Positions 1-64,000 of a stretch of 64,000 bases of DNA are shown here, one piece after another (positions within the stretch are counted from its first letter, which is position 1; each line of letters begins with the position of its first letter). The stretch is from NCBI GenBank assembly GCA_902765395.1, contig CACWZP010000011.1, forward strand, positions 50,031 through 114,030, read 5' to 3'. The notes beneath the pieces are model-generated. The model was not told the DNA's origin and did no database searches. It was given only the letters and a program-made list of their open reading frames with translations. The translations under genes and the position numbers were made by a program. Source of the DNA: an uncultured Eubacteriales bacterium (GTDB lineage Bacteria > Bacillota > Clostridia > Christensenellales > Aristaeellaceae).

Positions 1-738
1 GTGGCGAAGAGCAAGCAGGTGGAGGGCGTGATCCGAAGCGCCGCCGGGGTGCTGTCGGACGCGACGAAGTACACGTCGGTGATCGTGGCCCCGAAGCTGG
101 GCACGCTGCGCATCAAGCACGTGCAGCTGGTGCCGGTGGCCGAGCGCATGGCGCTGATGGTGATCGTCACCAACGCCGGCATCGTGAAGGACGCGGTGAT
201 CAGCATCCCCGAGGGCATGGACGCCGACGAGCTGTATTCCATCTCCCGGATGTTGACCGAGAAGCTGGCCGACAAGCCGCTGGAGGCGGTGCGCCAGGCC
301 TTCGCGGAGCTGCTGCGCAATGCCGAGTACAACCGGAGGCTGCTGGGGGATACCCTGCAGGTGATCGAAAAGCGGCTGGAGGCCGGCGGCGATGCCTCGG
401 ACGTGATCGTGGGCGGCCCGGCCAACATGCTGGAATACCCCGAGTACAGCGACGTGAACAAGGCCAGGAACTTCCTGGCGGTGCTGGAATCCAAGGACAC
501 CCTGCGCCAGCTGCTCAGCAGGGACGGCGGCATGGAGATCTCCATCCGCATCGGCCCGGAGAACCAGCTGCCCGCGCTGAACGACTGCTCCATCGTGACG
601 GCCAGCTATCGCGTGGGCGATCACTCCACCGGCACGCTGGGCATCATCGGCCCCACGCGCATGAACTACAACCGGGTGATCTCGGTGCTGGAGTTCATGG
701 GACGGGCGCTGAGCGACGTGCTTTCCCAGTATAAATGA
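1..738 (+). CDS. hrcA: Heat-inducible transcription repressor HrcA (N-terminus cut by window edge)
   Basis: ORF is open at position 1. It has an HrcA-like C-terminal domain sequence. It is the first member of the conserved hrcA-grpE-dnaK-dnaJ order. Confidence 0.85.
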   Translation: MAKSKQVEGVIRSAAGVLSDATKYTSVIVAPKLGTLRIKHVQLVPVAERMALMVIVTNAGIVKDAVISIPEGMDADELYSISRMLTEKLADKPLEAVRQAFAELLRNAEYNRRLLGDTLQVIEKRLEAGGDASDVIVGGPANMLEYPEYSDVNKARNFLAVLESKDTLRQLLSRDGGMEISIRIGPENQLPALNDCSIVTASYRVGDHSTGTLGIIGPTRMNYNRVISVLEFMGRALSDVLSQYK

Positions 739-752
739 GAGAGGATATCAAC

Positions 753-1331
753 ATGAAGAAGAAGGACAGGACGACCAAAACCGAGCCCGCGGCCGAGCAG
801 GAGCGGCCCGTGGAGCAGGAGACCCCCGCCGAGCAGCCGGAAACCGAGCAGCCCGAGGCGACCATCGACCAGTGGCAGGCCGCGCTGGAGCTGGCCGTGA
901 AGCAGAGGGACGAACTCAAGGATTCGCTGCTGCGCACCCAGGCGGATTTCCAGAACTTCAAGCGCCGCAACCAGACCGCCCGCGCGGACGGCTACGAGGA
1001 CGGCGTGCGCGAGACCATAGCGGCCATGCTGCCCGCCATCGACAACCTGGAGCGGGCCGTGGACGCCGCGGAAAAGACTGACGACGACGGCGCGAAGGCG
1101 CTGGCCGAGGGCGTGAACATGACGCTGAACACCCTGTTTGAGAGCCTGAAGCGCTTCGGGTTCGAGGAGGTTCCCGCCCTGGGCGAGGAGTTTGACCCCG
1201 AGAAGCACAACGCCGTGATGCGCGAGGCGGGCGAGGAGCCCGGCAAGGTGCTGGAGGTGTTCCAGAAGGGCTACAAGGTCAAGGACAAGATCATCCGATA
1301 CGCCATGGTTAAGGTGGCGGTGGAAGAATAA
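753..1331 (+). CDS. grpE: Nucleotide exchange factor GrpE
   Basis: Acidic N-terminus followed by a GrpE-like C-terminus (FDPEKHNAVM...GYKVKDKIIRYAMVKV). GAGAGGA lies 7 nt before ATG 753. An alternative ATG at 735 overlaps the hrcA stop (ATGA). Confidence 0.9.
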   Translation: MKKKDRTTKTEPAAEQERPVEQETPAEQPETEQPEATIDQWQAALELAVKQRDELKDSLLRTQADFQNFKRRNQTARADGYEDGVRETIAAMLPAIDNLERAVDAAEKTDDDGAKALAEGVNMTLNTLFESLKRFGFEEVPALGEEFDPEKHNAVMREAGEEPGKVLEVFQKGYKVKDKIIRYAMVKVAVEE

Positions 1332-1524
1332 CTTCCCCCCAGTCAGCTTCGCTGACAGCCCCCCCGGGGCAGGGAACCTTCCCAGAGACTCCATCTTTGA
1401 GGGAGGCGGCCCGAAGGGCCGTAGGGAGTTCAAGGAGTCGGATTTGCTCCCGCTTCACGAAAGTGATAAAGAGCTTGATATACAACAACAACGAACATTT
1501 TCGAAATTATAGGAGGTTATCATT

Positions 1525-3375
1525 ATGAGCAAGATTATCGGTATCGATCTGGGCACCACCAACAGCTGCGTCTCCGTCATGGAGGGCGGCGAGCCCGTCG
1601 TCATCGCGAACGCCGAGGGCGCTCGCACCACCCCGTCCGTCGTGGCGTTCTCCAAGAACGGCGAGCGCCTGGTCGGCCAGGTCGCCAAGCGCCAGGCCGT
1701 CACCAACCCCGACCGCACCATCATCTCCATCAAGCGCGACATGGGCACCGATCGCAAGATCTCCATCGACGGCCACAACTACACGCCCCCGGAGATCAGC
1801 GCCATGATCCTGCAGAAGCTGAAGGCGGATGCCGAGAGCTATCTGGGCGAGACCGTGACCGAGGCCGTCATCACCGTGCCCGCTTACTTCTCCGACGCCC
1901 AGCGCCAGGCCACCAAGGATGCCGGCCGCATCGCGGGCCTGGACGTGAAGCGCATCATCAACGAGCCCACCGCGGCGGCCCTGGCCTATGGCCTGGACAA
2001 GGGCGACGCCCACAAGATCCTGGTCTACGACCTGGGCGGCGGCACCTTCGATGTCAGCCTGATGGAAGTGGGCGACGGCATCTTCGAGGTGCTGGCCACC
2101 GCCGGCAACAACCGCTTGGGCGGCGACGACTTCGACCAGAGGCTGATCGACTATATCGCCGACGAGTTCAAGAAGGAGAACAACATCGACCTGCGCCAGG
2201 ACCGCATGGCCCTGCAGCGCCTGAAGGAGGCCGCCGAGAAGGCCAAGATCGACCTGTCCGGCCTGATGAGCACCAACGTGAACCTGCCCTTCATCACCGC
2301 CGACGCTACCGGCCCCAAGCACCTGGACGTGACCATCAGCCGCGCCAAGTTCAACGAGCTGACTGCCGATCTGGTGGAGAAGACCGTGGGCCCGATGACC
2401 CAGGCCATGAGCGACGCCGGCGTCACCGCCAAGGACATCGACAAGGTGATCCTGGTGGGCGGCTCCACCCGCATCCCCGCGGTGCAGGAGGCCGTGCAGC
2501 GCATCACCGGCAAGGAGCCCTTCAAGGGCATCAACCCCGACGAGTGCGTGGCCGTGGGCGCTGCCATCCAGGGCGGCGTGCTGGGCGGCGACGTGAAGGA
2601 CATCGTGCTGCTGGACGTCACGCCCCTGTCCCTGGGCATTGAGACCCTGGGCGGCGTGTTCACCCGCCTGATCGAGCGCAACACCACCATCCCCGTCAAG
2701 CAGACCCAGGTGTTCTCCACCGCGGCCGACGGGCAGACCAGCGTGGATGTGCACGTGCTGCAGGGCGAGCGCGAAATGGCCGCCTACAACAAGACCCTGG
2801 GCCGCTTCCAGCTGACCGGCATCGCTCCGGCGCCCCGCGGCGTGCCGCAGATCGAGGTCACCTTCGATATCGACGCCAACGGCATCGTGCACGTGTCCGC
2901 CAAGGACCTGGGCACCGGCAAGGAGCAGTCCATCGCCATCACCGCCTCCTCCAACATGAGCGAGGAGGAGATCAAGAAGGCCGTGAACGAGGCCGAGCAG
3001 TTCGCCGCCGAGGACAAGAAGAAGAAGGAAGAGGCCGAGACCTTCAACCAGGCCGACCAGCTGATCTACCAGACCGACAAGACCATCAAGGACCTGGGCG
3101 ACAAGCTGGATCCCGCCGACAAGGCCAAGCTGGAGAGCGAGCTGGAGGCCTTCAAGCAGACCCGCCAGGGCAACGACGTGGAGCAGATCAAGAGCGCCAT
3201 GGAGAGCTTCAGCAAGCAGACCATGGACATCTTCGGCAAGGTCTACCAGCAGGCGGGCGGCCAGGGCAACCCCGGCGCGGGCTTCGACCCCAACGCCGCG
3301 GGCTACAACCCCGGCAATGCCGGTAGCGGCGTCAATGACGACGGCACCGTGGACAGCGAGTTCACCGACAAGTAA
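1525..3375 (+). CDS. dnaK: Molecular chaperone DnaK (Hsp70)
   Basis: Hsp70 signatures [18 protein letters not shown] and [20 protein letters not shown] upstream. Confidence 0.98.
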
Positions 3376-3393
3376 TCGCTGAATGAAATCGGA

Positions 3394-3427
3394 GGGGCAA
3401 GGGCAACCCGTACCTTGCCCCATTTTG
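3394..3427 (+). terminator. Intrinsic terminator after dnaK
   Basis: GGGGCAAGG...CCTTGCCCC stem followed by ATTTTG. Confidence 0.7.
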
Positions 3428-3434
3428 AGGCAAC

Positions 3435-3548
3435 GGGGAACAGGGGACAGGGAACAGGAAATGCGGCTACCGCCATTTCTGTTGTATCCAGTATTGGAAT
3501 ACGCGGCAGCGGCTATTCCTGCTCCCTGTCCCCTTGGCCCTGTTCCCT
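3435..3548. repeat. Palindromic intergenic element, GGGAACAGGGGACAGGG family (copy 1)
   Basis: Left arm is GGGGAACAGGGGACAGGGAACAGG. Right arm CCTGCTCCCTGTCCCCTTGGCCCTGTTCCC is its near reverse complement. A related copy lies at 21086-21271. Confidence 0.7.
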
Positions 3549-3568
3549 GAAACAGAGGGTGACAGACT

Positions 3569-4714
3569 ATGGCTAACAAACGAGACTACTACGAGGTGCT
3601 GGGCGTCGAAAAGGGCGCGGACGAGGCGACCATCAAGAAGGCCTATCGCCAGCTGGCGAAGAAGTACCACCCGGACGTGAACCCCGGCGACAAGTCCGCC
3701 GAGGAGAAGTTCAAGGAGGTCAACGAGGCCTATCAGGTGCTGTCCAACCCCGAAAAGCGGGCCCAGTACGACCAGTTCGGCCACGACGGCCCCCAGGCGG
3801 GCTTCGGCGGCGGTTACGGCGATTTCAGCGGCTTTGGCGGCTTCGGCGGATTTGAGGACATCTTTTCCTCGGTGTTCGGCGGCGGCTTTGGCGGCTTTGG
3901 CGGCGGCACGCGGCGCAACGGCCCGATCCAGGGCGACGACCTGCGCGCGGACATCACCATCTCCTTTGAGGAGGCGGCCCTGGGCTGCGAGAAGGAGATC
4001 AAGCTGGTGAAGGACGAGGAGTGCCCCACCTGCCACGGCACCGGCGCGAAGCCGGGCGTCAAGGTGGATACCTGCCCCAACTGCCAGGGCACCGGCCAGG
4101 AGCGCGTGGTGAGCAATACGCCCTTTGGGCGCATCCAGAACGTGCGCACCTGCTCCCGCTGCCGCGGCGCGGGCAAGATCATCACCGAGCCCTGCGACAA
4201 GTGCCATGGGCGCGGCAAGGTGCGCGTCAGCAAGCGCCGCACCGTGAAGGTGCCCGCCGGCATCGACAACGGCCAGGTGATGACCATCCACGGCGAGGGC
4301 GAGCCGGGCGAGCAGGGCGGCGCGCCGGGCAACCTGCTGATCGTGGTGAACGTGAAGCCCCACGCGCTGTTCAAGCGGGACGGCTACGACCTGTACATCG
4401 ACATGCCGCTCACCTTCACCCAGGCGGCGCTGGGCGCCAAGCTGGACGTGCCCACGCTGGGCAAGCCGGTTCCCTACGATTTCCCCGAGGGCACCCAGCC
4501 CGGCCAGATGTTCCGCATCCGCGGCGCCGGCATCCAGTTCCTCCGGGACAAGGACCGCAAGGGCGATCTGTACGTAACCGCCATGGTGGAGATCCCCAAG
4601 AAGCTGACCAAGCAGCAGCGCGAGCTGCTCAGGCAGTTTGAGGACACCGCCACCAACAGCCAGTACGAGAAGAAAAAGTCGTTCCTGGACACGCTGAAGG
4701 GCCTGTTCAGGTAG
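3569..4714 (+). CDS. dnaJ: Co-chaperone DnaJ
   Basis: J domain with HPD (KKYHPDVNP), a G/F-rich linker and four CxxCxGxG zinc-finger repeats. Confidence 0.97.
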
Positions 4715-4735
4715 CGGCGAAAAGGGGGCCGGGAC

Positions 4736-5512
4736 ATGCCTTCCATGCCGGAGCTTAGGCGCGTGCACGCCCAGATGCTGGAGCTGCTCAAGTACTTTGA
4801 CGCCTTCTGCGAAGAACACGGCGTCTGCTACTCGCTGCACGGCGGCACACTGCTGGGCGCGATCCGGGAGCACGGCTTCATCCCCTGGGACGACGACGTG
4901 GACGTGACGATGACCCGGGACAATTACGAAAGGTTCCGGGACGCCGCGCGCAAGGGGCCGCTGATGGAGCACGTGCGGTTTTCCGAGTACAGCTCCCAGC
5001 ACCCGCGCATGTGGCTGCGCCGGCCCGGCGAGCCCGGGGCGTGGATCGACCTGTTCATCTACGACAACATTTCCGAAAACCGGTTGGCTCGGAAGCTGAA
5101 GCTGCTGGGCTGCGCCTTCTTCCTGGCATTCACCAAGACGAAGGAGAGCATGGGCCTGTCCCACAGGACGGGCGCGAAGGCGGTGCTGGTGAACCTGGGC
5201 TACCAGCTGGGCCGGCTCTTCCCGGTGAAGTTCAAGGCGAAGCTGATGAACGCCTGGGGCAAGCACGCCCTCCGCGGCAGGCACACGCTGATCCACCGGT
5301 CCAACGACCTGTACGCGGACAACGGGCTGTTCGTGATCCTGCCGACGCAGACCATGGCGGAGTACACCCGCGTGCCCTTTGAGGACGCGGAGCTGATGGT
5401 GACGAAGAGCTGGCACGAAGTGCTGACGAGCAGCTACGGCGCGGATTACATGACGCCCAAGCGCGCGGCCTCCCACGACAATCCGGCCCACGCGGGCTTC
5501 AAGGAAGCGTGA
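4736..5512 (+). CDS. LicD-family phosphotransferase (cell-envelope modification)
   Basis: LicD-like pattern LHGGTLLGAIREHGFIPWDDDVDV. Confidence 0.75.
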   Translation: MPSMPELRRVHAQMLELLKYFDAFCEEHGVCYSLHGGTLLGAIREHGFIPWDDDVDVTMTRDNYERFRDAARKGPLMEHVRFSEYSSQHPRMWLRRPGEPGAWIDLFIYDNISENRLARKLKLLGCAFFLAFTKTKESMGLSHRTGAKAVLVNLGYQLGRLFPVKFKAKLMNAWGKHALRGRHTLIHRSNDLYADNGLFVILPTQTMAEYTRVPFEDAELMVTKSWHEVLTSSYGADYMTPKRAASHDNPAHAGFKEA

Positions 5513-5719
5513 GGACGGCATGGACCACGGCGATCCCCTGACGGGATGGCCGTGGTTTGTTTTGGGTTGCGCGCGACGGACGAACCGGCAAAGGCGGGCA
5601 TCGCGCGTCCGGAGGAGGCCGCAAGGCTATGCCAGGGATCGTTTGCCGTTATCTTTACGCAATGCCCTTGTCCCGCCAGTCAAATGATGTTATAATCATG
5701 GCAATGACAGGGAAGGAGC

Positions 5720-6997
5720 ATGGGCATGAACCTGGACGCGGTGGGGCTCTGGCTGGGCCGGGGGATCATGGCGGGCTTCGCGGCGCTGGTGATCGCGGAG
5801 CTGATCCGCTATTTCCGCGCGGCGCTCATCGAGCCCGCCGGGCCGAGGCAGCTGCCCGCGTCACGCCTGCCCGCGGCCCGGGTGCTGGGGGAGGCGTTCA
5901 TCGCCTTCACAGCCTCGCGGCTTTTGGTGGTGCTGGTGATGCTGGTTTGCCACCGGCTGCGCGCGGGCACGCTTGAGGGCTTCGCGCCGGTGCTTCGCGG
6001 CAAGCTGCTGCCCTGGGACGCCGACCACTACCTGGGCATCATCGAGAACTGGTACGTGGCCGAGGGCGACGTGCGGCTGCACATCGTGTTCCTGCCCTTC
6101 TATCCGGCCGTCGCCCGGGGACTGTACCTGCTGACGGGCATGTCCTCCTTCGCCGCGGCGGAGATCGTCTCCAATGCCGCGCTGATCGGCTGCGGCTGGG
6201 CGATGTTCCGGCTGTGCGAGGACGAGGGCGGCGCGGCGCTGGGCAGACGGGCCATGTGGCTGATGTTTTTGACGCCCATGACCTACTTCTATTCGATTCC
6301 CTACACGGAGTCGATGTTTATGCTGATGACGCTGCTGGCGGTGCTGTGCGCCCGCAGGCGGCGGTTTGCGCTGGCGGTGCTGTTCGGCGCGCTGGCCGCC
6401 AACACCCGCCTCGTGGGCATGGCGGCGGCGATCCCCATCTACTGGGAGCTGCTGCGCTGCGACCGGCAGAGGCATCCCGAACGCACGCCCGTCCGGCGGG
6501 CGCTCATCTGTGCGCTGGCGGTGCTGCCGGTGGCGGCGGGGCTGGCGCTGTACATGTTCGGCAACTGGCGGCTGTTCGGCCGTCCCACGCAGTTCATGGT
6601 GTTCCAGCGGGATCACTGGTCCCAGCAGATGGGCACCCTGGCCAACACGTTCCGCTACAGCTTGGTGAACGCCCTGACCTATGACGACAAGCTGTACCGG
6701 CTGGGCGTGTGGTGGCCGCAGGTGCTGCTGCTGATCGGCCTTCCGCTGCTGGTGCTCTGGCGCAGGAAGCGGGAGTGCCCGGGGGACACGGGCTACCTGC
6801 TGGTGTTCTTCTACGTCTGCTTCGCGCCCACCTGGCTTCTGAGCGGGCCGCGCTACCTCTCCGCCGCCTATGCCCTCTATCCGCTGCTGGCCCGCATCCC
6901 CAGGGGCAGAAGGGGCTTCGGGGCGCTGCTGGCGGGGGAGATACTGTTGCTGATATACATGACCGTCGTCGGGCTGTGGTTCGGCAAGGTCTACTGA
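5720..6997 (+). CDS. Polytopic membrane protein, GT-C / PIG-V-like glycosyltransferase (function tentative)
   Basis: Many hydrophobic segments. Motif LLPWDADHYLGIIENWY resembles mannosyltransferase PIG-V-type proteins. It is adjacent to the licD-like gene. Confidence 0.6.
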   Translation: MGMNLDAVGLWLGRGIMAGFAALVIAELIRYFRAALIEPAGPRQLPASRLPAARVLGEAFIAFTASRLLVVLVMLVCHRLRAGTLEGFAPVLRGKLLPWDADHYLGIIENWYVAEGDVRLHIVFLPFYPAVARGLYLLTGMSSFAAAEIVSNAALIGCGWAMFRLCEDEGGAALGRRAMWLMFLTPMTYFYSIPYTESMFMLMTLLAVLCARRRRFALAVLFGALAANTRLVGMAAAIPIYWELLRCDRQRHPERTPVRRALICALAVLPVAAGLALYMFGNWRLFGRPTQFMVFQRDHWSQQMGTLANTFRYSLVNALTYDDKLYRLGVWWPQVLLLIGLPLLVLWRRKRECPGDTGYLLVFFYVCFAPTWLLSGPRYLSAAYALYPLLARIPRGRRGFGALLAGEILLLIYMTVVGLWFGKVY

Positions 6998-7011
6998 AAG
7001 GAAAGAACAAG

Positions 7012-7959
7012 ATGGACTGGATGGAATACACGATACTCACCACCACCGAGGCCAGCGAGCTCATCTCCCAGATCCTGCTGGACGCGGGCAGCACCGGCAC
7101 GATGATCGAGGACAAGAACGATGTGGCCGCGAACCAGCGCCCGGAGGGCCGGTGGGACATCATCGACGAGGCCATCGCCCAGCGCATCGGTGACGACGTG
7201 AAGGTGACGGGCTATTTCGAGGTGGACGGCAAGCTGGCGGACCGGCTGGCCTTCATCGAGGGCGAGCTGCGCCGGATCCAGGGCATGGACCTGGGCATGG
7301 ACCTGGGCAAGCTGGAGACCCGTCGCCACGACGTGGCCGAGCAGGACTGGACCGAGAGCTGGAAGGCGGCCTTCAAGCCCTTCCGCCTGGGCAGGCACAT
7401 GCTGGTGAAGCCCAGCTGGGAGGACGTGACCGTCGAGCCCGGCGACCACATCATCGAGATCGACCCGGGCATGGCCTTCGGCACCGGCACCCACGAGACC
7501 ACGGGCATGTGCGTCACCCTGGTGGAGAAGTACGTGAAGCCCGGCGACCGGGTGATCGACATCGGCACCGGCACCGGCATCCTGGCCATCGCCGCGGCCC
7601 ACATGGGGGCCAAGCCCGTGCTGGCCACCGACCTGGACGCCGTGGCCGTGCGCGTGGCGGCGGAGAACGTGAAGATCAACGGCTTCGAGGGCGTGATCGA
7701 CGTGCGCTGCGGCGATTTGCTGGACGTGGTCCAGGAGAGCGGCGACGTGGTGATCGCCAACATCATCTCCGACGTGATCGTGATGCTGGCCGAGCCGGTG
7801 AAGGCGCGCATCGTGGACGGCGGCCTGTTCATCTGCTCCGGCATCTCCGTGGAGCGCCGGCAGGACGTGCTGGACGCGCTGAAGGCGGCGGATTACGAGC
7901 TGCTGGACGATTTGACCCAGGGCGAATGGTGCGCCATGGCGGCACGGAAACGCGGATAA
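7012..7959 (+). CDS. prmA: Ribosomal protein L11 methyltransferase PrmA
   Basis: PrmA-like sequence with SAM motif DIGTGTGILAI. Internal ATG 7012 was chosen because the upstream part of the 416-aa ORF overlaps the previous gene. Confidence 0.9.
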   Translation: MDWMEYTILTTTEASELISQILLDAGSTGTMIEDKNDVAANQRPEGRWDIIDEAIAQRIGDDVKVTGYFEVDGKLADRLAFIEGELRRIQGMDLGMDLGKLETRRHDVAEQDWTESWKAAFKPFRLGRHMLVKPSWEDVTVEPGDHIIEIDPGMAFGTGTHETTGMCVTLVEKYVKPGDRVIDIGTGTGILAIAAAHMGAKPVLATDLDAVAVRVAAENVKINGFEGVIDVRCGDLLDVVQESGDVVIANIISDVIVMLAEPVKARIVDGGLFICSGISVERRQDVLDALKAADYELLDDLTQGEWCAMAARKRG

Positions 7960-7992
7960 TATCCGCGGATATTCGCTGCCGCGTCGTCTGAC

Positions 7993-8029
7993 CAGCTGTT
8001 TTTTCCACTGATTCAAGAAAAAACAGCTG
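7993..8029 (+). terminator. Terminator-like hairpin after prmA
   Basis: CAGCTGTTTTTT...AAAAAACAGCTG forms a 12-bp stem. There is no clear trailing T-run. Confidence 0.45.
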
Positions 8030-8067
8030 CGTTACAGCAAGTTCATATCGCTTGGAATGGTGAATAT

Positions 8068-8784
8068 ATGCACAGCTTTTACATCGAATCGCCCGAGGGC
8101 GATTATGCCGCCCTGCCCGCCGAGGAGGCCAAGCACGCGGCGAAGGTGCTGCGGCTCAAGCCCGGGGACGAGGTGTGCGCCATGGACGGCGCGGGCCGCC
8201 GCTGGCGGGCGGAGATGGCCGGGGAAGGCCGCGTTCGCCTGCTGGAGGAATTGTCCGCCAACGAGTGCGCGGCGCGGATCACCGTGTATGAGGGCCTGCC
8301 CAAGGCGGACAAGCTGGACTTCATCGCCCAGAAGCTGACGGAGCTGGGCGCGGCGCGGCTGGTGCCGGTGAAGATGGAGCGCTGCGTGGTGAAGCTGGAC
8401 GGCAAGGATGGCGCGAAGCGCCGGGAACGCCTGCAGAAGATCGCCCGGGAGGCCGCCAAGCAGTGCCGGCGGGGCCTGCCGATGGACGTTTCGGAGCCCA
8501 TGGACTGGAGGGCGGCGCTTACTGCCATGGCGGCGCACGACGCGCTGCTGATCCCCTGGGAGGACGCCCGGGGCACGCGGCTGAAGGACGTGTTCGCCGA
8601 GCTGCCCGCAGCGAAGGACATCGGCATCGTCATCGGCCCGGAGGGCGGCATGTCCCCGGACGAGGTGGACGCGATGCTTCAAATCGGCGGGCGTACCGTC
8701 ACCCTCGGGCCCCGCATCCTGCGCACCGAGACCGCCGCAGTGGTCTCCGCCGCGCTGGCGATGCAATTATGGGGCGACCTATGA
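8068..8784 (+). CDS. rsmE: 16S rRNA (uracil1498-N3)-methyltransferase RsmE
   Basis: RsmE family length and C-terminal IVIGPEGGMSPDE motif. Confidence 0.88.
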   Translation: MHSFYIESPEGDYAALPAEEAKHAAKVLRLKPGDEVCAMDGAGRRWRAEMAGEGRVRLLEELSANECAARITVYEGLPKADKLDFIAQKLTELGAARLVPVKMERCVVKLDGKDGAKRRERLQKIAREAAKQCRRGLPMDVSEPMDWRAALTAMAAHDALLIPWEDARGTRLKDVFAELPAAKDIGIVIGPEGGMSPDEVDAMLQIGGRTVTLGPRILRTETAAVVSAALAMQLWGDL

Positions 8785-8902
8785 AAATGAGGAATTAGAA
8801 ATGAGGAATTAGGAATTGCGGTCCGAATCCCTGTGGGATTTGTCCGATATAGATAAAAGAGATCCTTCAGGATTTCATCCACAATTCCTCATTCCTCATC
8901 CC
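8783..8902. repeat. Palindromic intergenic element, GAATGAGGAAT family (copy 1)
   Basis: Left arm GAAAATGAGGAATTAGAAATGAGGAATTAGGAATTG faces right arm CAATTCCTCATTCCTCATCCC. The second copy is at 23863-23961. Confidence 0.75.
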
Positions 8903-8922
8903 TGATTTATCCGGAGGATGTC

Positions 8923-9252
8923 ATGACGATCAACGAATACCAATCCCTGGCCCTGCGGACGCTGAACCCCGCGCTGTCTGAAAAGGACGTGCTGATCAAC
9001 GGCGTGATGGGCCTTTGCGGCGAGGCGGGGGAGGCCATCGACCTGGTGAAGAAGCACCTGGCCCAGGGGCATGCGCTGGACCGGGAGGCGCTGATCGGTG
9101 AGCTGGGCGACGTGGCCTGGTACCTGGCGGAGACGGCCCACGCGCTGGGCTGTGATTTGGAGACGGTGCTCACGCGCAACATCGAAAAGCTGCAAAGGCG
9201 CTATCCGGAGGGGTTCGAGGCCGAAAAGTCCCTGAACCGGGACGAGCCATGA
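8923..9252 (+). CDS. MazG-like nucleotide pyrophosphohydrolase (small, single domain)
   Basis: 109-aa protein with a MazG-type pattern (LCGEAGEAIDLVKKHL...LGDVAWY). Confidence 0.75.
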   Translation: MTINEYQSLALRTLNPALSEKDVLINGVMGLCGEAGEAIDLVKKHLAQGHALDREALIGELGDVAWYLAETAHALGCDLETVLTRNIEKLQRRYPEGFEAEKSLNRDEP

Positions 9253-10532
9253 GCACCATCGCCACCTACACCCTGGGCTGCAAGGTGAACCAGTACGACA
9301 CCGAGGCCATGCTGGAGAGCTTCGAGCGGGCGGGCTACGCCGCCGTGCCCTTCCAGGACGAGGCCGACGTGTACCTGATCAACACCTGCACCGTCACCGG
9401 TACCGGCGACCAGAAGTCGCTGAAGACCATCCGCCGCGCCGCCCGGGAGCACCCTGAATGCGCCATCGTGGTCTGCGGCTGCCTGGCCCAGCGGGAGGCT
9501 GAGAAGATCGCCGCCATGGACAACGTGCGCCTGGTCGTCGGCGTGCAGCGCCGGGGCGAGGTGGTGGAACTGCTGGAGCGGGCGCTCCGGGAGGACACCA
9601 CCATCAATGCTGTGGCGCCGCTGAAGGACGCGGGCTTCGAGAGCCTCTTCATCTCCCGCCACGAGGGCAAGACCCGGGCGACGATGAAGATCCAGGAGGG
9701 CTGCGACCGCTATTGCAGCTACTGCATCATCCCCTCCGTGCGCGGGCCGGTGCGCTCGATGGCGCTTTCGGAGGTGGCGAAGGAGGCCGCCCGGCTGGGC
9801 GCGGCAGGCTACAGGGAGATCGTGGTCACCGGCATCCACCTGGCCAGCTACGGCCGGGGCACGGAGCACGACCTGCTCTCCGCCATCCGCGCGGTGCACG
9901 CCGCGCCGGGGGTGCGGCGGGTGCGGCTGGGTTCGCTGGAGCCCATGACCGTCACCGGGGATTTCGCCCGGGAGGTGTCGCAGCTCAAGGGGCTGATGCG
10001 CCAGTTCCACCTGTCGCTGCAATCGGGCAGCGCGGCGGTGCTGAAGCGCATGCACCGGCGCTACACCCCGGAGGAATACCTCGCGGCGGCGGACACCCTG
10101 CGCAAGTACATGCCCGACTGCGCAGTGACCACCGACATCATCGTGGGCTTTCCCGGCGAGACAGAGGCGGAGTTTTCCGAGACGCTGGCCTTCGCGGAGC
10201 AGGCCAAGCTGGCGCGCATCCACGTGTTCCCGTATTCCCGGCGCACGGGCACCGTGGCGGACCGCATGGACGGCCAGGTGGACGAGGCCGTGAAGAAGGA
10301 CCGGGCGCGGCGGCTGATCGCGCTGGGGAACCAATTGGAGCGCCGCTTCGTCTCAGAACTGTTGGGAACGACGCAGGAGGTATTGTTTGAGACCCCTGCC
10401 GGGGACGGCCTGGCGGAGGGCTACACGGGCCAGTATGTGCGGGTGCGCGCCAAGGCCGAGCCGGGGCAGATCGCCCGGGTGCGGCTGGAGAAGGCCGACG
10501 GCACGCTGGCGCTGGGAACCGTCACCGAATGA
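9249..10532 (+). CDS. mtaB: tRNA threonylcarbamoyladenosine methylthiotransferase MtaB
   Basis: MTTase N-domain (TLGCKVNQYDTE) and radical-SAM CDRYCSYC. Its start overlaps the upstream stop (ATGA). Confidence 0.85.
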   Translation: MSTIATYTLGCKVNQYDTEAMLESFERAGYAAVPFQDEADVYLINTCTVTGTGDQKSLKTIRRAAREHPECAIVVCGCLAQREAEKIAAMDNVRLVVGVQRRGEVVELLERALREDTTINAVAPLKDAGFESLFISRHEGKTRATMKIQEGCDRYCSYCIIPSVRGPVRSMALSEVAKEAARLGAAGYREIVVTGIHLASYGRGTEHDLLSAIRAVHAAPGVRRVRLGSLEPMTVTGDFAREVSQLKGLMRQFHLSLQSGSAAVLKRMHRRYTPEEYLAAADTLRKYMPDCAVTTDIIVGFPGETEAEFSETLAFAEQAKLARIHVFPYSRRTGTVADRMDGQVDEAVKKDRARRLIALGNQLERRFVSELLGTTQEVLFETPAGDGLAEGYTGQYVRVRAKAEPGQIARVRLEKADGTLALGTVTE

Positions 10533-10552
10533 TAATACAGGAGGAATGTGAA

Positions 10553-10888
10553 ATGAAGGATTGCCTGTTTTGCAAGATCATCGCCGGGGAGATCCCCTGC
10601 AACAAGGTGTACGAGAACGACAAGGTGTTCGCCTTCCGCGACATCAACCCCCAGGCGCCGGTGCACGTGCTGATCGTGCCGAAGACGCACGTGGACAACA
10701 TCCTTCAGTGCGACGGCGACATGGCCGCGGCGTTGACCGAGGCGGTGGGCGAGGTGGCCCGGCTGGAGGGCGTGGATGAGAGCGGCTTCCGCGTCATCAG
10801 CAACTGCGGCAGCGACGGCGCCCAGTCGGTGAAGCACCTGCACGTGCATCTGCTGGGCGGGGTGCAGCTGACGGAGAAGATGAACTGA
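10553..10888 (+). CDS. HIT-family (histidine triad) nucleotide-binding protein
   Basis: HIT motif HLHVHLLGG and N-terminal CLFCKIIAGEIP. ATG 10553 is preferred over 10529. Confidence 0.88.
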   Translation: MKDCLFCKIIAGEIPCNKVYENDKVFAFRDINPQAPVHVLIVPKTHVDNILQCDGDMAAALTEAVGEVARLEGVDESGFRVISNCGSDGAQSVKHLHVHLLGGVQLTEKMN

Positions 10889-11103
10889 CAGCACGCCGAT
10901 AAGGGCCGCGTCGCGGTGTCAGCTGCGCCTGAAAACCCGGTTGTTTACATTTCGGTAAACGCCCTCGTTTTCAGGCTGGCTTCCTTGCGCTGCAGCCCTT
11001 CCCGACGCGCCGCCCGGCGCAGCATAAAGGCCGTATAAGTTTGTCAAATCGGCGGCGAACGTTCAAAGTTTTGTGAAATTCTTGATTTATTTGCTTCCAA
11101 GGC

Positions 11104-11133
11104 TTGACGAGTACACAAGTTATGGGGTATAAT
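11104..11133 (+). promoter_or_regulatory. Predicted sigma-A promoter of rpsU
   Basis: TTGACG, an 18-nt spacer, then TATAAT. Confidence 0.55.
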
Positions 11134-11199
11134 ATTCGTTGTGGCGAACCCCATGCTACATTGGCAAATGCCATTCAATCGCGAGGGGAGGGAAAGCAC

Positions 11200-11373
11200 A
11201 TGTCCGAGGTACGCATTCGGGAAAATGAATCATTGGAAAGCGCGCTGCGCCGTTTCAAGCGCAAGACTGCTCGTGATGGCATTCTCGCAGAAGCTAGGAA
11301 AAGGGAACACTACGAAAAGCCCAGCGTAAAGCGTAAGAAGAAGGCCGAAGCTGCTCGCAAGCGCAAGTATTAA
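11200..11373 (+). CDS. rpsU: 30S ribosomal protein S21
   Basis: 57-aa basic protein ([26 protein letters not shown]). GAGGGGAGGGA RBS region before ATG 11200. Confidence 0.93.
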
Positions 11374-11382
11374 GCCAATGAA

Positions 11383-11413
11383 AGCCCCTCTGGTCGCCCG
11401 GAGGGGCTGTTTT
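11383..11413 (+). terminator. Intrinsic terminator after rpsU
   Basis: AGCCCCTCTGG...CCGGAGGGGCT stem followed by GTTTT. Confidence 0.75.
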
Positions 11414-11551
11414 CAGATTTATGGCGATTCAACATCGCCATTGGGTGTCCGGCCCGCTCATGTATCTTTTGTCAGATTTCATCATAATTATATAACGACC
11501 GACGCGCGTGACCGCGCGCCCATTACACCTGTTTTTGGAGAAAAACCGCAT

Positions 11552-12583
11552 ATGACCCGCTATATAATGCTGCTGTGGCCCCACGCCAACGCCCGCTACC
11601 AGTCGGAGACCGTCCACCTGGCCGAGGCGGAGCTTTCGCTGATGCTGGACAGGCTCGCCCCGGGGACGGCCATCTCCCGCGAGACGGGGCTTTCCATGCC
11701 CTCGCTGGTCGTGGAATTTGTCGGCACTCCCGAGCCGCCCGTGATCGAGGCCCTGCGCGCCCATTCGCTGCTCTACGGCCTGTTTGAGCAGCGGGGCGGG
11801 CTGCTTGCACCGGTGACGGGCCGCATGGGCGCAAGGGTGGGCGAGGACCTGCCCGCCATATTGAAGTACAAGGGCAAGACCAACGAAATGTTCCTGCAGC
11901 TGCTGATCAACGCCGCGCTCTATGCCGGGGATTTCTGGCCCAGGGCTGGGGAGCGTCTTGCGTTCCTCGATCCGATGTGCGGCCGGGCTACCAGCCTGTT
12001 CGTCGCCGCCAACTACGGCTGGGACGCCACCGGCGCGGACGTGGACAGGAACGACCTGAAGGAAGCCGAAAAGTTCTTCAAGCGCTATCTGGAGTACCAC
12101 CGCTTCAAGCACGCCGTGAGCCGCGAATCCCGCACGCTGAAGAAGGGCCAGGCGCAGGTCACCCGCTTCGACTACGCCCCGGACGCCCAGGCCTTCAAGG
12201 CGGGCGCGAGCGCGTTGAGCCTCGTCAACCTGGACGCAGCCCAGGCGGAAACCGCCCTGGGGAAGAACGGCTACCATGTCATCGCCTGCGACCTGCCCTA
12301 CGGCGTGCGCCACGACGCCCAGCTGGCCCGCGGCGCGGATCGCCGGGGCAACTGGCTGGAGACGCTGCTGGCGCGGGCGCTGCCCGGCTGGAAAGCCATG
12401 CTGAAGGCCGGCGGCACCGTGGCCGTGTCCTTCAACGCCCAGAACATGAGCCTGGAAAAGGTGCGCGGCCTGATGGAGGCGGCGGGGCTTGAAGTGCTGC
12501 GGGGCGGCGCTTACGACGGCTTCGCCCACTGGGTGGAGCAGGCCATCACCCGGGACATCGCCATCGCTAAAAAACCGCAATAA
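11552..12583 (+). CDS. SAM-dependent methyltransferase (UPF0020 / N6- or N2-purine MTase-like)
   Basis: Motif I-like LDPMCGRATSL and motif IV-like CDLPYG. Start set at ATG 11552 (MTRYIML). Confidence 0.65.
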   Translation: MTRYIMLLWPHANARYQSETVHLAEAELSLMLDRLAPGTAISRETGLSMPSLVVEFVGTPEPPVIEALRAHSLLYGLFEQRGGLLAPVTGRMGARVGEDLPAILKYKGKTNEMFLQLLINAALYAGDFWPRAGERLAFLDPMCGRATSLFVAANYGWDATGADVDRNDLKEAEKFFKRYLEYHRFKHAVSRESRTLKKGQAQVTRFDYAPDAQAFKAGASALSLVNLDAAQAETALGKNGYHVIACDLPYGVRHDAQLARGADRRGNWLETLLARALPGWKAMLKAGGTVAVSFNAQNMSLEKVRGLMEAAGLEVLRGGAYDGFAHWVEQAITRDIAIAKKPQ

Positions 12584-12615
12584 CGCATTTTCTATCGATC
12601 CCATCGGAGGTCAAC

Positions 12616-14466
12616 ATGGACTATCAATCGCTGCACATCAAGACCGTGGTGGAGCTGCGCCAGCTGGCGAAGCAGCAGGGCGTGAAGGTTCCTGCGGGCA
12701 CCAACAAGCAGACGCTGATCCAGATGCTGCTGGAATCGGGGCAGGCCGCTGAAAAGCCGGAGAAAAAGCCCGCGCCAAAGGCCGGGCAGTCCGCCGAAAA
12801 GGCGGAGAAGGCCGCCGGGAAGCCAAAGCAGGCCGAGGCGCCCGTGAAGCGCGGACGCCCCCGCAAGCAGCCCGCCGAAGCGAAACCCAGCGAGGGAAAC
12901 CCCGTGGAAGCGACGGCGCGGAGGGCGGAGAAGCCCGCCGAAGAACCGGCGGCGAAGCCTGTGGAGAGGCCGACGGCCGCGCTGCCGGAGAAGCCTGTCG
13001 AGAAGACCGCTGTGAAGGCGGAGAAGCCCGCCGAAGCGCCTGCCGCCAGGGTGGAAGCGCCGGCGGAGAGGCCCGCCCAGGCCCCCGCGCCGGAGCAGGC
13101 CCGACCCGTGGTGCGCAATCGCGCTCCGATGCCACAGCACGCCAGCTACCGCCCGGCGAACGCCAACAACCCCGGCGAGAGCGGAGCCCGGACCTACCAG
13201 AACCGCACCCCCGCCCGGCCCGCGCAGCCCCGCCCGGAGCAGCCGCGGCAGGAGTATCGCGTGGTGCAGGACCACCGGAGCACCAGCGCCGCGGCCGGGG
13301 AGCTGCTGGCCGCCGGCGACTGCGGCGAGGGCGCGGGTGTGCTGGAGATCCAGCCTGACGGCTACGGCTTCCTGCGGGCGGAGAACTGCCTGCCCGGGCC
13401 GAACGACGTCTACATCTCCATCGCCCAGATCCGCCGCTTCAACCTGCGCAACGGCGACCTGGTGGCGGGCAAGACGCGCCCCCAGCGGGAGGGCGACCGC
13501 TACAGCGCCATGCTGTACATCAACGAGATCAACGGCGAGACCCCCGACAAGGCCGCTGAGCGCTCGCGGTTCGAGGACCTGGTGCCCATCTACCCGGATC
13601 AGAGACTGCGCCTGGAGCCCCGGGAGGGCCGGGGAGACCTGTCGCTCAGGCTGGTGGACATGCTGGCCCCCATCGGCAAGGGGCAGCGCGGCATGATCGT
13701 GTCCCAGCCCAAGGCGGGCAAGACCACGCTTTTGAAAAAGCTGGCCAATGCCATCACCAGCCAGTATCCCGACGTGCACCTGATCGTGCTGCTGATCGAC
13801 GAGCGGCCCGAGGAGGTCACCGACATGCAGCGCTCCATCCAGGGCGAGGTGATCTACTCCACCTTCGACGAGGAACCCGAGCACCACACCCGCGTGAGCG
13901 AGATGGTGCTGGCCCGGGCCCAGCGGCTGGTGGAGATGGGCAAGGACGTGGTGGTGCTGCTGGATTCCATCACCCGGCTGGCCCGCGCCTACAACCTGAC
14001 CATCACCCCCACGGGACGGTCGCTGTCCGGCGGATTGGATCCGGGGGCGCTGTTTCGGCCCAAGCGCTTCTTCGGCGCGGCCCGGAACATCGAAAACGGC
14101 GGCAGCCTGACCATCATCGCCACCGCGCTGGTGGACACCGGCAGCCGCATGGACGACATCATCTTCGAGGAGTTCAAGGGCACCGGCAACATGGAGCTGC
14201 ATCTGGACCGCAAGCTGTCCGACCGGCGCGTGTTCCCGGCCATCGACCTGCTGAAATCCGGCACGCGGCGCGAAGAGCTGCTGCTGACCGAGGAGGAGAT
14301 GAACGGCGAATACCAGGTGCGTAAGATGCTGGCCGGGCGCCAGCAGGAGATGTACGAGCAGCTGATCGAGCTGATGACCAAGACCAGCGACAACGCCGAT
14401 TTCTTCGCCCGCCTCAAGGGCTGGCTGGCCGTGTATGAAAAGGATGGTTATTCGCTGGGGAGATAA
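12616..14466 (+). CDS. rho: Transcription termination factor Rho with long N-terminal insertion
   Basis: Rho_N helix bundle, RNA-binding CSD-like [14 protein letters not shown] and Walker A SQPKAGKT. About 195 residues rich in P/A/E/K are inserted between them. Confidence 0.95.
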
Positions 14467-14471
14467 TACAA

Positions 14472-14498
14472 GGGGCTGTCTCAAAATGAGGCAGCCCC
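14472..14498 (+). terminator. Hairpin after rho
   Basis: GGGGCTGTCTCA-aaa-TGAGGCAGCCCC. There is no strong T-run. Confidence 0.5.
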
Positions 14499-14628
14499 AA
14501 TGAATTGCACCGGTAGGTACCGGCGCGTGAATTGCCCTTCGGGCATGAAATGGCGCAATTCAAATCATGCGTGCATACGCAAATCATGTGCAAAGCACAA
14601 TTCATGGCGCGCAGCGCCAATTCATTGG
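14498..14628. repeat. Composite palindromic element with repeated CAATTCA/TGAATTG motifs
   Basis: CCAATGAATTG (14498) and CAATTCATTGG (14618) are exact reverse complements. They enclose several short hairpins, each flanked by AATTCA-type motifs. Confidence 0.6.
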
Positions 14629-14675
14629 ATATGTACATGATTGGCGGACGGGCCGTGAAGGGCGGCCATTGACGC

Positions 14676-15695
14676 TCATTCGATCAGCATCGCGTCGCCG
14701 AAGGAGAAGAAGCGGTATTCCTCCCTCACGGCCTGCTCGTAGGCGGCGAGGATGTGCTCCCGGTCGTACAGGGCGGAGACCAGCATGATGAGCGTGGAGC
14801 CGGGCAGGTGGAAGTTAGTGATCAGCGCGTCCACCAGCTGGAACCGATAGCCGGGCTTGATGAAGATGGAGGTGTCGCCGCTCCGGGCTGCGAGCCGGCC
14901 ATCCTCCGCCGCGGATTCCAGCGTGCGCACGCTGGTGGTGCCCACGGCGATCACCCGGTTTCCGCGCGCGTGGGCGGCGTTGACCCGCCGGGCGGCATCC
15001 TCGGTGACCTCGAAGTACTCCGAGTGCATCTCGTGCTCCTCGATGTTCTCCACCTTCACGGGGCGGAACGTGCCCAGGCCCACGTGCAGCAGCACCGGCA
15101 CGATATCGATGCCCTTATCGCGGATGCGCTGAAGCAGCTCGGGTGTGAAGTGCAGCCCCGCGGTGGGCGCGGCGGCGCTGCCGTCCTGCCTGGCGTAGAC
15201 GGTCTGGTAGCGGTCCCGGTCCTTCAGCTTTTCGTGGATGTAGGGGGGCAGGGGCATCTCGCCCAGGGCGTCCAGGGCGGCCTCGAAGCTGCCCTCGCAC
15301 TCGAATTCCACGATGCGGCCGCCGCCCTCGGTGGTCTCGGTGACGGTGCATTTCAGCCGCCCATCGCCGAAGATCACTTCCGCGCCGGGACGCAGCTTTT
15401 TGCCGGGGCGCACCAGCGCCTCCCAGCGCTTGGGACCCAGCTGCTTCAAGAGCAGAACTTCACAAGCCCCCCCGGTAGGGCGCTCGCCGTACAGCCGCGC
15501 GGGGATGACCTTCGTCTCATTCACCACCAGGCAGTCGCCGGGGTTCAGGTATTCGATGATGTCGTCAAAGCGCCTGTGTTCGATGGCGTGGGTGTCCCGG
15601 TGCAGCACCATCAGGCGGCTGTGGTCCCGGGGTTCCACCGGCGTCTGGGCGATGCGCTCCTCGGGCAGGTCGTACATAAAGTCGGAAAGTTTCAT
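14676..15695 (-). CDS. queA: S-adenosylmethionine:tRNA ribosyltransferase-isomerase QueA
   Basis: Hallmark N-terminus [19 protein letters not shown], and QueA length. Confidence 0.95.
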
Positions 15696-15717
15696 GGCGT
15701 CTCCCGTGTCCAGAAAA

Positions 15718-16935
15718 TCAATCGGTTTCCACCTGGGCCATCAGCTTGGTGATGGCGGAGGTGATCTCATAATGCCCGGGCCGGCTGCCGGTGTTGTTGG
15801 TGGAGGTGGCCTTGATCGACCGCGGCGGGTCGCCGCCCTCCAGTACCACGGGCGTGCCCACGTAAGCGCCGGTGTGCCGGTCGAACAGGCGCAGGGTGGT
15901 ATAGACCTTGTAGGCGTCCCGCTTGAAGCTGTTGCCACCGATGCTGTACTGGCCCACCACCACCCGCTCGTCCTCGATGGAGACGATGTAGCCCAGATCC
16001 TGGGGCGTCTGCGCCAGGCGGGACGAATTGATATAGTCCTTGACGAACTTCGCCTCGCCGTTGTAGCGCTTTTCATACACGCCGAAGAGACTGCCCGCGT
16101 CGGGATCGGTGGCGAAGGGGTCGGCGGCTTCCATTTCGGCCTGCCACTTTTTCAGATTGTCGCTGTTCACGGCGCGCACGCCGAAGAACGCCGCCAGCGC
16201 GGCCACGGCCACCGCGGCCAGGACGAGCTTCGTGCGGCGGCTCTTGCGCCGCTCCGCGGCCTTCTCCCGATAGAAATCCGCGAAGAAGGAATTGCCGCCG
16301 GAGCCTGGCTGCGCGCCCATCGCCTCGGCTTCCGCGCCGCCGAGCAGGCCGTCCTGGACCAGCCGCTGGAGCAGCTGCGGCCCCGTCTGGGCCATGTGGG
16401 GCAGGCTCTCCTTGGGCAGGGCAGCGATGTCGGGCTTGACGTCGGAATACCGCTTCCGGAGGATCAGCCACCCTGCCAGGAGCAGCAGGATGCCCAGCGC
16501 CAGGGCGGCGAGGGCGACGCGGAACGACGGGGACGCCATCGGATCCTTGCCGGTCAGGCCAAAGCCCGCGACCACCGCGCCGCCGATGAGGCATATATTC
16601 CGCACCAGCGTCATGGCCCGGGGCAGCTTCATGTTCAGATTGGCCCACGGGGGCACCTTGCCGCACTGGGCGCACTTGGCGCTGAGATTCAGCTTGTCGT
16701 AGCGGCCCTCCTCCGCGTCCAGCATAGCGTTCATGGCGCGCTTGTCCAGCGACGCATTCAGCGCGTCGCGTGCCTTCGCCTGGCGGTTGTCCAGGCGCAC
16801 AAAAATGCCCCGGTCGTCATAGGTGGCGGCAGAGCTCACGCCCTTGACGCCCAGGTTCAGCTTGCCGCAGTCCGGGCAGCGCCAGCCGTAGGGCACGCCC
16901 TTGCTGCCGCGCATGGTATACTGCTTGTAGACCAT
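15718..16935 (-). CDS. Hypothetical membrane protein with N-terminal zinc-ribbon-like CxxC pairs
   Basis: CPDCG and CAQCG pairs followed by 2-3 hydrophobic segments. No family recognised. Confidence 0.6.
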
Positions 16936-16990
16936 TTTTCTTTCCCCCTGTGATTATTCAGTGAGACCCGATTGAGCGAAAAACCAGGCC

Positions 16991-17416
16991 CTACAGCGCG
17001 GCCTTGATCTTCTCGATCAGCGCCTCGTATTCCGCGTCGGTGCGCATCACCCGGCCGGGGTTCATGGCGAACACGCCGCCCCACTCGAACTCGTCCCGGT
17101 ACTTGGGCACCAGGTGGTAGTGCAGGTGGACGCCGTTGTCGTTGTAGGCGCCGTAGTTGATCCGGTCGGGGTGGAAGGCGGCCTTCAGCGCCCTGGACAC
17201 GCGGGCCACGTCGGCGAAGAAGGCGTTGCGCTCCTCGTCGGACAGGTCGGTGATGTCGCCCACGTGGTCCTTGTTGGCCACGATCACCCGGCCCGGATGG
17301 CTCTGTTCCTTGAACAGGTACAGCTTTGTCTGGGTGAGGTCGCAGATGTAGATGCCGAACTTCGCAAGGGGTTCGCCGTGGGCGCAGTAGGCGCAGTTGG
17401 GATCGAAGTGTTCCAT
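16991..17416 (-). CDS. HIT-family hydrolase
   Basis: HIT-like motif HLHYHLVPKY. 141 aa. Confidence 0.8.
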   Translation of the reverse strand: MEHFDPNCAYCAHGEPLAKFGIYICDLTQTKLYLFKEQSHPGRVIVANKDHVGDITDLSDEERNAFFADVARVSRALKAAFHPDRINYGAYNDNGVHLHYHLVPKYRDEFEWGGVFAMNPGRVMRTDAEYEALIEKIKAAL

Positions 17417-17443
17417 GATACAATCCTCCTTGTAGAATATGGA

Positions 17444-17893
17444 TCAGGATCTGAAATCCTTGTACAGATACGCCGTCGGGATCTCCTGAAAGCCCTGCTT
17501 CAGGTAGAAGAGGCGGGCGGGGACGTCGGGCTGGGTGGCCAGCAGCGCGCAGTCGCAGCCCATGTCGGCGGCCTGCCGCTGGATCTCGGCCAGAAACGCA
17601 CCGCCCAGGCCCCTTCGCTGCCACTTCGGTGCGACGCAGAAGTCCTCGACGCGCAGGAAGGGCGCGTCCACGCAGGGCACGACGATGCCCAGCGCCACGC
17701 CGGCGATCCCACCCCCGACCACCAGCCGCCAGGCGCAGAAGCCGTCCCGGCCCGCGAAGGCGCGGATGTAGCTTCTGACCTGACCGGGGTCCAACGCCTC
17801 GTTCCACGGCGCTTCGCTGTACGCGGCCGCATAGACGGCGGCGCAGGCGTCGATCTCGTCGGCGGCAACGGGCCGCACGGTATAATCTATCAA
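17444..17893 (-). CDS. GNAT-family N-acetyltransferase
   Basis: Acetyl-CoA-binding-like [10 protein letters not shown]. 149 aa. Confidence 0.75.
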
Positions 17894-18939
17894 ATATCCA
17901 TCCTCGTCTGGCCGCTGTCGCCGCTGCCCGCCGCGCCCTTGGGCATGCGCAGGCCCATGTGGTCATAGGCGGCCTGGGTGCACACGCGGCCCCGGGGGGT
18001 GCGCATCAAAAAGCCCAGCTGCAGAAGGTACGGTTCGTACACGTCCTCGATGGTTGAGGCGTCCTCGCCGGTGCTGGCGGCCAGGGTGTCCAGGCCCACG
18101 GGCCCGCCGCCGAACTTCTCCATCATGGTTTTGAGCATCGTGCGGTCCACGTGGTCCAGGCCCAGCTCGTCCACCTCCAGCATATTGAGGGCTTCCCGGG
18201 CGATGTCCACGGTGATCTGCCCGTCGCCCTTCACCTGGGCGAAGTCGCGCACGCGGCGGATCAGCCGGTTGGCGATGCGGGGCGTGCCGCGGCTGCGGCT
18301 GGCGATCTCCAGCGCGCCGTCGTGGTCGCAGTCGATCTTCAGGATCTGGGCCGAGCGCCGCACGATCACGGCCAGCTGCTCCGGCTGGTACAGCTCCAGG
18401 CGGAAGGTGATGCCGAAGCGGTCCCGCAGGGGGCTGGTGAGCATGCCGGCGCGGGTGGTGGCGCCGATCAGCGTGAACTTGGGCAGGTCCAGCCGAATAC
18501 TTCTCGCCGCGGGGCCCTTGCCGATCATGATGTCCAGCGCGTAGTCCTCCATGGCGGGATACAGCACCTCCTCCACCTGGTGGGAGAGGCGGTGGATCTC
18601 GTCGATGAACAGCACGTCGCCGGCGTTCAGGTTGGTGAGGATCGAAGCCAGGTCGCCCGCGCGCTCGATGGCCGGGCCGCTGGTGACGCGGATGTTGTGG
18701 CCCATCTCTGCGGCGATGATGCCGGCCAGCGTGGTCTTGCCCAGGCCGGGCGGGCCGTAGAGCAGGATGTGGTCCAGGGGCTCATGGCGCGCGATGGCGG
18801 CCTGCATGTAGACCGTCAGGCTGTCCTTCAGCTTGTCCTGGCCGTAGTACTCCGCCAGCGAATGGGGGCGCAGCGAAAGCTCCGCGTCGTCCTCTTCCTC
18901 GCGGTAGCCGGTGGTGATGATCCGTTCCTCGTCGTTCAT
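17890..18939 (-). CDS. ruvB: Holliday junction branch migration helicase RuvB
   Basis: Walker [10 protein letters not shown] and Walker B FIDEIH. Start set at ATG 18939 (MNDEERI). No ruvA is adjacent. Confidence 0.95.
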
Positions 18940-19012
18940 GGGTATCTCCTTTGAATATCCCTGCATGATAACAGGGCTGTCCACAAAAGACAGCCCCGCT
19001 CAGCCGGTTCGA

Positions 19013-19441
19013 TCAGGCCTCGGGAACCCGGGTGAAGTACAGCGTCAGGGTGTAATCCGTGCCATCGATATTGGTGGTGGTGTCGGTGCTCAGGGTGCCG
19101 TCGTCGTTGAGGAGGACGATGCCGGTGGTACCGTCGGGGTCGGTGTACTGAAGGGTGCCGTCGCTCAGGATCTCCCAGGAGGAGGCGCCATAGTCTTCGC
19201 CGAAGGTGAGGGTCATGTCGGTTTCGGTGATTTTCATCTCAGCGGTGAGGCCGATGTCCTCCTGACTCATGTATATGCCCAGCAAGCCTGCACCGGTGAA
19301 GGTCCAGTTGCCATAGACCTCGGTCTTGTCCTGAATGGCGATGGGGTTGGGAAATGCGTAGTCGGTCTGGGGCTCGGCCATAGCGGCGGACAGGCACGCG
19401 ATGACGAGCAGCAGGGCAAGCAGCAAGCTCAGTTTCTTCAT
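19013..19441 (-). CDS. Small secreted protein (signal peptide), function unknown
   Basis: N-terminal MKKLSLLLALLLVIACLSAAMA signal-like sequence. Confidence 0.65.
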   Translation of the reverse strand: MKKLSLLLALLLVIACLSAAMAEPQTDYAFPNPIAIQDKTEVYGNWTFTGAGLLGIYMSQEDIGLTAEMKITETDMTLTFGEDYGASSWEILSDGTLQYTDPDGTTGIVLLNDDGTLSTDTTTNIDGTDYTLTLYFTRVPEA

Positions 19442-19530
19442 GACAATACCCCCTCACTATAATTGTATTTTCATTGTATCACAGATTTTGCCGCTTGTAC
19501 AGCGGGAAAACCCGATGAGGGCGAATTTTG

Positions 19531-21066
19531 TCAGCGCCGGCGCAGCACTTCCCTGGCGAAGGTGCGGATGGTCTTCACGCGCAGCGCAAAGCAGGCGGCG
19601 GCGTATACGATCAGCGACGCGCCCGCGCAGGCGGCCAGCCGCAGGAACACCCGGCCCGTGCCGAAGGCGGGCGGCAGCGCCCGGTTCATCAGCAGGCACA
19701 CCCCGCCGCACAGCAGCGCGGCGGCCACGATCCTCAAAAGCTCGGCTGCGATGGCGCCAAAGCCCAGGTGGCCGAAGCGCTTTTTCAGAAGGAGCAGCAG
19801 CGTGCACATGCCCGTGGTGCCGGCGATGGAGGTGGCCAGCGCCAGGCCGTTTGCGCCGAGGAAGATGCGCAGAATCAGGTTCAGCACGATGTTCAGCGCC
19901 ACCACCAGGCAGCTGACGCGGAAGGGCGTCTTCGTGTCCTGGATGGAGTGGAACACGCGGCTCAAAAAGTCTCGCAGGCCGAAGGCGGGCACGCCCACCA
20001 CATAGCACACCAGGATGCCCGCCGTCACCCGGGCGGAATTGATATCGAACCGGCCGCGCATGTAGGCAAACTTGATCACGTCCAGGCTCATCACCACGGC
20101 CACGGCCACGATGGGCAGCGCCACCAGCGCGATCACCAGCACGCATCGGCGCAGCACGTCCAGCATGCCTTCCCGGTCGTGTTCGGCGGCCAGACGGCTC
20201 ATCTTCGAGAACATGATCGTGGTCAGCGGCACCATCAGCACGCCCAGCAGGAACGTGATCAGCCGGTAGGCGTAGCTCATGGCGGAGATGTCGCCCGGGT
20301 TCAATCCGGAGGCCAGCGCGTGGTCGATCATGTGGTTCAGCTCGCTGATGCCCATGGAGAGCATCGCCGGGCCGGCCAGCTTCACCAGCTTGTGAAAGCG
20401 CTTGTCGGTGAAGTCGAGCACGGGGGAGTAGTGGAACCAGCCGTTCAAAAACGGCACCAGCACCATAAACTGCAGGATGTTCGCTGCGAACACGCCCCAG
20501 CCCACGGCCATGATGCCGTAGCGGTGGGAGAAGAACACCGACGCCGCCATCACGCACAGGCTCAGCGGGAAGCCGGTCAGCTGGGCCGCCACGTATTTCT
20601 CCGCGGCGTTCAGCAGGCTGGCCAGGCTGATGGACGTGATGTTGAACACCAGCGAAAGCAGCATCACCCGCACCAGGCGCACGGTCAGGTCGGTCTTGCC
20701 TGGGTCGAAGCCCACGTAGATCACCCGCACCAGCGGCCGGGCCAGCACATAGAACAGCGCCGAGATCGCCAGCGCCGCCAGCGCGAACAGGTTCAGGGTG
20801 TTGCTGGCGAAATGGTTCGACTTCTCCAGGCTGTGCTGCTCCCGCTGCTCCACATACAGGGGGATCAGCGTGGCCGAGATGCAGGAGTTGAACAACAGCA
20901 CCGGCAGATAGAACAGGCTGTAGGCCGAGACATAGGCGTCGTTGTCCATGCCCGTGCCAAAGTAGTTGGCCAGGATCATGTCGCGGACAAAGCCGAACAC
21001 CTTGCTCAATATGATGACCGCGGTGACCAGCATCGTGGTCTTGAATACGCGCTGCGTGCGTGCCAA
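19531..21066 (-). CDS. murJ: Lipid II flippase MurJ (MviN family)
   Basis: Polytopic MurJ-like sequence (ILSKVFGFVRDMILANYFGTG). TTG at 21066 is preceded by GGAGG. The longer 546-aa ORF extends through a repeat element. Confidence 0.85.
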   Translation of the reverse strand: MARTQRVFKTTMLVTAVIILSKVFGFVRDMILANYFGTGMDNDAYVSAYSLFYLPVLLFNSCISATLIPLYVEQREQHSLEKSNHFASNTLNLFALAALAISALFYVLARPLVRVIYVGFDPGKTDLTVRLVRVMLLSLVFNITSISLASLLNAAEKYVAAQLTGFPLSLCVMAASVFFSHRYGIMAVGWGVFAANILQFMVLVPFLNGWFHYSPVLDFTDKRFHKLVKLAGPAMLSMGISELNHMIDHALASGLNPGDISAMSYAYRLITFLLGVLMVPLTTIMFSKMSRLAAEHDREGMLDVLRRCVLVIALVALPIVAVAVVMSLDVIKFAYMRGRFDINSARVTAGILVCYVVGVPAFGLRDFLSRVFHSIQDTKTPFRVSCLVVALNIVLNLILRIFLGANGLALATSIAGTTGMCTLLLLLKKRFGHLGFGAIAAELLRIVAAALLCGGVCLLMNRALPPAFGTGRVFLRLAACAGASLIVYAAACFALRVKTIRTFAREVLRRR

Positions 21067-21085
21067 GGGCGGTACCTCCGGTTCA

Positions 21086-21271
21086 GGGATTGGGGGATTG
21101 GGGACAGGGGAACCCCGCTTCCACGGCTTGCAGGGGCGGCGTTGCGCCGCTCGCCCCGCGTCAAATTCCATAATTATAGTTAGTATAGCATGGCAGGGTT
21201 AAGAACAGTGGGTAAAAAACGGATTTGTCCACGCTGTTCCGGTTTCCGGCTCCTTTGTCCCTGTTCCCTGG
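21086..21271. repeat. G-rich / C-rich arm pair related to the GGGAACAGGG family (copy 2, weaker)
   Basis: GGGATTGGGGGATTGGGGACAGGGGAACC at 21086-21113. GGCTCCTTTGTCCCTGTTCCCTGG at 21248-21271. Confidence 0.45.
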
Positions 21272-21427
21272 AGCGAAACTCTAATTCCGTCCTTCGCGCA
21301 CACATGTTTTTCAACGATAGACACATTTAACGAACTGTACCCGATTTCTCTACATTGAAGTACTATAATAAAGCACGAACCCTTCCGGCCATCGCCGGGA
21401 AGACACCAATCCGAAAGGATGATTTGC

Positions 21428-22510
21428 ATGAGTCGAGTTTACAACTTCGCCCCCGGTCCCTCCACGATGCCCCAGGAAGTGCTGGAAACCGCAGCGCGGG
21501 AAATGCTGGATTACCAGGGCACCGGCATGTGCGTAGCCGAGATGAGCCACCGCTCCAAGCAGTACCAGGCCATCTTTGACGAGACCGAGGCCACGCTGCG
21601 TGACCTGATGCACATTCCCGAGACCTACGCGGTGCTGTTCCTCCAGGGCGGCGCCACAAGCCAGTTCGCCGCCATCCCCATGAACCTGATGACCGGCAGC
21701 GGCAGCGCCGATTACGTGGACAGCGGCAACTTTGCCCACGGCGCGCTGGTGGAGGCGAAAAAGTACGGCAATGTTCACGTGGTGGCTTCCTCGAAGGAGG
21801 ACAACTACGCCTATATCCCCAAGCTGAACAAGGCCGACTTCGATCCCAAGGCGGATTATTTCTATATCACCACCAACAACACCATCTACGGCACCCGCTA
21901 TTATGAGCTGCCCGACACTGGCAGCGTGCCGCTGGTGGCGGACATGTCCTCCAATATCCTCAGCGAGGTCTACGACATCAACAAATTCGGCGTGGCCTAT
22001 GCCGGCGCCCAGAAGAACGTGGGTCCCGCGGGCCTGACCATCGTCATCGCCCGGCGCGACCTGCTGGGCCGGGCCATGCCCAACACCCCCAAGATCATGG
22101 ACTGGAAGATCATGGACGAGAAGGGCAGCATGCTGAACACCCCGCCCACCTACGCCATCTACATGGCCGGCCTGTGCATGAAGTGGCTGAAGAAGCAGGG
22201 CGGCGTGGAGGCCATCGAGAAGGTGAACATCGAAAAGGCCAAGCTGCTGTATGACCTGCTGGACGACAGCGATTTCTATCGCCCCACGGCCAGCGCCGAG
22301 TCCCGCAGCCGCATGAATGTCACCTTCACCACCCCCAGCCCCGAGCTGGACGCCGCGTTTGTGAAGGCCGCCGCCGACAACGGCATGGTGAACCTGAAGG
22401 GCCACCGCGTGGTGGGCGGCATCCGCGCCAGCATCTACAACGCCATGCCCATGGAGGGCGTGAAGAAGCTGGCCGAGTTCATGAAGAAGTTTGAGATGGA
22501 GAACAAGTAA
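21428..22510 (+). CDS. serC: Phosphoserine aminotransferase SerC
   Basis: SerC-like N-terminus VYNFAPGPSTMPQEVL. About 360 aa. Followed by a serA-like gene. Confidence 0.92.
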   Translation: MSRVYNFAPGPSTMPQEVLETAAREMLDYQGTGMCVAEMSHRSKQYQAIFDETEATLRDLMHIPETYAVLFLQGGATSQFAAIPMNLMTGSGSADYVDSGNFAHGALVEAKKYGNVHVVASSKEDNYAYIPKLNKADFDPKADYFYITTNNTIYGTRYYELPDTGSVPLVADMSSNILSEVYDINKFGVAYAGAQKNVGPAGLTIVIARRDLLGRAMPNTPKIMDWKIMDEKGSMLNTPPTYAIYMAGLCMKWLKKQGGVEAIEKVNIEKAKLLYDLLDDSDFYRPTASAESRSRMNVTFTTPSPELDAAFVKAAADNGMVNLKGHRVVGGIRASIYNAMPMEGVKKLAEFMKKFEMENK

Positions 22511-22564
22511 CGATTTCCGGTGAAGTCCTGCGGCTTCGCCCGGACCAATCGCGCACAAATCAAG

Positions 22565-22660
22565 AAGATCCTTCGACTGCGCTGACGCTCCGCTCAGGAT
22601 GACACCCCCTTGGCTGTGATGTCATTCTGAGCGGAGGCGAAGCCGGAGCCGAAGAATCTT
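22565..22660. repeat. Palindromic intergenic element, GTCATYCTGAGCGGAG...CGAAGRATCTT family (copy A)
   Basis: Two arms of about 40 nt in inverted orientation with a 17-nt spacer. Lies between serC and serA. Confidence 0.85.
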
Positions 22661-22683
22661 TGACAGATCAAAAGGTGAGTATT

Positions 22684-23853
22684 ATGTATAACATCAAGAA
22701 GCTGAATTCCATTTCCCCGGTCTACCACGGCATCCTGGCGGACAACGAGTTCCTGGTCAGCTCCGAGGTGGACAATCCGGACGGCATCATCGTCCGCAGC
22801 GCCAACATGCACGACATGCCCATCAACGACAACCTGCTGGCCGTGGGCCGCGCGGGAGCGGGCGTGAACAACATTCCCCTGGACGCCATGGCCGAGCACG
22901 GCGTGGTGGTGTTCAACAGCCCCGGCGCCAACGCCAACGCCGTGAAGGAGCTGGTGCTGGCGGGCCTGCTGCTGTCCAGCCGCAAGATCGCCCAGGGCAT
23001 CCAGTGGTGCGAGGGCCTCGCCGATGGCGAAACCACCGTTGAAAAGCAGGTGGAGGCCGGCAAGAAGCAGTTCGTCGGCCCGGAGCTGGCGGGCAAGACC
23101 CTGGGCGTCATCGGCCTGGGCGCCATCGGATTGCAGGTGGCCAACGCGGGCGTGGCCCTGGGCATGGATGTGCTGGGCTATGACCCCTACATCTCCGTGG
23201 ACAACGCCTGGCGGCTGTCCCGCGCCGTGCGCCACGCCATGAGCCTGGACGAGGTGATCGAAAAGAGCGACTACATCACCCTGCATGTGCCGCTGACCGA
23301 CACCAACAAGGGCATGATCGACGCCGGCGCCATCTCCCACATGAAGAACAGCGCGGCGCTGCTGAACTTCGCCCGCGGCGGGCTGGTGAACGTGGAGGAC
23401 GTGAAGGAAGCCCTGGAGAACGGCCAGCTGCGCTGCTACATCACCGACTTCCCCGAGGCCTCGCTGGTGGGCGCGAAGGGCGTCATACTGACCCCCCACC
23501 TGGGCGCTTCCACCCCCGAGAGCGAGGACAACTGCGTGCGCATGGTGGCCAAGCAGCTGAACGACTACATCAAGTACGGCTCCATCGTGAACAGCGTGAA
23601 CTATCCCAACTGCCCCATGGGCAAGCCCACGATGCCCCGCATCTCCATCCTGCACAAGAACGTGCCGAAGGTCATCGGCGCCATCACCCAGATCATCTCC
23701 GGCGAGGGCCTGAACATCGAAAACATGGTGAACCAGTCCCGCGGGGCCTATGCCTACACCGTGCTGGACGTGGACGCCAAGCCCAGCGCCCTGCTGCGCA
23801 AGAAGCTGCTGGAGCTGGACACCGTGTATCGCGCGCGCCTGCTGATGCCGTAG
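22684..23853 (+). CDS. serA: D-3-phosphoglycerate dehydrogenase-type 2-hydroxyacid dehydrogenase with C-terminal ACT-like domain
   Basis: NAD motif GVIGLGAIGLQVA. Sits in serC context. AAAGGTGAG RBS before ATG 22684. Confidence 0.85.
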   Translation: MYNIKKLNSISPVYHGILADNEFLVSSEVDNPDGIIVRSANMHDMPINDNLLAVGRAGAGVNNIPLDAMAEHGVVVFNSPGANANAVKELVLAGLLLSSRKIAQGIQWCEGLADGETTVEKQVEAGKKQFVGPELAGKTLGVIGLGAIGLQVANAGVALGMDVLGYDPYISVDNAWRLSRAVRHAMSLDEVIEKSDYITLHVPLTDTNKGMIDAGAISHMKNSAALLNFARGGLVNVEDVKEALENGQLRCYITDFPEASLVGAKGVILTPHLGASTPESEDNCVRMVAKQLNDYIKYGSIVNSVNYPNCPMGKPTMPRISILHKNVPKVIGAITQIISGEGLNIENMVNQSRGAYAYTVLDVDAKPSALLRKKLLELDTVYRARLLMP

Positions 23854-23862
23854 TTCTTAATT

Positions 23863-23961
23863 GGGAATGAGGAATGAGGAATCATAGACAGATAGTGCGA
23901 GGCTGCGATTTCGCGTCAGCCGCAAACTACATTCCTCATTCCTCATTTTTCATTCCTCATT
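23863..23961. repeat. Palindromic intergenic element, GAATGAGGAAT family (copy 2)
   Basis: GGGAATGAGGAATGAGGAAT faces ATTCCTCATTCCTCATTTTTCATTCCTCATT. Confidence 0.75.
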
Positions 23962-23976
23962 GTGGAGGTTTTGTTG

Positions 23977-25200
23977 ATGTACAACGCTTTGCATACCGCC
24001 GAGATATTGCTGCCGAACAGGAATGTCGATTTATCGAAGTGGGCCGTGGTCGCCTGCGACCAGTTCACCGCCCAGCCGGAGTACTGGGAAAGGGCGCGGG
24101 CCGTGGCGGGCGGCGCGCCTTCTGCGCTGAACCTGGTGCTGCCGGAGGTGTGGCTGGGTGAGAGCGAGCGGCGCATCCCCGCCATCCGCGAGGCCATGCA
24201 CCGATACCTGTCCGACGGCACGCTGGTGAGCGCGGTGAAGGACGGCTTCGTGCTGGTTCAGCGGCAGACCTCCGCAGGGGTGCGCCCCGGGCTGGTGGCG
24301 GCGCTGGATCTGGACGAGTACGACTACGAGACCGGCAACCCCGGCCTGATCCGCGCCACCGAAGGCACGGTGCTGGAGCGGGTGCCGCCCCGGGCGAAGG
24401 TGCGCGCGGGCGCGAGCGTGGAGCTGCCCCACGTGATGATGCTGATCGACGACCCGGGCATGACGGTGATCGAGCCGCTGCTGGACAGCACGGACGCGCT
24501 GCGCCAGCTGTACGACTTCGACCTGATGCTTTCCGGCGGGCACATCCGCGGCTGGGCCGTGGAGGGTGCGGACGCCGCGAAGGTGTCGGAGGCTGTCGAC
24601 GCGCTGCTTGAGAAGTCCGACGGGCTGCTCTATGCCGTGGGCGACGGCAACCACTCCCTGGCGGCGGCCAAGCGCTGCTGGAAGGAGATCTCCGCCAGCC
24701 TGACCCCCGAGGAGCGCAAGAGCCATCCCGCCCGCTTCGCGCTGGTGGAGCTGGTGAACCTGGCTTGCCCGGCGCTGGTGTTCGAGCCCATCCACCGGGC
24801 GTTGTTCGGCGTTCAGCCGGAGGCGCTGATGGCGGAGTACCGGGCGTATCTGGCCGAAAACGGCGCGGATGAGGGCGGGGGGGACGACCTCATCGCCTTC
24901 GACGGCGCGGGGAACGAATGGCGCTTCAAGTCCACCGAGCACCCGCTGCGGCTGCTGCAGGCGTTCCTGGACGGGTACCTGGCCCGCCACCCGGAGGCCT
25001 CCATCGACTACATCCACGGCGAGGACGCCCTGCGCGCGCTGGTCAGCCGCCCGGACACCCTGGGCTTCATGCCCCGGGCCTTCGACAAGTCCGGCCTGTT
25101 CGACTTCATCCGCCGCTTTGGCGTGCTGCCCCGCAAGACCTTCTCCATGGGCGAGGCCACTGACAAGCGGTACTACCTGGAGGCCAGGAAGATCGTCTGA
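23977..25200 (+). CDS. DUF1015-family protein
   Basis: Pattern LLPNRNVDLSKWAVVACDQFTAQPEYW is typical of DUF1015. This family commonly neighbours serA/serC. Confidence 0.75.
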   Translation: MYNALHTAEILLPNRNVDLSKWAVVACDQFTAQPEYWERARAVAGGAPSALNLVLPEVWLGESERRIPAIREAMHRYLSDGTLVSAVKDGFVLVQRQTSAGVRPGLVAALDLDEYDYETGNPGLIRATEGTVLERVPPRAKVRAGASVELPHVMMLIDDPGMTVIEPLLDSTDALRQLYDFDLMLSGGHIRGWAVEGADAAKVSEAVDALLEKSDGLLYAVGDGNHSLAAAKRCWKEISASLTPEERKSHPARFALVELVNLACPALVFEPIHRALFGVQPEALMAEYRAYLAENGADEGGGDDLIAFDGAGNEWRFKSTEHPLRLLQAFLDGYLARHPEASIDYIHGEDALRALVSRPDTLGFMPRAFDKSGLFDFIRRFGVLPRKTFSMGEATDKRYYLEARKIV

Positions 25201-25493
25201 GTACACGGACGGTATTGACGCCAAAAGCCTTCCCTGCGGGGAAGGTGGCTCCGCGAAGCGGAGATGGAAGAGGTCTCCGGATGTAATGTCCCGCGCACTC
25301 ATTATAACAGAGGCGCGGGGCATTCCTTTAAGGACCTCATTCGACTTCGCCAAGGTGACGAGTTGTCTGCTCGGCCACCTATCGCGGGCTTTCGAGTCCA
25401 TCTAGCTGAAAAACGTCCATTGGATATTTATCCGGGCACTCGATGTCCCAGAGGGGAAGACATAGTAATGAACTGCCACAGATGAGCAAACCG

Positions 25494-25522
25494 TTGCAAT
25501 ACAATGTTAAGTTTGTTATAAT
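25494..25522 (+). promoter_or_regulatory. Predicted strong promoter of the AT-rich cassette
   Basis: TTGCAA, a 17-nt spacer, then TGtTATAAT (extended -10). Confidence 0.6.
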
Positions 25523-25559
25523 GTTTTTACCACAGGAATGACGAATGGAGGCTGAAAAC

Positions 25560-26456
25560 ATGAGACAGCAGAAGAAACAAACTGATGGTGTTTTGGGTTT
25601 GATTCAGAAAGCAGTAACCGATGCTGCCAATACAGCTGGAAACCTTGGAGCGGCTGCGGTTTCTGGCGTTGTAAATGCAACCAATACTGTCGGCGAAACT
25701 GTATCTGGAGTGGTACGTAAAGTTGGAGATCAGGCGACTAAAGCGATGGATGTTAATGGCGATGGAAAGCTTGATGAAAAAGACGTACTGGAAGCACTTG
25801 GATCTATTTACGGAACTGCAATCAACGGTATTCCTTCGGTGAGTAAACCTATATCAGTGTTTTCAGAGGAGTACCTGGAACGTTCGCCAGATGCGAAAAC
25901 GGCAGCGCGCAAAATGATTGATAACGCTATAATGAAGTGTACTACGTCAGGGTTTCTAACTGGCTTTGGAGGCTTGATTACTCTACCTGTTACATTGCCG
26001 GCGAATGTTACCAGTGTGCTTTATATACAACTCCGCATGATAGCTTCCATAGCGTATCTTGCAGGGCTGGATGTGAAGAGCGACATTACACAAACATTGG
26101 TTTATGCAAGTCTGGCTGGCGTGAGTGTTGCAGAAGTTATAAAAAAAGCAGGGATACAGTTTGGCCAAAAACTGACTAATGCAATGGTTCAAAAGATTCC
26201 GGGAAAAGCTCTGATTGCTATAAATAAGAAGGTGGGGTTTCGATTTGTAACTAAATTCGGGGAAAAGGGGATAATAAACATTGGCAAAATGATTCCTGTT
26301 GTCGGAGCTGTAATCAGCGGAGGCTTTGATTTGGCAGAAACGAGGATTATAGCAGATCGAGCGTTCAGAGAGTTTTTTGAAGGTGATTATACAAAGAATG
26401 TTATTGATATGGACGATGTGATTGAAGTAGAGGCAGATAGCGAAGTGGATGAATAG
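25560..26456 (+). CDS. EcsC-family-like protein with N-terminal EF-hand-like loop
   Basis: GGAGG 8 nt before ATG 25560. EF-hand-like DVNGDGKLDEKD. EcsC-like core (TSGFLTGFGGLITLPVTLPANVTSVLYIQLRMIASIAYLAG). AT-rich codon usage unlike the neighbours. Confidence 0.7.
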   Translation: MRQQKKQTDGVLGLIQKAVTDAANTAGNLGAAAVSGVVNATNTVGETVSGVVRKVGDQATKAMDVNGDGKLDEKDVLEALGSIYGTAINGIPSVSKPISVFSEEYLERSPDAKTAARKMIDNAIMKCTTSGFLTGFGGLITLPVTLPANVTSVLYIQLRMIASIAYLAGLDVKSDITQTLVYASLAGVSVAEVIKKAGIQFGQKLTNAMVQKIPGKALIAINKKVGFRFVTKFGEKGIINIGKMIPVVGAVISGGFDLAETRIIADRAFREFFEGDYTKNVIDMDDVIEVEADSEVDE

Positions 26457-26477
26457 ACCAAAGAAGGAGGTAGACAG

Positions 26478-26687
26478 ATGATACTTTGGGAGGTCACCAA
26501 AGCAGCTGTTTCTTTCACAGCATTTAAGATCCAAGCAAATCTTCCGACAGTTTTGATAAAAGGGGCGGAAATAGGGGATGCCGTCGCTAAGGTAGCTATA
26601 CCTGTATTAGAAGTTACAAATGAAGGCTTGAAGATTGTCAATAAAGGTGTAGATCGAGTGTGCAAGGAAATAAAGAAGATTGTGTGA
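26478..26687 (+). CDS. Small hypothetical protein (69 aa)
   Basis: GAAGGAGG 7 nt before the ATG. Same AT-rich composition as the upstream gene. Followed by a terminator. Confidence 0.55.
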   Translation: MILWEVTKAAVSFTAFKIQANLPTVLIKGAEIGDAVAKVAIPVLEVTNEGLKIVNKGVDRVCKEIKKIV

Positions 26688-26698
26688 TAGCATATTTG

Positions 26699-26742
26699 AA
26701 AAACAAACTGCCCTGCTAACAAACAGAGCAGTTTGTTTTTTC
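26699..26742. terminator. Bidirectional terminator (AT-rich cassette / GH9 gene)
   Basis: AAACAAACTGC...GCAGTTTGTTT stem followed by TTTTC. A-run on the other side. Confidence 0.75.
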
Positions 26743-26749
26743 TGTCCTG

Positions 26750-28468
26750 TCACTTGATCCCCGCCAGCAGCAGCGTCAGGGGACTGTTCCAGTAGACGCA
26801 GATCTCGTTGGTGGAGTAGCTGTTCAGGTTGTCCACGTAACACTTGGCGGGAGCCTTGCCGCGCAGCACGCTCATGGCGGTGGGGTCGTTCAGGCCGTTG
26901 TTGGGGCCGCCTACCAGCATGCCGGGCATGGCCTGGTGCCGCGCGCCGGAGGGCCGGTGATGGGGGTGCTTGGGGCTGAGGGTGCCGAAGCCGGTGACGA
27001 AGCAGTAGCCGGTGGCGTTGCGGCCCAGCAGGTAGTCCAGCGAATGCTGGGCCCGGGCCTTCAGACTGTCGTCGCCCAGCAGGCCGGCCCCCAGCGTCAG
27101 CAGCGCGCCGGTGTTGGCGACGCCCATGTTGGAACCCCACTCATAGGTCATCTCCCGGTCCGCGCCGTAGGGATTGGCCTTGATCAGCTTCAGCGCGTCG
27201 TCCAGCGTAGACTGAAGTTCCGCCTTCGCCGCCTGGCGCAGGGCATCGTCCTCGCTCAGGCCGTCGTCCGTCAGCACCGCCAGGATGCCGTAGGTGCCCA
27301 CGTCTTCCCAGCCCATGCCGCGCCGCTTGCCGCCGTCCTCCATGAACTCGCTGGCGGCCTGGCGGTAGACGTCCTTGCCGGTGGCCTTTAAAAGCTCCGC
27401 CGCGGCCCAGAAGTACTCGTCGGCGTCGTGCTCGTCGCCGTATTCGCCGGTGACCACGTCCGGCGGGTTTTTGAAGCCCGGGTCGCCGCGGTGGGCGTCC
27501 AGGTAGCTCCAGGCCAGCTCAGCGGCCTCCAGGTAGTGGGCGGCTTCCTCGGGCCAGTCGGCGGCGTAGACCCGGGACGCCCAGGCCATCACGGCGGCGA
27601 AATCGCCGGTGGCGGCGTTGGATACGGGGCTGACGATCATGTCGCCGATCTCCTTTTCCGGCATCAGGAAGCCGGGGAAGCCCGCGCCGGTGACCTTGTG
27701 ATACACGCCGCCGTCCGCGCGCTGCATCTTCAGCATCCAGTCCAGCTCGAACTTGACCTCCTGCAGCAGATCGTCCAGGCCGTCGCCGCTCTCGGGGATG
27801 CCGATGGCGTCGCTGCGCACGCCGTAGGCCTCGTAGGTCAGCAGGATGTCCGCCACGGTCTTGGCGCCGGAGACGATATAGCGGCCGTAGTCGCCGGCGT
27901 CGTGCCAGCCGCCGTCCACGTCGATCTTCTCATCCGTGCCGTACACGATGGCCGGGCCGCTGTGGCACACGGGGTGGGCATAGGTGCCGGCGTGTTCCTC
28001 GTCCAGCTCCACGCAGCAGCGCTGCAGGTACAGCATCTTGATGGTGGCGGTGAACAGCTCGTCGTACACGCCCTCGCCCACGTCGAACTCGGGGGAAGCC
28101 AGGTCGCCGCTGAGCACGCGATAGCGGCCGGGCCCGGACAGGGCGGTGAAGTCCGCCACGCGGTTCACCTCGCCCGCGCCGGGGTTGTCCACGGGCGCGG
28201 ACCACTGGCCCTCGAAGGCGGTCTCGCCGGTCTGGACGTTCACCACGCGGAAGCTGTCCGCAGCGGCTTCGGCGTCGGGCAGCACGGCGGTCTTGATCGC
28301 GCCGGGCAGAAAGCCCAGCTGGTTGACGCGGATGGTGGTATCGGTCACGGTGGTCATCTCCTCTTGTTCGGCCAGGGCCGGGATCATGGTCAGCGCCGCC
28401 AGCAGCAGCGCCAGCGCAAGGGCAAGCCCCCTGCGGCGGGGAAATCGGGACGGTGCGCGCTTCTTCAT
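26750..28468 (-). CDS. Glycoside hydrolase family 9 endoglucanase with N-terminal Ig-like domain
   Basis: Signal peptide MKKRAPSRFPRRRGLALALALLLAALTMIPALA. CelD_N-like IRVNQLGFLPG. GH9 signature WHDAGDYGRY. Confidence 0.88.
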   Translation of the reverse strand: MKKRAPSRFPRRRGLALALALLLAALTMIPALAEQEEMTTVTDTTIRVNQLGFLPGAIKTAVLPDAEAAADSFRVVNVQTGETAFEGQWSAPVDNPGAGEVNRVADFTALSGPGRYRVLSGDLASPEFDVGEGVYDELFTATIKMLYLQRCCVELDEEHAGTYAHPVCHSGPAIVYGTDEKIDVDGGWHDAGDYGRYIVSGAKTVADILLTYEAYGVRSDAIGIPESGDGLDDLLQEVKFELDWMLKMQRADGGVYHKVTGAGFPGFLMPEKEIGDMIVSPVSNAATGDFAAVMAWASRVYAADWPEEAAHYLEAAELAWSYLDAHRGDPGFKNPPDVVTGEYGDEHDADEYFWAAAELLKATGKDVYRQAASEFMEDGGKRRGMGWEDVGTYGILAVLTDDGLSEDDALRQAAKAELQSTLDDALKLIKANPYGADREMTYEWGSNMGVANTGALLTLGAGLLGDDSLKARAQHSLDYLLGRNATGYCFVTGFGTLSPKHPHHRPSGARHQAMPGMLVGGPNNGLNDPTAMSVLRGKAPAKCYVDNLNSYSTNEICVYWNSPLTLLLAGIK

Positions 28469-28682
28469 GGCGAACAGCTCCTTTTCTGATGGTCGCCGAT
28501 CCCGGCAGCGCCTCGTCGGCCGCCGACGGATCAAGGACAGTATACCACATTCCTCCGAAGCTGTCCATGCCATGTGATTACAATAAATCAAGGACATCTG
28601 CCAATAATCCCTTTTCAAAAATGACATGATGTGCTATAATTTCTGGGTGATAAGTTGCGATACTGTAAATCGCGACCCAGCC

Positions 28683-30635
28683 ATGGATTCCGTTTCAATG
28701 CAGGACACGAGGTGGACAGACATGCCGCGCTACAGCTTTTCCGCCAGCTATTCCCCGGTGGGGGACCTGTTGGTGGTGTCCATATGCCTCGTGATGTTCA
28801 TATTGATGCTCTTTTCCTACAACCGGCGCACCAGCAGCTTCAGGATATTCCTGGTGACGGTGGCGACGCTGGTCGTCGCGTGCTACGCGGACGTGGCCTT
28901 CAATATGCTGGCCACGCTGCACAAGGAGCGGTTCCTGCCCATTGTGAAGGTGATGCGGTGCGTGTACCACGCCTCGCTGTTCATCATATTCTTCCTGTTC
29001 GTGCTCTACATAGGCGACGTCACCCAGCTGAACCAAAAGCGCCGGCTGCGCAACACGCTCATCGCCGGGCTGATCCTGCTTGTGGTGGTGGGCGTGGACG
29101 TGTACGACACGGTGCGTGGCACCAGCGTTGTGATGGGGGACGACAGGCTGTCGTTCCAGAGCCGGGGCGTGTTCTTCTACGGCTATGTGGCCTATGTGGC
29201 GTTGATCCTGGTGCTGATGACCGCCGTGCGCAAGCGGCTGTACCGCCGTGTGATGCTGGGCTTCTACGGCACGATGGCGATGTCCTTCGTGGTGCTGCTG
29301 GTGCAGGGCGCGCACGGCCAGTCCTCCTTCACGGCGGCCACGTTCCTCTATCCCATGATTGGCATGTTCTACATCATGCACGCCAGTCCCTATGACGCCG
29401 CCATTGGCGCTATCGACAGCCGGGGCCTGGAGGATACGGTGAAGTACAACCTGGAAAACAGGAAGGAATTCGGCTTCCTGAGCCTGTACATGCACGCCTT
29501 TGACGAGGAGGGCAAGAGCCTGCCCACCCACCTGCAGGCCACCATCCGCCGCTTCGCCACCGATTTCTTCCGCGGCGCGATGCTGTTCCAGGTGGGCAAG
29601 GGGCACTGGATGCTGATCTATCCCATCGCCCGCAACCGAAACCACGAAAAGCGCACCAAGGCCATGCTGGACGCCTTCCAGGCGGAGTATCGCCTGTTCC
29701 AGTACGACTACAAGATCGTGGTGGGCAAGTCCATCGACGAGGTGAGCCGCAGGAACGAGTACGCCTCCTTCATCCGCGACATCCACCGCACCATCCCCGA
29801 AAACACGGTCTACACCGTCGGCCCCGAGGACGTGAAGCGGTTCAACTCCAACGAATACGTGCTCCGCGAGCTGGAGGACATCTATAAGAAGCGGGATCTG
29901 AACGATCCCAGGGTGCTGGTCTACTGCCAGCCGGTGCTGAACATCCGCACCGGCAGGTACGACACCGCCGAGGCGCTGATGCGGCTGAAGCTGGAGCGCA
30001 CGGGCCTGGTGTACCCGGACCGGTTCATTCCCCTGGCGGAGGAATACGGCTACATCCACGTGCTGACGGAGATCATACTGAACAAGACCTGCCGCCAGGT
30101 GCGCCGCCTGATGGAGCAGCACTACGCCGTGACGCGGGTGTCGATCAACGTGTCGGTGCTGGAGCTGAAGCTGGAGCGCTTCTGCGAGGACATCACCCGC
30201 GTCATCAGGCGCAACGACATCCCCGGCGAGAAGATCGCCATTGAGCTGACCGAGAGCATGACCGACAGCGACTTCATCCTGATGAAGGACAAGATCAGCC
30301 AGCTGAAGGAGCAGGGCATCAAGTTCTACCTGGACGACTTCGGCACCGGCTATTCCAACCTGGAGCGCATCATGGGCCTGCCCTTCGACATCATCAAGTT
30401 CGACCGCTCCCTGGTGGTCGCCTGCAGCGCCAGCGAGCGGTCCCACCGGATCGTGAACGGCCTGGCCAACATGCTGGCCCAGCTGGACTACGCGGTGCTG
30501 TTCGAGGGCGTGGAGACCGCCGGCGACGAGACCATGTGCGAGGGCATGTCCGCCTCCTATCTCCAGGGCTACAAGTACTCCAAGCCCGTGCCCATCGAGA
30601 AGCTGGCCGAATACTTTGAGAAGGAAGCGGCGTGA
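28683..30635 (+). CDS. Membrane-anchored EAL-domain c-di-GMP phosphodiesterase (degenerate GGDEF-like linker)
   Basis: Five to six N-terminal TM segments. EAL motifs TAEALMRL, IAIELTES, YLDDFGTGYSNL and KFDRSLV. The start is uncertain (28626 or 28683). Confidence 0.85.
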   Translation: MDSVSMQDTRWTDMPRYSFSASYSPVGDLLVVSICLVMFILMLFSYNRRTSSFRIFLVTVATLVVACYADVAFNMLATLHKERFLPIVKVMRCVYHASLFIIFFLFVLYIGDVTQLNQKRRLRNTLIAGLILLVVVGVDVYDTVRGTSVVMGDDRLSFQSRGVFFYGYVAYVALILVLMTAVRKRLYRRVMLGFYGTMAMSFVVLLVQGAHGQSSFTAATFLYPMIGMFYIMHASPYDAAIGAIDSRGLEDTVKYNLENRKEFGFLSLYMHAFDEEGKSLPTHLQATIRRFATDFFRGAMLFQVGKGHWMLIYPIARNRNHEKRTKAMLDAFQAEYRLFQYDYKIVVGKSIDEVSRRNEYASFIRDIHRTIPENTVYTVGPEDVKRFNSNEYVLRELEDIYKKRDLNDPRVLVYCQPVLNIRTGRYDTAEALMRLKLERTGLVYPDRFIPLAEEYGYIHVLTEIILNKTCRQVRRLMEQHYAVTRVSINVSVLELKLERFCEDITRVIRRNDIPGEKIAIELTESMTDSDFILMKDKISQLKEQGIKFYLDDFGTGYSNLERIMGLPFDIIKFDRSLVVACSASERSHRIVNGLANMLAQLDYAVLFEGVETAGDETMCEGMSASYLQGYKYSKPVPIEKLAEYFEKEAA

Positions 30636-30729
30636 CCGAACGGCGCAGGCACGGGGTTTCCCAACGGTTTTCCGCCTGGAGCGGCCAGCATCCCAAACCC
30701 CGCTACAACCAATGTTGCTTATTCAAGAA

Positions 30730-30821
30730 AAGATTCTTCGACTCCGGCTTCGCCTTCGCCCGGAATGACAGGCATGCGATGTGTCATCCTGGGCGGAGCG
30801 TCAGCGCAGTCGAAGGATCTT
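30730..30821. repeat. Palindromic element, GTCATYCTGAGCGGAG family (copy B, inverted relative to A)
   Basis: AAGATTCTTCGACTCCGGCTTCGCCTTCGCCCGGAATGAC, a 13-nt spacer, then GTCATCCTGGGCGGAGCGTCAGCGCAGTCGAAGGATCTT. Confidence 0.85.
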
Positions 30822-30881
30822 TTTCGATCTTCTTCCTGAATGACATGGCCGCTTCGAAGGGCTTTATCGCACCTGAAAATG

Positions 30882-30910
30882 TAGACGGGACGGCTGTTTC
30901 CTGTTATAAT
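30882..30910 (+). promoter_or_regulatory. Predicted promoter upstream of decayed permease gene
   Basis: TAGACG, a 17-nt spacer, then TGtTATAAT (extended -10). Confidence 0.5.
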
Positions 30911-31020
30911 ATAGTGGAAATGGCGGGACGGGCCGGCATCAGTCGGCCGAGATGCGCAAACCAAACGGGATGGTCTCGCCTGCGATAGGGTCAACCCTGC
31001 CTTTGGACTGAATCGAGTAT

Positions 31021-31178
31021 ATGGATATGGCAAACGTATTTGATCGGAACCGGCGGCTGAGCCCCTACCTGTCCCCGGCGGGGGCCTGGGCGCTGGCGTG
31101 AGGTTCGCTGGTCATCACCAGCACCACCTACCTGCCCCAGGCGGGCCCGCTGGGCAGCATACTGGGCATGCTGGGGGC
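31021..31178 (+). pseudogene. N-terminal fragment of an amino-acid (APC-type) permease with in-frame TGA
   Basis: Reads MDMANVFDRNRRLSPYLSPAGAWALA-stop(TGA 31096)-GSLVITSTTYLPQAGPLGSILGMLG, then the frame is lost. The permease assignment is tentative. Confidence 0.5.
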
Positions 31179-31328
31179 ATCCCCATCATCGCCATGACCG
31201 CCAACGTGTTCCAGGAGGACGTGCAGGCCGCCCGCAACGCCGGCATGGACGGCCACATCGCCAAGCCCCTGGACGTGGAAAAGATGCTTTCCACCCTGAC
31301 CCAGGTGCTCTCAAAGCGCCACGGGTGA
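31179..31328 (+). pseudogene. C-terminal fragment of a response-regulator receiver domain
   Basis: IPIIAMTANVFQEDVQAARNAGMDGHIAKPL parallels the C-terminus of the downstream hybrid kinase (IPIIALTANAFDEDVQRSMQAGLNAHLSKPV). No N-terminal part is present. Confidence 0.65.
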
Positions 31329-31376
31329 GCCAATATCCCCGATGATTCCCCCAACCCGACAGAGGAGGACCCCCGT

Positions 31377-34781
<3,405 letters not shown>

Positions 34782-34829
34782 CAAAAGAAAAAGGCCCTTC
34801 CGTTCGGAAAAGCCATGTTTTGAACAGCG

Positions 34830-34923
34830 AAGATTCTTCGACTCCGGCTTCGACTTCGCTCAGAATGACAATCCACCTTCCGGTGTCATCCTGAGCGGAG
34901 CGCAAGCGCAGTCGAAGGATCTT
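34830..34923. repeat. Palindromic element, GTCATYCTGAGCGGAG family (copy C)
   Basis: AAGATTCTTCGACTCCGGCTTCGACTTCGCTCAGAATGAC, a 15-nt spacer, then GTCATCCTGAGCGGAGCGCAAGCGCAGTCGAAGGATCTT. Confidence 0.88.
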
Positions 34924-34982
34924 TTTTTCTCTGTTCCAATGTCATAGCCGCCTGGAAGGGCCCTTTTGCGTCGCCGATGCCC

Positions 34983-35975
34983 CTACTGCGCCTGCACGGC
35001 GGTCATGGCGATGGTGTTCACGATGTCCTCCACCGAGCAGCCCCGGGACAGGTCGTTGCAGGGCTTCGCCAGCCCCTGCAGCACCGCGAAGGCCTCGGCC
35101 CCGGCCACCCGCTGGGTGATCTTGTAGCAGATGTTGCCCGCCTGCAGGTCCGGGAAGATCAGCACGTTGGCCCGGCCCGCCACGGGGCTGTCGGGGGCCT
35201 TGGACGCGCCGATCTCCGGCACCAGCGCGGCGTCGGGCTGCATCTCGCCGTCCAGCATCAGCTCCGGCGCCAGCCTGTGGGCGATCTCCACGGCCTTCTT
35301 CACCTTGTCCACCAGCTCGTGCTTCGCGCTGCCCTTGGTGGAGAAGGACAGCATCGCCACCCGCGGCTCCTCGAAGCCGCACAGCTTGCGGGCGGTCTCC
35401 GCGGCGGAGACGGCGATGTGGGCCAACTCCTCGGCGGTGGGGCAGGGGACCACCACGCAGTCCGCGTACACCAGCAGCCCGTCCTCGCCCAGCGCCCGGT
35501 TCTGGCACTGGATCAGGAAGCTGGAGGACACCACCTTCATGCCCGGGGCGGTCTTGATGATCTGCAGCGCCGGGCGCAGCATGTCGCCGGTGGTGTGGGT
35601 CGCGCCGGACACCAGCCCGTGGGCGTCGCCCAGCTTCACCATCAGCACGCCGTGGTACATGGCGTCGCTCGTCAGCTTCGCGGCCTCCTCCCGGGTCAGC
35701 CCCTTGGCCTTGCGCAGCTCGTAGAGCGCCTCGGCGTAATCGGCGGATTTGGGATCCTGCGCCGGGTCGACAATCGCGACGCCTTCCAGCGCCACGCCCG
35801 CGTCCCGCGCCACGGCCCCGATCTTCTCCGCATCGCCCAGCAGCACCGGCCTGGCCAGCCCCAGCCGGGCCACCTCGGCCGCCGCCTTTACCGTGCGGGG
35901 CTCATCGCCCTCCGGCAGCGCGATGGTCTTCACGTCCGCGCGCGCCTTGGCGTAGATCTTTTCCATCATGTTCAT
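34983..35975 (-). CDS. pta: Phosphate acetyl/butyryl-transferase (Pta-type, 330 aa)
   Basis: Pta-like motifs TIALPEGDEPR and ANVLIFPDLQAGNICYK...LSRGCS. Lies downstream of buk in the same orientation. Confidence 0.85.
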   Translation of the reverse strand: MNMMEKIYAKARADVKTIALPEGDEPRTVKAAAEVARLGLARPVLLGDAEKIGAVARDAGVALEGVAIVDPAQDPKSADYAEALYELRKAKGLTREEAAKLTSDAMYHGVLMVKLGDAHGLVSGATHTTGDMLRPALQIIKTAPGMKVVSSSFLIQCQNRALGEDGLLVYADCVVVPCPTAEELAHIAVSAAETARKLCGFEEPRVAMLSFSTKGSAKHELVDKVKKAVEIAHRLAPELMLDGEMQPDAALVPEIGASKAPDSPVAGRANVLIFPDLQAGNICYKITQRVAGAEAFAVLQGLAKPCNDLSRGCSVEDIVNTIAMTAVQAQ

Positions 35976-35999
35976 GGCTGTACCTCCCTACAGGTCGGA

Positions 36000-36039
36000 A
36001 AGATTCTTCGATTCCGGCTTCGCCTCCGCTCAGAATGAC
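36000..36039. repeat. Half copy (single arm) of the GTCATYCTGAGCGGAG family (copy D)
   Basis: AAGATTCTTCGATTCCGGCTTCGCCTCCGCTCAGAATGAC lies between buk and pta. Confidence 0.8.
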
Positions 36040-36084
36040 GCCGGAGCCCCGGCCCTGTTTTCCCGGGCGAAGCGCGTGGCCTGT

Positions 36085-37206
36085 TTACAGGTCGATATCC
36101 CCAAAGCCCTGCCACACCGGCACGCCGGTGTACTTCAGCGGCTCCACTTCGCCACGCACAGCCTTCAGCGCGCCCCAGGCCAGCGCCTCCTGCTCCAGCT
36201 CGCCGGGATAGGTGTGCACCGGGGCGATCCAGCCGCAGCGCCTGCGGACGCCCTCGGCCACGTCGCCAAAGCGCACCAGACCGCCGGTGAGCAGTATGCC
36301 GTCCACCTGGCCGCAGAGCACCGCGCTCATCTCGCCGATCATCTTGCACACCTGGTAGATCATGGTCTGCCACACCAGCGTGGCCTTTCGGTCGCCCGCG
36401 TCCACCAGCGCGTGGATGGCGTCGGAGTCGGAGGTGCCGAACAGGCTGACGAACCCGCCGGAGCGGGCGCACAGCAGCCGCCCCTCCTCCAGGCTGTGGT
36501 CCTCCAGCCAGTCCATCAGCGCCAGCGCCGGCACGCTGCCGATGCGGGTGGGCGTGAACGCGCCTTCGCCGTCGGCGCCCATGTTGCCGTCCACCATGCG
36601 CCCGTGGTCGTGGGCGGACACGGTGATGCCGCCGTCGATGTGGGCCACGATGAAGTTGCAGTCCTCATACCGCCTGCCGATGGTGCCGGCGTGGTACTCG
36701 GCCACGGCCTTCTGGTTCAGCACGTGGGAGTGGCTGACGCGATAGACGCCCTTGATGCCCGTCAGGCGCGCCAGCTCGTCGTATTCGTCCACGTTGGTGG
36801 GGTTCAGGGTGTAGGCGGGCTTATGGAAATGCTGGGCGAACTTCCAGGCCAGCATCACGCCCAGCTTGGCGGGATGCTCGCTGCCGCCCACGGCGGCCAC
36901 GGTGTCGTGGTACAGACGCTCGTCGATCTCCGTCACGCCCCCGGGCTGGGTGCAGGCGCTGCCGCCCCGTCCCACGAACACGTCGATGTCCGCCGGGTCC
37001 ACGCCCTCTTCCTTCAGCATGTCCAGGATCACCTGGTAGCGGAAGGGCATCTGGTCGTTCACGTGGGGATATTGCAGCAGCACCGGCGCGTCGTGGAACA
37101 GGCTGTGCTCGAACAGGGACTTTTCGTTCTCGAACAGGCTCACCTTCGTGGAGGTGGAGCCGGGGTTGATCACCAGCAGCTTGCAGGTCTTTTGCGTGTC
37201 GTTCAT
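36085..37206 (-). CDS. buk: Butyrate kinase
   Basis: N-terminal LLVINPGSTSTKVSLFE is the butyrate-kinase form of the ASKHA phosphate motif. About 373 aa. Confidence 0.88.
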   Translation of the reverse strand: MNDTQKTCKLLVINPGSTSTKVSLFENEKSLFEHSLFHDAPVLLQYPHVNDQMPFRYQVILDMLKEEGVDPADIDVFVGRGGSACTQPGGVTEIDERLYHDTVAAVGGSEHPAKLGVMLAWKFAQHFHKPAYTLNPTNVDEYDELARLTGIKGVYRVSHSHVLNQKAVAEYHAGTIGRRYEDCNFIVAHIDGGITVSAHDHGRMVDGNMGADGEGAFTPTRIGSVPALALMDWLEDHSLEEGRLLCARSGGFVSLFGTSDSDAIHALVDAGDRKATLVWQTMIYQVCKMIGEMSAVLCGQVDGILLTGGLVRFGDVAEGVRRRCGWIAPVHTYPGELEQEALAWGALKAVRGEVEPLKYTGVPVWQGFGDIDL

Positions 37207-37339
37207 GGGAGTGCCTCGCTTCTCTTTCGTTGGCTAACAGTATACCACAGGAAAGCGCGCGGCGGTGTAAAGAGTTGGAAAAAACGAAGGACGTTTTCCG
37301 GAACCCGGCCCGGGTGGATCGACCGTGAAGGGCGTGACG

Positions 37340-37377
37340 GGCAAAGAAAAATCCCTGATTCCGAAGAATCAGGGATT
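37340..37377 (-). terminator. Intrinsic terminator after tRNA-Glu
   Basis: On the minus strand: AAATCCCTGATTC-ttcg-GAATCAGGGATTT followed by TTCTTT. Confidence 0.8.
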
Positions 37378-37452
37378 TGGCACCGCCACGGGGACTCGAA
37401 CCCCGGTTTTCGCCGTGAGAGGGCGACGTCTTAACCGCTTGACCATGGCGGC
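37378..37452 (-). tRNA. tRNA-Glu (anticodon CTC)
   Basis: Manual cloverleaf of GCCGCCATGGTCAAGCGGTTAAGACGTCGCCCTCTCACGGCGAAAACCGGGGTTCGAGTCCCCGTGGCGGTGCCA. Anticodon loop is CT-CTC-AC. CCA is encoded. Pair 1-72 is a G-U wobble. Confidence 0.85.
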
Positions 37453-37457
37453 ATACT

Positions 37458-37531
37458 TGGCTGCCGAACCTGGATTCGAACCAGGACTAAATGAGTCAGA
37501 GTCATTCGTGCTACCTTTACACAATTCGGCA
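37458..37531 (-). tRNA. tRNA-Gln (anticodon CTG)
   Basis: Manual cloverleaf of TGCCGAATTGTGTAAAGGTAGCACGAATGACTCTGACTCATTTAGTCCTGGTTCGAATCCAGGTTCGGCAGCCA. U1-A72, anticodon loop CT-CTG-AC, CCA encoded. Confidence 0.88.
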
Positions 37532-37570
37532 ACGTCGTCCGAACACGATCGTGCCCGACCGACAAGAGAT

Positions 37571-37599
37571 ATTATACTTCGTGGGTGGAGAAAAGTCAA
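37571..37599 (-). promoter_or_regulatory. Predicted promoter of the tRNA-Gln/tRNA-Glu unit
   Basis: On the minus strand: TTGACT, a 17-nt spacer, then TATAAT. Confidence 0.65.
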
Positions 37600-37768
37600 G
37601 CCGTTTTTGTAACTTCATCTGCTTTTTACGTTCAAAACCGGCACAAGGAATTAAATGTTCGTTAATGCCCCGTTTGTGCTTGAAACCTTCATATAAAAGC
37701 GTTATGCTGTCATCAGTACGGGTTTTTGACCCGGATATCAGGACAAACCAAGTGAGGAGACGGGAAGC

Positions 37769-37999
37769 ATGAAAGCCGTTAACATTAAGCTGAGCCTGGC
37801 GGAGAACGTCAAGACCTTCGTGAACATCGCCAATCGTTACCCCTACGACATCGACCTGCGCGTCGGTCGCCACGTGGTGGACGGCAAGTCCATCCTGGGC
37901 ATCTTCAGCCTGGACCTGTCCAAGCCGATCACCCTGGAAGTGTACGCCGATCATTGCGATGATCTGATGGAGGAGCTGAAGCCGTTCATCATCGGCTGA
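37769..37999 (+). CDS. HPr-family-like small protein lacking the canonical His-15 motif
   Basis: 76 aa. HPr-like DGKSILGIFSLDLSKPITLEV. No GLHARPA-type active-site segment. Confidence 0.65.
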   Translation: MKAVNIKLSLAENVKTFVNIANRYPYDIDLRVGRHVVDGKSILGIFSLDLSKPITLEVYADHCDDLMEELKPFIIG

Positions 38000-38019
38000 G
38001 CCGGCCGCCGATAAGGCCC

Positions 38020-38067
38020 AAACGCAAAACGCCCTTCGACAAAAAAGTCGAAGGGCGTTTTGCGTTT
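38020..38067. terminator. Bidirectional terminator between convergent genes
   Basis: Perfect 21-bp stem AAACGCAAAACGCCCTTCGAC-aaaaaa-GTCGAAGGGCGTTTTGCGTTT. Confidence 0.85.
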
Positions 38068-38098
38068 GCAGACCTTCCCGGCGGGCTTGTGACAGCGC

Positions 38099-38836
38099 TT
38101 ACAGCCTGCCGCGCAGCGCGTGCACCGTGATGGACACGGCCTCGCGGATCATGAAGTGGAACAGCGTCGGGCCGGTGTAGGTGGCGGCGATGCCGTGGAC
38201 GTTGGTCAGCCCCGCCTTCTTCGCCAGCCGCAGCGAGCGCCAGACGTGGTAGTTGTTGGTGACGATGGCGACGGCGGCGCCGGGGTCGCCGATCATGGCC
38301 TTGCAGTTTTCGATATTCTCCCGGGTGTCGGTGGACTTGTCCTCCAGCCAGATGCGGCTTTCATCCACGCCCCGCTTCACCAGCTCGTCCCGGATGCACT
38401 TGGCCTCGCTGACGGGCTCGTTTTTGCCCTGGCCGCCGGAGGCGATGATGACGGCGTCCGGGTGGTCGTCCAGCACGGCCATCACGGCGTTCAGCCGCCG
38501 GGTCAGCGCCGGGCTGGGGCCGTCCTGGTACACGCTGGCGCCCAGCACGATCAGGTAGTCCATTCCGGCGGGGGCGGTGGCGTGCATGCCGCTGATCACC
38601 AGGCACTCCAGCGCGATCACCAGCGCCAGCCCCGCGCCCAGCAGGCAGCGCCAGGCCATGCGCAGCCAATGGGGCAGGCTGGCGCGGGTCAGCAGGCCCG
38701 CCGCCACCAGCACCGCGCCCAGCGCGGGCCAGATCCAGCTGATGCTCAGCCCAAAGCGGGAGTACAGGCCGATCAGGATATAGTAGAGGAAGCAGGCGGC
38801 GCCCGCAACGATATAGACGATGCCCAGCGTGCTCAC
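38099..38836 (-). CDS. DUF218 (YdcF/ElyC-like) membrane protein
   Basis: N-terminal TM segments, then a DUF218 pattern YLIVLGASVYQDGPSPALTRRL...IIASGGQG. Confidence 0.8.
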   Translation of the reverse strand: MSTLGIVYIVAGAACFLYYILIGLYSRFGLSISWIWPALGAVLVAAGLLTRASLPHWLRMAWRCLLGAGLALVIALECLVISGMHATAPAGMDYLIVLGASVYQDGPSPALTRRLNAVMAVLDDHPDAVIIASGGQGKNEPVSEAKCIRDELVKRGVDESRIWLEDKSTDTRENIENCKAMIGDPGAAVAIVTNNYHVWRSLRLAKKAGLTNVHGIAATYTGPTLFHFMIREAVSITVHALRGRL

Positions 38837-38916
38837 GGGATCATTCCTTTCAGGGGGGATGGAAGCTATTATACGCGGGAAAGGTTAAATGCGATAGGGG
38901 CGTTTGCGGGACAAAA

Positions 38917-38999
38917 AGAGATCCTTCGACATCGTCCGGCCCGCCGCCCTCAAATGGCTGTGTTCCGGGCGCGGCGGGGCCGCTGTCGAAGAATCCTCT
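38917..38999. repeat. Degenerate relative of the CGAAGRATCTT-ended palindromic family (copy E)
   Basis: Termini AGAGATCCTTCGAC and GTCGAAGAATCCTCT flank a different GC-rich hairpin core. Confidence 0.55.
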
Positions 39000-39019
39000 T
39001 GTATATGCTGTTGGGCGCC

Positions 39020-39445
39020 CTATGCCAGCGGGACTCGCCCCTCGATCACGTCGTCCAGGGTGATGCCGTTCAGGTAGTTGAAGATCAGCTTCTCCAGCTC
39101 CGTCCATACCGGCAGGGTCTTGCACTTGTGGCAGCGCTTGCAGCTGTTGGGCGACTGCTCCAGGCAGGAGACGGGGCTCATGCTGCCCTCCACCACCTGC
39201 AGGATGTTGTGCACCGTGTACTCCGAAGCGCTCTTGGCCAGCATGTAGCCGCCCTGGTAGCCCCGCACGGCGCGCAGCATGCCCGCCTGGCTCAGATGCA
39301 GGGCGATCTGCTCCAGATACTTCTTGGAAATGTCCTGGCGCAGCGCCACGTCCTTCAGCGTGACATAGCCGTTCTTCTGATTTTCGGCGATGTCGATCAT
39401 CATGCGCAGCGCGTAGCGCCCCTTGGTCGAAATCTTCACACCCAA
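39020..39445 (-). CDS. Rrf2-family transcriptional regulator with Cys cluster
   Basis: Rrf2 N-terminus KISTKGRYALRMMIDIA. C-terminal cysteines SCLEQSPNSCKRCHKC are consistent with Fe-S ligation. Confidence 0.88.
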   Translation of the reverse strand: MGVKISTKGRYALRMMIDIAENQKNGYVTLKDVALRQDISKKYLEQIALHLSQAGMLRAVRGYQGGYMLAKSASEYTVHNILQVVEGSMSPVSCLEQSPNSCKRCHKCKTLPVWTELEKLIFNYLNGITLDDVIEGRVPLA

Positions 39446-39611
39446 CCCCTCCTACGGGTTAACGCAACCATCGAGCAATGGTTGCCCCAATTCAATATGT
39501 ATAAATTGTAACATAATTCATTCATTTATGCAAGGCACTTTAATAAAAATCATGGTGAAATGCAGGAATAAGCACAAAAATGGCACATTTTGTCTCTAAT
39601 TTCCATGGGGA

Positions 39612-39677
39612 TTGTCCAATAATACTGGAGGTATAGATAAAATCTATAATGCGGTATCGCATTAGGGTATTGGACAA
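39612..39677. promoter_or_regulatory. 10-bp perfect inverted repeat TTGTCCAATA / TATTGGACAA (candidate operator pair)
   Basis: Sites lie at 39612-39621 and 39668-39677. The second overlaps the -35 of the predicted metQ promoter. The region sits between the divergent Rrf2 and metQ genes. Confidence 0.45.
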
Positions 39678-39699
39678 ATCTATAGCGGCATGCTAAAAT
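39671..39699 (+). promoter_or_regulatory. Predicted metQNI promoter
   Basis: TGGACA, a 17-nt spacer, then TGcTAAAAT (extended -10). Confidence 0.5.
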
Positions 39700-39730
39700 G
39701 GATCCAGTTCAAAAAACAGGAGGTAATCCC

Positions 39731-40579
39731 ATGAAGCTCAACAAACTGTTTGCCGTCCTTCTGGCGGCCCTGCTGATCCTCTCCTCCGTCGCCGCGCTGG
39801 CCGACATCACCATCGGCGTGCCGGACGACACCACCAACGAGGCCCGCGCGCTGCAGCTGCTGGTGGACAACGGCATCATCGAGCTGGCCGAGGGCGCCGG
39901 CGAGACCGCCACCAAGGCCGACGTGATCGCCGAGGGCATCGAGATCGTTGAGATCCAGGCCGACCAGATCGTCAACCAGCTGCCCGACCTGGACTACGCC
40001 GTCATCAACGGCAACTACGTCATGGACGCCATCGCGGCGGACTTCGACATCTCCGCGCCCCTCGCGCTGGAATCCGAGGAAGCCTACCTGCCCCGGGCCA
40101 ACGTCATCGCCGTGAAGGGCGAGAACGCGGACGCCGACCTGACCAAGGCGCTGGTGGCCGCGGTGCGCAGCCAGAAGGTGGCCGACTACATCACCGAGAC
40201 CTACGGCGGCGGCGCCATCAGCGTGGTGGACGAGCCCACCGACGGCTATGATCCCGACGTGGATTACGACGCCCTGGCCGGCCAGACCATCATCATCGCC
40301 GCCACGCCCACGCCCCACGCCCAGATCCTGGAGGTCGTGAAGGAGATCCTGGCCGAGAAGGACATCACCCTGGACATCGAGGTGTTCACCGGCTACACCG
40401 AGGAAAACCCCGCCGTTGACGCCGGCGACGCCTACGCCAACTACTTCCAGCACCAGCCCTACCTGGATTCCTATGTGGAGGAGACCGGCGGCGACGTGGT
40501 GAGCGTGACCACCGTTCACACCGAGCCCATGGGCCTCTACGGCGGCAAGCAGGCCGACCTGAGCGCGCTTGGAAAGTAA
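39731..40579 (+). CDS. metQ: Methionine ABC transporter substrate-binding protein (NlpA/MetQ family)
   Basis: AGGAGG RBS, signal peptide, NlpA-family sequence, and the following metN/metI genes. Confidence 0.85.
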   Translation: MKLNKLFAVLLAALLILSSVAALADITIGVPDDTTNEARALQLLVDNGIIELAEGAGETATKADVIAEGIEIVEIQADQIVNQLPDLDYAVINGNYVMDAIAADFDISAPLALESEEAYLPRANVIAVKGENADADLTKALVAAVRSQKVADYITETYGGGAISVVDEPTDGYDPDVDYDALAGQTIIIAATPTPHAQILEVVKEILAEKDITLDIEVFTGYTEENPAVDAGDAYANYFQHQPYLDSYVEETGGDVVSVTTVHTEPMGLYGGKQADLSALGK

Positions 40580-40629
40580 ACCTTGCCAGAACCACCGTTT
40601 CCAGGTATAATTGAGAGGAACGGAAACGC

Positions 40630-40656
40630 GGACACACCGGTCCTTCCGGTGTGTCC
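40630..40656 (+). promoter_or_regulatory. Intra-operon stem-loop between metQ and metN
   Basis: GGACACACCGG-tccttc-CGGTGTGTCC without a T-run. This is typical of mRNA-stabilising hairpins after binding-protein genes. Confidence 0.5.
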
Positions 40657-40684
40657 CTTATCATGTAAAAGGGCGTTGATACCA

Positions 40685-41719
40685 ATGATCGAACTTCGCA
40701 ACCTGTCCAAGCGCTTCGTCACGGCGGACGGCCCGGTGGACGCGCTGAAGGACGTGAACCTGACCGTGAACGACGGCGACATCTACGGCATCATCGGCAT
40801 GAGCGGCGCCGGTAAGAGCACGCTGGTGCGCTGCATCAACATGCTGGAGCGGCCCACCGAGGGCAGCGTGCTGCTGGACGGCCGCGATCTGGGCGCGCTG
40901 AGCAAGAAGGAGATGCAGGGCGTGCGCCGGGAGGTCACCATGATCTTCCAGTCGTTCAACCTGCTGATGCAGTCCACTTGCCTCCAGAACATCATGTACC
41001 CGCTGAAGCTGATCCACACCCCCAAGGCCGAGGCCGAGGCCCGGGCGCGGGAGCTGCTTGAGACCGTGGGCCTGCCCGACAAGGCCAACGCCTACCCGGC
41101 CCAGCTGTCCGGCGGCCAGCAGCAGCGAATCGCCATCGCCCGGGCGCTGGCCACGAAGCCGAGGGTGCTGCTGTGCGACGAGGCCACCAGCGCCCTGGAC
41201 CCCAAGACCACCCAGTCCATCCTGGAGCTGATCCGCCAGATCAACCGGGACACGGGCATCACCGTCATCGTCATCACCCACCAGATGAGCGTGGTGCAGG
41301 AGATCTGCAACCGCGTGGCCATCCTGGAAAACGGCCAGGTGGTGGAGGAGGGCGACGTGAGCCAGGTGTTCTCCCGGCCCAAGGCCAGGGCCACCCGGGC
41401 GCTGGTGTTCCCGGAGATGAATGGCGCCGAGGGCACGGTGTCCTCCGGCTACGGCCAGCTGCTGCGGCTGATCTTCGAGGGCTCCGTGACCATCGACAAG
41501 CCGCTGATCGCCTCCATGGCCATGGAGTGCGGCATCGCAGCCAACATCCTGGGCGCGTCCACCCGCACAGTGGGCAAGCGGGAATACGGCTACATGCTGA
41601 TCGAGATCCCCGGCGGGCCGGATGAGCTGGCCAAGGCGCTGAAGTACATATCGAAGGCGCCCAACGTGGTGGTGCAGGTCGAGGCCCAGTACAGCGGAGA
41701 GGAGGCGAGCGAGGCGTGA
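40685..41719 (+). CDS. metN: Methionine ABC transporter ATP-binding protein
   Basis: Walker A GMSGAGKST, signature LSGGQQQR, Walker B VLLCDEATSALD and a C-terminal NIL-like domain. Confidence 0.93.
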   Translation: MIELRNLSKRFVTADGPVDALKDVNLTVNDGDIYGIIGMSGAGKSTLVRCINMLERPTEGSVLLDGRDLGALSKKEMQGVRREVTMIFQSFNLLMQSTCLQNIMYPLKLIHTPKAEAEARARELLETVGLPDKANAYPAQLSGGQQQRIAIARALATKPRVLLCDEATSALDPKTTQSILELIRQINRDTGITVIVITHQMSVVQEICNRVAILENGQVVEEGDVSQVFSRPKARATRALVFPEMNGAEGTVSSGYGQLLRLIFEGSVTIDKPLIASMAMECGIAANILGASTRTVGKREYGYMLIEIPGGPDELAKALKYISKAPNVVVQVEAQYSGEEASEA

Positions 41720-42426
41720 ATCAGTTTGTAAAGGCGTTTGAACCGGATAAGCTGCAGGAGGCATGGCATGTCTTCTGCACCGAATTTCCCCTGGGCCTGT
41801 GGGAGACGGTGTACGTCACCCTGCTGGCCACGCTGTTCGCCATCATCCTGGGCCTGCCACTGGGCATCCTGCTGGTGACCGGCGACGAAAAGGGCATCCG
41901 CCCGCTGCCGAAGCCGCTGATGAAGGCGCTCAACGTCATCATCAATTTCCTGCGCTCGGTGCCGTTTTTGATCCTGATGGTCATGGTCATCCCGCTGACC
42001 CGCGCCATTATCGGCACGTCCATCGGCTCGGTGGCCTCCATCGTGCCGCTGGTGGTGGCCGCGTTCCCGTTCGTGGCGCGGCTGGTGGAGTCGTCCCTGC
42101 GGGAGCTGGACCCGAACATCATCGAGATGGCCCAGAGCATGGGCTCCTCCACGGCCCAGATCATCTTCCGGGTGATGCTGCCGGAGAGCGTGCCCTCGCT
42201 GGTGACCAACTTCACCCTGGCCATCACCACCATCCTGGGCTACACCGCCATGTCCGGCGCGATGGGCGGCGGCGGCCTGGGCAAGATCGCCATCAACTAC
42301 GGCTATTCCCGCTACAAGTACGCCGTGCTCTACCTGGCCGTGATCGTGCTGGTCCTGCTGGTGCAGGTGTTCCAGAGTGTGGGCACAAGGCTGGCGACCC
42401 GGCTGGACAAGCGGATCAAGAAGTGA
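41716..42426 (+). CDS. metI: Methionine ABC transporter permease
   Basis: Five TM segments and an ABC permease loop. Its start overlaps the metN stop. Confidence 0.9.
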   Translation: MNQFVKAFEPDKLQEAWHVFCTEFPLGLWETVYVTLLATLFAIILGLPLGILLVTGDEKGIRPLPKPLMKALNVIINFLRSVPFLILMVMVIPLTRAIIGTSIGSVASIVPLVVAAFPFVARLVESSLRELDPNIIEMAQSMGSSTAQIIFRVMLPESVPSLVTNFTLAITTILGYTAMSGAMGGGGLGKIAINYGYSRYKYAVLYLAVIVLVLLVQVFQSVGTRLATRLDKRIKK

Positions 42427-42506
42427 GGGAATAGGGATAGCTGCTGCCGCGCTGCCTTGCCTCTCCATTGCGGTAGGGAGACGAGGCGGGCGGCGCAACG
42501 CCGCCC

Positions 42507-42540
42507 CAAAACCTTCCCCTGAAGGGGAAGGCTTTTTATT
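42507..42540. terminator. Bidirectional terminator after metI
   Basis: CCTTCCCCT-gaa-GGGGAAGG flanked by AAAA and CTTTTTATT. Confidence 0.8.
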
Positions 42541-44872
42541 CCTTCCCGCCCGCGATGCGCTTGAGTTCCCGCTCGCAGAAATCGCACAGCTCCCGGGCGG
42601 TCTCGGCGCTGGCGGCCTCGGTGACGATGCGGAAGGCCGCGCGGCGCTCGTCCGGGCAGATCCAGGCCCAGCCGTCGCCCCGGCGCAGGCGCATGCCGCC
42701 GCCCAGCTCCACGTTCCGCTCCCGCTGGGCCAGGGTGCGCAGGATGCGGCCGGTCTGGCTGATGGGGATGGCCACGCTGCGGCTGCGGCGGGCCACGGCG
42801 GGCATGCCCCGCCGCCAGTCGGCCAGGGTCAGCCCCTCCTTCGCCAGCGCGCCCAGCGCCATCAGCGCCCCGGCGATGCCATCCCGCTGCAGCGCGAACT
42901 GCGCCGGGGAGCGCTCCGCCAGCGCGTTCAGCCACAGCGCCTCTTCGCCGCCCATGAATTCCACCCGCGCGCCGCGCGCCCGGGCCAGCTGCTGCACCGC
43001 CCGCGTGGCCTGCGCCGGCATCAGCAGCGCGTCCTCGCCCCGTTCAAGCGCCGTCCAGGCCATGAGCAGCTGGCCCTCGCCCTCGCTGAGCGCGCCGCTG
43101 TCATCGGAAAAGACACAGCTCTCGCCCATGTCGCCCAGCGTGACGCCGAACTCTCCGGGGGCCAGCGCCGCCTCGGCGGGATCGGCCGCGCGCACCCGCA
43201 GTCCCGTCCGGGCGAAGGCGCGCTCCGCCAGGTCGAGGATGTGGGCGTCCTCCGCGAACAGGGCCACCGGCGGCGACTTGGCCGGGTCGGCGGCGTACCG
43301 GGCCGCAGCCCAGGCGACGTATACCGCGTCCGACTCGCCCGCCGGGAGGACGGCAGGTGTATCTGCGGAGAAGGGCGGGTCGAAGTCCTGCCGGGAGAGC
43401 CGGGCGCTCACGTCCCGCTGCTGGCGGCTGGTCAGGCCCGCGCCGGAGGGGTTCAGGGGCAGGAGGCCCGCCCCGGTGACCAGCGCGGCGAAGGGACTTC
43501 CCAGGCCGATCTGCCTGCGTCGCAGCTGGGGCAGCGCGCATGTGCCCGCGTCCAGCACCCGCACGCCCTGGGCCATGGCGCCCGCCGCCGCCGCGTGCCA
43601 AAGCGCGTCCGCCGCGCCGCCGTTGACACGGCCCAGCAGCAGCTCCCGGCACTTGAGGGCCGAGACCAGCGCCTGAACCGCCCGGGCGGCCTGGGCGGGG
43701 GAGGACAGCGCCAGCGCGCCGCCGTCGAAGGCCGCCTCCCGCCGGTGTCCCCAGACCAGGTTGGCCTCCAGACGCTCGCCGTCGCCGCCCCGCTTGCCGG
43801 GCCACAGCTTCACCCCGGGCAGCAGCACGGCCCGCTCGCCCAGCGCCGCGCCGGTGCCCAGCACGGCTTCCTCATAGGCCTGCGCGCCTTCGCCCAGCAC
43901 GGCCCCTGCGGCCAGCACGCAGCCCCGGGCCTGGGCCCCGCGCAGGAGTTTTGCGCCCTGCCAGAGCACCGACCGCTTCACGCTGGCGCCCTCGCCCACC
44001 ACGCAGTCCGGCCCGATGACGCTGTATGGGCCCACGTAGGCCCCTGCCAGCACCCGCGCTCCCGGCCCGATCAGGCACGGTCCCTCCAGCACGGCGGCGC
44101 GGTCGACCACGGCTCCCGGCAGCTGGGCCACCTTCCCGGCCCGGGGCGCCAGCCCCTCCACGCGGATGCGGCCCTCCAGGGCGTCGGCATGGGCGGCCAG
44201 GTAAGCCCGCACATCGCCGATGTCGCACCAGTAGCCCTCCATCACATAGCCGTAAACCGGCAATCCCGCCTTTACGAGCGCCGGGAACAGGTCGTGGCCG
44301 AAGTCGCAGGGGTGTCCGTCGGGGATGTGTTCCAGCGCCTGGGGCTCCAGGATGTAGATGCCGGTGTTCACCGTGTCGGACACCACCTCGCTCCAGTCCG
44401 GCTTCTCGTGGAAGGACCTCACCCGGCCGTCCGCGCCGGTGAGCACCACGCCGTAATCCAGCGGGTTGTCCGCCCGCTTCAGCACCAGCGTGGCCAGCGC
44501 GCCCTTGCGCCGGTGATACTCTGCGGCGGCGGCGATGTCCAGGTCGGTGATGCCGTCGCCGGACAGCACCACGAAGGTCTCGTCTAGGAAGGCCGAGGCC
44601 TGCTTCACGCCCCCGGCGGTGCCCAGCGGCGTCTTTTCGATGAAATAGCGCAGGTCCACGCCAAAGGCGTCCCCGGCGCCGAAGCAGTCCATGATGGCGT
44701 CGGGCAGGTAGCCCAGGGTGGCCGCGATTTGGGTGATGCCGTGCTGCTTCAAGAGCGCCAGCGCGTATTGCATCACGGGACGGTTCATCAGCTTAATCAT
44801 CGGCTTGGGACAGTCGCAGGTCAGCGGCCGCAGCCGCGTGCCCTCGCCGCCCGCCATGATGATCGCCTTCAT
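42536..44872 (-). CDS. Fusion protein: NDP-sugar pyrophosphorylase (NTP-transferase + LbH) with C-terminal phosphohexomutase-like region
   Basis: MKAIIMAGGEGTRLRPLT nucleotidyl-transferase motif and hexapeptide-repeat middle. The PGM/PMM-like C-terminal part lacks a TASHNP-type loop. Confidence 0.8.
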   Translation of the reverse strand: MKAIIMAGGEGTRLRPLTCDCPKPMIKLMNRPVMQYALALLKQHGITQIAATLGYLPDAIMDCFGAGDAFGVDLRYFIEKTPLGTAGGVKQASAFLDETFVVLSGDGITDLDIAAAAEYHRRKGALATLVLKRADNPLDYGVVLTGADGRVRSFHEKPDWSEVVSDTVNTGIYILEPQALEHIPDGHPCDFGHDLFPALVKAGLPVYGYVMEGYWCDIGDVRAYLAAHADALEGRIRVEGLAPRAGKVAQLPGAVVDRAAVLEGPCLIGPGARVLAGAYVGPYSVIGPDCVVGEGASVKRSVLWQGAKLLRGAQARGCVLAAGAVLGEGAQAYEEAVLGTGAALGERAVLLPGVKLWPGKRGGDGERLEANLVWGHRREAAFDGGALALSSPAQAARAVQALVSALKCRELLLGRVNGGAADALWHAAAAGAMAQGVRVLDAGTCALPQLRRRQIGLGSPFAALVTGAGLLPLNPSGAGLTSRQQRDVSARLSRQDFDPPFSADTPAVLPAGESDAVYVAWAAARYAADPAKSPPVALFAEDAHILDLAERAFARTGLRVRAADPAEAALAPGEFGVTLGDMGESCVFSDDSGALSEGEGQLLMAWTALERGEDALLMPAQATRAVQQLARARGARVEFMGGEEALWLNALAERSPAQFALQRDGIAGALMALGALAKEGLTLADWRRGMPAVARRSRSVAIPISQTGRILRTLAQRERNVELGGGMRLRRGDGWAWICPDERRAAFRIVTEAASAETARELCDFCERELKRIAGGKE

Positions 44873-45084
44873 GCGGTTGTTCACATCCTTTATGACAGCA
44901 TGGCATTTTATATGTGGTATTGTGGCCGCATTTGACGCGATTCATGCAAACGGGGCGATTGCCACACTTTTTTAAACCCTCTGCCCGGGATTTTGGTTGA
45001 CGGGAAAGTTAAAACAAGGTATACTATAACCAAAGGCGTGGGTGAAACCCGATGCCGGAACTTACGATAGAGGGGGAACCTGTA

Positions 45085-46365
45085 ATGATGAAGAGGCTTT
45101 TGGCGTGTCTGCTGGTGGTCGCGTGCCTGCTGATGGGCTTTGCGCTGGCTGAAGGAGAGACGCTGGACATGCGCGTCATCAAGTGCACCACGCGCGTGAA
45201 TATCCGCGAGTATCCCACCACCAACGCCACCGTCGTCAGCCACGCCCCGCTGGGCGCGGTGCTGGTGGGCTGCCAGAAGTGCCCGCGCGCGCCTGAATGG
45301 TACGCGGTGGTTTACGAGGGCATTGCCGGTTATATCCGCGGCGACTTCCTGGAGGTCGTGGGCGAGACGGCCGTTCCCGCCGTGGCGGAAGCGCCCGCGG
45401 AGCCCGCTCCCGCCGAGGAAGCGCCTGCCGAGGCCGCTCCCGTGGAGGAAGCGCCCGTGGAGGAGGCCCCGATCGTAGAGGAGCCCGCGCCGGACGCCGC
45501 TTCCGCGGATGTGGAAGAGTATGATCCCGCCAACGATCCGGTGCCCGAGGGCGAGCCGGAGCTGGCGGTGGACGACGTTCCCGAGGACGAGCCGATCGTC
45601 GTGGACGAGCCGGTGGCGGCGGCTGTGGAGGAAGCGCCTGTGGAGGAAGCTCCCGTTGAGGAAGCGCCTGTGGAGGAAGCTCCCGTTGAGGAGGCGCCTG
45701 TGGAGGAAGCTCCCGTTGAAGCGGCTCCCGTCGCGGAAGCCATCGAGCTGCCCGCCGTGGAGAACGCGCCGATCGCCGGTATCACCGACGATTCCGGCTA
45801 TGAGAGCGACAGCGTGATCCTGGATGAAACCGCTGGGAACGCCCATATCATCGCCCGCCGCATCTTCCAGGAGAATCGCGAATACCTGGCCGTGGCGGCC
45901 CTGGACGAGAACGGCAGCCCGATCTGGATGCAGGAAACCGCCGTCGACGAGATCGGCGAAGTGAACATGACCGACGCCTTCATCGGCGGCATCGCGGCGC
46001 GTCCGCTGGTGATGCTGTACAACGCCCAGCAGGGCCTGGCGGCCATCGACGCCGCCAACGGCTCCGTCCGCTGGCTGCTGAGCAAGGACGCCCAGAACCT
46101 GGGCGCGGGCCTGTGCCACGCGGTGGTGCCCGGCAACGGAATCATGTACATCGGCGGCTTCCACGGCCCCGATCCCGTGGCCATTGACGCCAACGGCAAC
46201 GTGCTGTGGCAGTCCGATTCCGGCAGCGACGCCACCTGGCTGTACAGCATCGAGCTGACCAGCGACGGCATCCGCTGCGCCTATGACAACATGGACGGCG
46301 CGGGCAACCCCGGCGCTGTGATCTATGATTACAGCGGCGCGGTCAAGGAGGTCGCGGTCGGCTGA
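45085..46365 (+). CDS. Secreted protein: SH3-like domain, acidic EEAPV repeats, beta-propeller-like C-terminus
   Basis: Signal peptide MMKRLLACLLVVACLLMGFALA. SH3_3-like TRVNIREYPTTNATVV...GYIRGDFL. Tandem EEAPV repeats. Confidence 0.75.
   Translation: MMKRLLACLLVVACLLMGFALAEGETLDMRVIKCTTRVNIREYPTTNATVVSHAPLGAVLVGCQKCPRAPEWYAVVYEGIAGYIRGDFLEVVGETAVPAVAEAPAEPAPAEEAPAEAAPVEEAPVEEAPIVEEPAPDAASADVEEYDPANDPVPEGEPELAVDDVPEDEPIVVDEPVAAAVEEAPVEEAPVEEAPVEEAPVEEAPVEEAPVEAAPVAEAIELPAVENAPIAGITDDSGYESDSVILDETAGNAHIIARRIFQENREYLAVAALDENGSPIWMQETAVDEIGEVNMTDAFIGGIAARPLVMLYNAQQGLAAIDAANGSVRWLLSKDAQNLGAGLCHAVVPGNGIMYIGGFHGPDPVAIDANGNVLWQSDSGSDATWLYSIELTSDGIRCAYDNMDGAGNPGAVIYDYSGAVKEVAVG
45628..45732 (+). 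repeat. In-frame tandem repeat (15/30-bp unit) encoding (EEAPV)n
   Basis: GAGGAAGCGCCTGTGGAGGAAGCTCCCGTT is repeated about 3.5 times. Confidence 0.9.
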
Positions 46366-46379
46366 TCGCAAGGGGAAAG

Positions 46380-46412
46380 AGGAGCGCGGCACATGTGTGC
46401 CGCGCTCCTTAT
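46380..46412 (+). terminator. Intrinsic terminator after the SH3-repeat protein gene
   Basis: AGGAGCGCGGCAC-atgt-GTGCCGCGCTCCT followed by TAT. Confidence 0.7.
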
Positions 46413-46959
46413 GTATGCGCGCAATGCGTGAACTGCCCATATCGCGGCGGGATCAGCGGGGGGATCGGGATCGCGCAAAGACGGGGCAGGGGCGGCGCTT
46501 CGCCGTCCGCCTTGAATCGGGATGCGTTGCGGCAGAAGGCAAGCGACCTCATCCATCAGCGTTCACGCTGGCACCTTCCCTATGGGGAAGGCTGAGCGGG
46601 CGCCCCTGCGGGTCAAAACAAGGGCTTCCTGCTCTTGAATCAGTGATGAAGGAAGCAAATGGTAAATAAACTGGCTCATCACATTTGCCCGGGGAATACC
46701 CCTCTCAGTCAGCCTTCGTCTGCCAGCTCTCCCCCTCACGGGGCGAGCCAAGGCTGCCGCAAAGCTCCATTCCTCTTGCCTCTCCCCCGTGAGGGGGAGA
46801 GGTGCCCGCAGGGCGGAGAGGGGGGCTTCCCCAATTCCCCAGGCTTCCGTGGAGAACCATATAATATACCCCCGCAAACGCAAGCATCCTGCCCTTGAAT
46901 CAATGGGGCAGGATGCTTGTGTAGAAAGGCGGCAGCAAATGGCCGTCGGCACGGCCGAC

Positions 46960-47541
46960 TCAGCTGGGATCGTAGTCGTCGCCGTGCTCCTGGAAGGTGA
47001 GGGTGCCGGTGACGGGATCGTAGATCGGGGGCTTGCAGCGTCCGCAGGGCTTGAAGCCCAGGTAGTAGGCCTCGTAGGTGGTCAGCCGCTGGGAGCTGGC
47101 GAAGGCGAACTTGCACTTGTACTCGTGGTAGCACTCCGCGCCGTCAGCGGCGTAGACGTAGTGCACGTCGTTCTCCACGCCGGGCACGATGATGGATTCG
47201 GTCTGGTCGTTGGTGTAGCCGGGCACGATGAAGTTCGGCAGATCCGGGCCGTAGACCTCCACCTCGGGCTTGTTGGTCACCAGCTCGATGCCGCCGTTCG
47301 CGGCGGTCTTGGGCGTGGGCACGATGAACACCGCCGCCAGCGCCACCACCATCGCGGCGGAAATGCCCGCCTTCAGCGCCATCGGCCAGCGGCAGCTGGG
47401 CCGCCACATCAGAGTCAGTCCTACCGGGGGTACCAGCAGCCACAGCGCCGTCTTCAGGCTGCGGAAGTCGCGGGGCCGCTTGTTTGCCGTCCGCCCCTTC
47501 GACGGCTTTTTCTGCATTTTCGGTATTTTCACGTCAATCAC
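46960..47541 (-). CDS. Hypothetical membrane-anchored protein with C-terminal Cys/His motif
   Basis: Basic N-terminus and 2 TM segments. C-terminal CYHEYKC...CGRC is a possible zinc-binding motif. Confidence 0.6.
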   Translation of the reverse strand: MIDVKIPKMQKKPSKGRTANKRPRDFRSLKTALWLLVPPVGLTLMWRPSCRWPMALKAGISAAMVVALAAVFIVPTPKTAANGGIELVTNKPEVEVYGPDLPNFIVPGYTNDQTESIIVPGVENDVHYVYAADGAECYHEYKCKFAFASSQRLTTYEAYYLGFKPCGRCKPPIYDPVTGTLTFQEHGDDYDPS

Positions 47542-47730
47542 GACCTTTTATCGACAGATTTAGACATAATTCGCTTTCTGTAGTACTATTATAGTCATTT
47601 TTTTCAAAATAGTAAAGGGCAAAAGGCTGGAAATTTCGGTTCAGAAATAAATTTAACAATTTAGAAATAATATTTTGGCTTTGATACGCATAATCAACCA
47701 AACCGCCACAGCCTGTTAATGGTCGAAATC

Positions 47731-47760
47731 TTGACAATGAACAGACGGGGATGTTATAAT
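47731..47760 (+). promoter_or_regulatory. Predicted promoter of the J-domain gene
   Basis: TTGACA, an 18-nt spacer, then TGtTATAAT. Confidence 0.55.
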
Positions 47761-47815
47761 GCGCATATTATAGAAGTTATTACGTAAAATGCAGAAGAAG
47801 GCGAGGTGAAGCGGC

Positions 47816-48304
47816 TTGAACGGCTACGAGGTGCTGAACATCCCGGCGAACGCCACGCGGGACGAGATTCGCGCGGCCTATCGCGAGCTGGCGCGCCGCT
47901 GGCATCCGGACCGCTTCCTGCCCGGCCCCGAGCGGGACTGGGCCAACGAAAAGATGGCCGACATCAACGCCGCCTACAGGCTGTGCCTGAACGGCCTTCG
48001 GGACGCGAAGGTCTCCGCCGCCAGCGAGGACGAGGCGCTCAAGCGGGCGCAGGCGCTGATCGACGACGGCCAGTACCAGTCCGCGCGCAAGCTGCTGATG
48101 GGCCTGGGCACCCGATGCGCCGAGTGGAACTACCTGTTCGGCTGGGTGCTGCTGCACCAGAGCGATACCCAGAAGGCGCTGATCTACCTGTCCGTGGCCG
48201 CCCACCAGAACCCGAACAGCGTGAAATACGCCCGGGCGCTGAAGGAAGCCCAGTCGCGGGGCAGCGTCAGCCGACTGCAGGCGCTGTTCGGAAGACGGAG
48301 ATAA
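47816..48304 (+). CDS. J-domain protein with TPR-like C-terminus
   Basis: TTG start. J-domain YEVLNIPANATRDEIRAAYRELARRWHPDRF contains HPD. Confidence 0.75.
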   Translation: MNGYEVLNIPANATRDEIRAAYRELARRWHPDRFLPGPERDWANEKMADINAAYRLCLNGLRDAKVSAASEDEALKRAQALIDDGQYQSARKLLMGLGTRCAEWNYLFGWVLLHQSDTQKALIYLSVAAHQNPNSVKYARALKEAQSRGSVSRLQALFGRRR

Positions 48305-48361
48305 GACATAAGCGGGGACGGCATTGCGCCGCCCCTGTATTCATTTGTGAGGAGAATCGCC

Positions 48362-49243
48362 ATGAAGCACAGGATCGCCGCAATGATCCTCGCCCTGACG
48401 CTGCTGCTCTGCGCGGCGGCCCGGGCGGAGGTGTATCACATCTCCGACGAGAACGAGATGAACTTCGGCCGGCTGCTCATCAACCTGATCCACGCCCATG
48501 AAAACCCCCAGCCGGGCGACGCCGAGGCCGTGCAGGGCGTGGTGGATGCCATCGGGGCCCTGAGCGAGAGTGATCGCGCCGTGGCCGAGATGATCGCGGA
48601 TCACTGGATGGCGGTCTACGCCGATGCAAACTACCCCATGTACATCCACGACGGCGGCCAGCGCGCCACGGCCCTGGAGGGCACGGCCATCCCTGACAGC
48701 CCCACCCACGCCTTCGTGGTGCTGGGCTACAAGCTGCAAAACGGCGGGATGGCGGATGAGCTGGTGAAGCGCTGCGACGCCGCAGCGGCCGCCGCCCGCA
48801 GTTTCCCCAACACCATCCTGGTCTGCACCGGCGGGCCCACCGGCTCCAACAACCCCAAGATGCACACCGAGGGCGGCGTGATGAAGGCCTATCTCACCGA
48901 GAAGTGCGGCATCGACGCCTCCCGCATCTTTATCGACGAGGAGGCCATGTCCACGGCCCAGAACGCCGAAAAGACCTTCGCCATCATGCGCCAGCAGGGC
49001 GTGTCCACCTACACCATCGTCACCTCCGCCTACCACCAGCGCTGGGGCCAGGTGGACTACAACTGCATGGCCGCCTTCTATCGCCAGGCCTACGGCTATG
49101 AGGCCCGGGTGCTGGAGAATTACAGCTGCGACATCACCTACAACGAGCAGTACAAGAACGACGCCCGCTGGGCGCTGTACCACCTGTCCGTGCTGCTGGA
49201 CCTGCCCCAGTCGGTGAAGGACGCCATCGAGCGGGCGATCTGA
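48362..49243 (+). CDS. Secreted DUF218 (YdcF-like) protein
   Basis: Signal peptide MKHRIAAMILALTLLLCAAARA. DUF218 pattern FVVLGYKLQNGG...ILVCTGGPTG. Confidence 0.78.
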   Translation: MKHRIAAMILALTLLLCAAARAEVYHISDENEMNFGRLLINLIHAHENPQPGDAEAVQGVVDAIGALSESDRAVAEMIADHWMAVYADANYPMYIHDGGQRATALEGTAIPDSPTHAFVVLGYKLQNGGMADELVKRCDAAAAAARSFPNTILVCTGGPTGSNNPKMHTEGGVMKAYLTEKCGIDASRIFIDEEAMSTAQNAEKTFAIMRQQGVSTYTIVTSAYHQRWGQVDYNCMAAFYRQAYGYEARVLENYSCDITYNEQYKNDARWALYHLSVLLDLPQSVKDAIERAI

Positions 49244-49259
49244 GGACGCATATATAAAG

Positions 49260-49290
49260 AAGCCCCGCATCCGAATGGATGCGGGGCTTT
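49260..49290. terminator. Bidirectional terminator (DUF218 gene / tkt)
   Basis: AAGCCCCGCATCC-gaat-GGATGCGGGGCTT followed by T. Confidence 0.8.
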
Positions 49291-49305
49291 GTCGTGTCGC
49301 TTGGG

Positions 49306-51279
49306 TCAGCCGAGAACTTTCTTGGCGGTCGCGGCCACGTTCTCGCCGGTGAAGCCGTACTCCTTGAACAGGAACTTGTAGGGAGCGGAGGCGCCAAAGT
49401 GATCCAGGCCGACCACCGCGCCGTCCAGGCCCACATACTTGTGCCAGCCGAAGGTAGCGGCGGCCTCCACGGCCACGCGGGCGCGCACGGCCTTGGGCAT
49501 CACGGACTCCTTGTACTCCTCGCTCTGCTGGTCGAACAGCTCAAAGGACGGCATGGAGATGACGCGGGCGTCGATGCCTTCCGCCTTCAGAAGCGCCTGG
49601 GCCTCAACGCAGGGCTCCACTTCGGAGCCGGACGCCATCAGCAGCACGTCGGGGGTGGCCTTCTCGCTGTCGGAGAGGATGTAGCCGCCCTTCAGCGCGT
49701 CCAGGCCGCTCTTGTCGTACAGGGGCAGGTCCTGGCGGGTCAGCACCAGGCAGACGGGGTGCTTCTCGGTCATGGCCGCGATCCAGCCCGCCGCCACTTC
49801 CTTGCTGTCTGCGGGGCGGTACACGATCATGCCGGGCACGGCGCGCAGGCCGGCCAGCTGCTCGATGGGCTGGTGGGTGGGGCCGTCCTCGCCGACGCCG
49901 ATGGAGTCGTGGGTGAGGATGTAGGGGATGCCCAGGTTCATGATGCTGGCCATGCGCATGGCGTTCTTCATGTAATCGGAGAACACGAAGAAGGTGGCGC
50001 AGTAGGGCCGCAGGCCGCCGTGCAGCTTGATGCCGTTGCAGATGGCGGCCATGGCATGCTCGCGCACGCCGAAGTGGATGTTCTGGCCGTCCGGGGTCTC
50101 GGCGGAGAAGTCGCCCTTGCCCTTCATGTTGCTCTTGTTGCTGGGCGCCAGGTCGGCGGAGCCGCCGAACAGGTTGGGGATGCGCTCGGCCAGGCGGTTC
50201 AGGGTCACGCCGCTGGAATTGCGGGTGGCGGCCTTGCCCTCGAAGGCGAACAGCTCCTCGTCCTTGGTCAGGTCGATGGGCAGCTCATCGCTGAACCACA
50301 CGTCCCACTCGGCCCGCAGCTCGGGGAACTTCTCGGAATACTCCTTGAACAGCTTCTCCCACTCGGCCTGGGCCTTCTTGCCCTTCTCGATGGTCTTGGC
50401 CGTGCACTCATAGACCTCCTCCGGCACGCCGAAGGGCTCCTCGCAGGGCCAGCCCAGGTTCTTCTTGGTGATGGCGATGTTCTCCTCGCCGAGGGGCTCG
50501 CCGTGGGCGGAGCTCATGCCCTGCTTGGGGGAGCCGTAGCCGATGGCGGTGTGGGTGACCACCAGGGTGGGCTTGTCGGACTTCTTCGCCAGCTTCAGCG
50601 CGGCGTCCACCTGCTTGTAGCAGTTGCCCTCCTTCACGTCGATCACGTTCCAGCCGTAGGCGCGGAACCGGGCGGGCACGTCCTCGCGGAAGGCGATGTC
50701 GGTGTTGCCCTCGATGGAGATCTCGTTGTCGTCGTACACGGCGATCAGTTTGTTCAGGCCCAGGGTGCCCGCCAGGGAGCAGGCCTCATGGCTGATGCCC
50801 TCCATCATGCAGCCGTCGCCCAGGATGCAGTAGGTGTAGTGGTCCACCACGTTGTAGCCCTCGCGGTTGAACTTCGCCGCCAGGTGCTTCTCCGCCATGG
50901 CCATGCCCACCGCGTTGGCGATGCCCTGGCCCAGGGGGCCGGTGGTGGTCTCCACGCCGCGGGTGTGGCCGTACTCGGGATGGCCGGGGGTCAGGCTGCC
51001 GAACTGGCGGAACTGCTTCAGGTCCTCAATGGTCAGGCCGTAGCCGAACAGGTGCAGCAGGCTGTACATCAGCATGGAGCCGTGGCCGGAGGACAGCACG
51101 AAGCGGTCACGGTTGGGCCACTTGGGGTCGGCCGGGTTGTGCTTCATCTCCTTGCCCCAGATGGCGTAGGCGGCGGGTGCCGCGCCCATGGGCATGCCGG
51201 GATGGCCGGACTTCGCCTTCTGAACGCCCTCGGCGGCCAGGATGCGGATCGCGTTGACGACCAGGTTTTCTTTGCTCAT
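49306..51279 (-). CDS. tkt: Transketolase
   Basis: TPP motifs [12 protein letters not shown] and [13 protein letters not shown]. Start at ATG 51279 (MSKENLV). Confidence 0.96.
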
Positions 51280-51402
51280 TGGAATGCACTCCTGTCTATA
51301 ATATTTCGATACAGAATTGAGCGGATGCGCACATTCACTCCCAACTATCATTATACCATAAACTTAACGCCCGGGACAAGGGGCAAAAGGCGGATTTGTG
51401 CA

Positions 51403-51431
51403 TAAAAACGGCTTCCCCCTGCGGGGAAGCC
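51403..51431 (-). terminator. Intrinsic terminator after the phosphohexomutase-like gene
   Basis: GGCTTCCCC-gcag-GGGGAAGCC on the minus strand, followed by GTTTTTATG. Confidence 0.75.
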
Positions 51432-51441
51432 GCCTTCAGGT

Positions 51442-52926
51442 TCACAGCGCTTCTTTCAGCAGCCTGAGATCCACGTATTCCGTGTCCCGGATCAGCTCGT
51501 ACAGCGCGTTCAGGATGCGCTTCACGCCGCCGGGGATGGCGCTCTCGGCGTTCAGCACCATCACCGGGTCGTGCACGGACATGCGCAGCTGGAACCAGGC
51601 GTTGTTTACACCGCCGTCCAGGTTGAAGGTGATGCGCACGCCCTCGCGGTTGTCCGGGGCCATCTGCCATTCGGGATGGGTGAGGGTGTGGGAGAGGATG
51701 CCCTCCACGATGGCCTGCACCTCCTCCTCCGGGTCCCAGTCCTCGTAGGGCAGCACCGGCAGGCGCAGCTCCGCGCTCTCCACCGGCTCCTGCAGGCCGT
51801 CGACCAGCTCAATCAGGTCGTGTCCCTCCCGCTTGCGGTTCAGCGCCTCGCAGATCAGCCGCGTGGCCAGGTACAGCCCGTCGTCCATGAAGCCGTTCTC
51901 CCGGAAGGCGGCGTGACCGCTGGTTTCCATGGCGATGGGGCAGTTGATGCCCTCGGCGTTCAGCCGGACGGCCTCGTCGATCACGCTGCGATAGCCCCGC
52001 TTGAAGCGGTAGTGGATGCCGCCCCACTCGGCGATGAAGGCCGACAGGGCGGAGGAGGTCACGCTGTCGGTGACGAAGGTCAGTCCCGGCGCGGCGTCCA
52101 GCAGCATGGCCGCCACCAGCGCGATCAGCCGGTTCTGGGCGATGGGCCGGCCGTCCCGGTCCACGAAGAAGGCGCGAGTGCCGTCGGCGGTGAAGGCCAC
52201 ACCCAGGTCGGCGCGCTTATCCGCCACGGCGCCGGCCAGCGCGGCCAGCGTCTCGGGAGCCTCCGGGTCGGTGAAGATGGGGGAGGGGGCGGTCAGGCTG
52301 CCCTCGGTCTCCACGCCCAGCGCTTCCAGGAAGCGGGCGTACTCAGCGCCCAGGCTGCCGCGGGCGTCCACGATCACCCGCAGGCCCAGCAGGGGCTTCA
52401 GGGCGTCGTCCTCCAGGTATTTCGCGGCCACCCGGCGCAGGTGCTCGTAGTAGCGGCGGGTGGCGGTGTCCGGCCCCACGACCAGCCGCTCGGGCACCTC
52501 CGCGTCCGCGGCGCGGCGCAGGATGTCCTTCACGTCCGCGCTGTCCGGGCCGCCCTTGCTCGTGGTGAACTTGAAGCCGTTCAGCGCGTCCCGGGCGGGG
52601 GTGGCGGTGACCATCACCGCGCCGTCGGCGTCGCCCTGGGCCGCCATGAACAGCGCCGGCGCGGCGCACTGGCCGCAGTCCCGCACGTCGCAGCCCGCGG
52701 CGAGCAGGCCCTTGCTCAGCGCGGCCAGCAGGCGCTTGCCCGAGGGGCGCTCGTCCCGGCCCACGGCCAGCACCAGGGCCTTCGGGTCCTTCTCCAGCCT
52801 CTCTGCCAGCCACAGAGCAAAGACATAGCCCAGCTTCTCGGCGAATTCGTCCGTCAGCGCCTCCTGCGGCCCGCGAACCTCCGAGCCGCTCCTGAATTTA
52901 AGCCATCGGTTGCCGTCGGTATCCAT
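51442..52926 (-). CDS. Alpha-D-phosphohexomutase-family protein with degenerate catalytic loops
   Basis: PGM/PMM four-domain layout. The loops read VTATPARDALNGFKF, FTADGTRAFFVD, METSGH and RMSVHDP instead of TASHNP, DGDGDR, GEESGH and RxSGTEP. Confidence 0.8.
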   Translation of the reverse strand: MDTDGNRWLKFRSGSEVRGPQEALTDEFAEKLGYVFALWLAERLEKDPKALVLAVGRDERPSGKRLLAALSKGLLAAGCDVRDCGQCAAPALFMAAQGDADGAVMVTATPARDALNGFKFTTSKGGPDSADVKDILRRAADAEVPERLVVGPDTATRRYYEHLRRVAAKYLEDDALKPLLGLRVIVDARGSLGAEYARFLEALGVETEGSLTAPSPIFTDPEAPETLAALAGAVADKRADLGVAFTADGTRAFFVDRDGRPIAQNRLIALVAAMLLDAAPGLTFVTDSVTSSALSAFIAEWGGIHYRFKRGYRSVIDEAVRLNAEGINCPIAMETSGHAAFRENGFMDDGLYLATRLICEALNRKREGHDLIELVDGLQEPVESAELRLPVLPYEDWDPEEEVQAIVEGILSHTLTHPEWQMAPDNREGVRITFNLDGGVNNAWFQLRMSVHDPVMVLNAESAIPGGVKRILNALYELIRDTEYVDLRLLKEAL

Positions 52927-53178
52927 AATATGATCCTCGTATTATAGAGTAGTAGTTTATTAAGCTCCTCTCCAAGAGCTGTGCTACACTGTTGGGGATG
53001 CTGTGGATTGGTTTAATGTTCCTACCGCGAGACGGTTTCAGAAAGGCTCCAACCACAGCCCCTTGTCGGAATGTTAATCAGTTAGATACCGGGCAGACGG
53101 TTGATGTAGAACGAGGTTACAAGGGCAAGCGGTACTGTGGTCCCCAGCAGCATCAATAATACAATGGAGGGTTGCTTC

Positions 53179-54354
53179 ATGATCTACGTCGGTATCGATG
53201 TTTCCAAGGACAAGCATGACTGCACAATCGTTTCCTCAGACGGAGAAGTCCTGGCGAATGTGTTCACCATTCAGAACAACCTGGACGGCTTCAAGCTGCT
53301 TTTTCAAAGGATCAAATCCGTAGCACCTGATTTGAGCAAAGTAAAAGTAGGACTCGAGGCCACCGGTCATTACAGCTACAACATCCTCGGATTTCTCCTC
53401 GACAAAGGTCTCGCCACCTTCGTCATTAACCCGCTTCACACCAATCTGTTCCGTAAATCTACCAGTCTTCGCCGGACCAAAACAGACCGTGTCGATGCGC
53501 GCACCATTGCAGCTATGATGATGTCCGGTGTAGTCCTCTCGTCCTACACGGCTATATCATACCACAATGAGGAGCTAAAGTCACTATCCAGATACAGATT
53601 TGACAAGGTCCGAGAGCGTGCCAGGCTAAAGCAATCCGTTTCCCGTCTGGTCAACATTCTCTTCCCGGAATTGGAACGGCTCGTTCCCACGCTCCACATG
53701 ACATCCGTCTATGCCCTGCTTGCCGAACTGCCCGGCGCGAAACAGATCGCTTCCTGCCACCTCGCACATCTGACCAGTCTGCTCTCAACTGCTTCCAAAG
53801 GTCGCTATGATCGCTCCAAGGCCGTTGCACTTCGGGATGCTGCTCGGCAATCCATTGGCTCTGTCATGCCCGCCAAGTCTCTTGAACTCCAGCATACCAT
53901 CCGCCTGATCCGTGAACTGGATGCCGAAATCAATGAGATTGAAGCCGCCCTAAAACAGATGATGGACGAAATCGCTTCTCCCATCCTCACCATCCCCGGT
54001 ATCAGCTATCGCATGGGCGCGATGATCCTCGCTGAGATTGGTGACTTCTCAAGGTTCGCCTCGCCTGACAAACTGTTGGCCTATGCCGGTCTGTCACCGT
54101 CTACCTATCAGTCCGGCAAGCTGGACAACGCCTATGCGCATATGGAAAAGCGCGGCTCTCGTTACCTTCGTTACGCGCTCTACAATGCTACAAAGTACGT
54201 CTGCATCTGGGATAACTCATTCGCTACCTACCTTGCCAAGAAACGCGCTGAGGGTAAACACTACAACGTCGCTATTTCTCACGCTGCAAAGAAACTGGTT
54301 CGCCTGATCTTTGCTTTGCAACGCTCCGGAAAGCCTTACTGCTCGGTGACGTAA
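53179..54354 (+). CDS. IS110-family transposase (DEDD / Transposase_20)
   Basis: N-terminus MIYVGIDVSKDKHDC...GLEATGHYS. C-terminal part AGLSPSTYQSGK...RYLRYALY. Confidence 0.92.
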   Translation: MIYVGIDVSKDKHDCTIVSSDGEVLANVFTIQNNLDGFKLLFQRIKSVAPDLSKVKVGLEATGHYSYNILGFLLDKGLATFVINPLHTNLFRKSTSLRRTKTDRVDARTIAAMMMSGVVLSSYTAISYHNEELKSLSRYRFDKVRERARLKQSVSRLVNILFPELERLVPTLHMTSVYALLAELPGAKQIASCHLAHLTSLLSTASKGRYDRSKAVALRDAARQSIGSVMPAKSLELQHTIRLIRELDAEINEIEAALKQMMDEIASPILTIPGISYRMGAMILAEIGDFSRFASPDKLLAYAGLSPSTYQSGKLDNAYAHMEKRGSRYLRYALYNATKYVCIWDNSFATYLAKKRAEGKHYNVAISHAAKKLVRLIFALQRSGKPYCSVT

Positions 54355-54412
54355 CCCAGCTATTCTCTTCGGAGCCTGAGCCTTCATATTCGCACTGAGC
54401 CGGCGAAGCGTA

Positions 54413-54536
54413 CCCTTGGCAAACCGAAGCATTCAAATGCTATACTGTCTTGGCGAGGGCGCCTGCGTCTGTTTTGCTATTCCCTCCGTCGCCCTCGCTG
54501 CCTTTGCTCCAGCATTTGAATGCTGTTTGTCAAGGG
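54413..54536 (+). ncRNA. Candidate structured RNA in the IS110 3' flank (bridge/seek-RNA-like)
   Basis: Long-range helix CCCTTGGCAAAC..AGCATTCAAATGCT / AGCATTTGAATGCTGTTTG.CAAGGG encloses an inner GGCGAGGGCG / CGCCCTCGC helix. The assignment is purely structural. Confidence 0.3.
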
Positions 54537-54621
54537 CGGCGGGGCTCCTTTGGAAAAATCTTCATTTTCCTCCTTTTCCCCCTTGACATTTAATAGTTAG
54601 TCTTTCTGATATGAAATCAAG

Positions 54622-56244
54622 CTATTTCTTCTTCTTTTTCTTCGGCGCCTTCACCGCCGGGATGGAGCCGGTCCGGCCCAGCTCGGCCTTCGCCCGCTGC
54701 TTCTCCGCGGCCAGGCGCTTCAGCTTCTCGCCCCGTGCCCGCAGGGAGGCCACGGCCAGTATGGTGACCATCACGATCAGCGCCGCGCCCGCGATGATCA
54801 GCAGGATGTAGAATGTGGCGCTGTTGCCGCCCAGCTTCACCGACTCGCCCTCCAAGTCCATGCCCGCGCGGCCCACCTGCTCGGGGCTGACGCCGTCGGG
54901 GACGATGGCCACGTCGATGGGCTCGGTGGACACGGTGCGCTGGCGGCCATCGGCGTCGGTGTAGTTCAGGCAGAACACGAACTGGTCGTCTTCCGTCACC
55001 TCGTAGCCCGCGCTGCACACCGAGGGCGCGCCCGTGGGCACCACAGCCAGCCGGCGGATCTCGCCCCGGTTCACCTCGTAGAGCAGCGCGTCCCTGGCCA
55101 TCACGTTGCCGTCGTTGGCGATGGTGAAGTCGAAGGTCACCTGCCCGGCCCGGTTGATCCTGGGCGTGCGGGGCACGGCTTCCAGGCTGATGGCCACCCG
55201 CGGCTCGTCGCTCTCGCCGGACAGCGTCAGCGTCTCCGTGCGCAGATCCAGCGCCTCGCCCGCGCCGCTCATGCCCGTGACGCGCCAGCGATACTCGCCC
55301 TCGCCCCGCAGGGGATAGGTGTGGCTCACCTCCACCGGCGCGCCGCCGCTGGGCAGCGTCAGGGCGTCGGCGATCACCCCGCCGTACACGTCGTCCAGCA
55401 CCGTCACGCCCGTGTAATCCACGTTGCCGGTGTTGGTCAGGATCAGTACCGCGTCCGCCGTGCCGTCCTCGAAAACCGTGTGCCCCACGGAGAAGGACAG
55501 GTCCAGCGCGCTGTCGGCCATGCCGATGGGCAGCGCCTCCAGGGCCTTCGACACGGTCTCGCCCGAGGGCCCGGCGTACTCCAGCACCGGTGCGGACTGG
55601 GCCGCCTCGTTCAGCGTCACGCGGCTGATGAAGGTCTTGGCCTCGCCCACGTCCAGCCGCTCCAGCCGCCCGGTGAAGTCGCCCAGGCCGTCCCGGATGC
55701 GCAGCGTCGTCAGGGCCACATTGCCGGTGTTCACGATGCGGTAGGTCACCGTCACCAGCCCGCCCGCGCTCACGTAGTTCGAGGACAGCTGGCGGGTGAA
55801 ATCCACCGCCGGCAGCGCCTCGCCCCGGGCGATCCGGGCGCTGAGCGGATAGTTGATCTTCGCCTCCCCGGCGATCATCGGGTCGTGGCTGACGGTGTAG
55901 GTGATCTCCCCGGCGGAGAGCTCCTCCTCCGTCACGGCGTGGGGCCGCACCAGCGTTTGGCTCTCGCCCGGGCCGATCTGGCCGATGGGCTCGGACAGCT
56001 GGCCGTCCGCCGACGACAGCGTCACGTTGCGCACGGGCCGGTCCGTGACGTTCTCGATCACGAAGGTCATGGTCACGTCCTGGGGCGACACCATCACGCC
56101 GGGCTGCACCGTGAATTCGATGGCCAGGCTGCTGGCCGTCTCGCCGCTCTCCGCCATGCCGGTAAACAGGCAGCACAAAACCGCCAGCGCCCCCATCAGG
56201 GCCGCCAGATGCCTGAACCGCCGCGCGTTCGCCATAGCTTCCAT
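54622..56244 (-). CDS. Cell-surface protein with four DUF11/CARDB-like repeat domains and C-terminal TM anchor plus lysine tail
   Basis: Signal-like N-terminus. Recurring modules (VTMTFVIENVTDRPVRNVTL, VTVTYRIVNTGNVALTTLRI, LILTNTGNVDYTGVTVLD, FDFTIANDGNVMARDALL). C-terminal hydrophobic segment and KKKKKK tail. Confidence 0.8.
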   Translation of the reverse strand: MEAMANARRFRHLAALMGALAVLCCLFTGMAESGETASSLAIEFTVQPGVMVSPQDVTMTFVIENVTDRPVRNVTLSSADGQLSEPIGQIGPGESQTLVRPHAVTEEELSAGEITYTVSHDPMIAGEAKINYPLSARIARGEALPAVDFTRQLSSNYVSAGGLVTVTYRIVNTGNVALTTLRIRDGLGDFTGRLERLDVGEAKTFISRVTLNEAAQSAPVLEYAGPSGETVSKALEALPIGMADSALDLSFSVGHTVFEDGTADAVLILTNTGNVDYTGVTVLDDVYGGVIADALTLPSGGAPVEVSHTYPLRGEGEYRWRVTGMSGAGEALDLRTETLTLSGESDEPRVAISLEAVPRTPRINRAGQVTFDFTIANDGNVMARDALLYEVNRGEIRRLAVVPTGAPSVCSAGYEVTEDDQFVFCLNYTDADGRQRTVSTEPIDVAIVPDGVSPEQVGRAGMDLEGESVKLGGNSATFYILLIIAGAALIVMVTILAVASLRARGEKLKRLAAEKQRAKAELGRTGSIPAVKAPKKKKKK

Positions 56245-56382
56245 GCTCCTCGTGTCTCGTGTGGATTTGCGCGCCGAACCCGCCGGCCCACAAAATCCCT
56301 ACTCTATTTTATTGCATTTTGGCACGCCCTGTCAAGCCGTATTCGCACATCCCCTTCCTGACGAAAATTTACATTCCGACTA

Positions 56383-56411
56383 TTGCATTTCCCGGCCAAA
56401 CATGCTATAAT
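56383..56411 (+). promoter_or_regulatory. Near-consensus promoter upstream of the repeat-tRNA unit
   Basis: TTGCAT (56383-56388), a 17-nt spacer, then TATAAT (56406-56411). Confidence 0.65.
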
Positions 56412-56443
56412 ATCTTCTGTTCGATGCGATGCATCGACCGCGT

Positions 56444-56776
56444 GGGGCATTAGCACAGTTGGCTAGAACGAACCGTCGTTTCTACATCCCAATGACGCTG
56501 ATAACACCCACGAAACAGTTTGTCGAAACTGTACAAAATTCGGCAGGATAATTTGGGGCATTAGCACAGTTGGCTAGAACGAACCGTCGTTTCTACATCC
56601 CAATGGCGCTGATAACACCCACGAAACAGTTTGTCGAAACTGCACAAAATTCGACAGCATAATTTGGGGCATTAGCACAGTTGGCTAGAACGAACCGTCG
56701 TTTCTACATCCCAATGAAGCTGATAACACCCACGAAACAGTTTGTCGAAACTGTACAAAATTCGGCAGCATAATTA
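56444..56776 (+). repeat. Three 111-bp tandem units, each starting with the first 23 nt of tRNA-Ala
   Basis: Units start at 56444, 56555 and 56666. Only 6 positions vary between units. The array abuts the intact tRNA at 56777. Confidence 0.97.
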
Positions 56777-56853
56777 GGGGCATTAGCACAGTTGGCTAGC
56801 GCGCTACATTCGCATTGTAGAGGTCACCGGTTCGAATCCGGTATGCTCCACCA
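56777..56853 (+). tRNA. tRNA-Ala (anticodon CGC)
   Basis: Sequence is GGGGCATTAGCACAGTTGGCTAGCGCGCTACATTCGCATTGTAGAGGTCACCGGTTCGAATCCGGTATGCTCCACCA. It has the G3-U70 identity pair, anticodon loop TT-CGC-AT and an encoded CCA. The D-stem has one A-C mismatch. Confidence 0.9.
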
Positions 56854-56859
56854 ACGACG

Positions 56860-56895
56860 ACAGGACTTGATTGAAAGATCAGGTCCTGTTTTTTG
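56860..56895 (+). terminator. Intrinsic terminator after tRNA-Ala
   Basis: 13-bp stem ACAGGACTTGATT-gaaa-GATCAGGTCCTGT (two G-U pairs) followed by TTTTTT. Confidence 0.88.
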
Positions 56896-56903
56896 TATTA
56901 TGA

Positions 56904-56932
56904 TTGCAACCGGGCTTTAACTTTGGTATAAT
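56904..56932 (+). promoter_or_regulatory. Consensus-like promoter of the helicase-methyltransferase operon
   Basis: TTGCAA, a 17-nt spacer, then TATAAT. AGGAGG RBS before ATG 56972. Confidence 0.65.
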
Positions 56933-56971
56933 TACTATATATTGCCTGTAACGTAGACAGGAGGAGTATCG

Positions 56972-59854
56972 ATGATGAAGTTTGCACCAGGAATGCGCGT
57001 CATCATCCGTGATGAAGAATGGATGATTCGGAAGTGTGATTCCAATAGCTTTAAAACCTATACACTGCAATGTGTTGGGCTGTCTCCTCTAGTCAGAGAT
57101 AAGACTGCGTACTTTATTAGCGACCTTGAGAAGGTCGTGGTTATTGATCCTGCCAAAACTACGCTGGTTCCCGACAAATCCTCTCGTTTTGTGCGTTCAC
57201 GCCTGTTCTTGGAGAGCCAGTGGCGTCAAAAAATCCCCACTGATGCCAAGCTGCACATCGGGCATCATGCCGTAATGGATGTCATGCCCTACCAACTGGA
57301 GCCTGCGGCCATGAGCCTTGCCCGCCCACGCCAGCGGATTCTGATGGCAGACGGCGTCGGTCTGGGCAAAACGCTTGAAGCAGGTATTCTGATCAGTGAG
57401 CTCATCGCTCGAGGGAAAGGGCGTCGCATTCTCGTCGTCACGGTTAAGAGCATGATGGCCCAGTTTCAAAAGGAGATGTGGGAGCGCTTTTCCATTCCCT
57501 TGATCAGCCTGGATTCTGCAAAGATTCAGCGCATCCGGCGCGATCTTCCCAGCAATCATAACCCCTTTCACTATTACGATAAGACCATCGTCTCCATCGA
57601 CACGATCAAAAGGGATAGCGAATACCGAGTCCACCTGGAGCATGCCCGGTGGGATATCATCGTGATCGATGAAGCTCACAATGTAGCCAAGCGTGGCAAC
57701 AGCAATTCGCAGCGCGCTCGACTGGCAGACCTTCTCTCCAGCCGGAGCGACACCCTTATCATGCTTTCTGCTACGCCTCACGATGGCAGCGCGCGTTCCT
57801 TCGCTTCTCTGATGAACATGTTGGATCCCACCGCCATTCCCGATCCAGATAATTACACGGAGCAGGATATTAAGGACAATGGCGATGACATCAAGGGCCT
57901 GTTCATACGCCGCTTCAAGAAGGACATTCAGGATCAGGCAATGGGAGGCTTCAAGGAAAGGCGCATTGCCGAAGTGCCCTGCACCGCAACGCCAAAGGAG
58001 GAAGCGGCGCTGGAGGCTTTCCTGACCTACGAATCCCTGCTTCCAAAGACAGAAAATGGAAAGCTGCGAGACATGACGTTCAAGAAGGCCATGTTCTCCA
58101 GCCCTGCCGCGTGCCTGAAATCCGTTCAGGCGCGCATGGGCCGTCTGGCGAAGGAAGGCACAGAGGATGCCTTAAAGGAGCAGCATGCTCTCGGCATTCT
58201 GGAGCGTGCGCTTCAGGACATCAGCCCACAGGACTTTTCACGCTACCAGGAATTGCTGAAGCTTCTCCGCGACCCGGAATACGGCTGGAATTATCGGGCG
58301 GCGGATGACCGCCTGGTCATTTTCACCGAACGTATTGAAACCATGCGCTGGCTGGCCGAGCAGCTTATACAGGATCTTCACCTTCCCGCCGCAGCGGTTC
58401 AGCGGTTGCACGGCGGTATGAGCGATATCGATCAGCAGAAAATCGTAGAAGAATTCGGCCGTGATGAAGCGCCTGTACGCATTCTCGTTGCCAGCGATGT
58501 TGCCTCTGAGGGCATCAACCTGCACTATCTCAGCCACAGGATGATTCATTTTGACATCCCGTGGTCGCTGATGGTGTTCCAGCAGCGGAATGGCCGCGTG
58601 GATCGCTATGGGCAGAAGGTGTCGCCGGACATCCGATACATGGTTACACGATCCACCAATGAGGAGATTCGGGGCGACATGCGTATCCTCCAGGTTTTGA
58701 TCCGCAAGGAAGCGGAGGCTAACAAGAACATTGGCGACGTGGGTGCGCTCATGAACCTGTATGATCAGGACGCCGAGGAGCAGCTGACCTATCGCGCCAT
58801 GGAGGAGAGCACCGCAGAAGCCTTCGAGCAGGAATTGACGATCGATGAAAGTGCTTCCCTGGAGGATTTGTTCGCGGATCTTCTTGACGACACGTCCACG
58901 GCGGCGGATGATTCTTCCCCCAGCGCTTCCACAGTCGCAGAGACGGTGGACGATTACACCCTGATGTCTGACGGAGCGTTCCTGGAAGGCACTGTTCGTC
59001 TGCTGGCCCAGGAGCGACCCTACAAAATACAGCCCCTTCACGACACACAGGGCTTTGAGGTGCGCTGGACACAGGACATGCAGCGGCGCTTTCGCAATGT
59101 TCTGCCGCCGGAGGCCACGCCCAGCATCGACGACTGGCTGATGTTGTCCTCTGACAAGGGCTTCGTGGCGCGGGAAAACCGCCGGAGCCTGCAAAACGCG
59201 CTGGAGGAAGACAGCTGGCCGAAGGTGCACTATCTGTGGCGTCAGCACCCCATCATGCAGTGGGCCAACGATAAAGCCGGGCAATTCTTCGGCCGGCAGG
59301 AAGCGCCGCTGGTTGGTGTGCCTTCACTGAAGAGCGGAGAGGTCGTGTTCTGCATCGCAGGTACCATCCCCAACAAGCGGTCTGCCCCCCTTGTGGATGA
59401 GTGGTTCGGGGTTCATTTTGTAGACGGGCGATTTGATCGCCTCATCCCCATGGATGAAGTGATTGCTATGACGCACTTCAATGACGCGAGTCAGCCCAAT
59501 TCCGATCGCGTGGCCGATGAGGATGCGCAGCGGGTCTCCCGCCTTCTTCCAGAGGTCGTGCAGCAGGCAAAGGCGCACATGACAGCCACCTACAATACAT
59601 ACAGGGCTATGAACGAGGATGCCATCTTTGCGGAGTACGGCAAACTGGAGGCGCTGAAGGCCCGACATGAAAGCCATCTGCAGGAGAAGTATGAACAGCT
59701 CTCCTTCTTTGGCAAGGAAAAACGCCAGGATGCTGAGCAGCGCCACATCGATCAGATATTTGATGAGTTTTACGCATGGGTTGACGAGAGCATGGAAATT
59801 GAGAATGTTCCCTATATCCGCGTCGTCGCAGCCTTCATGGGGGTAGAAGCATGA
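56972..59854 (+). CDS. SNF2-family helicase (DISARM DrmD-like)
   Basis: Motif I MADGVGLGKT, motif II VIDEAHNV, motif III LSATPHDG and motif VI QQRNGRVDRYGQ. Its stop overlaps the next ATG (ATGA). Confidence 0.9.
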   Translation: MMKFAPGMRVIIRDEEWMIRKCDSNSFKTYTLQCVGLSPLVRDKTAYFISDLEKVVVIDPAKTTLVPDKSSRFVRSRLFLESQWRQKIPTDAKLHIGHHAVMDVMPYQLEPAAMSLARPRQRILMADGVGLGKTLEAGILISELIARGKGRRILVVTVKSMMAQFQKEMWERFSIPLISLDSAKIQRIRRDLPSNHNPFHYYDKTIVSIDTIKRDSEYRVHLEHARWDIIVIDEAHNVAKRGNSNSQRARLADLLSSRSDTLIMLSATPHDGSARSFASLMNMLDPTAIPDPDNYTEQDIKDNGDDIKGLFIRRFKKDIQDQAMGGFKERRIAEVPCTATPKEEAALEAFLTYESLLPKTENGKLRDMTFKKAMFSSPAACLKSVQARMGRLAKEGTEDALKEQHALGILERALQDISPQDFSRYQELLKLLRDPEYGWNYRAADDRLVIFTERIETMRWLAEQLIQDLHLPAAAVQRLHGGMSDIDQQKIVEEFGRDEAPVRILVASDVASEGINLHYLSHRMIHFDIPWSLMVFQQRNGRVDRYGQKVSPDIRYMVTRSTNEEIRGDMRILQVLIRKEAEANKNIGDVGALMNLYDQDAEEQLTYRAMEESTAEAFEQELTIDESASLEDLFADLLDDTSTAADDSSPSASTVAETVDDYTLMSDGAFLEGTVRLLAQERPYKIQPLHDTQGFEVRWTQDMQRRFRNVLPPEATPSIDDWLMLSSDKGFVARENRRSLQNALEEDSWPKVHYLWRQHPIMQWANDKAGQFFGRQEAPLVGVPSLKSGEVVFCIAGTIPNKRSAPLVDEWFGVHFVDGRFDRLIPMDEVIAMTHFNDASQPNSDRVADEDAQRVSRLLPEVVQQAKAHMTATYNTYRAMNEDAIFAEYGKLEALKARHESHLQEKYEQLSFFGKEKRQDAEQRHIDQIFDEFYAWVDESMEIENVPYIRVVAAFMGVEA

Positions 59855-62800
59855 GCATGGATCTGACGGGCATCAAAAACCGGAATGAATACTATACCAA
59901 CCACTATTTTGCCTCCATCTTTGAGGAGAATGCCGCCGGTACCATAAAAGCCTGGCGGGACGCGGCACAGGGCACGGAGCAGCGCACGCCCTGGGCCTTG
60001 CTGCGCGACGCTGGCAAGCGGTATTTCATGATTCGCAATCGTCTGGAGCGCAGGCGCGGCAATGATGCCCTGGAAAGAGGAATCGCGGAGATCGCCCGCG
60101 AACTGCTGTCTGCCCTGGGCTATGACACGGCAGCCTTGAAACCGGAGCTCGTCGAGCTCCCCGGCATGAGCCTGGTCAAGGTGCCGATTGCCATGGAGGT
60201 CAACAAGCCAAACGGCGCGCCTCTGCTCTGGACCATCGTGGTTTCACCCAGGTGGGAGGAAGAACTGTCTGTCGAAAATGAAGATGAGGCAGACAGTGCC
60301 GATATTTTGAACTACATCCCCTTCGCGGCGGACCTGCGGCCCGACCATGACATCCCCTTCGACGGTGAAGCGCTGATTCGCGTGCCGATAGAAGAGCTGC
60401 TGGGGAAACTTTTATATGACTTGGACGAGAGCCCGCGCTGGATCCTACTGATTAACGACAGCCAGATCGCCCTGATCGACCGCAACAAGTGGAATGAAAA
60501 GCGCTTTCTGCTGTTTGATCTGGACGAGATATTTGGGCGCAATGAGGAATCGACGCTGCAGGCCATGGCGGTGCTGCTGCACGCCGAATCCCTCTGCCCT
60601 GCGGACGGCGGATGCCTGTTGGACGTGTTGGACGACAACAGCCACAAGCATGCCTCCGGGGTTTCGCGTGATCTCAAATATGCCCTGCGTCAGTGCATCG
60701 AGATTCTGGGCAACGAAGTTGTCTACGATATGAAGGAGCGCCAGCATGTCGCCGTGTTTGGCCGTGATCTGGCGAACGAGCTCACGATACAGTGCCTCCG
60801 CTACATGTATCGCATCATGTTCATGCTGTTCATCGAGGCCAAGCCGGAATTGGGCTATGCCCCCATGAAGGCACAGACCTATGAATCCGGCTATTCCTTT
60901 GAGAGCCTGCGGGAGATCTGCGAACAGGCCGAGGGCGATGGCGAGATCGACGAGGAAGGCAGCTTCCTGAAGACCAGTCTGGACAAGCTGTTCAGCCTGG
61001 TTTATAACGGCTTCCCTGCCGAAAGGGATCTGATCCACTATTCCGATTCCCAGAAGGGCGTATTTGTCATCGACCCGCTGAAGGCCCACATCTTCGATCC
61101 TGAGCGCACAGCGCTGATCGAAAAGGCCCACCTGCGCAACGGAAAGCTCATGCAGATCATCAACCTGATGAGCTTGTCCCGCGGTGGGCGTGGCCAGCGC
61201 CGCGGCCGCATCAGCTATTCCAACCTGGGCATCAACCAGCTGGGCAGCGTGTATGAGGCGCTGCTGTCCTACCGCGGCTTCTTTGCCGAGGAAGACCTGT
61301 ACGAGGTGAAGAAGAAGGGCGACAAGGTGGACGACCTGGACGTCGGCTACTTCGTCACCCAGGCGGAGCTGGATCAATATGACGAGGACGAGCGCGTGCG
61401 CGTGGACGAGAACAACCCCGTCTCCGACCTGCGCATCCATCCCAAGGGCGAGTTCATCTACCGTCTGGCCGGGCGCGAGCGCGAGAAGTCCGCGTCCTAC
61501 TACACGCCGGAGGTGCTGACGCACTGCCTGGTGAAGTATGCCCTGAAGGAGCTGCTGGAGGGCAAGACTGCCGACGAGATCCTCCAGCTCACCATCTGCG
61601 AGCCCGCCATGGGCAGCGCCGCGTTCCTGAACGAGGCGGTCTCCCAGCTGGCCGAGGCCTACCTGACCCGCAAGGAGCAGGAGATCGGCGAGAGCGTGCC
61701 CCACGACAAGCGCGTGCAGGAGCTGCAGCGCATCAAGATGTTCATCGCTGACCGCAACGTGTACGGCATCGACCTGAACCCCATTGCCGTGGAACTGGCC
61801 GAGGTCTCGCTGTGGCTGAACTCCATCTATGAGGGCGGCTATGTGCCGTGGTTCCGCACGCAGATCGTCAACGGCAACAGCCTGATCGGCGCGCGGCGGC
61901 AGTGCTATACCCTGAACCAGGCGCGGGCGCAGGCGGGAGCGGCGGTGTGGTACAACAACGCGCCGGAGCGCATTGAGCCCGGAAAGCAGCGCAAGTTCTC
62001 CCGGCAGATCTATCATTTCCTGCTGGGCGACCCCGGCATGTGCGCCTACACAGACAAGGTTATCAAGTCCCTGGAGCCGGAGAAGATTGCCCACATCAAG
62101 GATTGGAACAAGAAGTTCACCAAGCCGCTGACGGAGGACGAGTGCGACCGCGTGCTGGAGCTGTCCTCCGCGGTGGACCGGCTGTGGGACGAGCACGTGC
62201 GCATCCGCGGCGAGATCAGCCGCAAGACCACTGACCCGCTGTCCGTATGGGGCCAGCCGGAGGACACGCAGCACCATCCGCTGACCATCCGGGAGAAGGA
62301 CCGCATTTACGACAGCCTGTACCTGACCGAGCACCAGCAGAACGCGGGCCCCTATGCCCGTTTGAAGGCGGCCATGGACTACTGGTGCGCGCTGTGGTTC
62401 TGGCCCATCGACCAGGCCGAGGAGCTCCCCACGCGGCAGGAGTTCCTGTTCGACATGTATGCCCTGCTGGGCGTGGACATCGTCAACGCCTCCGCAAAGA
62501 AGAAGCAGTCCATCGGGCAGATCGGCATGTTCGACGATGAATTCTATGACAACATGTACAGCCTCTTCGACACCTATGGCGAGGTGAACCTCGACCAGCT
62601 GCGCAGCCTGTTCCCGCGCATGCGCATCGCCGACGAGGTGGCGAAGCAGCAGCACTTCTTCCACTGGGAGCTGGAGTTTGCGGACGTGTTCGCGGAGCGG
62701 GGTGGGTTTGACCTGGTGATCGGTAATCCGCCATGGATCAAAGTTACATGGGAAGAGAAAGATATATTATCAGAAGCTCAGCCCATTTTTGCTGTTAGAA

Positions 62801-64000
62801 AGACAACAGCGAGTCAATTACTGAGTCTTAGAGGAAATGTCATTTCTCATCGTGAGTATAGGATAGATTACATAAATGAGTATTGTAGTACATCGGGACA
62901 ACAAAACTACATTAATGCTATCCAGAATTATCCGGATTTGAGAGGCTTACAAGGGAATGTATATGAATGCTTTATTCCGCAGTCATGGACATATGCAAAC
63001 ACGAAGGGTGTGTTCGCTCTAATTCATCCTGAAAGTGTTTTCAATGAACAAGGAGGATATATTCTTAGGCAAAGCTTAAACGCAATGCTCCGAAAACACT
63101 TTCGATTCAGCAATGCCTTGAAGCTTTTCCCAGATGTACACACAAGCCGAGAGTTTGGCTTAAATGTATATTGCAACTATCCGCGATACAGTTTTGACCA
63201 GATCGTTAATCTCTATACACCTACAACTATTGACGAGTGTTACGAGAATGATGACCACGCTCCTGTATACATCCGCAATGAGGACGGAACAAGGAATATA
63301 AAAGGGTCAAGAGAAAGGATCACTGTAATAGGAAAAAGAGAATTGATGCTGTTCGCAGATCTGCTTGATGCATCTATGGAATGGCGACAGGCACGATTGA
63401 TGGCTGTTCATACAAAATCAAATATGGAGGTATTGGAACTATTTTCAAGAATTAAAACCAGAATTACTACAAGACAAGAACGTCTTAGTGTTTCCATGCT
63501 TTGGGATGAAACGAACGCACAGAAAGACAAGACGATTGTTAGAAACGTCCATTTTGGAACCCCGGAGGATACTATTCTGTCGGGAGCACACATAGGCTTA
63601 GCGAATCCACTGTTTAATTGTTCTAACGCTGGGTGTAAGAACAACAACGATAATACAAGTGTTGATTTAACAGCAATACCCAAAAACTATATTCAGCGGT
63701 GCAATTACTCTCTAGTTGATCGGAAAGTCTATGTATCAAGGATTCCTAATACTCCGTGGGGAAAACTGAATACCGATTGCTATAGGATAGGCGCAAGAAA
63801 AATGGTAGACATTGAAGGAGAACGTACTGTGGTTGCTGCACTTCTACCACCTGCGTTTGCACATACAAACGGTATCATTAACTTTGCTTTTGACGATATA
63901 AAAGAAACAGTTACGATGCTTGGGGGATTTTGTTCGCTTCCTTTTGATTTCTTTATAAAGTCTTGCGGCAAAGGAAATTTGCAAATGAATACTGCTGGAA
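59851..64000 (+). CDS. Very large N6-adenine DNA methyltransferase (Eco57I/PglX/DrmMI-like), 3' end beyond window
   Basis: Not in the supplied ORF track. I translated frame 1 by hand from ATG 59851 to 64000 (1383 codons) and found no stop. Motifs are ISYSNLGINQLGSVYEALL, SYYTPEVL, CEPAMGSAAFL (motif I) and FFHWELEFADVF...GFDLVIGNPPW (motif IV, 62725-62736). Confidence 0.88.
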   Translation, partial: MSMDLTGIKNRNEYYTNHYFASIFEENAAGTIKAWRDAAQGTEQRTPWALLRDAGKRYFMIRNRLERRRGNDALERGIAEIARELLSALGYDTAALKPELVELPGMSLVKVPIAMEVNKPNGAPLLWTIVVSPRWEEELSVENEDEADSADILNYIPFAADLRPDHDIPFDGEALIRVPIEELLGKLLYDLDESPRWILLINDSQIALIDRNKWNEKRFLLFDLDEIFGRNEESTLQAMAVLLHAESLCPADGGCLLDVLDDNSHKHASGVSRDLKYALRQCIEILGNEVVYDMKERQHVAVFGRDLANELTIQCLRYMYRIMFMLFIEAKPELGYAPMKAQTYESGYSFESLREICEQAEGDGEIDEEGSFLKTSLDKLFSLVYNGFPAERDLIHYSDSQKGVFVIDPLKAHIFDPERTALIEKAHLRNGKLMQIINLMSLSRGGRGQRRGRISYSNLGINQLGSVYEALLSYRGFFAEEDLYEVKKKGDKVDDLDVGYFVTQAELDQYDEDERVRVDENNPVSDLRIHPKGEFIYRLAGREREKSASYYTPEVLTHCLVKYALKELLEGKTADEILQLTICEPAMGSAAFLNEAVSQLAEAYLTRKEQEIGESVPHDKRVQELQRIKMFIADRNVYGIDLNPIAVELAEVSLWLNSIYEGGYVPWFRTQIVNGNSLIGARRQCYTLNQARAQAGAAVWYNNAPERIEPGKQRKFSRQIYHFLLGDPGMCAYTDKVIKSLEPEKIAHIKDWNKKFTKPLTEDECDRVLELSSAVDRLWDEHVRIRGEISRKTTDPLSVWGQPEDTQHHPLTIREKDRIYDSLYLTEHQQNAGPYARLKAAMDYWCALWFWPIDQAEELPTRQEFLFDMYALLGVDIVNASAKKKQSIGQIGMFDDEFYDNMYSLFDTYGEVNLDQLRSLFPRMRIADEVAKQQHFFHWELEFADVFAERGGFDLVIGNPPWIKVTWEEKDILSEAQPIFAVRKTTASQLLSLRGNVISHREYRIDYINEYCSTSGQQNYINAIQNYPDLRGLQGNVYECFIPQSWTYANTKGVFALIHPESVFNEQGGYILRQSLNAMLRKHFRFSNALKLFPDVHTSREFGLNVYCNYPRYSFDQIVNLYTPTTIDECYENDDHAPVYIRNEDGTRNIKGSRERITVIGKRELMLFADLLDASMEWRQARLMAVHTKSNMEVLELFSRIKTRITTRQERLSVSMLWDETNAQKDKTIVRNVHFGTPEDTILSGAHIGLANPLFNCSNAGCKNNNDNTSVDLTAIPKNYIQRCNYSLVDRKVYVSRIPNTPWGKLNTDCYRIGARKMVDIEGERTVVAALLPPAFAHTNGIINFAFDDIKETVTMLGGFCSLPFDFFIKSCGKGNLQMNTAG

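Follow-up and report, generated by a model that had tools for sequence, protein, structure and literature searches.

The described systems closest to the locus analyzed here are the tRNA-linked repeats (TLRs) of E. coli, namely rtT in the tyrT operon and rrA, rrB and rrF, which follow 5S rRNA (PMC8144298, citing Egan & Landy 1978 and Rudd 1999). TLRs occur in one to five copies per tRNA or rRNA operon and their function is largely unknown; the 3′ end of the repeat consists of 18–19 bp identical to the 3′ end of the stable-RNA gene directly upstream (PMC8144298). The repeated copy of the 5S rRNA 3′ end was proposed to act as an RNase E signal that sets the end of RrB (PMC8144298). Tandem pseudogene arrays are also known upstream of plastid trnF in Solanaceae, Brassicaceae, and others. 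These comprise one to seven copies of 32–73 bp, which vary by lineage and are ascribed to illegitimate or unequal recombination; the copies are mainly pieces of the anticodon, T- or D-domain, usually without acceptor-stem residues, and are regarded as pseudogenes (PMC3786074). A further relevant case is 3′ETS-leuZ, an sRNA cut from a tRNA precursor, for which expression and targets are established (PMC8144298).

Here, we analyzed a 64,000-nucleotide stretch of DNA (the window) in which a tRNA-Ala(CGC) gene is preceded by repeats that we would describe as 5′-tagged tRNA-linked repeats of ~110 nt, situated in the putative 5′ leader of this tRNA in a clade of uncultured Clostridia from rumen and gut. 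The TRF program detected a single tandem array at 56443–56799, with a period of 111, 3.2 copies and 96% matches. Searches for exact matches revealed that GGGGCATTAGCACAGTTGGCTAG, the first 23 nt of tRNA-Ala(CGC) (hereafter the tag), begins each of the three units as well as the tRNA itself (Table 1), and occurs nowhere else in the window. The three 111-bp units (56444–56776) run directly into the intact tRNA and vary among themselves at six columns (52, 53, 89, 100, 104, and 111). The recurrence, the period and the number of differences are therefore as stated in the initial annotation, which was made from the DNA letters of the window. ARAGORN and Rfam detected one tRNA-Ala(CGC), at 56777–56853. 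The other tRNAs of the window and of the fetched loci carry no tags. It had been considered that the array might be an assembly artefact. Yet, region 56300–56960 was matched exactly in four independent metagenome assemblies (L001, L002, L003, and L005), which indicates that the array is real and resolvable; other short-read contigs stop at or inside it.

Table 1. Features of the array, its predicted leader and the tRNA gene (positions in the window).
Feature	Position	Strand	Details
Promoter	56383..56411	+	−35 TTGCAT 56383–56388, 17-nt spacer, extended −10 TGcTATAAT 56403–56411; read from sequence
5′ leader hairpin TCGATGC-GAT-GCATCGA	56421..56437	+	just 3′ of the predicted transcription start; read from sequence
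Unit 1, type A, 111 nt	56444..56554	+	tag 56444–56466; cmsearch 128 bits
Unit 1, domain I (long hairpin)	56444–56509	+
Unit 1, domain II (hairpin)	56522–56544	+
Unit 1, tail		+	...GATAATTT
Unit 2, type A, 111 nt	56555..56665	+	tag 56555–56577; cmsearch 130 bits
Unit 3, type A, 111 nt	56666..56776	+	tag 56666–56688; cmsearch 129 bits
Unit 3, terminal letters		+	...CATAATTA, adjoining the tRNA
Intact tRNA-Ala(CGC)	56777..56853	+	first 23 nt = tag; ARAGORN, Rfam RF00005 61.3 bits
Intrinsic terminator	56859..56896	+	14-bp stem, 4-nt loop (56859–56890), then T run

The promoter upstream of the array had been described as near-consensus. This proved to be correct only in part: the −35 hexamer agrees with the consensus at 3/6 positions, for which reason the promoter scanner did not list it, while the −10 is of the extended type and the motif TTGCWT-17-TGnTATAAT is kept at almost every related locus. 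Whether or not units are present, the first tag begins equally far from the −10, with a median of 32 nt in related loci with units vs. 33 nt in those without. Thus, the units are placed precisely between native leader and tRNA, within a single promoter–terminator interval. We infer that transcription starts at this promoter. The leader hairpin downstream of it is kept in the homologous leaders of other species, with different stem sequences. The terminator reported after the tRNA was found as described, and from the promoter to the next gene it is the only terminator-like site on this strand, with none inside the array. A candidate internal promoter (TCGAAA-18-CATAAT) was rejected as it is weak, lies too near +1 and has a −35 that is not conserved in type B units, described below.

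The initial annotation had proposed a comparison with related genomes. With the 23-mer as a query against one genome per GTDB species, we obtained 27 genomes, all of them of uncultured rumen or gut Clostridia and all with the same tRNA-Ala(CGC) gene. Units were present between leader and tRNA, on the tRNA strand, in 11 of these 27 species-level genomes, whereas 16, some close relatives among them, had no unit; this count is approximate, since some contigs end at or near the tRNA. Each locus has 0–3 full units, occasionally with an additional truncated one. ARAGORN annotated tRNA-Ala(CGC) at this position in 44 fetched loci, and all copies not cut off by a contig end have one identical sequence. 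When 267 kb of related loci were searched with nhmmer and a covariance model, no units were found elsewhere than upstream of tRNA-Ala(CGC), and all were on its strand. A scan of metagenomes with a pattern of the core only, i.e., of the 88 nt that follow the tag, yielded four further arrays, each joined to tag and tRNA, and one chance match (L035); beyond the latter, no core without tag and tRNA was found with this pattern. The exact core or tag was not found in IMG/VR, and the core gave no blastn match in phage and plasmid collections.

The units fall into types. Type A, the type of the window, is 111 nt long and type B is 110 nt long; the two have identical tags and cores that are ~70% identical. 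A divergent type C occurs in L012. The array orders seen were B,B,A′; B′,B,A; B,A; A,B; A,hybrid,A; and A,A,A. Truncated or internally duplicated units were detected in L017, L020, and L021, and the second unit of L040 is a hybrid; such units are expected for unstable repeats and were counted against the explanation that we prefer below. In L025 only a decayed remnant of a unit is left, and its tag has diverged, which indicates that the tag is free to diverge once a unit degenerates. The units contain no ORF, with stops in all six frames, and the 1-nt difference in length between types A and B was also counted against coding. A cmscan of 55800–57300 with 4227 Rfam families (E up to 10) gave no match within the units; only the tRNA itself and chance matches outside the units were obtained.

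These repeats resemble the E. coli TLRs in several respects. They lie inside a stable-RNA operon, here with up to three full units and sometimes a truncated one, and carry an exact short copy of the end of an adjacent gene (23 bp vs. 18–19 bp in E. coli). The E. coli repeats are co-transcribed with their operon, and for the units described here co-transcription is predicted from the one promoter–terminator interval. The polarity, however, is reversed: here the tag is the 5′ end of the downstream gene and stands at the 5′ end of the unit, whereas the TLR copy is the 3′ end of the upstream gene and stands at the 3′ end of the unit. In contrast to TLRs, moreover, the units occur in Clostridia, i.e., in another phylum, and have no sequence or Rfam similarity to rtT, if rtT is represented in Rfam. 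Their tag appears locked in a dedicated hairpin, within a fold that displays compensatory changes, and the enzyme implied would be the maker of tRNA 5′ ends (RNase P) and not RNase E as in E. coli. Since the defining detail, the 3′ tag, is mirrored and sequence homology is lacking, the Clostridia units are, as far as can be judged from their sequence, a mirror-image variant of the TLR kind and not a member of it. In the literature searched, we found no description of bacterial 5′-tagged repeats upstream of a tRNA.

Comparison of the 88-nt core with the remaining part of the tRNA, on either strand, or with the reverse complement of the tag gave scores no better than those of shuffled sequences (p 0.18–0.75), in agreement with the earlier remark that these 88 nt do not align convincingly with the rest of the tRNA. 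Two related proposals, that the units are a decayed and tandemly amplified tRNA pseudogene or a degraded tandem array of tRNA-Ala genes, receive no support from this result. No unit is tRNA-like, there are no recognizable remnants of the anticodon or T-arm, both ARAGORN and Rfam (RF00005) detect the intact gene only, and variation is concentrated in internal loops. The statement that the array is not a CRISPR also holds, as the would-be spacers of 88 nt are homologous to each other (96% within the window). The arrays upstream of plastid trnF are alike in that partial tRNA copies stand in tandem, in variable number, just 5′ of the functional gene. They differ in what is copied: here, only nt 1–23 are repeated, exactly, and the remaining 88 nt bear no relation to the tRNA and show structural constraint. 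Remnants without constraint, as in the plastid case, do not describe the units, in which variation is non-uniform, compensatory changes occur and one fold is common to the types.

To compare arrays within a population, contigs were fetched via orthologues of the DUF7507 protein encoded upstream, and those encoding an identical DUF7507 protein (P0001), with an identical leader, were examined. Contigs L061 and L062 have the array B,A,A; L066 has B,A followed by different downstream DNA; and L020 has B,A with an internal duplication. In the window, where the DUF7507 protein is 95% identical to P0001, the array is A,A,A. A relative with 85% DUF7507 identity has A,hybrid,A and one with 77% has a single B, while relatives with 78% and 59% identity have no unit and those with 67–70% have no tRNA at the site. 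These differences indicate that the copy number and the content of the array change on the time scale of strains, which fits unequal homologous recombination between units. Any function of the units must be dispensable, given that 16 of the 27 related species do without them.

Data of this kind could be explained if the units were non-functional, unstable DNA. According to this explanation, a truncated 5′ copy of the tRNA with 88 bp arose once and was subsequently subject to unequal crossing-over and gene conversion, its conservation being due to recent spread and homogenisation. The coexistence of B,A,A, B,A and B,A* (the latter with the internal duplication) in one population, the range from zero to three full units, at times with a truncated one, among related species, the occurrence of truncated, duplicated, and hybrid units, and the absence of units from most related species are all consistent with it, and the plastid trnF arrays provide a precedent (PMC3786074). 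So is the near-identity of type A in divergent species, as predicted by recent transfer: between species, type A cores are 94–100% identical and type B cores 85–95%, compared with 72–87% for the upstream flank. The near-identity of type A next to the variable type B may reflect recent horizontal spread rather than strong constraint. We nevertheless consider it unlikely that the units are unstable DNA and nothing else, as the pattern of change within them argues against it. Variation is strongly uneven. Within type B, low values of 0–0.33 minor alleles per column were obtained for the tag, for AACGA, for the stretch given by GCTGATAAC or GCUGAUAAC and for the linker, vs. 2.1–2.75 in the internal loops. 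The tags of types A and B have remained identical with cores only ~70% identical, even though the L025 remnant shows that the tag can diverge, and the core holds no remnant of the remaining tRNA.

Further evidence against freely drifting DNA comes from the predicted fold. Owing to the indels that separate type A from type B, RNAalifold gave a poor consensus of the 5′ domain when run on a MAFFT alignment, and realignment with a covariance model left the register unmended. Therefore, every unit was folded separately by MFE, first 8 and then 27 distinct units. In these independent folds, helix P1 (G1–G3 with CCC) and helix P2 (A6–C11 with GCUGAU) were obtained for 27/27 units and helix P3 (G15–G19 with CCAAY) for 26/27. 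As 17 of the 23 nt of the tag are paired, the tag is the predicted 5′ strand of an imperfect hairpin of 63–66 nt. Its tip is variable, with AACGA/TCGTT in type A and AGAAC/GUUCU in type B; the former is one of two small hairpins noted previously and is now recognized as the end of a longer structure. Indels between types A, B, and C are confined to internal loops and the P1–P3 helices are kept. Opposite the invariant tag only one-sided changes are possible, and in P2 and P3 nearly all of these keep the pairing (UA->UG, UG->UA, GC->GU), with the exception of the B′ and L020 variants, in which position 15 is unpaired.

The other hairpin noted previously (ACAGUUU/AAACUGU) is not conserved; it was rejected, as was UUUGUA/UACAAA, each of the two having 4–5 independent uncompensated changes. 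An H-type pseudoknot (ACAG with loop CUGU) was likewise rejected, since no covariation supports it and 8 units cannot form its outer pair. Instead, an overlapping second hairpin is supported, with the stems UCGAA/UUCGR in type A, UAGAUU/AAUCUA in type B, UAGGU/ACCUA in B′ and CGGAGGU/ACCACCG in type C. Among the 25 units that have letters at the columns concerned, none of the five core pairs of this hairpin is ever unpaired, and pairing reaches 92% vs. 22–43% when the partners are slid. Three pairs are altered on both sides (CG/AU, AU/UA, and AU/GC via GU), and in the type C unit of L012 the stem is entirely different in sequence. Pairing that persists through these double changes and through a wholly different stem, with no disruptive change, is not expected of non-functional DNA, and speaks against the free decay that the initial annotation had also weighed. 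Few independent events underlie the compensatory changes, namely the splits between types A, B, B′, and C and a handful of polymorphisms, so the support for the second hairpin is good but not overwhelming. When units are taken singly, their MFE z-scores are modest, ranging from −0.7 to −3.2. The folding energy differs slightly between the forward strand (−26.6 kcal/mol) and the reverse complement (−25.3 kcal/mol), and many of the conserved pairs are G-U, which favors an RNA of the tRNA strand; we regard this strand evidence as limited.

The initial annotation had also placed the array at the border of a defense-type island and near an IS. Both are indeed nearby. The upstream side, with the DUF7507 gene, phosphoglucomutase and transketolase, is syntenic in many genomes, whereas the downstream side is not. 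In the lineage of the window, an SNF2 helicase, a 1617-aa MmeI/Eco57I-like methyltransferase and two TIR proteins are encoded downstream; in other species the tRNA is followed by HsdM (L027), by TatD-like and QueC-like genes (L025) or by serine recombinases (L010 and L011). The 3′ flank of the tRNA is an island hot spot. Since what lies downstream changes from one species to another, and within a single population too, the units belong with the tRNA rather than with any island. The IS110-family element, at ~52928–54601 and 2 kb upstream of the array, is absent from close relatives. A link of the units to either the island or the IS110 element was therefore rejected.

Integrases normally duplicate the 3′ part of a tRNA at the far end of a kilobase-sized, integrase-encoding element. 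The locus is similar insofar as an exact short copy of part of a tRNA gene stands beside an island hot spot. Here, however, the 5′ part is repeated every 110–111 bp, with no integrase and no cargo. The unit is non-coding and a repeat of the tRNA 3′ segment was found neither in the window nor in the 11 kb downstream in L001, and so an integrase att duplication was rejected. A less conventional DNA-based explanation, close to the att-like scar of a miniature element suggested originally, is that the units form a recombination module: a miniature attP-like cassette, placed at nt 23 of the tRNA by a site-specific recombinase with the 23-bp tag as the segment of identity, and possibly acting in a folded, single-stranded form, as integron attC and CTX-phage attP do. 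The exact 23-bp block with its sharp borders resembles an att core, the unit types are mixed in varied orders (B,B,A′; A,B; A,hybrid,A), the conserved stretch CATAATTT-tag-AACGAAC reaches past the tRNA-derived part, and the imperfect inverted repeat could fold as DNA too; some genomes also have serine recombinases at this hot spot. Still, we find this explanation very improbable. No recombinase consistently adjoins the units, the transposase of the IS110 type being the only recombinase among the ORFs scanned around the array, and searches of viral contigs, phages, plasmids, and metagenomes yielded neither a free nor a donor copy of the core. The tag is the 5′ part of the tRNA, unaccompanied by a duplicated 3′ segment in the window or in L001, whereas the variable island is on the 3′ side. 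Many of the conserved pairs are G-U, which suits an RNA of the transcribed strand; on the opposite strand they would turn into A-C mismatches. Finally, unequal homologous recombination accounts for mixed arrays and hybrids without a dedicated enzyme.

In type III toxin-antitoxin systems a promoter, tandem non-coding repeats, a terminator and a downstream gene follow one another, and the repeats are cut to monomers. The array shares with them the layout of promoter, tandem non-coding repeats and terminator. To our knowledge, ToxI units are ~36 nt long and always followed by an endoribonuclease toxin gene. In the present case, by contrast, the array is followed by a tRNA and the next protein genes differ (SNF2 helicase, HsdM, TatD-like, recombinases, and others). 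Without a conserved toxin gene directly downstream, this identity was rejected.

Among the readings put forward in the initial annotation, an array of processed small RNAs carrying a tRNA 5′ tag fits best, considering the conservation across species, the one architecture with compensatory changes and the one promoter–terminator interval. In our estimation, the chances are about even that the units are structured, non-coding RNA modules, co-transcribed with the tRNA and under selection, and by analogy with E. coli the tag is probably reused in them as a 5′-processing signal. We infer a series of events in which one precursor, made from one promoter, would contain the leader, the modules, the tRNA, and the terminator. 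Each module would fold on its own, its copy of the tag not being folded as in a tRNA; the tag would instead pair with the dedicated 3′ strand CCAAY...GCUGAU...CCC in the imperfect hairpin. The second hairpin, of 5–7 bp and with the conserved loop CUGYACAAAA, would follow, and the module would end in the AU-rich tail CAUAAUUU. The junction between modules would in this way copy the junction between leader and tRNA, with an AU-rich tail and then G+1 paired at the base of a helix: in the predicted structure the letters are CAUAAUUU/GGGG..., with G1 paired at the helix base and an unpaired A 3′ of the helix that follows CAUAAUUU. Because the junctions reproduce the leader–tRNA junction, the enzyme that makes the tRNA 5′ end would be expected to cut between modules as well. 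RNase P is the first candidate, and an AU-specific endonuclease of the RNase Y/E type would be the alternative; the module hairpin would be an atypical substrate for RNase P, as it has no T-arm-like element. Cutting would free RNAs of ~110 nt together with the tRNA, and the copy number of the modules would shift through unequal homologous recombination between them. A parallel may be drawn with the E. coli TLRs, in which a repeated 3′ tag was proposed to be reused as an RNase E signal. Like 3′ETS-leuZ, the modules would be functional RNAs obtained from a transcribed spacer of a tRNA operon via the tRNA-processing machinery. Unlike them, 3′ETS-leuZ is a single 3′ trailer, with neither a tRNA tag nor repeats.

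The modules could also be transcribed without being freed as functional RNAs, and serve purely in cis by tuning how tRNA-Ala(CGC) matures or how much of it is present. They might slow 5′ processing, for instance, or their tag-complementary strand might compete for the real 5′ strand of the tRNA. The complementary strand of the last module does have an identical tag on either side, its own and that of the tRNA, and a leader structure was found to gate RNase P cleavage in designed constructs (PMC8925977). The confinement of the units to this leader, in the 267 kb of related loci, and their variable number would also suit a tuning element. On the other hand, the complementary strand of each unit has a pairing partner in the tag of that unit, which lies upstream and would be transcribed earlier. 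Moreover, it is not obvious what the second hairpin, the conserved linker and the loop would do in a switch, and the sequence suggests neither a ligand nor a sensor. A purely cis-acting leader thus seems to us quite unlikely. The reading in which the modules are released can be extended further, to a polycistronic sRNA array. There, a bare 23-nt 5′ fragment of a tRNA, held in a dedicated hairpin, would suffice to recruit RNase P, which would dice the transcript into trans-acting RNAs of ~110 nt, and recombination would set their dosage by way of the copy number. The unpaired conserved GAAACAGUUUG, the loop CUGYACAAAA and the tail CAUAAUUU would then be binding sites for targets or proteins. 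We hold this extended form to be doubtful.

In practical terms, short-read contigs break at the array, which lies at a genomic-island hot spot, and among rumen Clostridia the number of copies marks individual strains. With respect to stable-RNA operons in general, the tRNA-linked repeats of E. coli have lacked an accepted function ever since they became known in 1978, and the only mechanistic idea is that the copied end is a processing signal. The present units add an unrelated family, from another phylum and of opposite polarity, with a 5′ tag and a position upstream of the gene, and the comparison of units supports a conserved structure around the tag. If the dicing of the array by RNase P were true, the units would represent a 5′ equivalent of the E. 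coli TLRs and a parallel in nature to engineered tRNA–guide RNA arrays. If modules are cut at their tags, RNase P would gain a new class of natural non-tRNA substrates, and the use of stable-RNA end tags as portable processing signals would be a general principle, arrived at by two independent inventions.

The leader hairpin was found to be kept in homologous leaders of related loci from different species (L008-L068), and variants of its stem still pair (GAUGU/ACAUC and GACGC/GCGUC); it may stabilise the pre-tRNA at its 5′ end or take part in its processing. In the tRNA-Ala(CGC) itself, the Rfam alignment flagged a non-standard A12-C23 pair in the D-stem (window positions 56788 and 56799), despite which the tRNA sequence was identical among all complete copies fetched. 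The last base of the tag, with which each array unit starts, is exactly G22, one base ahead of the mismatched C23.

Coordinates of features around the array
Feature	Coordinates	Strand	Description
IS110-family element	52928-54601		
Transposase ORF of the element	53137-54354	+	DEDD_Tnp_IS110 and Transposase_20 domains
Leader hairpin	56421-56437		GUUCGAUGC-GAU-GCAUCGA; extreme 5′ terminus of the predicted pre-tRNA
Island 3′ of the tRNA	window 56972-64000; L001 (independent assembly) 10001-21264		lower GC

Two of the related arrays contained unusual units. In L040 (A, hybrid, A), unit 2 combines a B-like 5′ domain with an A-like 3′ hairpin, and this arrangement is evidence for crossovers within units. 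In L025, the leader is separated from the first full unit by a decayed, internally deleted remnant of ~43 nt, whose tag carries ~7 mismatches. As many short-read contigs (L004, L006, L007, L012, L015, L063-L068) stop at or inside the array or the tRNA, unit copy numbers taken from assemblies are lower bounds; arrays are probably under-represented in MAGs.

Upstream, the IS110-family element of the window is inserted into the short intergenic gap that separates the phosphoglucomutase gene from the DUF7507 gene. The element is missing from the close relatives L061 and L040, where the corresponding gap comprises only ~30 bp. Its non-coding ends could harbor a bridge RNA.

The whole tRNA-Ala(CGC) cassette is missing from this site in L041, L047, L048, and L055-L060, species with a DUF7507 orthologue 67-70% identical, and SpoIIP there directly adjoins that orthologue. 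At a deeper level, therefore, the cassette itself is polymorphic by insertion or deletion.

Downstream of the tRNA, the island encodes a 960-aa SNF2 helicase, an MmeI/Eco57I-like methyltransferase of 1617 aa, and a pair of TIR-domain proteins containing internal repeats (79-95%), and it looks like a defence locus. The same spot in other species holds different cargo, i.e., HsdM, TatD-like together with QueC-like genes, or serine recombinases. The stretch formed by array and tRNA, up to ~400 bp long, is nearly identical across species. Comparison of L066 (B, A, with different downstream DNA) with L061 (B, A, A) and with L025 showed that the TTCGACGGCATAATTT variant of the tRNA-proximal A unit tracks the downstream terminator type and island, not the upstream flank. 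This association suggests that the array, together with the tRNA, acts as a homology arm during island exchange.

Follow-up and report, generated by a model that had tools for sequence, protein, structure and literature searches.

A helicase–methyltransferase gene pair from an uncultured Eubacteriales bacterium as the probable proximal half of a rearranged ARMADA Type II operon

Described systems closest to the gene pair

ARMADA Type II is a four-gene anti-phage operon whose name and E. coli validation date from 2025 (Bell et al., PMC12458937; 10.1101/2025.09.22.677730). The armABCD systems known from E. coli NCTC 12900, EDL933, and ATCC 8739 belong to this literature, and E. coli ARMADA protects from many phages without killing the cell (PMC12458937; 10.1101/2025.09.22.677730). 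Defense in E. coli requires all four arm genes, the ATPase motifs of ArmA and ArmC, and the NPPW motif of ArmB (PMC12458937); loss of armB is not toxic, a SAM-motif mutant is partly active, and even in this host ArmB methylation is not an established self/non-self mark (PMC12458937; 10.1101/2025.09.22.677730).

Class 1 DISARM resembles ARMADA II in that an SNF2 helicase gene precedes that of a large N6-adenine methyltransferase, in having a helicase partner with a DUF1998 module, and presumably in methylation-linked defense. In the ARMADA/Druantia branch, however, helicase and DUF1998 are fused, and ARMADA II differs further from class 1 DISARM in the lack of a PLD nuclease gene and the presence of an extra UvrD-like helicase. 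Likenesses to BREX include the gamma-class, PglX-like type of the methyltransferase and the variability of its recognition region, the non-abortive defense seen for E. coli ARMADA, and, for BREX type 3, the RapA-like SNF2 helicase BrxHII.

We analyzed a 64,000-nucleotide stretch of DNA (hereafter, the window) in which an SNF2 helicase gene is followed by a giant adenine methyltransferase gene. This pair is very probably armA–armB and forms the proximal half of an ARMADA Type II operon that is rearranged in this genome, an assignment from sequence that is based on homology, gene order, and conservation of catalytic residues. A sequence-only reading had suggested a class 1 DISARM-like system or a novel helicase–methylase module. 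The latter suggestion does not stand: the pair is not a new kind of module and represents one more locus of the already named four-gene ARMADA Type II operon. E. coli ARMADA II starts with these two genes as well, similarly ordered and with frames that overlap or abut, shares the catalytic residues, and likewise lies in an island beside a tRNA. The window locus differs in its host (a GC-rich gut or rumen bacterium, as opposed to a proteobacterium) and in lacking the Zorya/Druantia neighbor of the E. coli EC1515 locus.

The armA–armB pair

Features of the region are listed in Table 1. A candidate promoter, predicted from its consensus match, lies 40 bp upstream of the armA start. The sequence-only reading had described a consensus-like promoter followed by a 960-aa SNF2 helicase with its motifs, as is indeed the case: ArmA contains GLGKT (K133), DEAH (D234–H237), LSATP, and QRNGRVDRYGQ, and matches SNF2-rel_dom and Helicase_C in Pfam. 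Its closest relative of solved structure is RapA (E = 3.6e-35). ArmA is 45% identical over its full length to the ArmA homolog of E. coli EC1515, and its Walker A K133 and DEAH D234 align with the essential K136 and D236 of E. coli ArmA (PMC12458937).

Table 1. Positions of features in and around the armA–armB pair within the window
Feature	Position	Strand	Basis or remark
IS110-family transposase	53137-54354		
tRNA-Ala (anticodon CGC)	56777..56853	+	ARAGORN; Rfam tRNA 61.3 bits
Terminator-like hairpin and T-run, 3' of tRNA-Ala	56859..56890	+	
Sigma-70-like promoter TTGCAA-17-TATAAT with upstream TG	56904..56932	+	10/12 consensus matches
armA, 960-aa SNF2 (BrxHII/RapA-like) helicase	56972..59854	+	ORF list, Pfam, homology
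ATGA stop/start overlap, armA–armB	59851-59854		
armB, PglX-like N6-adenine methyltransferase, first 1383 of 1617 codons	59851..64000	+	
ORF antisense to armB, 739 aa	60445-62664		ORF list
armB SAM-binding motif I CEPAMGSAAFL, aa 583-593	61597..61629	+	G588 aligns with E. coli ArmB G605
armB catalytic motif IV NPPW	62725..62736	+	N959 aligns with E. coli ArmB N971, defense-essential
Low-GC, poorly conserved armB part, from about aa 971	62761..64000	+	Alignment conservation profile, GC 0.438

The stop codon of armA overlaps the start of armB within the sequence ...GAAGCATGAGCATGG..., and the armB frame stays open for 1383 codons up to the window edge, both as previously noted. Also confirmed was the observation that the mechanical ORF list omits armB, because its frame runs off the end of the window, and gives the antisense ORF in its place. 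The system does extend outside the window, as had been supposed: metagenome contig L001, which matches the window at all but 1 of 17029 bases and adds 4.2 kb, places the end of armB at window-equivalent position 64704, for a full ArmB of 1617 aa.

ArmB is 39% identical over its full length to the ArmB homolog of E. coli EC1515. The N6-adenine methyltransferase motifs reported earlier are borne out by motif I, by GNPPW (N959–W962), and by a Pfam match to Eco57I (E = 1.5e-20); MmeI_Mtase is matched as well. In E. coli EC1515, Zorya II and Druantia III are followed by genes for a helicase, a methyltransferase, a helicase, and UvrD; this order matches the ARMADA II islands described previously (PMC12458937; 10.1101/2025.09.22.677730), which supports the assignment to ARMADA II. 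By analogy with BREX and DISARM, ArmB would use its variable target-recognition region to recognize a short motif in DNA and would mark host DNA by N6-adenine methylation, ArmA would work with ArmB as a translocase, and ArmC and ArmD would act on unmarked phage DNA.

Two other systems were considered and rejected. BREX is contradicted by the absence of PglZ, BrxC, BrxA, and BrxB from all 80 related loci (see below) and by scores of only about 26 bits for the NCBIfam PglX models on ArmB. Hma is defined with an m5C methyltransferase (PMC8565338), whereas that of the window is of the N6-adenine type, and the HmaA match to ArmA (192 bits) reflects no more than general SNF2 helicase similarity.

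The tRNA-Ala gene forms the proximal edge of a low-GC segment, and the same tRNA lies 5' of armA in sister strain L096, whose ArmA is 99.6% identical. G+C is 0.553 in the helicase gene and 0.602 and 0.438 in the 5' and 3' parts of the methyltransferase gene, against 0.64 in the remaining window; the pair is compositionally foreign, in agreement with the earlier impression. That reading had also placed the pair in an acquired island beside a tRNA and an insertion sequence. The tRNA does adjoin it, but the IS110-family transposase is not adjacent, being separated from the tRNA by a GC-rich 540-aa gene; neither an integrase nor a distal island border was seen.

From about residue 971, ArmB enters its presumed target-recognition region. 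DNA of this low-GC part is ~93% identical to that of a different lineage (L088) and unlike that of sister strain L096, and was therefore acquired by recombination; the replacement took in the 3' two-thirds of armB, recognition region included. The recognition region differs between two near-identical strains, a natural swap of specificity that is usable for methylome comparison.

Related loci and sequence beyond the window

Gene context was compared across 80 related loci from GTDB genomes, with the SNF2 gene sought by tblastn. The order in these loci is SNF2 helicase, methyltransferase, ArmC (a DruE-like helicase with DUF1998), and ArmD (a UvrD-like helicase). The SNF2 gene is present in 71 of the 80, and of the 69 loci in which both genes were placed, 60 have a full-length homolog directly 5' of the methyltransferase gene; this adjacency indicates that the pairing is not a chance arrangement. 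A protein of ~2100 aa (ArmC) comes next in 56/80 loci, followed in 36/80 by one of ~695 aa (ArmD). ArmD abuts ArmC in 30 of 30 loci, and of the loci whose downstream sequence extends for about 10 kb, just three lack armC. The ArmC proteins of relatives match PADLOC DruE1 (347 bits) and Pfam DEAD, Helicase_C, and MZB/DUF1998; their ArmD proteins are UvrD/GajB-like helicases, and that of L096 combines UvrD domains with an N-terminus that weakly matches ParE (E = 0.013). E. coli ARMADA II has the same partners, in the form of a DEAD helicase with DUF1998 (ArmC) and a UvrD helicase with a ParE/RelE-like N-terminus (ArmD). Clustering of all ORFs across the 80 loci revealed no conserved partners besides ArmA, ArmC, and ArmD. 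The family counts thousands of metagenomic members, and roughly one in ten complete E. coli genomes carries a homolog.

In 40 of 55 related loci (73%), armB and armC are separated by 0.6–8.6 kb of variable genes, most of them of defense type; the other two arm junctions are almost never interrupted. In E. coli ARMADA II, by contrast, armB and armC abut. Among the loci sampled, division of the ARMADA II operon at this point by other defense genes is the usual state outside E. coli, an interruption that seems to be unreported in the main text of the ARMADA preprints (PMC12458937; 10.1101/2025.09.22.677730).

In the present genome, unlike in E. coli ARMADA II, two TIR cassettes and an IS256 element occupy this junction. 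Downstream of armB, contig L001 encodes TIR1 (417 aa), beginning 13 bp after the armB stop. Next comes a 110-bp stretch that duplicates the armB 3' end (93.6% identity) and is left over from an older such end; genes for a 151-aa zinc-ribbon protein and for TIR2 (476 aa) follow, and then the insertion sequence. One cassette resembles PADLOC candidate PDC-S66, and the other is a PDC-M14-like pair. The earlier expectation of DISARM or BREX partners past position 64000 was not realized: none of DUF1998, PLD, PglZ, or BrxC occurs in the added 4.2 kb, which holds the TIR cassettes and IS256 instead, and the relatives carry the fused DruE-like/DUF1998 and UvrD-like helicases.

The transposase of the element matches Pfam Transposase_mut (E = 1.4e-107). 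The element lies 20 bp 3' of the second TIR gene and about 30 bp 5' of the position at which armC starts in the sister strain; homology between L001 and L096 stops at L001 position 21122, and independent IS256-family copies begin to match L001 at 21122–21125. All four metagenome contigs that reach the element end inside it, and neither armC nor armD of this genome was found in the 4.2-kb extension. In L096, the order is armA, armB, a 148-aa protein, a TIR2 homolog (91%), armC, and armD, and armC (2098 aa) starts 50 bp after the stop of the TIR2 homolog. Because armC follows the same TIR gene so closely in L096, armC and armD are likely to follow the insertion sequence in this genome as well; in that case, the element has probably cut them off from the armA promoter.

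Homologs of the zinc-ribbon and TIR cassette also occur between hsdS and hsdR in eight places, together with a reverse transcriptase; the M14-like cassette is an independent module, as found also inside unrelated Type I R-M operons. TIR1, TIR2, and a TIR protein residing in the same slot of locus L094 have in common a C-terminal domain of ~110 aa, which is absent from 351-aa TIR2 homologs, including those examined inside Type I R-M loci.

Alternative readings and the armB–armC junction

DrmD is the top match of ArmA in both PADLOC (342 bits) and NCBIfam (369 bits), DrmMI models match ArmB, and the E. coli ARMADA II locus receives the label 'DISARM I-related' from DefenseFinder (10.1101/2025.09.22.677730), all of which would suit the proximal portion of class 1 DISARM (DrmD and DrmMI) with DrmA, DrmB, and DrmC further downstream. 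The NCBIfam DISARM_DrmD match (NF038317), however, falls well below the curated cutoff of 610 bits and aligns residues 7–407 only, that is, the N-terminal 400 residues; DrmMI scores 192 bits on ArmB, against 647 bits for a family that fits end to end; and 56 related loci carry the fused 2100-aa helicase with DUF1998, then the UvrD helicase, with neither a separate DrmB nor a PLD gene conserved among the 80 loci by ORF clustering. The earlier comparison with class 1 DISARM thus captured a real relationship, while membership in that class is barely plausible. The end-to-end family is PADLOC's REase_MTase_IIG (PDLC03614, profile positions 6–1382 of 1584), which gives ArmB its top label of 'Type IIG restriction enzyme-methyltransferase'. 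Together with the Eco57I and MmeI_Mtase matches, it would be compatible with a self-contained Type IIG/IIL restriction-modification enzyme that cuts and methylates, with an accessory helicase. An AlphaFold2 model of ArmB residues 1–530 (mean pLDDT 73) also has the Type IIL enzyme DrdV as its top Foldseek neighbor in the PDB, at a nonsignificant E = 0.31 (probability 0.8). Against this, the PADLOC label rests on a model built from predicted enzymes, ArmB has no sequence match to any solved structure, and an alignment inspected by eye shows no conservation, in E. coli ArmB, of an acidic/lysine pair examined in the N-terminal domain (E116 and K119). Moreover, the gene is locked into a four-gene operon of which any single deletion abolishes defense in E. 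coli (PMC12458937; 10.1101/2025.09.22.677730), and the restriction-modification reading is very unlikely. Assignment to ARMADA II is in this sense a correction, given that PADLOC ('Type IIG', DrmD), NCBIfam (DrmD), and DefenseFinder all miss this identity.

More consideration is due to the idea that the locus is truncated or repurposed, armC and armD having been lost (for instance, through IS256-mediated deletion) and armA–armB now serving solely as a methylation module or as part of a new SNF2–methyltransferase–TIR system. In its favor, neither armC nor armD of this genome turned up in the extension contigs, close ArmC relatives that were looked up all trace to other samples and none to those carrying this armA, the TIR1 gene begins almost directly after armB, and the TIR proteins share the C-terminal domain missing from their 351-aa homologs. 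Yet L096 has armC–armD directly after the same TIR gene, and the insertion sequence occupies exactly the spacer between TIR and armC. TIR genes are not conserved partners, occurring in 1/80 GTDB loci (L022), and the M14-like cassette recurs in Type I R-M operons; all four arm genes are also needed in E. coli (PMC12458937). Loss of the distal genes is accordingly unlikely, and an ARMADA II operon interrupted by IS256 is preferred.

A speculative extension of the ARMADA II assignment, itself rather unlikely, is that the armB–armC junction is a dedicated exchange slot for other defense modules, with the duplicated armB end as a footprint of exchange. The conserved armB end might then provide the homology arm for cassette exchange. 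The resident TIRs share the ~110-aa, winged-helix-like C-terminal domain that homologs elsewhere lack and could therefore be wired to ARMADA, perhaps as NAD-depleting back-up effectors set off by a block of ARMADA. The hsdS–hsdR slot of Type I R-M is comparable, in that it likewise lies past the methylation and specificity genes and ahead of the motor or nuclease gene, although the core enzymes differ and the TIRs embedded in R-M loci lack the C-terminal domain. The same TIR cassette is nested at an equivalent position in ARMADA and Type I R-M operons.

Identity of the helicase-methyltransferase pair

From sequence comparison, the gene pair at the 3' end of the window is very likely armA-armB, the proximal half of an ARMADA Type II operon. 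The gene features that the sequence-only reading had described here were recovered: the 960-aa SNF2 helicase carries GLGKT, DEAH, SAT, and QRxGRxxRxGQ motifs in addition to its Pfam matches, its TGA stop and the methyltransferase ATG overlap (GCATGAGC), and a consensus-like promoter lies ahead of it. The methyltransferase frame, previously read as an N6-adenine enzyme, stays open for 1383 codons up to the window end, contains CEPAMGSAAFL and GNPPW, and matches Pfam Eco57I. The 739-aa antisense ORF does exist, but as a shadow ORF opposite the GC-rich coding strand. G+C is, as earlier noted, lower in the two genes (0.55-0.60, and 0.44 in the last 2 kb) than in the rest of the window (0.64).

Features of the locus and its upstream flank, in window coordinates or, past the edge, in window-equivalent coordinates (coordinate on the extending contig L001 + 46971)
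Feature	Position	Strand	Remarks
IS110-family transposase	53137-54354	+	DEDD_Tnp_IS110 + Transposase_20; GC 0.52 vs 0.64 background
GC-rich 540-aa DUF7507/DUF11 repeat protein	54622-56244	minus	between IS110 transposase and tRNA-Ala
Tandem repeat	56443-56799		111-bp unit, 3.2 copies, 96% matching
tRNA-Ala(cgc)	56777-56853
Hairpin + T-run	56859-56890		after tRNA-Ala
Promoter-like TTGCAA-17-TATAAT	56904-56932		TG upstream
armA	56972-59854	+	960-aa SNF2 helicase; Pfam SNF2-rel_dom + Helicase_C
First copy of armB 3' end, last ~110 bp	64558-64667		L001 17587-17696
armB end	64704	+	1617 aa
TIR1	64717-65970		417 aa; coiled-coil + TIR_2; PADLOC candidate PDC-S66, E=1e-14
Second copy of armB 3' end, 110 bp	66039-66147		L001 19068-19176; 93.6% identical
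Zinc-ribbon protein	66191-66646		151 aa; PADLOC PDC-M14A, 133 bits
TIR2	66643-68073		476 aa; PDC-M14B-like N-terminus (125 bits) + TIR_2

The methyltransferase belongs to a very large family of ~1580-1620-aa proteins, with 6834 matches at E<=1e-10, the best 120 of which align over the full length at 58% identity or more. An alignment of 14 members was used to fetch 80 loci from species-representative genomes of Firmicutes, Proteobacteria, Cyanobacteria, Bacteroidota, Planctomycetota, and others. In nearly all loci with upstream sequence, a full-length helicase homologue (41-65% identity, tblastn) lies immediately 5' of the methyltransferase, and clustering of ORFs across the 80 loci recovered only two more conserved partners, in constant order: a ~2100-aa protein in 56 loci, with PADLOC DruE models at 347 and 330 bits and Pfam DEAD, Helicase_C, and MZB/DUF1998, and a ~695-aa UvrD/GajB-like helicase in 36. 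By homology, this four-gene operon is the ARMADA Type II system named by Bell et al. in September 2025, in which ArmA is described as a BrxHII/RapA-like SNF2 helicase, ArmB as a PglX-like methyltransferase, and ArmC as a YprA-like helicase (PMC12458937).

In E. coli EC1515, a locus of this kind reads Zorya II, DruH, DruE, and then genes of 952, 1634, 2113, and 704 aa; its ArmA and ArmB align over their whole lengths with the proteins studied here, at 45% and 39% identity, respectively. Mutation of E. coli ArmA K136 or D236, or of ArmB N971 or G605, is described as abolishing or weakening defence (PMC12458937); the corresponding residues here are K133, D234, N959, and G588. Protection in E. coli is reported to be direct and non-abortive, requiring all four genes and the NPPW motif (PMC12458937; 10.1101/2025.09.22.677730). 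In EHEC EDL933, armA, armB, armC, and armD are each required; within the island, variability is reported to be highest in armB (10.1101/2025.09.22.677730).

The earlier proposal of a class 1 DISARM-like or novel island holds as far as relatedness to DISARM is concerned; class 1 membership and novelty do not stand, ARMADA Type II having already been described. The helicase misses the curated DrmD model by a wide margin (369 vs 610 bits), DrmMI models give the methyltransferase 192 bits vs 647 for the family that fits it end to end, and relatives pair the two genes not with DrmA, DrmB, and a PLD nuclease but with a fused helicase-DUF1998 protein and a UvrD helicase. Membership of BREX and Hma, as of DISARM, is rejected because gene content fails. 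Type IIG is the label that PADLOC assigns to ArmB, from a model of predicted enzymes; the E. coli genetics speak against a self-sufficient enzyme. For a possible N-terminal nuclease domain, a profile search of PDB sequences with ArmB matched no solved structure, and Foldseek with an AlphaFold2 model of ArmB residues 1-530 (pLDDT 73) returned only non-significant neighbours, the best being the Type IIL enzyme DrdV (E=0.31).

An archaeal MAG, labelled Candidatus Iainarchaeum archaeon (L039), also has an ArmB homologue on a 6.5-kb contig, 45% identical over residues 148-1612; this could reflect Type I, contamination, or transfer.

Continuation past the window edge

Seven metagenome contigs were found by a look-up of the exact helicase sequence. 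L001 overlaps the window by 17029 bases with a single difference and is thus taken as its continuation; as anticipated, the system extends past the edge, with armB completed and followed by TIR cassettes and an insertion sequence (table). The DUF1998, PLD, PglZ, and BrxC partners sought past 64000 are absent from the L001 stretch up to this IS. After TIR1, the second copy of the armB 3' end reads as a 58-aa ORF repeating ...RTITDDTQP.GPIQRTIEYHAPFDRCD. One NCBI contig of 118,223 bp carries exact ArmA, ArmB, TIR1, and TIR2. A strain variant (L002, ERZ1049843) has a 101-bp deletion spanning the armB stop and TIR1 start (L001 17673-17773), giving a 1610-aa ArmB and a 360-aa TIR1.

All four contigs that reach the end of TIR2 break ~160 bp further on, inside the start of a gene reading MGRKRNNGLSEEKRNIIGQLIE. 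In JGI metagenomes, independent copies of this contig-end element carry the gene for a 410-aa transposase, which its match to Pfam Transposase_mut (E=1.4e-107) places in the IS256 family, and these copies match L001 from 21122-21125 onward. No copy of the element was found elsewhere in the window.

The armB-armC slot and its cassettes

Junctions within the operon differ in how often they are interrupted. Adjacency (<200 bp) was observed at 60 of 69 armA-armB junctions (9 interrupted) and at 30/30 armC-armD junctions, as compared with 15 of 55 armB-armC junctions, the other 40 being interrupted by 0.6-8.6 kb; resting on 55 loci and simple ORF calling, this last count is a lead rather than a census. 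The ORFs lying between arm genes are mostly on the operon strand (98/122). Together with eight from closer relatives, these 122 gave 130 ORFs for annotation, with PADLOC matches that include Zorya ZorA/ZorB (3 loci), Gabija GajA, HEC-01, HEC-05, AbiL, NsnA, and several PDC candidates, and Pfam matches that include GmrSD_N (5), TIR_2 (4), AAA_15/AAA_21, PIN, TerB, Uma2, and XisH/XisI. TIR1-like genes also occupy the slot in two other loci (L094 and L022). In the main text of the ARMADA paper, the arm genes are said to follow a "strict gene order"; word searches of the main text turned up no armB-armC inserts (PMC12458937).

Among Gammaproteobacteria, Zorya ZorA/ZorB-like clusters lie between armB and armC homologues in three loci (L059, L070, L053) and upstream of armA in two (L055, L068). 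The E. coli Zorya-Druantia-ARMADA island is thereby echoed, but in the first three loci Zorya is nested within the operon.

Both TIR proteins retain a C-M-[YF]-E-V motif with a candidate catalytic glutamate. A C-terminal domain of ~110 aa is common to TIR1 (L001 18648-19023), TIR2 (L001 20727-21103), and the TIR protein of L094 (1173-2306). It is 79% identical in DNA between TIR1 and TIR2, looks like a winged helix, and has only weak Pfam matches (ABC-3C MC2, E=0.04); most TIR2 homologues, at ~351 aa, are without it. Eight further loci (L104-L111, ~5078-14809 each) contain a Type I R-M operon of hsdM, a 167-aa ORF, hsdS, and hsdR, carried, amid eight different genomic surroundings, on an element that encodes a large serine recombinase. 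Between hsdS and hsdR lie a 151-aa protein of the TIR2-partner type, a 351-aa TIR2 homologue, and a 500-aa reverse transcriptase; the position is equivalent to the armB-armC slot, within another methylation-based system.

Sister strain, mosaic history, and upstream flank

Most is learned from the sister-strain contig L096, which comes from a rumen study that also yielded two of the contigs. It shares the tRNA-Ala and the repeat array ahead of it, encodes an ArmA that is 99.6% identical, and carries, in order, armA, armB, a 148-aa protein, a TIR2 homologue (91% identical), armC (2098 aa), and armD, with armC beginning 50 bp past the TIR stop; an apparent break in its armB is probably an assembly gap, coinciding with 20 Ns in the scaffold. 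L001 matches L096 in two blocks, 9584-15790 (93.9% in DNA) and 19068-21122 (92.6%), the latter reaching from the old 3' end of armB to 20 bp past TIR2 and stopping exactly where the IS256 copies start matching. The intervening L001 segment, which covers TIR1 as well as the recognition region and C-terminus of armB, is absent from L096; a third lineage, L088, matches its armB part at 92.9% identity and holds a different cassette (AAA_15/21 ATPase + DUF4276) in the slot ahead of armC-armD.

The recognition region is of mosaic origin. In the simplest history, an ancestor like L096 would have gained a new armB 3' portion and TIR1 by recombination, which would have left the old armB end behind as a remnant, with IS256 inserting later, ~30 bp upstream of armC. 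Such armB 3'-end remnants gave little sign of marking cassette exchange in general: outside this lineage's own contigs, the scan flagged candidates only in L056 and L087.

Complete loci exist in this lineage, and in the window strain armC-armD likely follow the IS256. ArmC cluster members occur on contigs of 38053, 17505, and 18548 bp, sizes equal in bp to those of contigs carrying ArmA variants. Searches for the window strain's own armC-armD found neither gene: six close ArmC relatives (P0121, P0123, P0131, P0157, P0158, P0161) proved to lie on contigs of other samples, and the end of the TIR2 gene had no exact match in the JGI metagenomes scanned. If armC-armD do follow the IS256, three foreign genes and the IS separate them from the armA promoter.

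For this locus the analysis establishes its homology, the operon arrangement, the integrity of the catalytic motifs, and where the IS lies. By analogy, ArmB would use its variable region to read a short motif and would methylate adenine on host DNA, ArmA would translocate together with ArmB, and ArmC and ArmD would unwind or degrade unmarked DNA, while the TIR cassettes may act as independent NAD-consuming or signalling modules. The locus is of modest interest, chiefly for its cassette slot and its naturally swapped recognition region.

Upstream, the location beside a tRNA and an IS suggested earlier holds for the tRNA-Ala; the IS110 element does not border the defence locus, since the 540-aa DUF7507/DUF11 gene intervenes. 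Nor is tRNA adjacency a general family trait: among 32 loci scanned, a tRNA lies immediately 5' of armA only in L096 besides the window, and L066 has a tRNA-Met ~0.4 kb upstream. Every unit of the tandem repeat contains the initial 23 nt of tRNA-Ala, some 50 nt of non-tRNA sequence, and a TCGAAA-18-CATAAT resembling a promoter. Rfam identified no family in the array except the tRNA itself. The final unit continues into the genuine tRNA-Ala gene.

What the first reader, a model, noticed from the sequence alone, without database searches (positions are those of the whole stretch)
62700..64000. Abrupt GC-to-AT compositional break inside a single ORF, exactly at the methyltransferase NPPW motif (mosaic gene / swapped C-terminal module)
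Seen directly (hand counts):
- Upstream of the break, lines 61561-61620 and 62641-62700 have 41/60 and 37/60 G+C.
- Downstream, lines 62761-62820 and 63601-63660 have 22/60 and 23/60 G+C.
- The switch happens within about 30 nt of GGT AAT CCG CCA TGG (NPPW, 62725-62736), and the reading frame continues without a stop.
- Codon choice flips as well (for example AAA, AGA, TTA, ATA).

Inference: the catalytic N-terminal two-thirds and the C-terminal part have different evolutionary origins and were joined by recombination at the conserved catalytic motif. In Type IIG/PglX-like enzymes the C-terminal part normally carries the target-recognition region. Specificity swapping by domain exchange is known for R-M enzymes. 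A junction this sharp suggests a recent event or a programmed exchange point.
Basis: partly seen in the sequence, partly recalled or inferred. Interest (0 to 1): 0.65.

Follow-up and report, generated by a model that had tools for sequence, protein, structure and literature searches.

The report
Swappable AT-rich recognition cassette in defence methylase
The sharp GC-to-AT switch is real and marks the start of a replaceable DNA-recognition cassette inside a large anti-phage methyltransferase gene; related bacteria carry unrelated cassettes in the same gene frame, which is a known way for such enzymes to change target.

Summary
GC3 falls from 0.96 to 0.32 within about 10 codons of NPPW (62725-62736).

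The AT-rich block is an internal 1.65-kb cassette, not the whole C-terminus. GC3 returns to 0.94 about 385 nt past the window end, and the gene (1,617 aa) ends at window-equivalent 64,704.

It is not an assembly chimera: six or more independent assemblies and single Logan contigs span all junctions.

The gene is a four-piece mosaic with discordant nearest relatives:
- A: 85% to P0124.
- B and D: 89-98% to a "P0005-type" backbone.
- C: 99.6% to P0005, otherwise 61% or less.

That backbone carries at least five unrelated cassettes (37-63% identical), all AT-rich. All diverge right after GGN AAT CCN CCN TGG AT. AU tests reject congruent trees.

Between the window and its sister locus, the cassette differs at 0.36% of sites and its flanks at about 4% (p = 2e-15).

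The cassette folds as the post-motif-IV half of a gamma-class adenine methyltransferase plus its target-recognition domain.

Across 78 loci from many phyla, this region has lower GC3 than the backbone in 77.

I found no silent cassettes, inverted repeats or invertase, so nothing suggests programmed switching.

Verdict: a clear new example of known specificity-module exchange, in a DISARM/ARMADA-like system.

The parts
56777..56853 (+). tRNA-Ala(CGC) at the left edge of the lower-GC defence island
   Evidence: ARAGORN. GC drops at about 56,250.
56972..59854 (+). Swi2/Snf2 helicase gene (960 aa), DrmD/BrxHII/ArmA-like. Its stop overlaps the methyltransferase start (ATGA).
   Evidence: ORF. Pfam SNF2-rel_dom and Helicase_C. 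PADLOC DrmD 2e-102 and BrxHII 3e-62. NCBIfam DISARM_DrmD scores 369 bits, below the 610 cut-off. Only 64% aa identical to the helicase of the sister loci.
59851..64000 (+). Large gamma-class N6-adenine methyltransferase gene (DrmMI/ArmB-like, 1,617 aa). It runs off the window and ends at window-equivalent 64,704 (C11:114,734).
   Evidence: PADLOC REase_MTase_IIG PDLC03614 matches end to end, E 2e-194. Pfam Eco57I 1.5e-20.
59851..61200 (+). Segment A (codons 1 to about 450). GC3 about 0.75. Ancestry shared with P0124/P0125.
   Evidence: 85% aa identity to P0124/P0125 against 55% to the P0005 group. Crossover at residues about 445-480. DNA identity to sister loci is 43-77% here.
61201..62721 (+). 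Segment B (codons about 451-957). GC3 0.90-0.96. 'P0005-type' backbone, including SAM motif I (EPAMGSAAF).
   Evidence: 96-98% aa and 93-99% DNA identity to six sister loci. 4.3% DNA divergence from L005. Backbone clade has 100% support.
62722..62739 (+). 5' exchange point: GGT AAT CCG CCA TGG ATC (G-N-P-P-W-I, catalytic motif IV)
   Evidence: All seven loci are identical through GGN AAT CCN CCN TGG AT apart from wobble bases, then diverge at once. 83% of 1,748 backbone-identical, cassette-different pairs change at residues 950-979, with the mode at 962/963. The assembly graph branches here in run X4.
62740..64000 (+). AT-rich specificity cassette (codons about 963-1512; continues to window-equivalent about 64,385-64,400). 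It comprises the post-motif-IV half of the catalytic fold plus the target-recognition domain.
   Evidence: GC 0.37-0.42 and GC3 0.30-0.44. 99.6% identical to L005/L008 but 40-55% to L010-L013. AlphaFold pLDDT 92. Foldseek matches CamA, PglX/BrxX, M.BseCI, BpuSI and M.TaqI at probability 1.0.

Best explanation
The window's last 4 kb encode the methyltransferase of a DISARM/ARMADA-like anti-phage island that sits next to a tRNA-Ala gene. The gene is built as a conserved frame around a replaceable module. The frame is the N-terminal region, the first half of the catalytic domain up to motif IV (NPPW), and the last 100 or so residues. The module is the rest of the catalytic fold plus the target-recognition domain, about 550 codons.

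In the rumen population that carries this frame, the module exists as at least five very different alleles. They are exchanged between related frames by recombination. The 5' end of the exchange is confined to the roughly 17-nt motif-IV coding sequence, the last stretch that all alleles share. The 3' end falls in one of several conserved blocks near the C-terminus.

The copy in this genome is a further mosaic. A helicase gene plus segment A of one lineage is joined at about 61,200 to a B-cassette-D block of another lineage.

The GC break is visible because every cassette allele is AT-rich (GC3 about 0.35) while the frame has host-like GC3 (about 0.9).

Shown here:
- The mosaic structure.
- The discordant phylogenies.
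- The shared junctions.
- The 12-fold lower divergence of the cassette compared with its flanks.
- The fold assignment.

Inferred, not shown:
- That swapping a cassette changes the methylated and recognised DNA motif, and hence the self/non-self mark of the defence system.
- That the recombination is ordinary homologous or homology-facilitated recombination filtered by selection for functional joints.
For: Structure and extent:
- GC and GC3 profiles, full gene extent.

Discordant neighbours:
- Segment-wise nearest neighbours disagree.
- Six proteins share a frame that is 93-99% identical but have cassettes only 37-63% identical. Identity collapses after GNPPWI and resumes at L(T/P)GVGVSRKAFENPG.
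- DNA identity steps along the gene.
- Trees: the backbone clade is 100% supported in B and rejected in C (delta lnL 489). Own+P0005 nest in the P0007-type cassette clade.

Divergence step:
- Own versus L005 is 4.3% in B, 0.36% in C and 3.75% in D; Fisher p = 2e-15.

Generality:
- All alternative cassettes are AT-rich, 0.37-0.44, in a 0.60-0.67 frame.
- Of 2,156 protein pairs with B at least 95% identical, 54% have cassettes under 65% identical. Correlation A-B is 0.97 and B-C is 0.49.
- 5' change points cluster at NPPW; 3' change points are multimodal.

Function and reality of the junctions:
- The cassette folds as the C-terminal half of a gamma-class MTase plus TRD.
- Independent assemblies and single contigs span all junctions at even depth. 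Other samples show several cassettes on one frame.
Against: - No donor is sampled. For each of the five cassettes, the nearest relative outside the backbone group is only 59-64% identical. All pairs with cassettes at least 90% identical have frames at least 85% identical. Exchange between distant lineages is therefore inferred only from tree topology.
- The motif offers at most about 8-11 nt of uninterrupted identity. That is short for RecA-type recombination, so the molecular route is unknown.
- The lower divergence of the cassette could instead arise because the flanks keep importing polymorphisms from other frames. Reticulate site patterns in B fit this, rather than a recent move of the cassette.
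- The methylation specificity of any allele is unmeasured.
- The own assembly lacks the YprA-type helicase partner, so the activity of the system in this genome is unknown.
- The protein groups used in the AU tests were chosen after inspecting identity tables of the same data.
Confidence: 0.8

Rival explanations
1. Old balanced alleles with an intrinsic AT shift. The cassettes are not recent imports from AT-rich donors. They are ancient alleles kept in the population by phage-driven frequency-dependent selection. The flanks are homogenised by recombination. The cassettes cannot recombine with unlike alleles, so they escape GC-raising forces (biased gene conversion or codon selection) and drift to AT-rich silent sites. 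This rival concerns the cause of the AT-richness and the age of the junctions. It is compatible with the cassette-exchange architecture.
For: - Cassette GC3 is below backbone GC3 in 77 of 78 loci from many phyla.
- It tracks host GC with slope 0.46 and is lower even in very AT-rich hosts (delta 0.08), while the tail equals the N-part. A single exogenous pool of fixed GC does not predict this.
- No close donor exists for any of the five cassettes.
- Site patterns in B are reticulate, so the flanks recombine.
Against: - The same cassette type sits at GC3 0.79 in a Lawsonibacter gene whose backbone is 0.85 (L017). Cassettes can therefore reach host composition.
- The own cassette nests among cassettes carried on AT-rich-type backbones.
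- GC1+2 and amino-acid composition are AT-shifted too.
- The general rule that mobile DNA is AT-richer than its host would also give host-tracking with an offset.
Confidence: 0.3
2. Programmed switching. The junction at NPPW is a site for a dedicated recombinase that swaps the expressed cassette with silent copies, as described for DrmMI-like and PglX genes with programmed inversions.
For: - Milman et al. 2023 (PMC9881135) confirmed inversions that change the middle part of DrmMI-like and PglX genes while keeping the N- and C-termini.
- The 5' exchange point here is remarkably constant.
- The contig ends 3.5 kb downstream, as do two other assemblies, so some sequence is unseen.
Against: - No second copy or fragment of the cassette exists anywhere in the 3.38-Mb assembly (tblastn and blastn).
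- The locus has only chance-level inverted repeats (20-31 nt, 70-80% complementary).
- No invertase or integrase is nearby; there is only an IS110 transposase 3 kb upstream.
- The sister loci also show no silent copies among their called genes.
- The 3' exchange point varies by more than 70 codons.
- Run X2 shows one arrangement at even depth and no inversion joints.
Confidence: 0.05
3. Chimeric metagenome assembly: contigs of a GC-rich and an AT-rich organism were joined at the conserved motif.
For: The genome is a 53-contig bin from a gut metagenome. The junction lies at a conserved motif.
Against: - The same junctions occur in independent assemblies from other samples: L005-L008 and L009.
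- In run X2 one 7,770-nt contig covers the A/B, B/C and C/D junctions with 0 differences at depth 9. Run X1 does the same for B/C and C/D.
- Four more samples join the cassette to the GC-rich frame.
- Three in-frame switches that preserve a full-length family architecture (PADLOC match end to end) are not expected from misassembly.
Confidence: 0.02
4. A single recent horizontal event private to this genome.
For: The junction is very sharp and the cassette composition is unameliorated.
Against: - The identical B/C and C/D junctions are present in sister loci whose flanks differ by about 4%.
- They also occur in samples from at least 10 studies of cattle, sheep and goat gut.
- Four other cassettes use the same 5' junction.
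Confidence: 0.03

Closest known systems
ArmB of ARMADA systems / DrmMI of class 1 DISARM (Bell et al. 2025, bioRxiv 10.1101/2025.09.15.676423; mBio 2026, PMC13463889; Ofir et al. 2018 as cited in these)
   Same: - The gene pair is a Swi2/Snf2 (BrxHII/DrmD-like) helicase followed by a very large PglX-like adenine methyltransferase.
- In the sister loci this pair is followed by a YprA-family DEAD + DUF1998 (MZB) helicase.
- The island sits beside a tRNA gene.
- The mBio paper states that the diversity of the E. coli island lies mostly in armB.
   Different: - The own assembly ends before any YprA-type helicase, and none is found elsewhere in it.
- The sister-locus helicase scores best as DruE in PADLOC (1e-110). 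No Vsr or PLD nuclease was detected.
- Unrelated defence cargo is inserted between the methyltransferase and the helicase.
- Neither paper describes cassette exchange at motif IV or the AT-rich composition.
Domain movement / TRD exchange in restriction-modification methyltransferases of Helicobacter pylori (Furuta et al. 2011, PMC3077401; Furuta and Kobayashi 2012, PMC3575425; Furuta et al. 2014, PMC3983042)
   Same: A target-recognition module moves between alleles and genes by recombination at conserved flanking sequence. This gives mosaic genes with discordant ancestry and, in those studies, changed methylation specificity.
   Different: - Those cases are Type I S, Type IIG and Type III genes within one naturally transformable species.
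- Here the gene is a 1,600-aa defence-island methyltransferase of uncultured rumen Clostridia.
- The swapped unit includes half of the catalytic fold.
- The 5' joint is the catalytic motif itself.
- I cite these papers from titles and abstracts only.
Programmed inversions in DrmMI-like and BREX PglX genes (Milman et al. 2023, PMC9881135)
   Same: A variable middle part of the protein with constant N- and C-termini, in the same broad gene families.
   Different: That mechanism needs silent cassettes, inverted repeats and a recombinase in the same locus. None is present here. Variation here is between genomes, not within a clone, as far as the data show.
Gamma-class N6-adenine methyltransferases with a C-terminal TRD: M.TaqI, CamA, M.BseCI, BpuSI, PglX/BrxX (PDB 2adm, 7lt5, 7qw5, 3s1s, 8c45, 9ewz)
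   Same: The post-NPPW region of this protein matches their post-motif-IV catalytic half plus DNA-recognition domain (Foldseek probability 1.0, E 3e-11 to 1e-8).
   Different: Sequence identity is only 8-12% and TM-scores are 0.32-0.40, reflecting different domain orientations and extra helical parts. About 375 residues separate motif I from motif IV here. There is no sequence-level hit to any PDB chain.

Membership tests
Gamma-class N6-adenine DNA methyltransferase (Eco57I-type, PF07669) | SAM-binding motif I upstream of catalytic motif IV (D/N)PP(Y/F/W), and a Pfam Eco57I match above the gathering score | tested here: met
   EPAMGSAAF at residues 584-592 and NPPW at 959-962. PF07669 scores 74.4 bits against a cut-off of 25.3.
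Gamma-class N6-adenine DNA methyltransferase (Eco57I-type, PF07669) | Target-recognition domain C-terminal to the catalytic domain | tested here: met
   AlphaFold model with pLDDT 92. Foldseek matches to M.TaqI, CamA, M.BseCI, BpuSI and PglX cover 440-640 alignment columns.
Type IIG restriction-modification enzyme (nuclease and methyltransferase in one chain) | An N-terminal endonuclease domain with an intact catalytic motif | tested here: inconclusive
   The PADLOC profile named REase_MTase_IIG matches end to end (E 2e-194). Pfam finds no nuclease domain in residues 1-530. I did not model the N-terminal region.
Class 1 DISARM | DrmD (SNF2) and DrmMI at curated thresholds | tested here: not met
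   NCBIfam DISARM_DrmD scores 369 bits, below the 610 cut-off. PADLOC DrmMI profiles match only the core, 4.8e-57 in 3 stretches, against 2e-194 for the IIG-like profile.
Class 1 DISARM | Separate DrmA helicase and DrmB (DUF1998), plus DrmC (PLD) | tested here: not met
   None in the own assembly, although the contig ends 3.5 kb downstream. Sister loci have one fused 2,111-aa DEAD + MZB protein whose DrmA score is only 6e-15.
ARMADA (ArmA-ArmB-ArmC, with or without ArmD) | BrxHII-like Swi2/Snf2 helicase next to a PglX-like adenine methyltransferase | tested here: met
   PADLOC BrxHII 2.8e-62 for the 960-aa helicase. The genes overlap by ATGA.
ARMADA (ArmA-ArmB-ArmC, with or without ArmD) | YprA-family helicase with DUF1998 and a C-terminal Vsr-type nuclease in the same operon | tested here: inconclusive
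   Absent from the own assembly. Sister loci have DEAD + Helicase_C + MZB but no nuclease was detected. The last 70 or so residues were not held, and PADLOC calls the protein DruE. No ARMADA profile was available in the libraries.
BREX PglX | NCBIfam BREX MTaseX models at their curated cut-off | tested here: not met
   24-27 bits against cut-offs of 400-900.
Programmed-inversion (shufflon-type) specificity switch | Silent cassette copies, inverted repeats at the exchange points, and a nearby site-specific recombinase | tested here: not met
   No second cassette copy in the genome. Only weak inverted repeats. Only an IS110 transposase upstream.
Recombinational TRD / specificity-cassette exchange (domain-movement type) | Conserved flanks with a hypervariable module, and significantly discordant phylogenies of flank and module | tested here: met
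Recombinational TRD / specificity-cassette exchange (domain-movement type) | Different cassettes confer different methylation motifs | not testable with these tools
   Needs methylome sequencing or expression of the alleles.

The most novel reading that the evidence does not exclude
The AT-richness of the cassette is not a trace of foreign origin. It would be an intrinsic, family-wide consequence of hypervariability. Unlike alleles cannot recombine with each other, so the cassette is shielded from GC-biased gene conversion (or from whatever keeps silent sites GC-rich). The flanking frame recombines freely and stays GC-rich. Each such gene would then be a within-gene natural experiment on what sets bacterial GC content, with a step as large as GC3 0.96 to 0.32 across about 10 codons.
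Probability: 0.22. Interest if true: 0.65.

Novelty: new member of a known kind. Interest (0 to 1): 0.35.

Why it matters
- It gives a clean, quantified example of how a large defence-island methyltransferase changes its recognition module without touching the rest of the system. The unit of exchange is mapped to the nucleotide at its 5' end (the NPPW codons). That tells anyone who wants to re-target such enzymes where natural, functional joints lie.
- The slot just downstream of the gene collects unrelated defence genes, with a duplicated gene tail left as a footprint of one insertion.
- The family-wide, host-tracking AT shift of the cassette (77 of 78 loci) is a reproducible pattern without a settled cause. 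It could bear on the debate about recombination and GC content.
- For annotation, it warns that sharp intragenic GC breaks in these genes are neither misassemblies nor pseudogenes.

Tried and rejected
- Assembly chimera: rejected by independent assemblies and spanning contigs.
- Silent cassettes or a second gene copy in the genome: none. Only a 130-nt remnant of the gene's tail recurs.
- Donor search, part 1: an exact-pattern scan of JGI metagenome contigs with the first 38 nt of the cassette found nothing.
- Donor search, part 2: in eight public runs the cassette is always joined to the GC-rich frame, never to an AT-rich gene.
- Relatives within the host's family: only 1 of 200 genomes has the gene, at 59% identity. 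It is therefore a sporadic island gene, and relatives gave no strain series.
- Sequence-profile search of the PDB: no hit. A fold search was needed instead.
- Partner helicase (DrmA/B, ArmC or DruE type) in the own genome: not found. This is inconclusive because the contig ends.
- A single exogenous AT-rich pool as the source of all cassettes: disfavoured, because cassette GC3 tracks host GC3 and is lower even in the most AT-rich hosts.
- PglX/BREX assignment: rejected by curated cut-offs.

Full report
**1. The observation**

The window is C11:50,031-114,030 of a 3.38-Mb, 53-contig, 62.5%-GC genome bin. Sequencing runs that hold this DNA come from cattle, sheep and goat gut.

GC in 200-nt windows is 0.59-0.67 from 61,100 to 62,700 and 0.365-0.425 from 62,800 to the window end. 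At 60-nt resolution the change happens between 62,680 (0.63) and 62,740 (0.35). NPPW is encoded at 62,725-62,736, codons 959-962 of the ORF that starts at 59,851.

GC3 is 0.90-0.96 for codons 451-950 and 0.30-0.44 for codons 951-1500. The cassette's GC3 is below the 1st percentile of long ORFs of this genome.

**2. The block is internal, not C-terminal**

The window cuts the gene. In the contig the ORF has 1,617 codons and ends at window-equivalent 64,704. GC3 returns to 0.94 for codons about 1551-1600. The AT-to-GC edge lies at window-equivalent about 64,385-64,400, at ...AAC AAT GCA CTC ACC | GGC GTC GGC GTC AGC CGC. Composition falls again about 15 codons before the stop and stays low through the downstream genes to the contig end.

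**3. What the gene and its neighbours are**

- The protein matches one PADLOC profile (REase_MTase_IIG, PDLC03614) from residue 9 to 1381 of the window part. That corresponds to profile positions 6-1382 of 1584.
- It has Pfam Eco57I and N6_Mtase signatures around motif I (EPAMGSAAF) and motif IV.
- BREX PglX models score far below their cut-offs.
- The upstream gene (56,972-59,854) overlaps it by ATGA. It is a Swi2/Snf2 helicase that scores as DrmD/BrxHII-like but sits below the curated DISARM_DrmD cut-off.
- A tRNA-Ala gene lies at 56,777-56,853, where GC first drops.
- Downstream, outside the window, are a 417-aa TIR_2 protein, a 151-aa zinc-ribbon protein (PADLOC PDC-M14A) and a 485-aa PDC-M14B/TIR_2 protein. 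Then the contig ends.
- In sister loci from other metagenomes the order is SNF2 helicase, methyltransferase, variable cargo, then a 2,111-aa DEAD + Helicase_C + MZB (DUF1998) helicase.
- That arrangement fits the published description of ARMADA and DISARM-like arrays. However, PADLOC names the big helicase DruE. The own assembly contains no such helicase.

**4. Not a chimera**

- An independent assembly (L009, ERZ1049843) has the identical mosaic and differs only by a deletion of about 100 nt at the very end of the gene.
- In run X2 a single 7,770-nt Logan contig covers all three internal junctions with no difference at depth 9. Run X1, a second sample, does the same for the two cassette edges.
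- Four further samples also join the cassette to the GC-rich frame.

**5. The gene is a mosaic of four ancestries**

Separate searches with residues 965-1505 and residues 1-960 gave different neighbour lists. In an alignment of 35 proteins, identity to the own protein by segment is:

| Segment | Closest relatives | Others |
|---|---|---|
| A (1-440) | P0124/P0125, 85% | P0005 group, 55% |
| B (450-962) | P0005, P0126, P0128, P0181, P0214, 96-98% | P0124, 73% |
| C (965-1508) | P0005, 99.6% | P0007-type proteins, 55-60%; rest of the P0005 group, 37-41% |
| D (1515-1603) | P0005 group, 89-94% | |

The A/B crossover lies at residues about 445-480. This is where GC3 rises from about 0.75 to about 0.92 and where DNA identity to the sister loci jumps from 67% to 87-94%.

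Trees confirm the discordance:
- In segment B the six 'backbone-group' proteins form a 100%-supported clade. Forcing own+P0005 to join the P0007-type proteins costs 702 lnL units (p-AU 2e-8).
- In the cassette, own+P0005 nest inside the P0007-type clade (100% support). The backbone clade is rejected (489 lnL units, p-AU 3e-127).
- Other cassettes pair with cassettes from other frames: P0181 with P0240, and P0214 with P0133.

The groups were picked after looking at identity tables, so the p-values are generous. The likelihood gaps are still very large.

**6. One frame, many cassettes, fixed 5' joint**

Within the backbone group, B is 93-99% identical and D is 83-96% identical. The cassettes are only 37-63% identical, giving five types among six proteins.

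At the DNA level all seven loci agree through GGN AAT CCN CCN TGG AT and diverge at the next base. The wobble bases inside the motif differ among loci and among samples. This suggests several independent joints or conversion ends within these 17 nt.

The 3' joint is at LTGVGVSRK in the own gene, in L005 and in L012. It lies about 70 codons earlier in L010, L011 and L013.

The pattern is general across 213 full-length relatives:
- Of 2,156 pairs with B at least 95% identical, 54% have cassettes under 65% identical.
- Segments A and B co-vary (r = 0.97) while B and C do not (r = 0.49).
- Over 1,748 pairs with near-identical frames but different cassettes, 83% of the 5' change points fall at residues 950-979, with the mode at W962/I963.
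- The 3' change points fall in four separate zones.

The pairs are not independent, so these figures describe the sample and are not tests.

**7. The cassette is younger than, or shielded relative to, its flanks**

Between the own gene and L005 the divergence is:
- Segment B: 62 of 1,437 sites (4.3%).
- Cassette: 6 of 1,664 sites (0.36%).
- Segment D: 9 of 240 sites (3.75%).
- Fisher p = 2e-15 for flanks against cassette.

The last differences in B lie 2, 11, 23 and 32 nt before the W codon ends. The first difference in D lies about 40 nt after GC rises.

Two explanations fit. The cassette may have moved between frames after they diverged. Alternatively, the flanks may keep importing polymorphisms from other frames while the cassette cannot. 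Site patterns in B are reticulate, which fits the second. Both make the cassette edges recombination boundaries.

**8. What the cassette encodes**

An AlphaFold model of residues 940-1590, built on 75 homologues, has mean pLDDT 92 and pTM 0.90. Foldseek against the PDB returns, at probability 1.0: CamA, BREX PglX/BrxX, M.BseCI, the Type IIG enzyme BpuSI and M.TaqI. All are gamma-class adenine methyltransferases, and the match covers their post-motif-IV catalytic half plus the DNA-recognition domain.

The swapped unit is therefore half a catalytic domain plus the TRD. That it sets the methylated motif is an inference from these relatives. It was not measured.

**9. The AT shift is a family trait**

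All four alternative cassettes on this frame are also AT-rich (0.37-0.44 against 0.60-0.67).

In 78 non-redundant loci (Clostridia, Paenibacillus, Desulfobacterota, Coriobacteriaceae, Planctomycetota, cyanobacteria and others):
- The post-NPPW region has lower GC3 than the N-part in 77 (Wilcoxon p = 2e-14, mean difference 0.20).
- The tail equals the N-part (difference -0.005).
- Cassette GC3 = 0.46 x N-part GC3 + 0.10 (r = 0.70).
- It is lower even in hosts with GC3 below 0.35.

One exception in degree is a Lawsonibacter gene that carries the same cassette type at GC3 0.79 on a 0.85 frame.

A single AT-rich donor pool does not predict host tracking. Two ideas remain open:
- Repeated import from mobile DNA that is somewhat AT-richer than each host.
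- An intrinsic shift in a region that cannot recombine.

No close donor was found for any cassette.

**10. Programmed switching?**

Programmed inversions that vary the middle of DrmMI-like and PglX proteins are documented. Here there is no second cassette copy in the genome. There are no meaningful inverted repeats and no invertase. The 3' joint varies, and there are no inversion joints in the contigs. The unseen DNA beyond the contig end is the only loophole.

**11. Verdict**

It is not a one-off recent event, not a C-terminal swap and not evidently programmed. It is the standing architecture of this methyltransferase family: a conserved frame holding a hypervariable, exchangeable, AT-rich specificity cassette. 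Here it shows at maximal contrast because the host frame is very GC-rich.

Specificity-module exchange is well known in restriction-modification enzymes. A variable middle region in DrmMI-like and PglX genes is also known. This is therefore a new member of a known kind. The unexplained, host-tracking AT shift is the one open and more general question.

Noticed in passing
L002 12070-12198 (window-equivalent 66,039-66,167), versus L002 10589-10718: A degenerate second copy of the methyltransferase gene's last 130 nt or so sits right after the first TIR gene. It is 95% identical over 93 nt, then 76% with a 1-nt shift. The 1.35-kb TIR gene is thus bracketed by direct repeats of the gene tail. This looks like the footprint of cargo insertion by recombination in the tail. 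The remnant's end resembles the tail of the sister loci more than the tail now in use.
   Followed up: partly
Sister loci L005, L006, L010-L013, and own L002 10748-14104: The slot between the methyltransferase and the YprA-type helicase holds different defence cargo in otherwise near-identical loci. L005, L006 and L011 carry HEC-01 (AAA_15 + DUF4276). L010 adds DUF1016/YhcG. L012 and the own locus carry two TIR_2 proteins with a PDC-M14A zinc-ribbon protein. L013 carries SLFN_AlbA_2/HATPase_c_4 plus GmrSD_N.
   Followed up: partly
L009 about 12,795 (own L002 about 10,676-10,775): The independent assembly L009 has a deletion of about 100 nt. It removes the end of the methyltransferase gene and the start of the TIR gene, giving a 1,610-aa product with a different C-terminus.
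   Followed up: no
window 61,150-61,300: A second intragenic breakpoint. GC3 rises from about 0.75 to about 0.92, and ancestry switches from P0124-like (together with the helicase gene) to the P0005-type frame. It lies within the conserved RRGRISYSNLG...YEALLSYRGFFAEEDLYEVK block.
   Followed up: yes
Contig ends: C11 at 118,223 (window-equivalent 68,193); L009 record end; L012 record end: Three independent assemblies with the TIR-TIR cargo all break within a few hundred bases after the second TIR gene. This suggests a repeat or strain-variable sequence there. The expected YprA-type helicase is missing from the own assembly.
   Followed up: partly
window 56,443-56,799: Three tandem 111-nt units (97-98% identical) lie directly upstream of, and overlap the start of, tRNA-Ala(CGC). 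Copies of the tRNA segment occur on contigs C17 and C2. Another finding of this scan already covers this.
   Followed up: no
Run X4 laid on L002 7891-8742: In one gut sample, segment B is present at about 90x (21 differences) while the own cassette is at about 5x. The contigs branch exactly at the NPPW codons. In runs X5 and X8 another cassette joins the shared tail at L002 10,427. Several cassette alleles on one frame therefore coexist in single samples.
   Followed up: partly
Sister-locus helicase, L006 11550-17675: The 2,111-aa DEAD + MZB helicase beside this methyltransferase family scores as Druantia DruE in PADLOC (8e-110) and only weakly as DrmA (6e-15). Pfam detects no nuclease domain in it.
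   Followed up: partly
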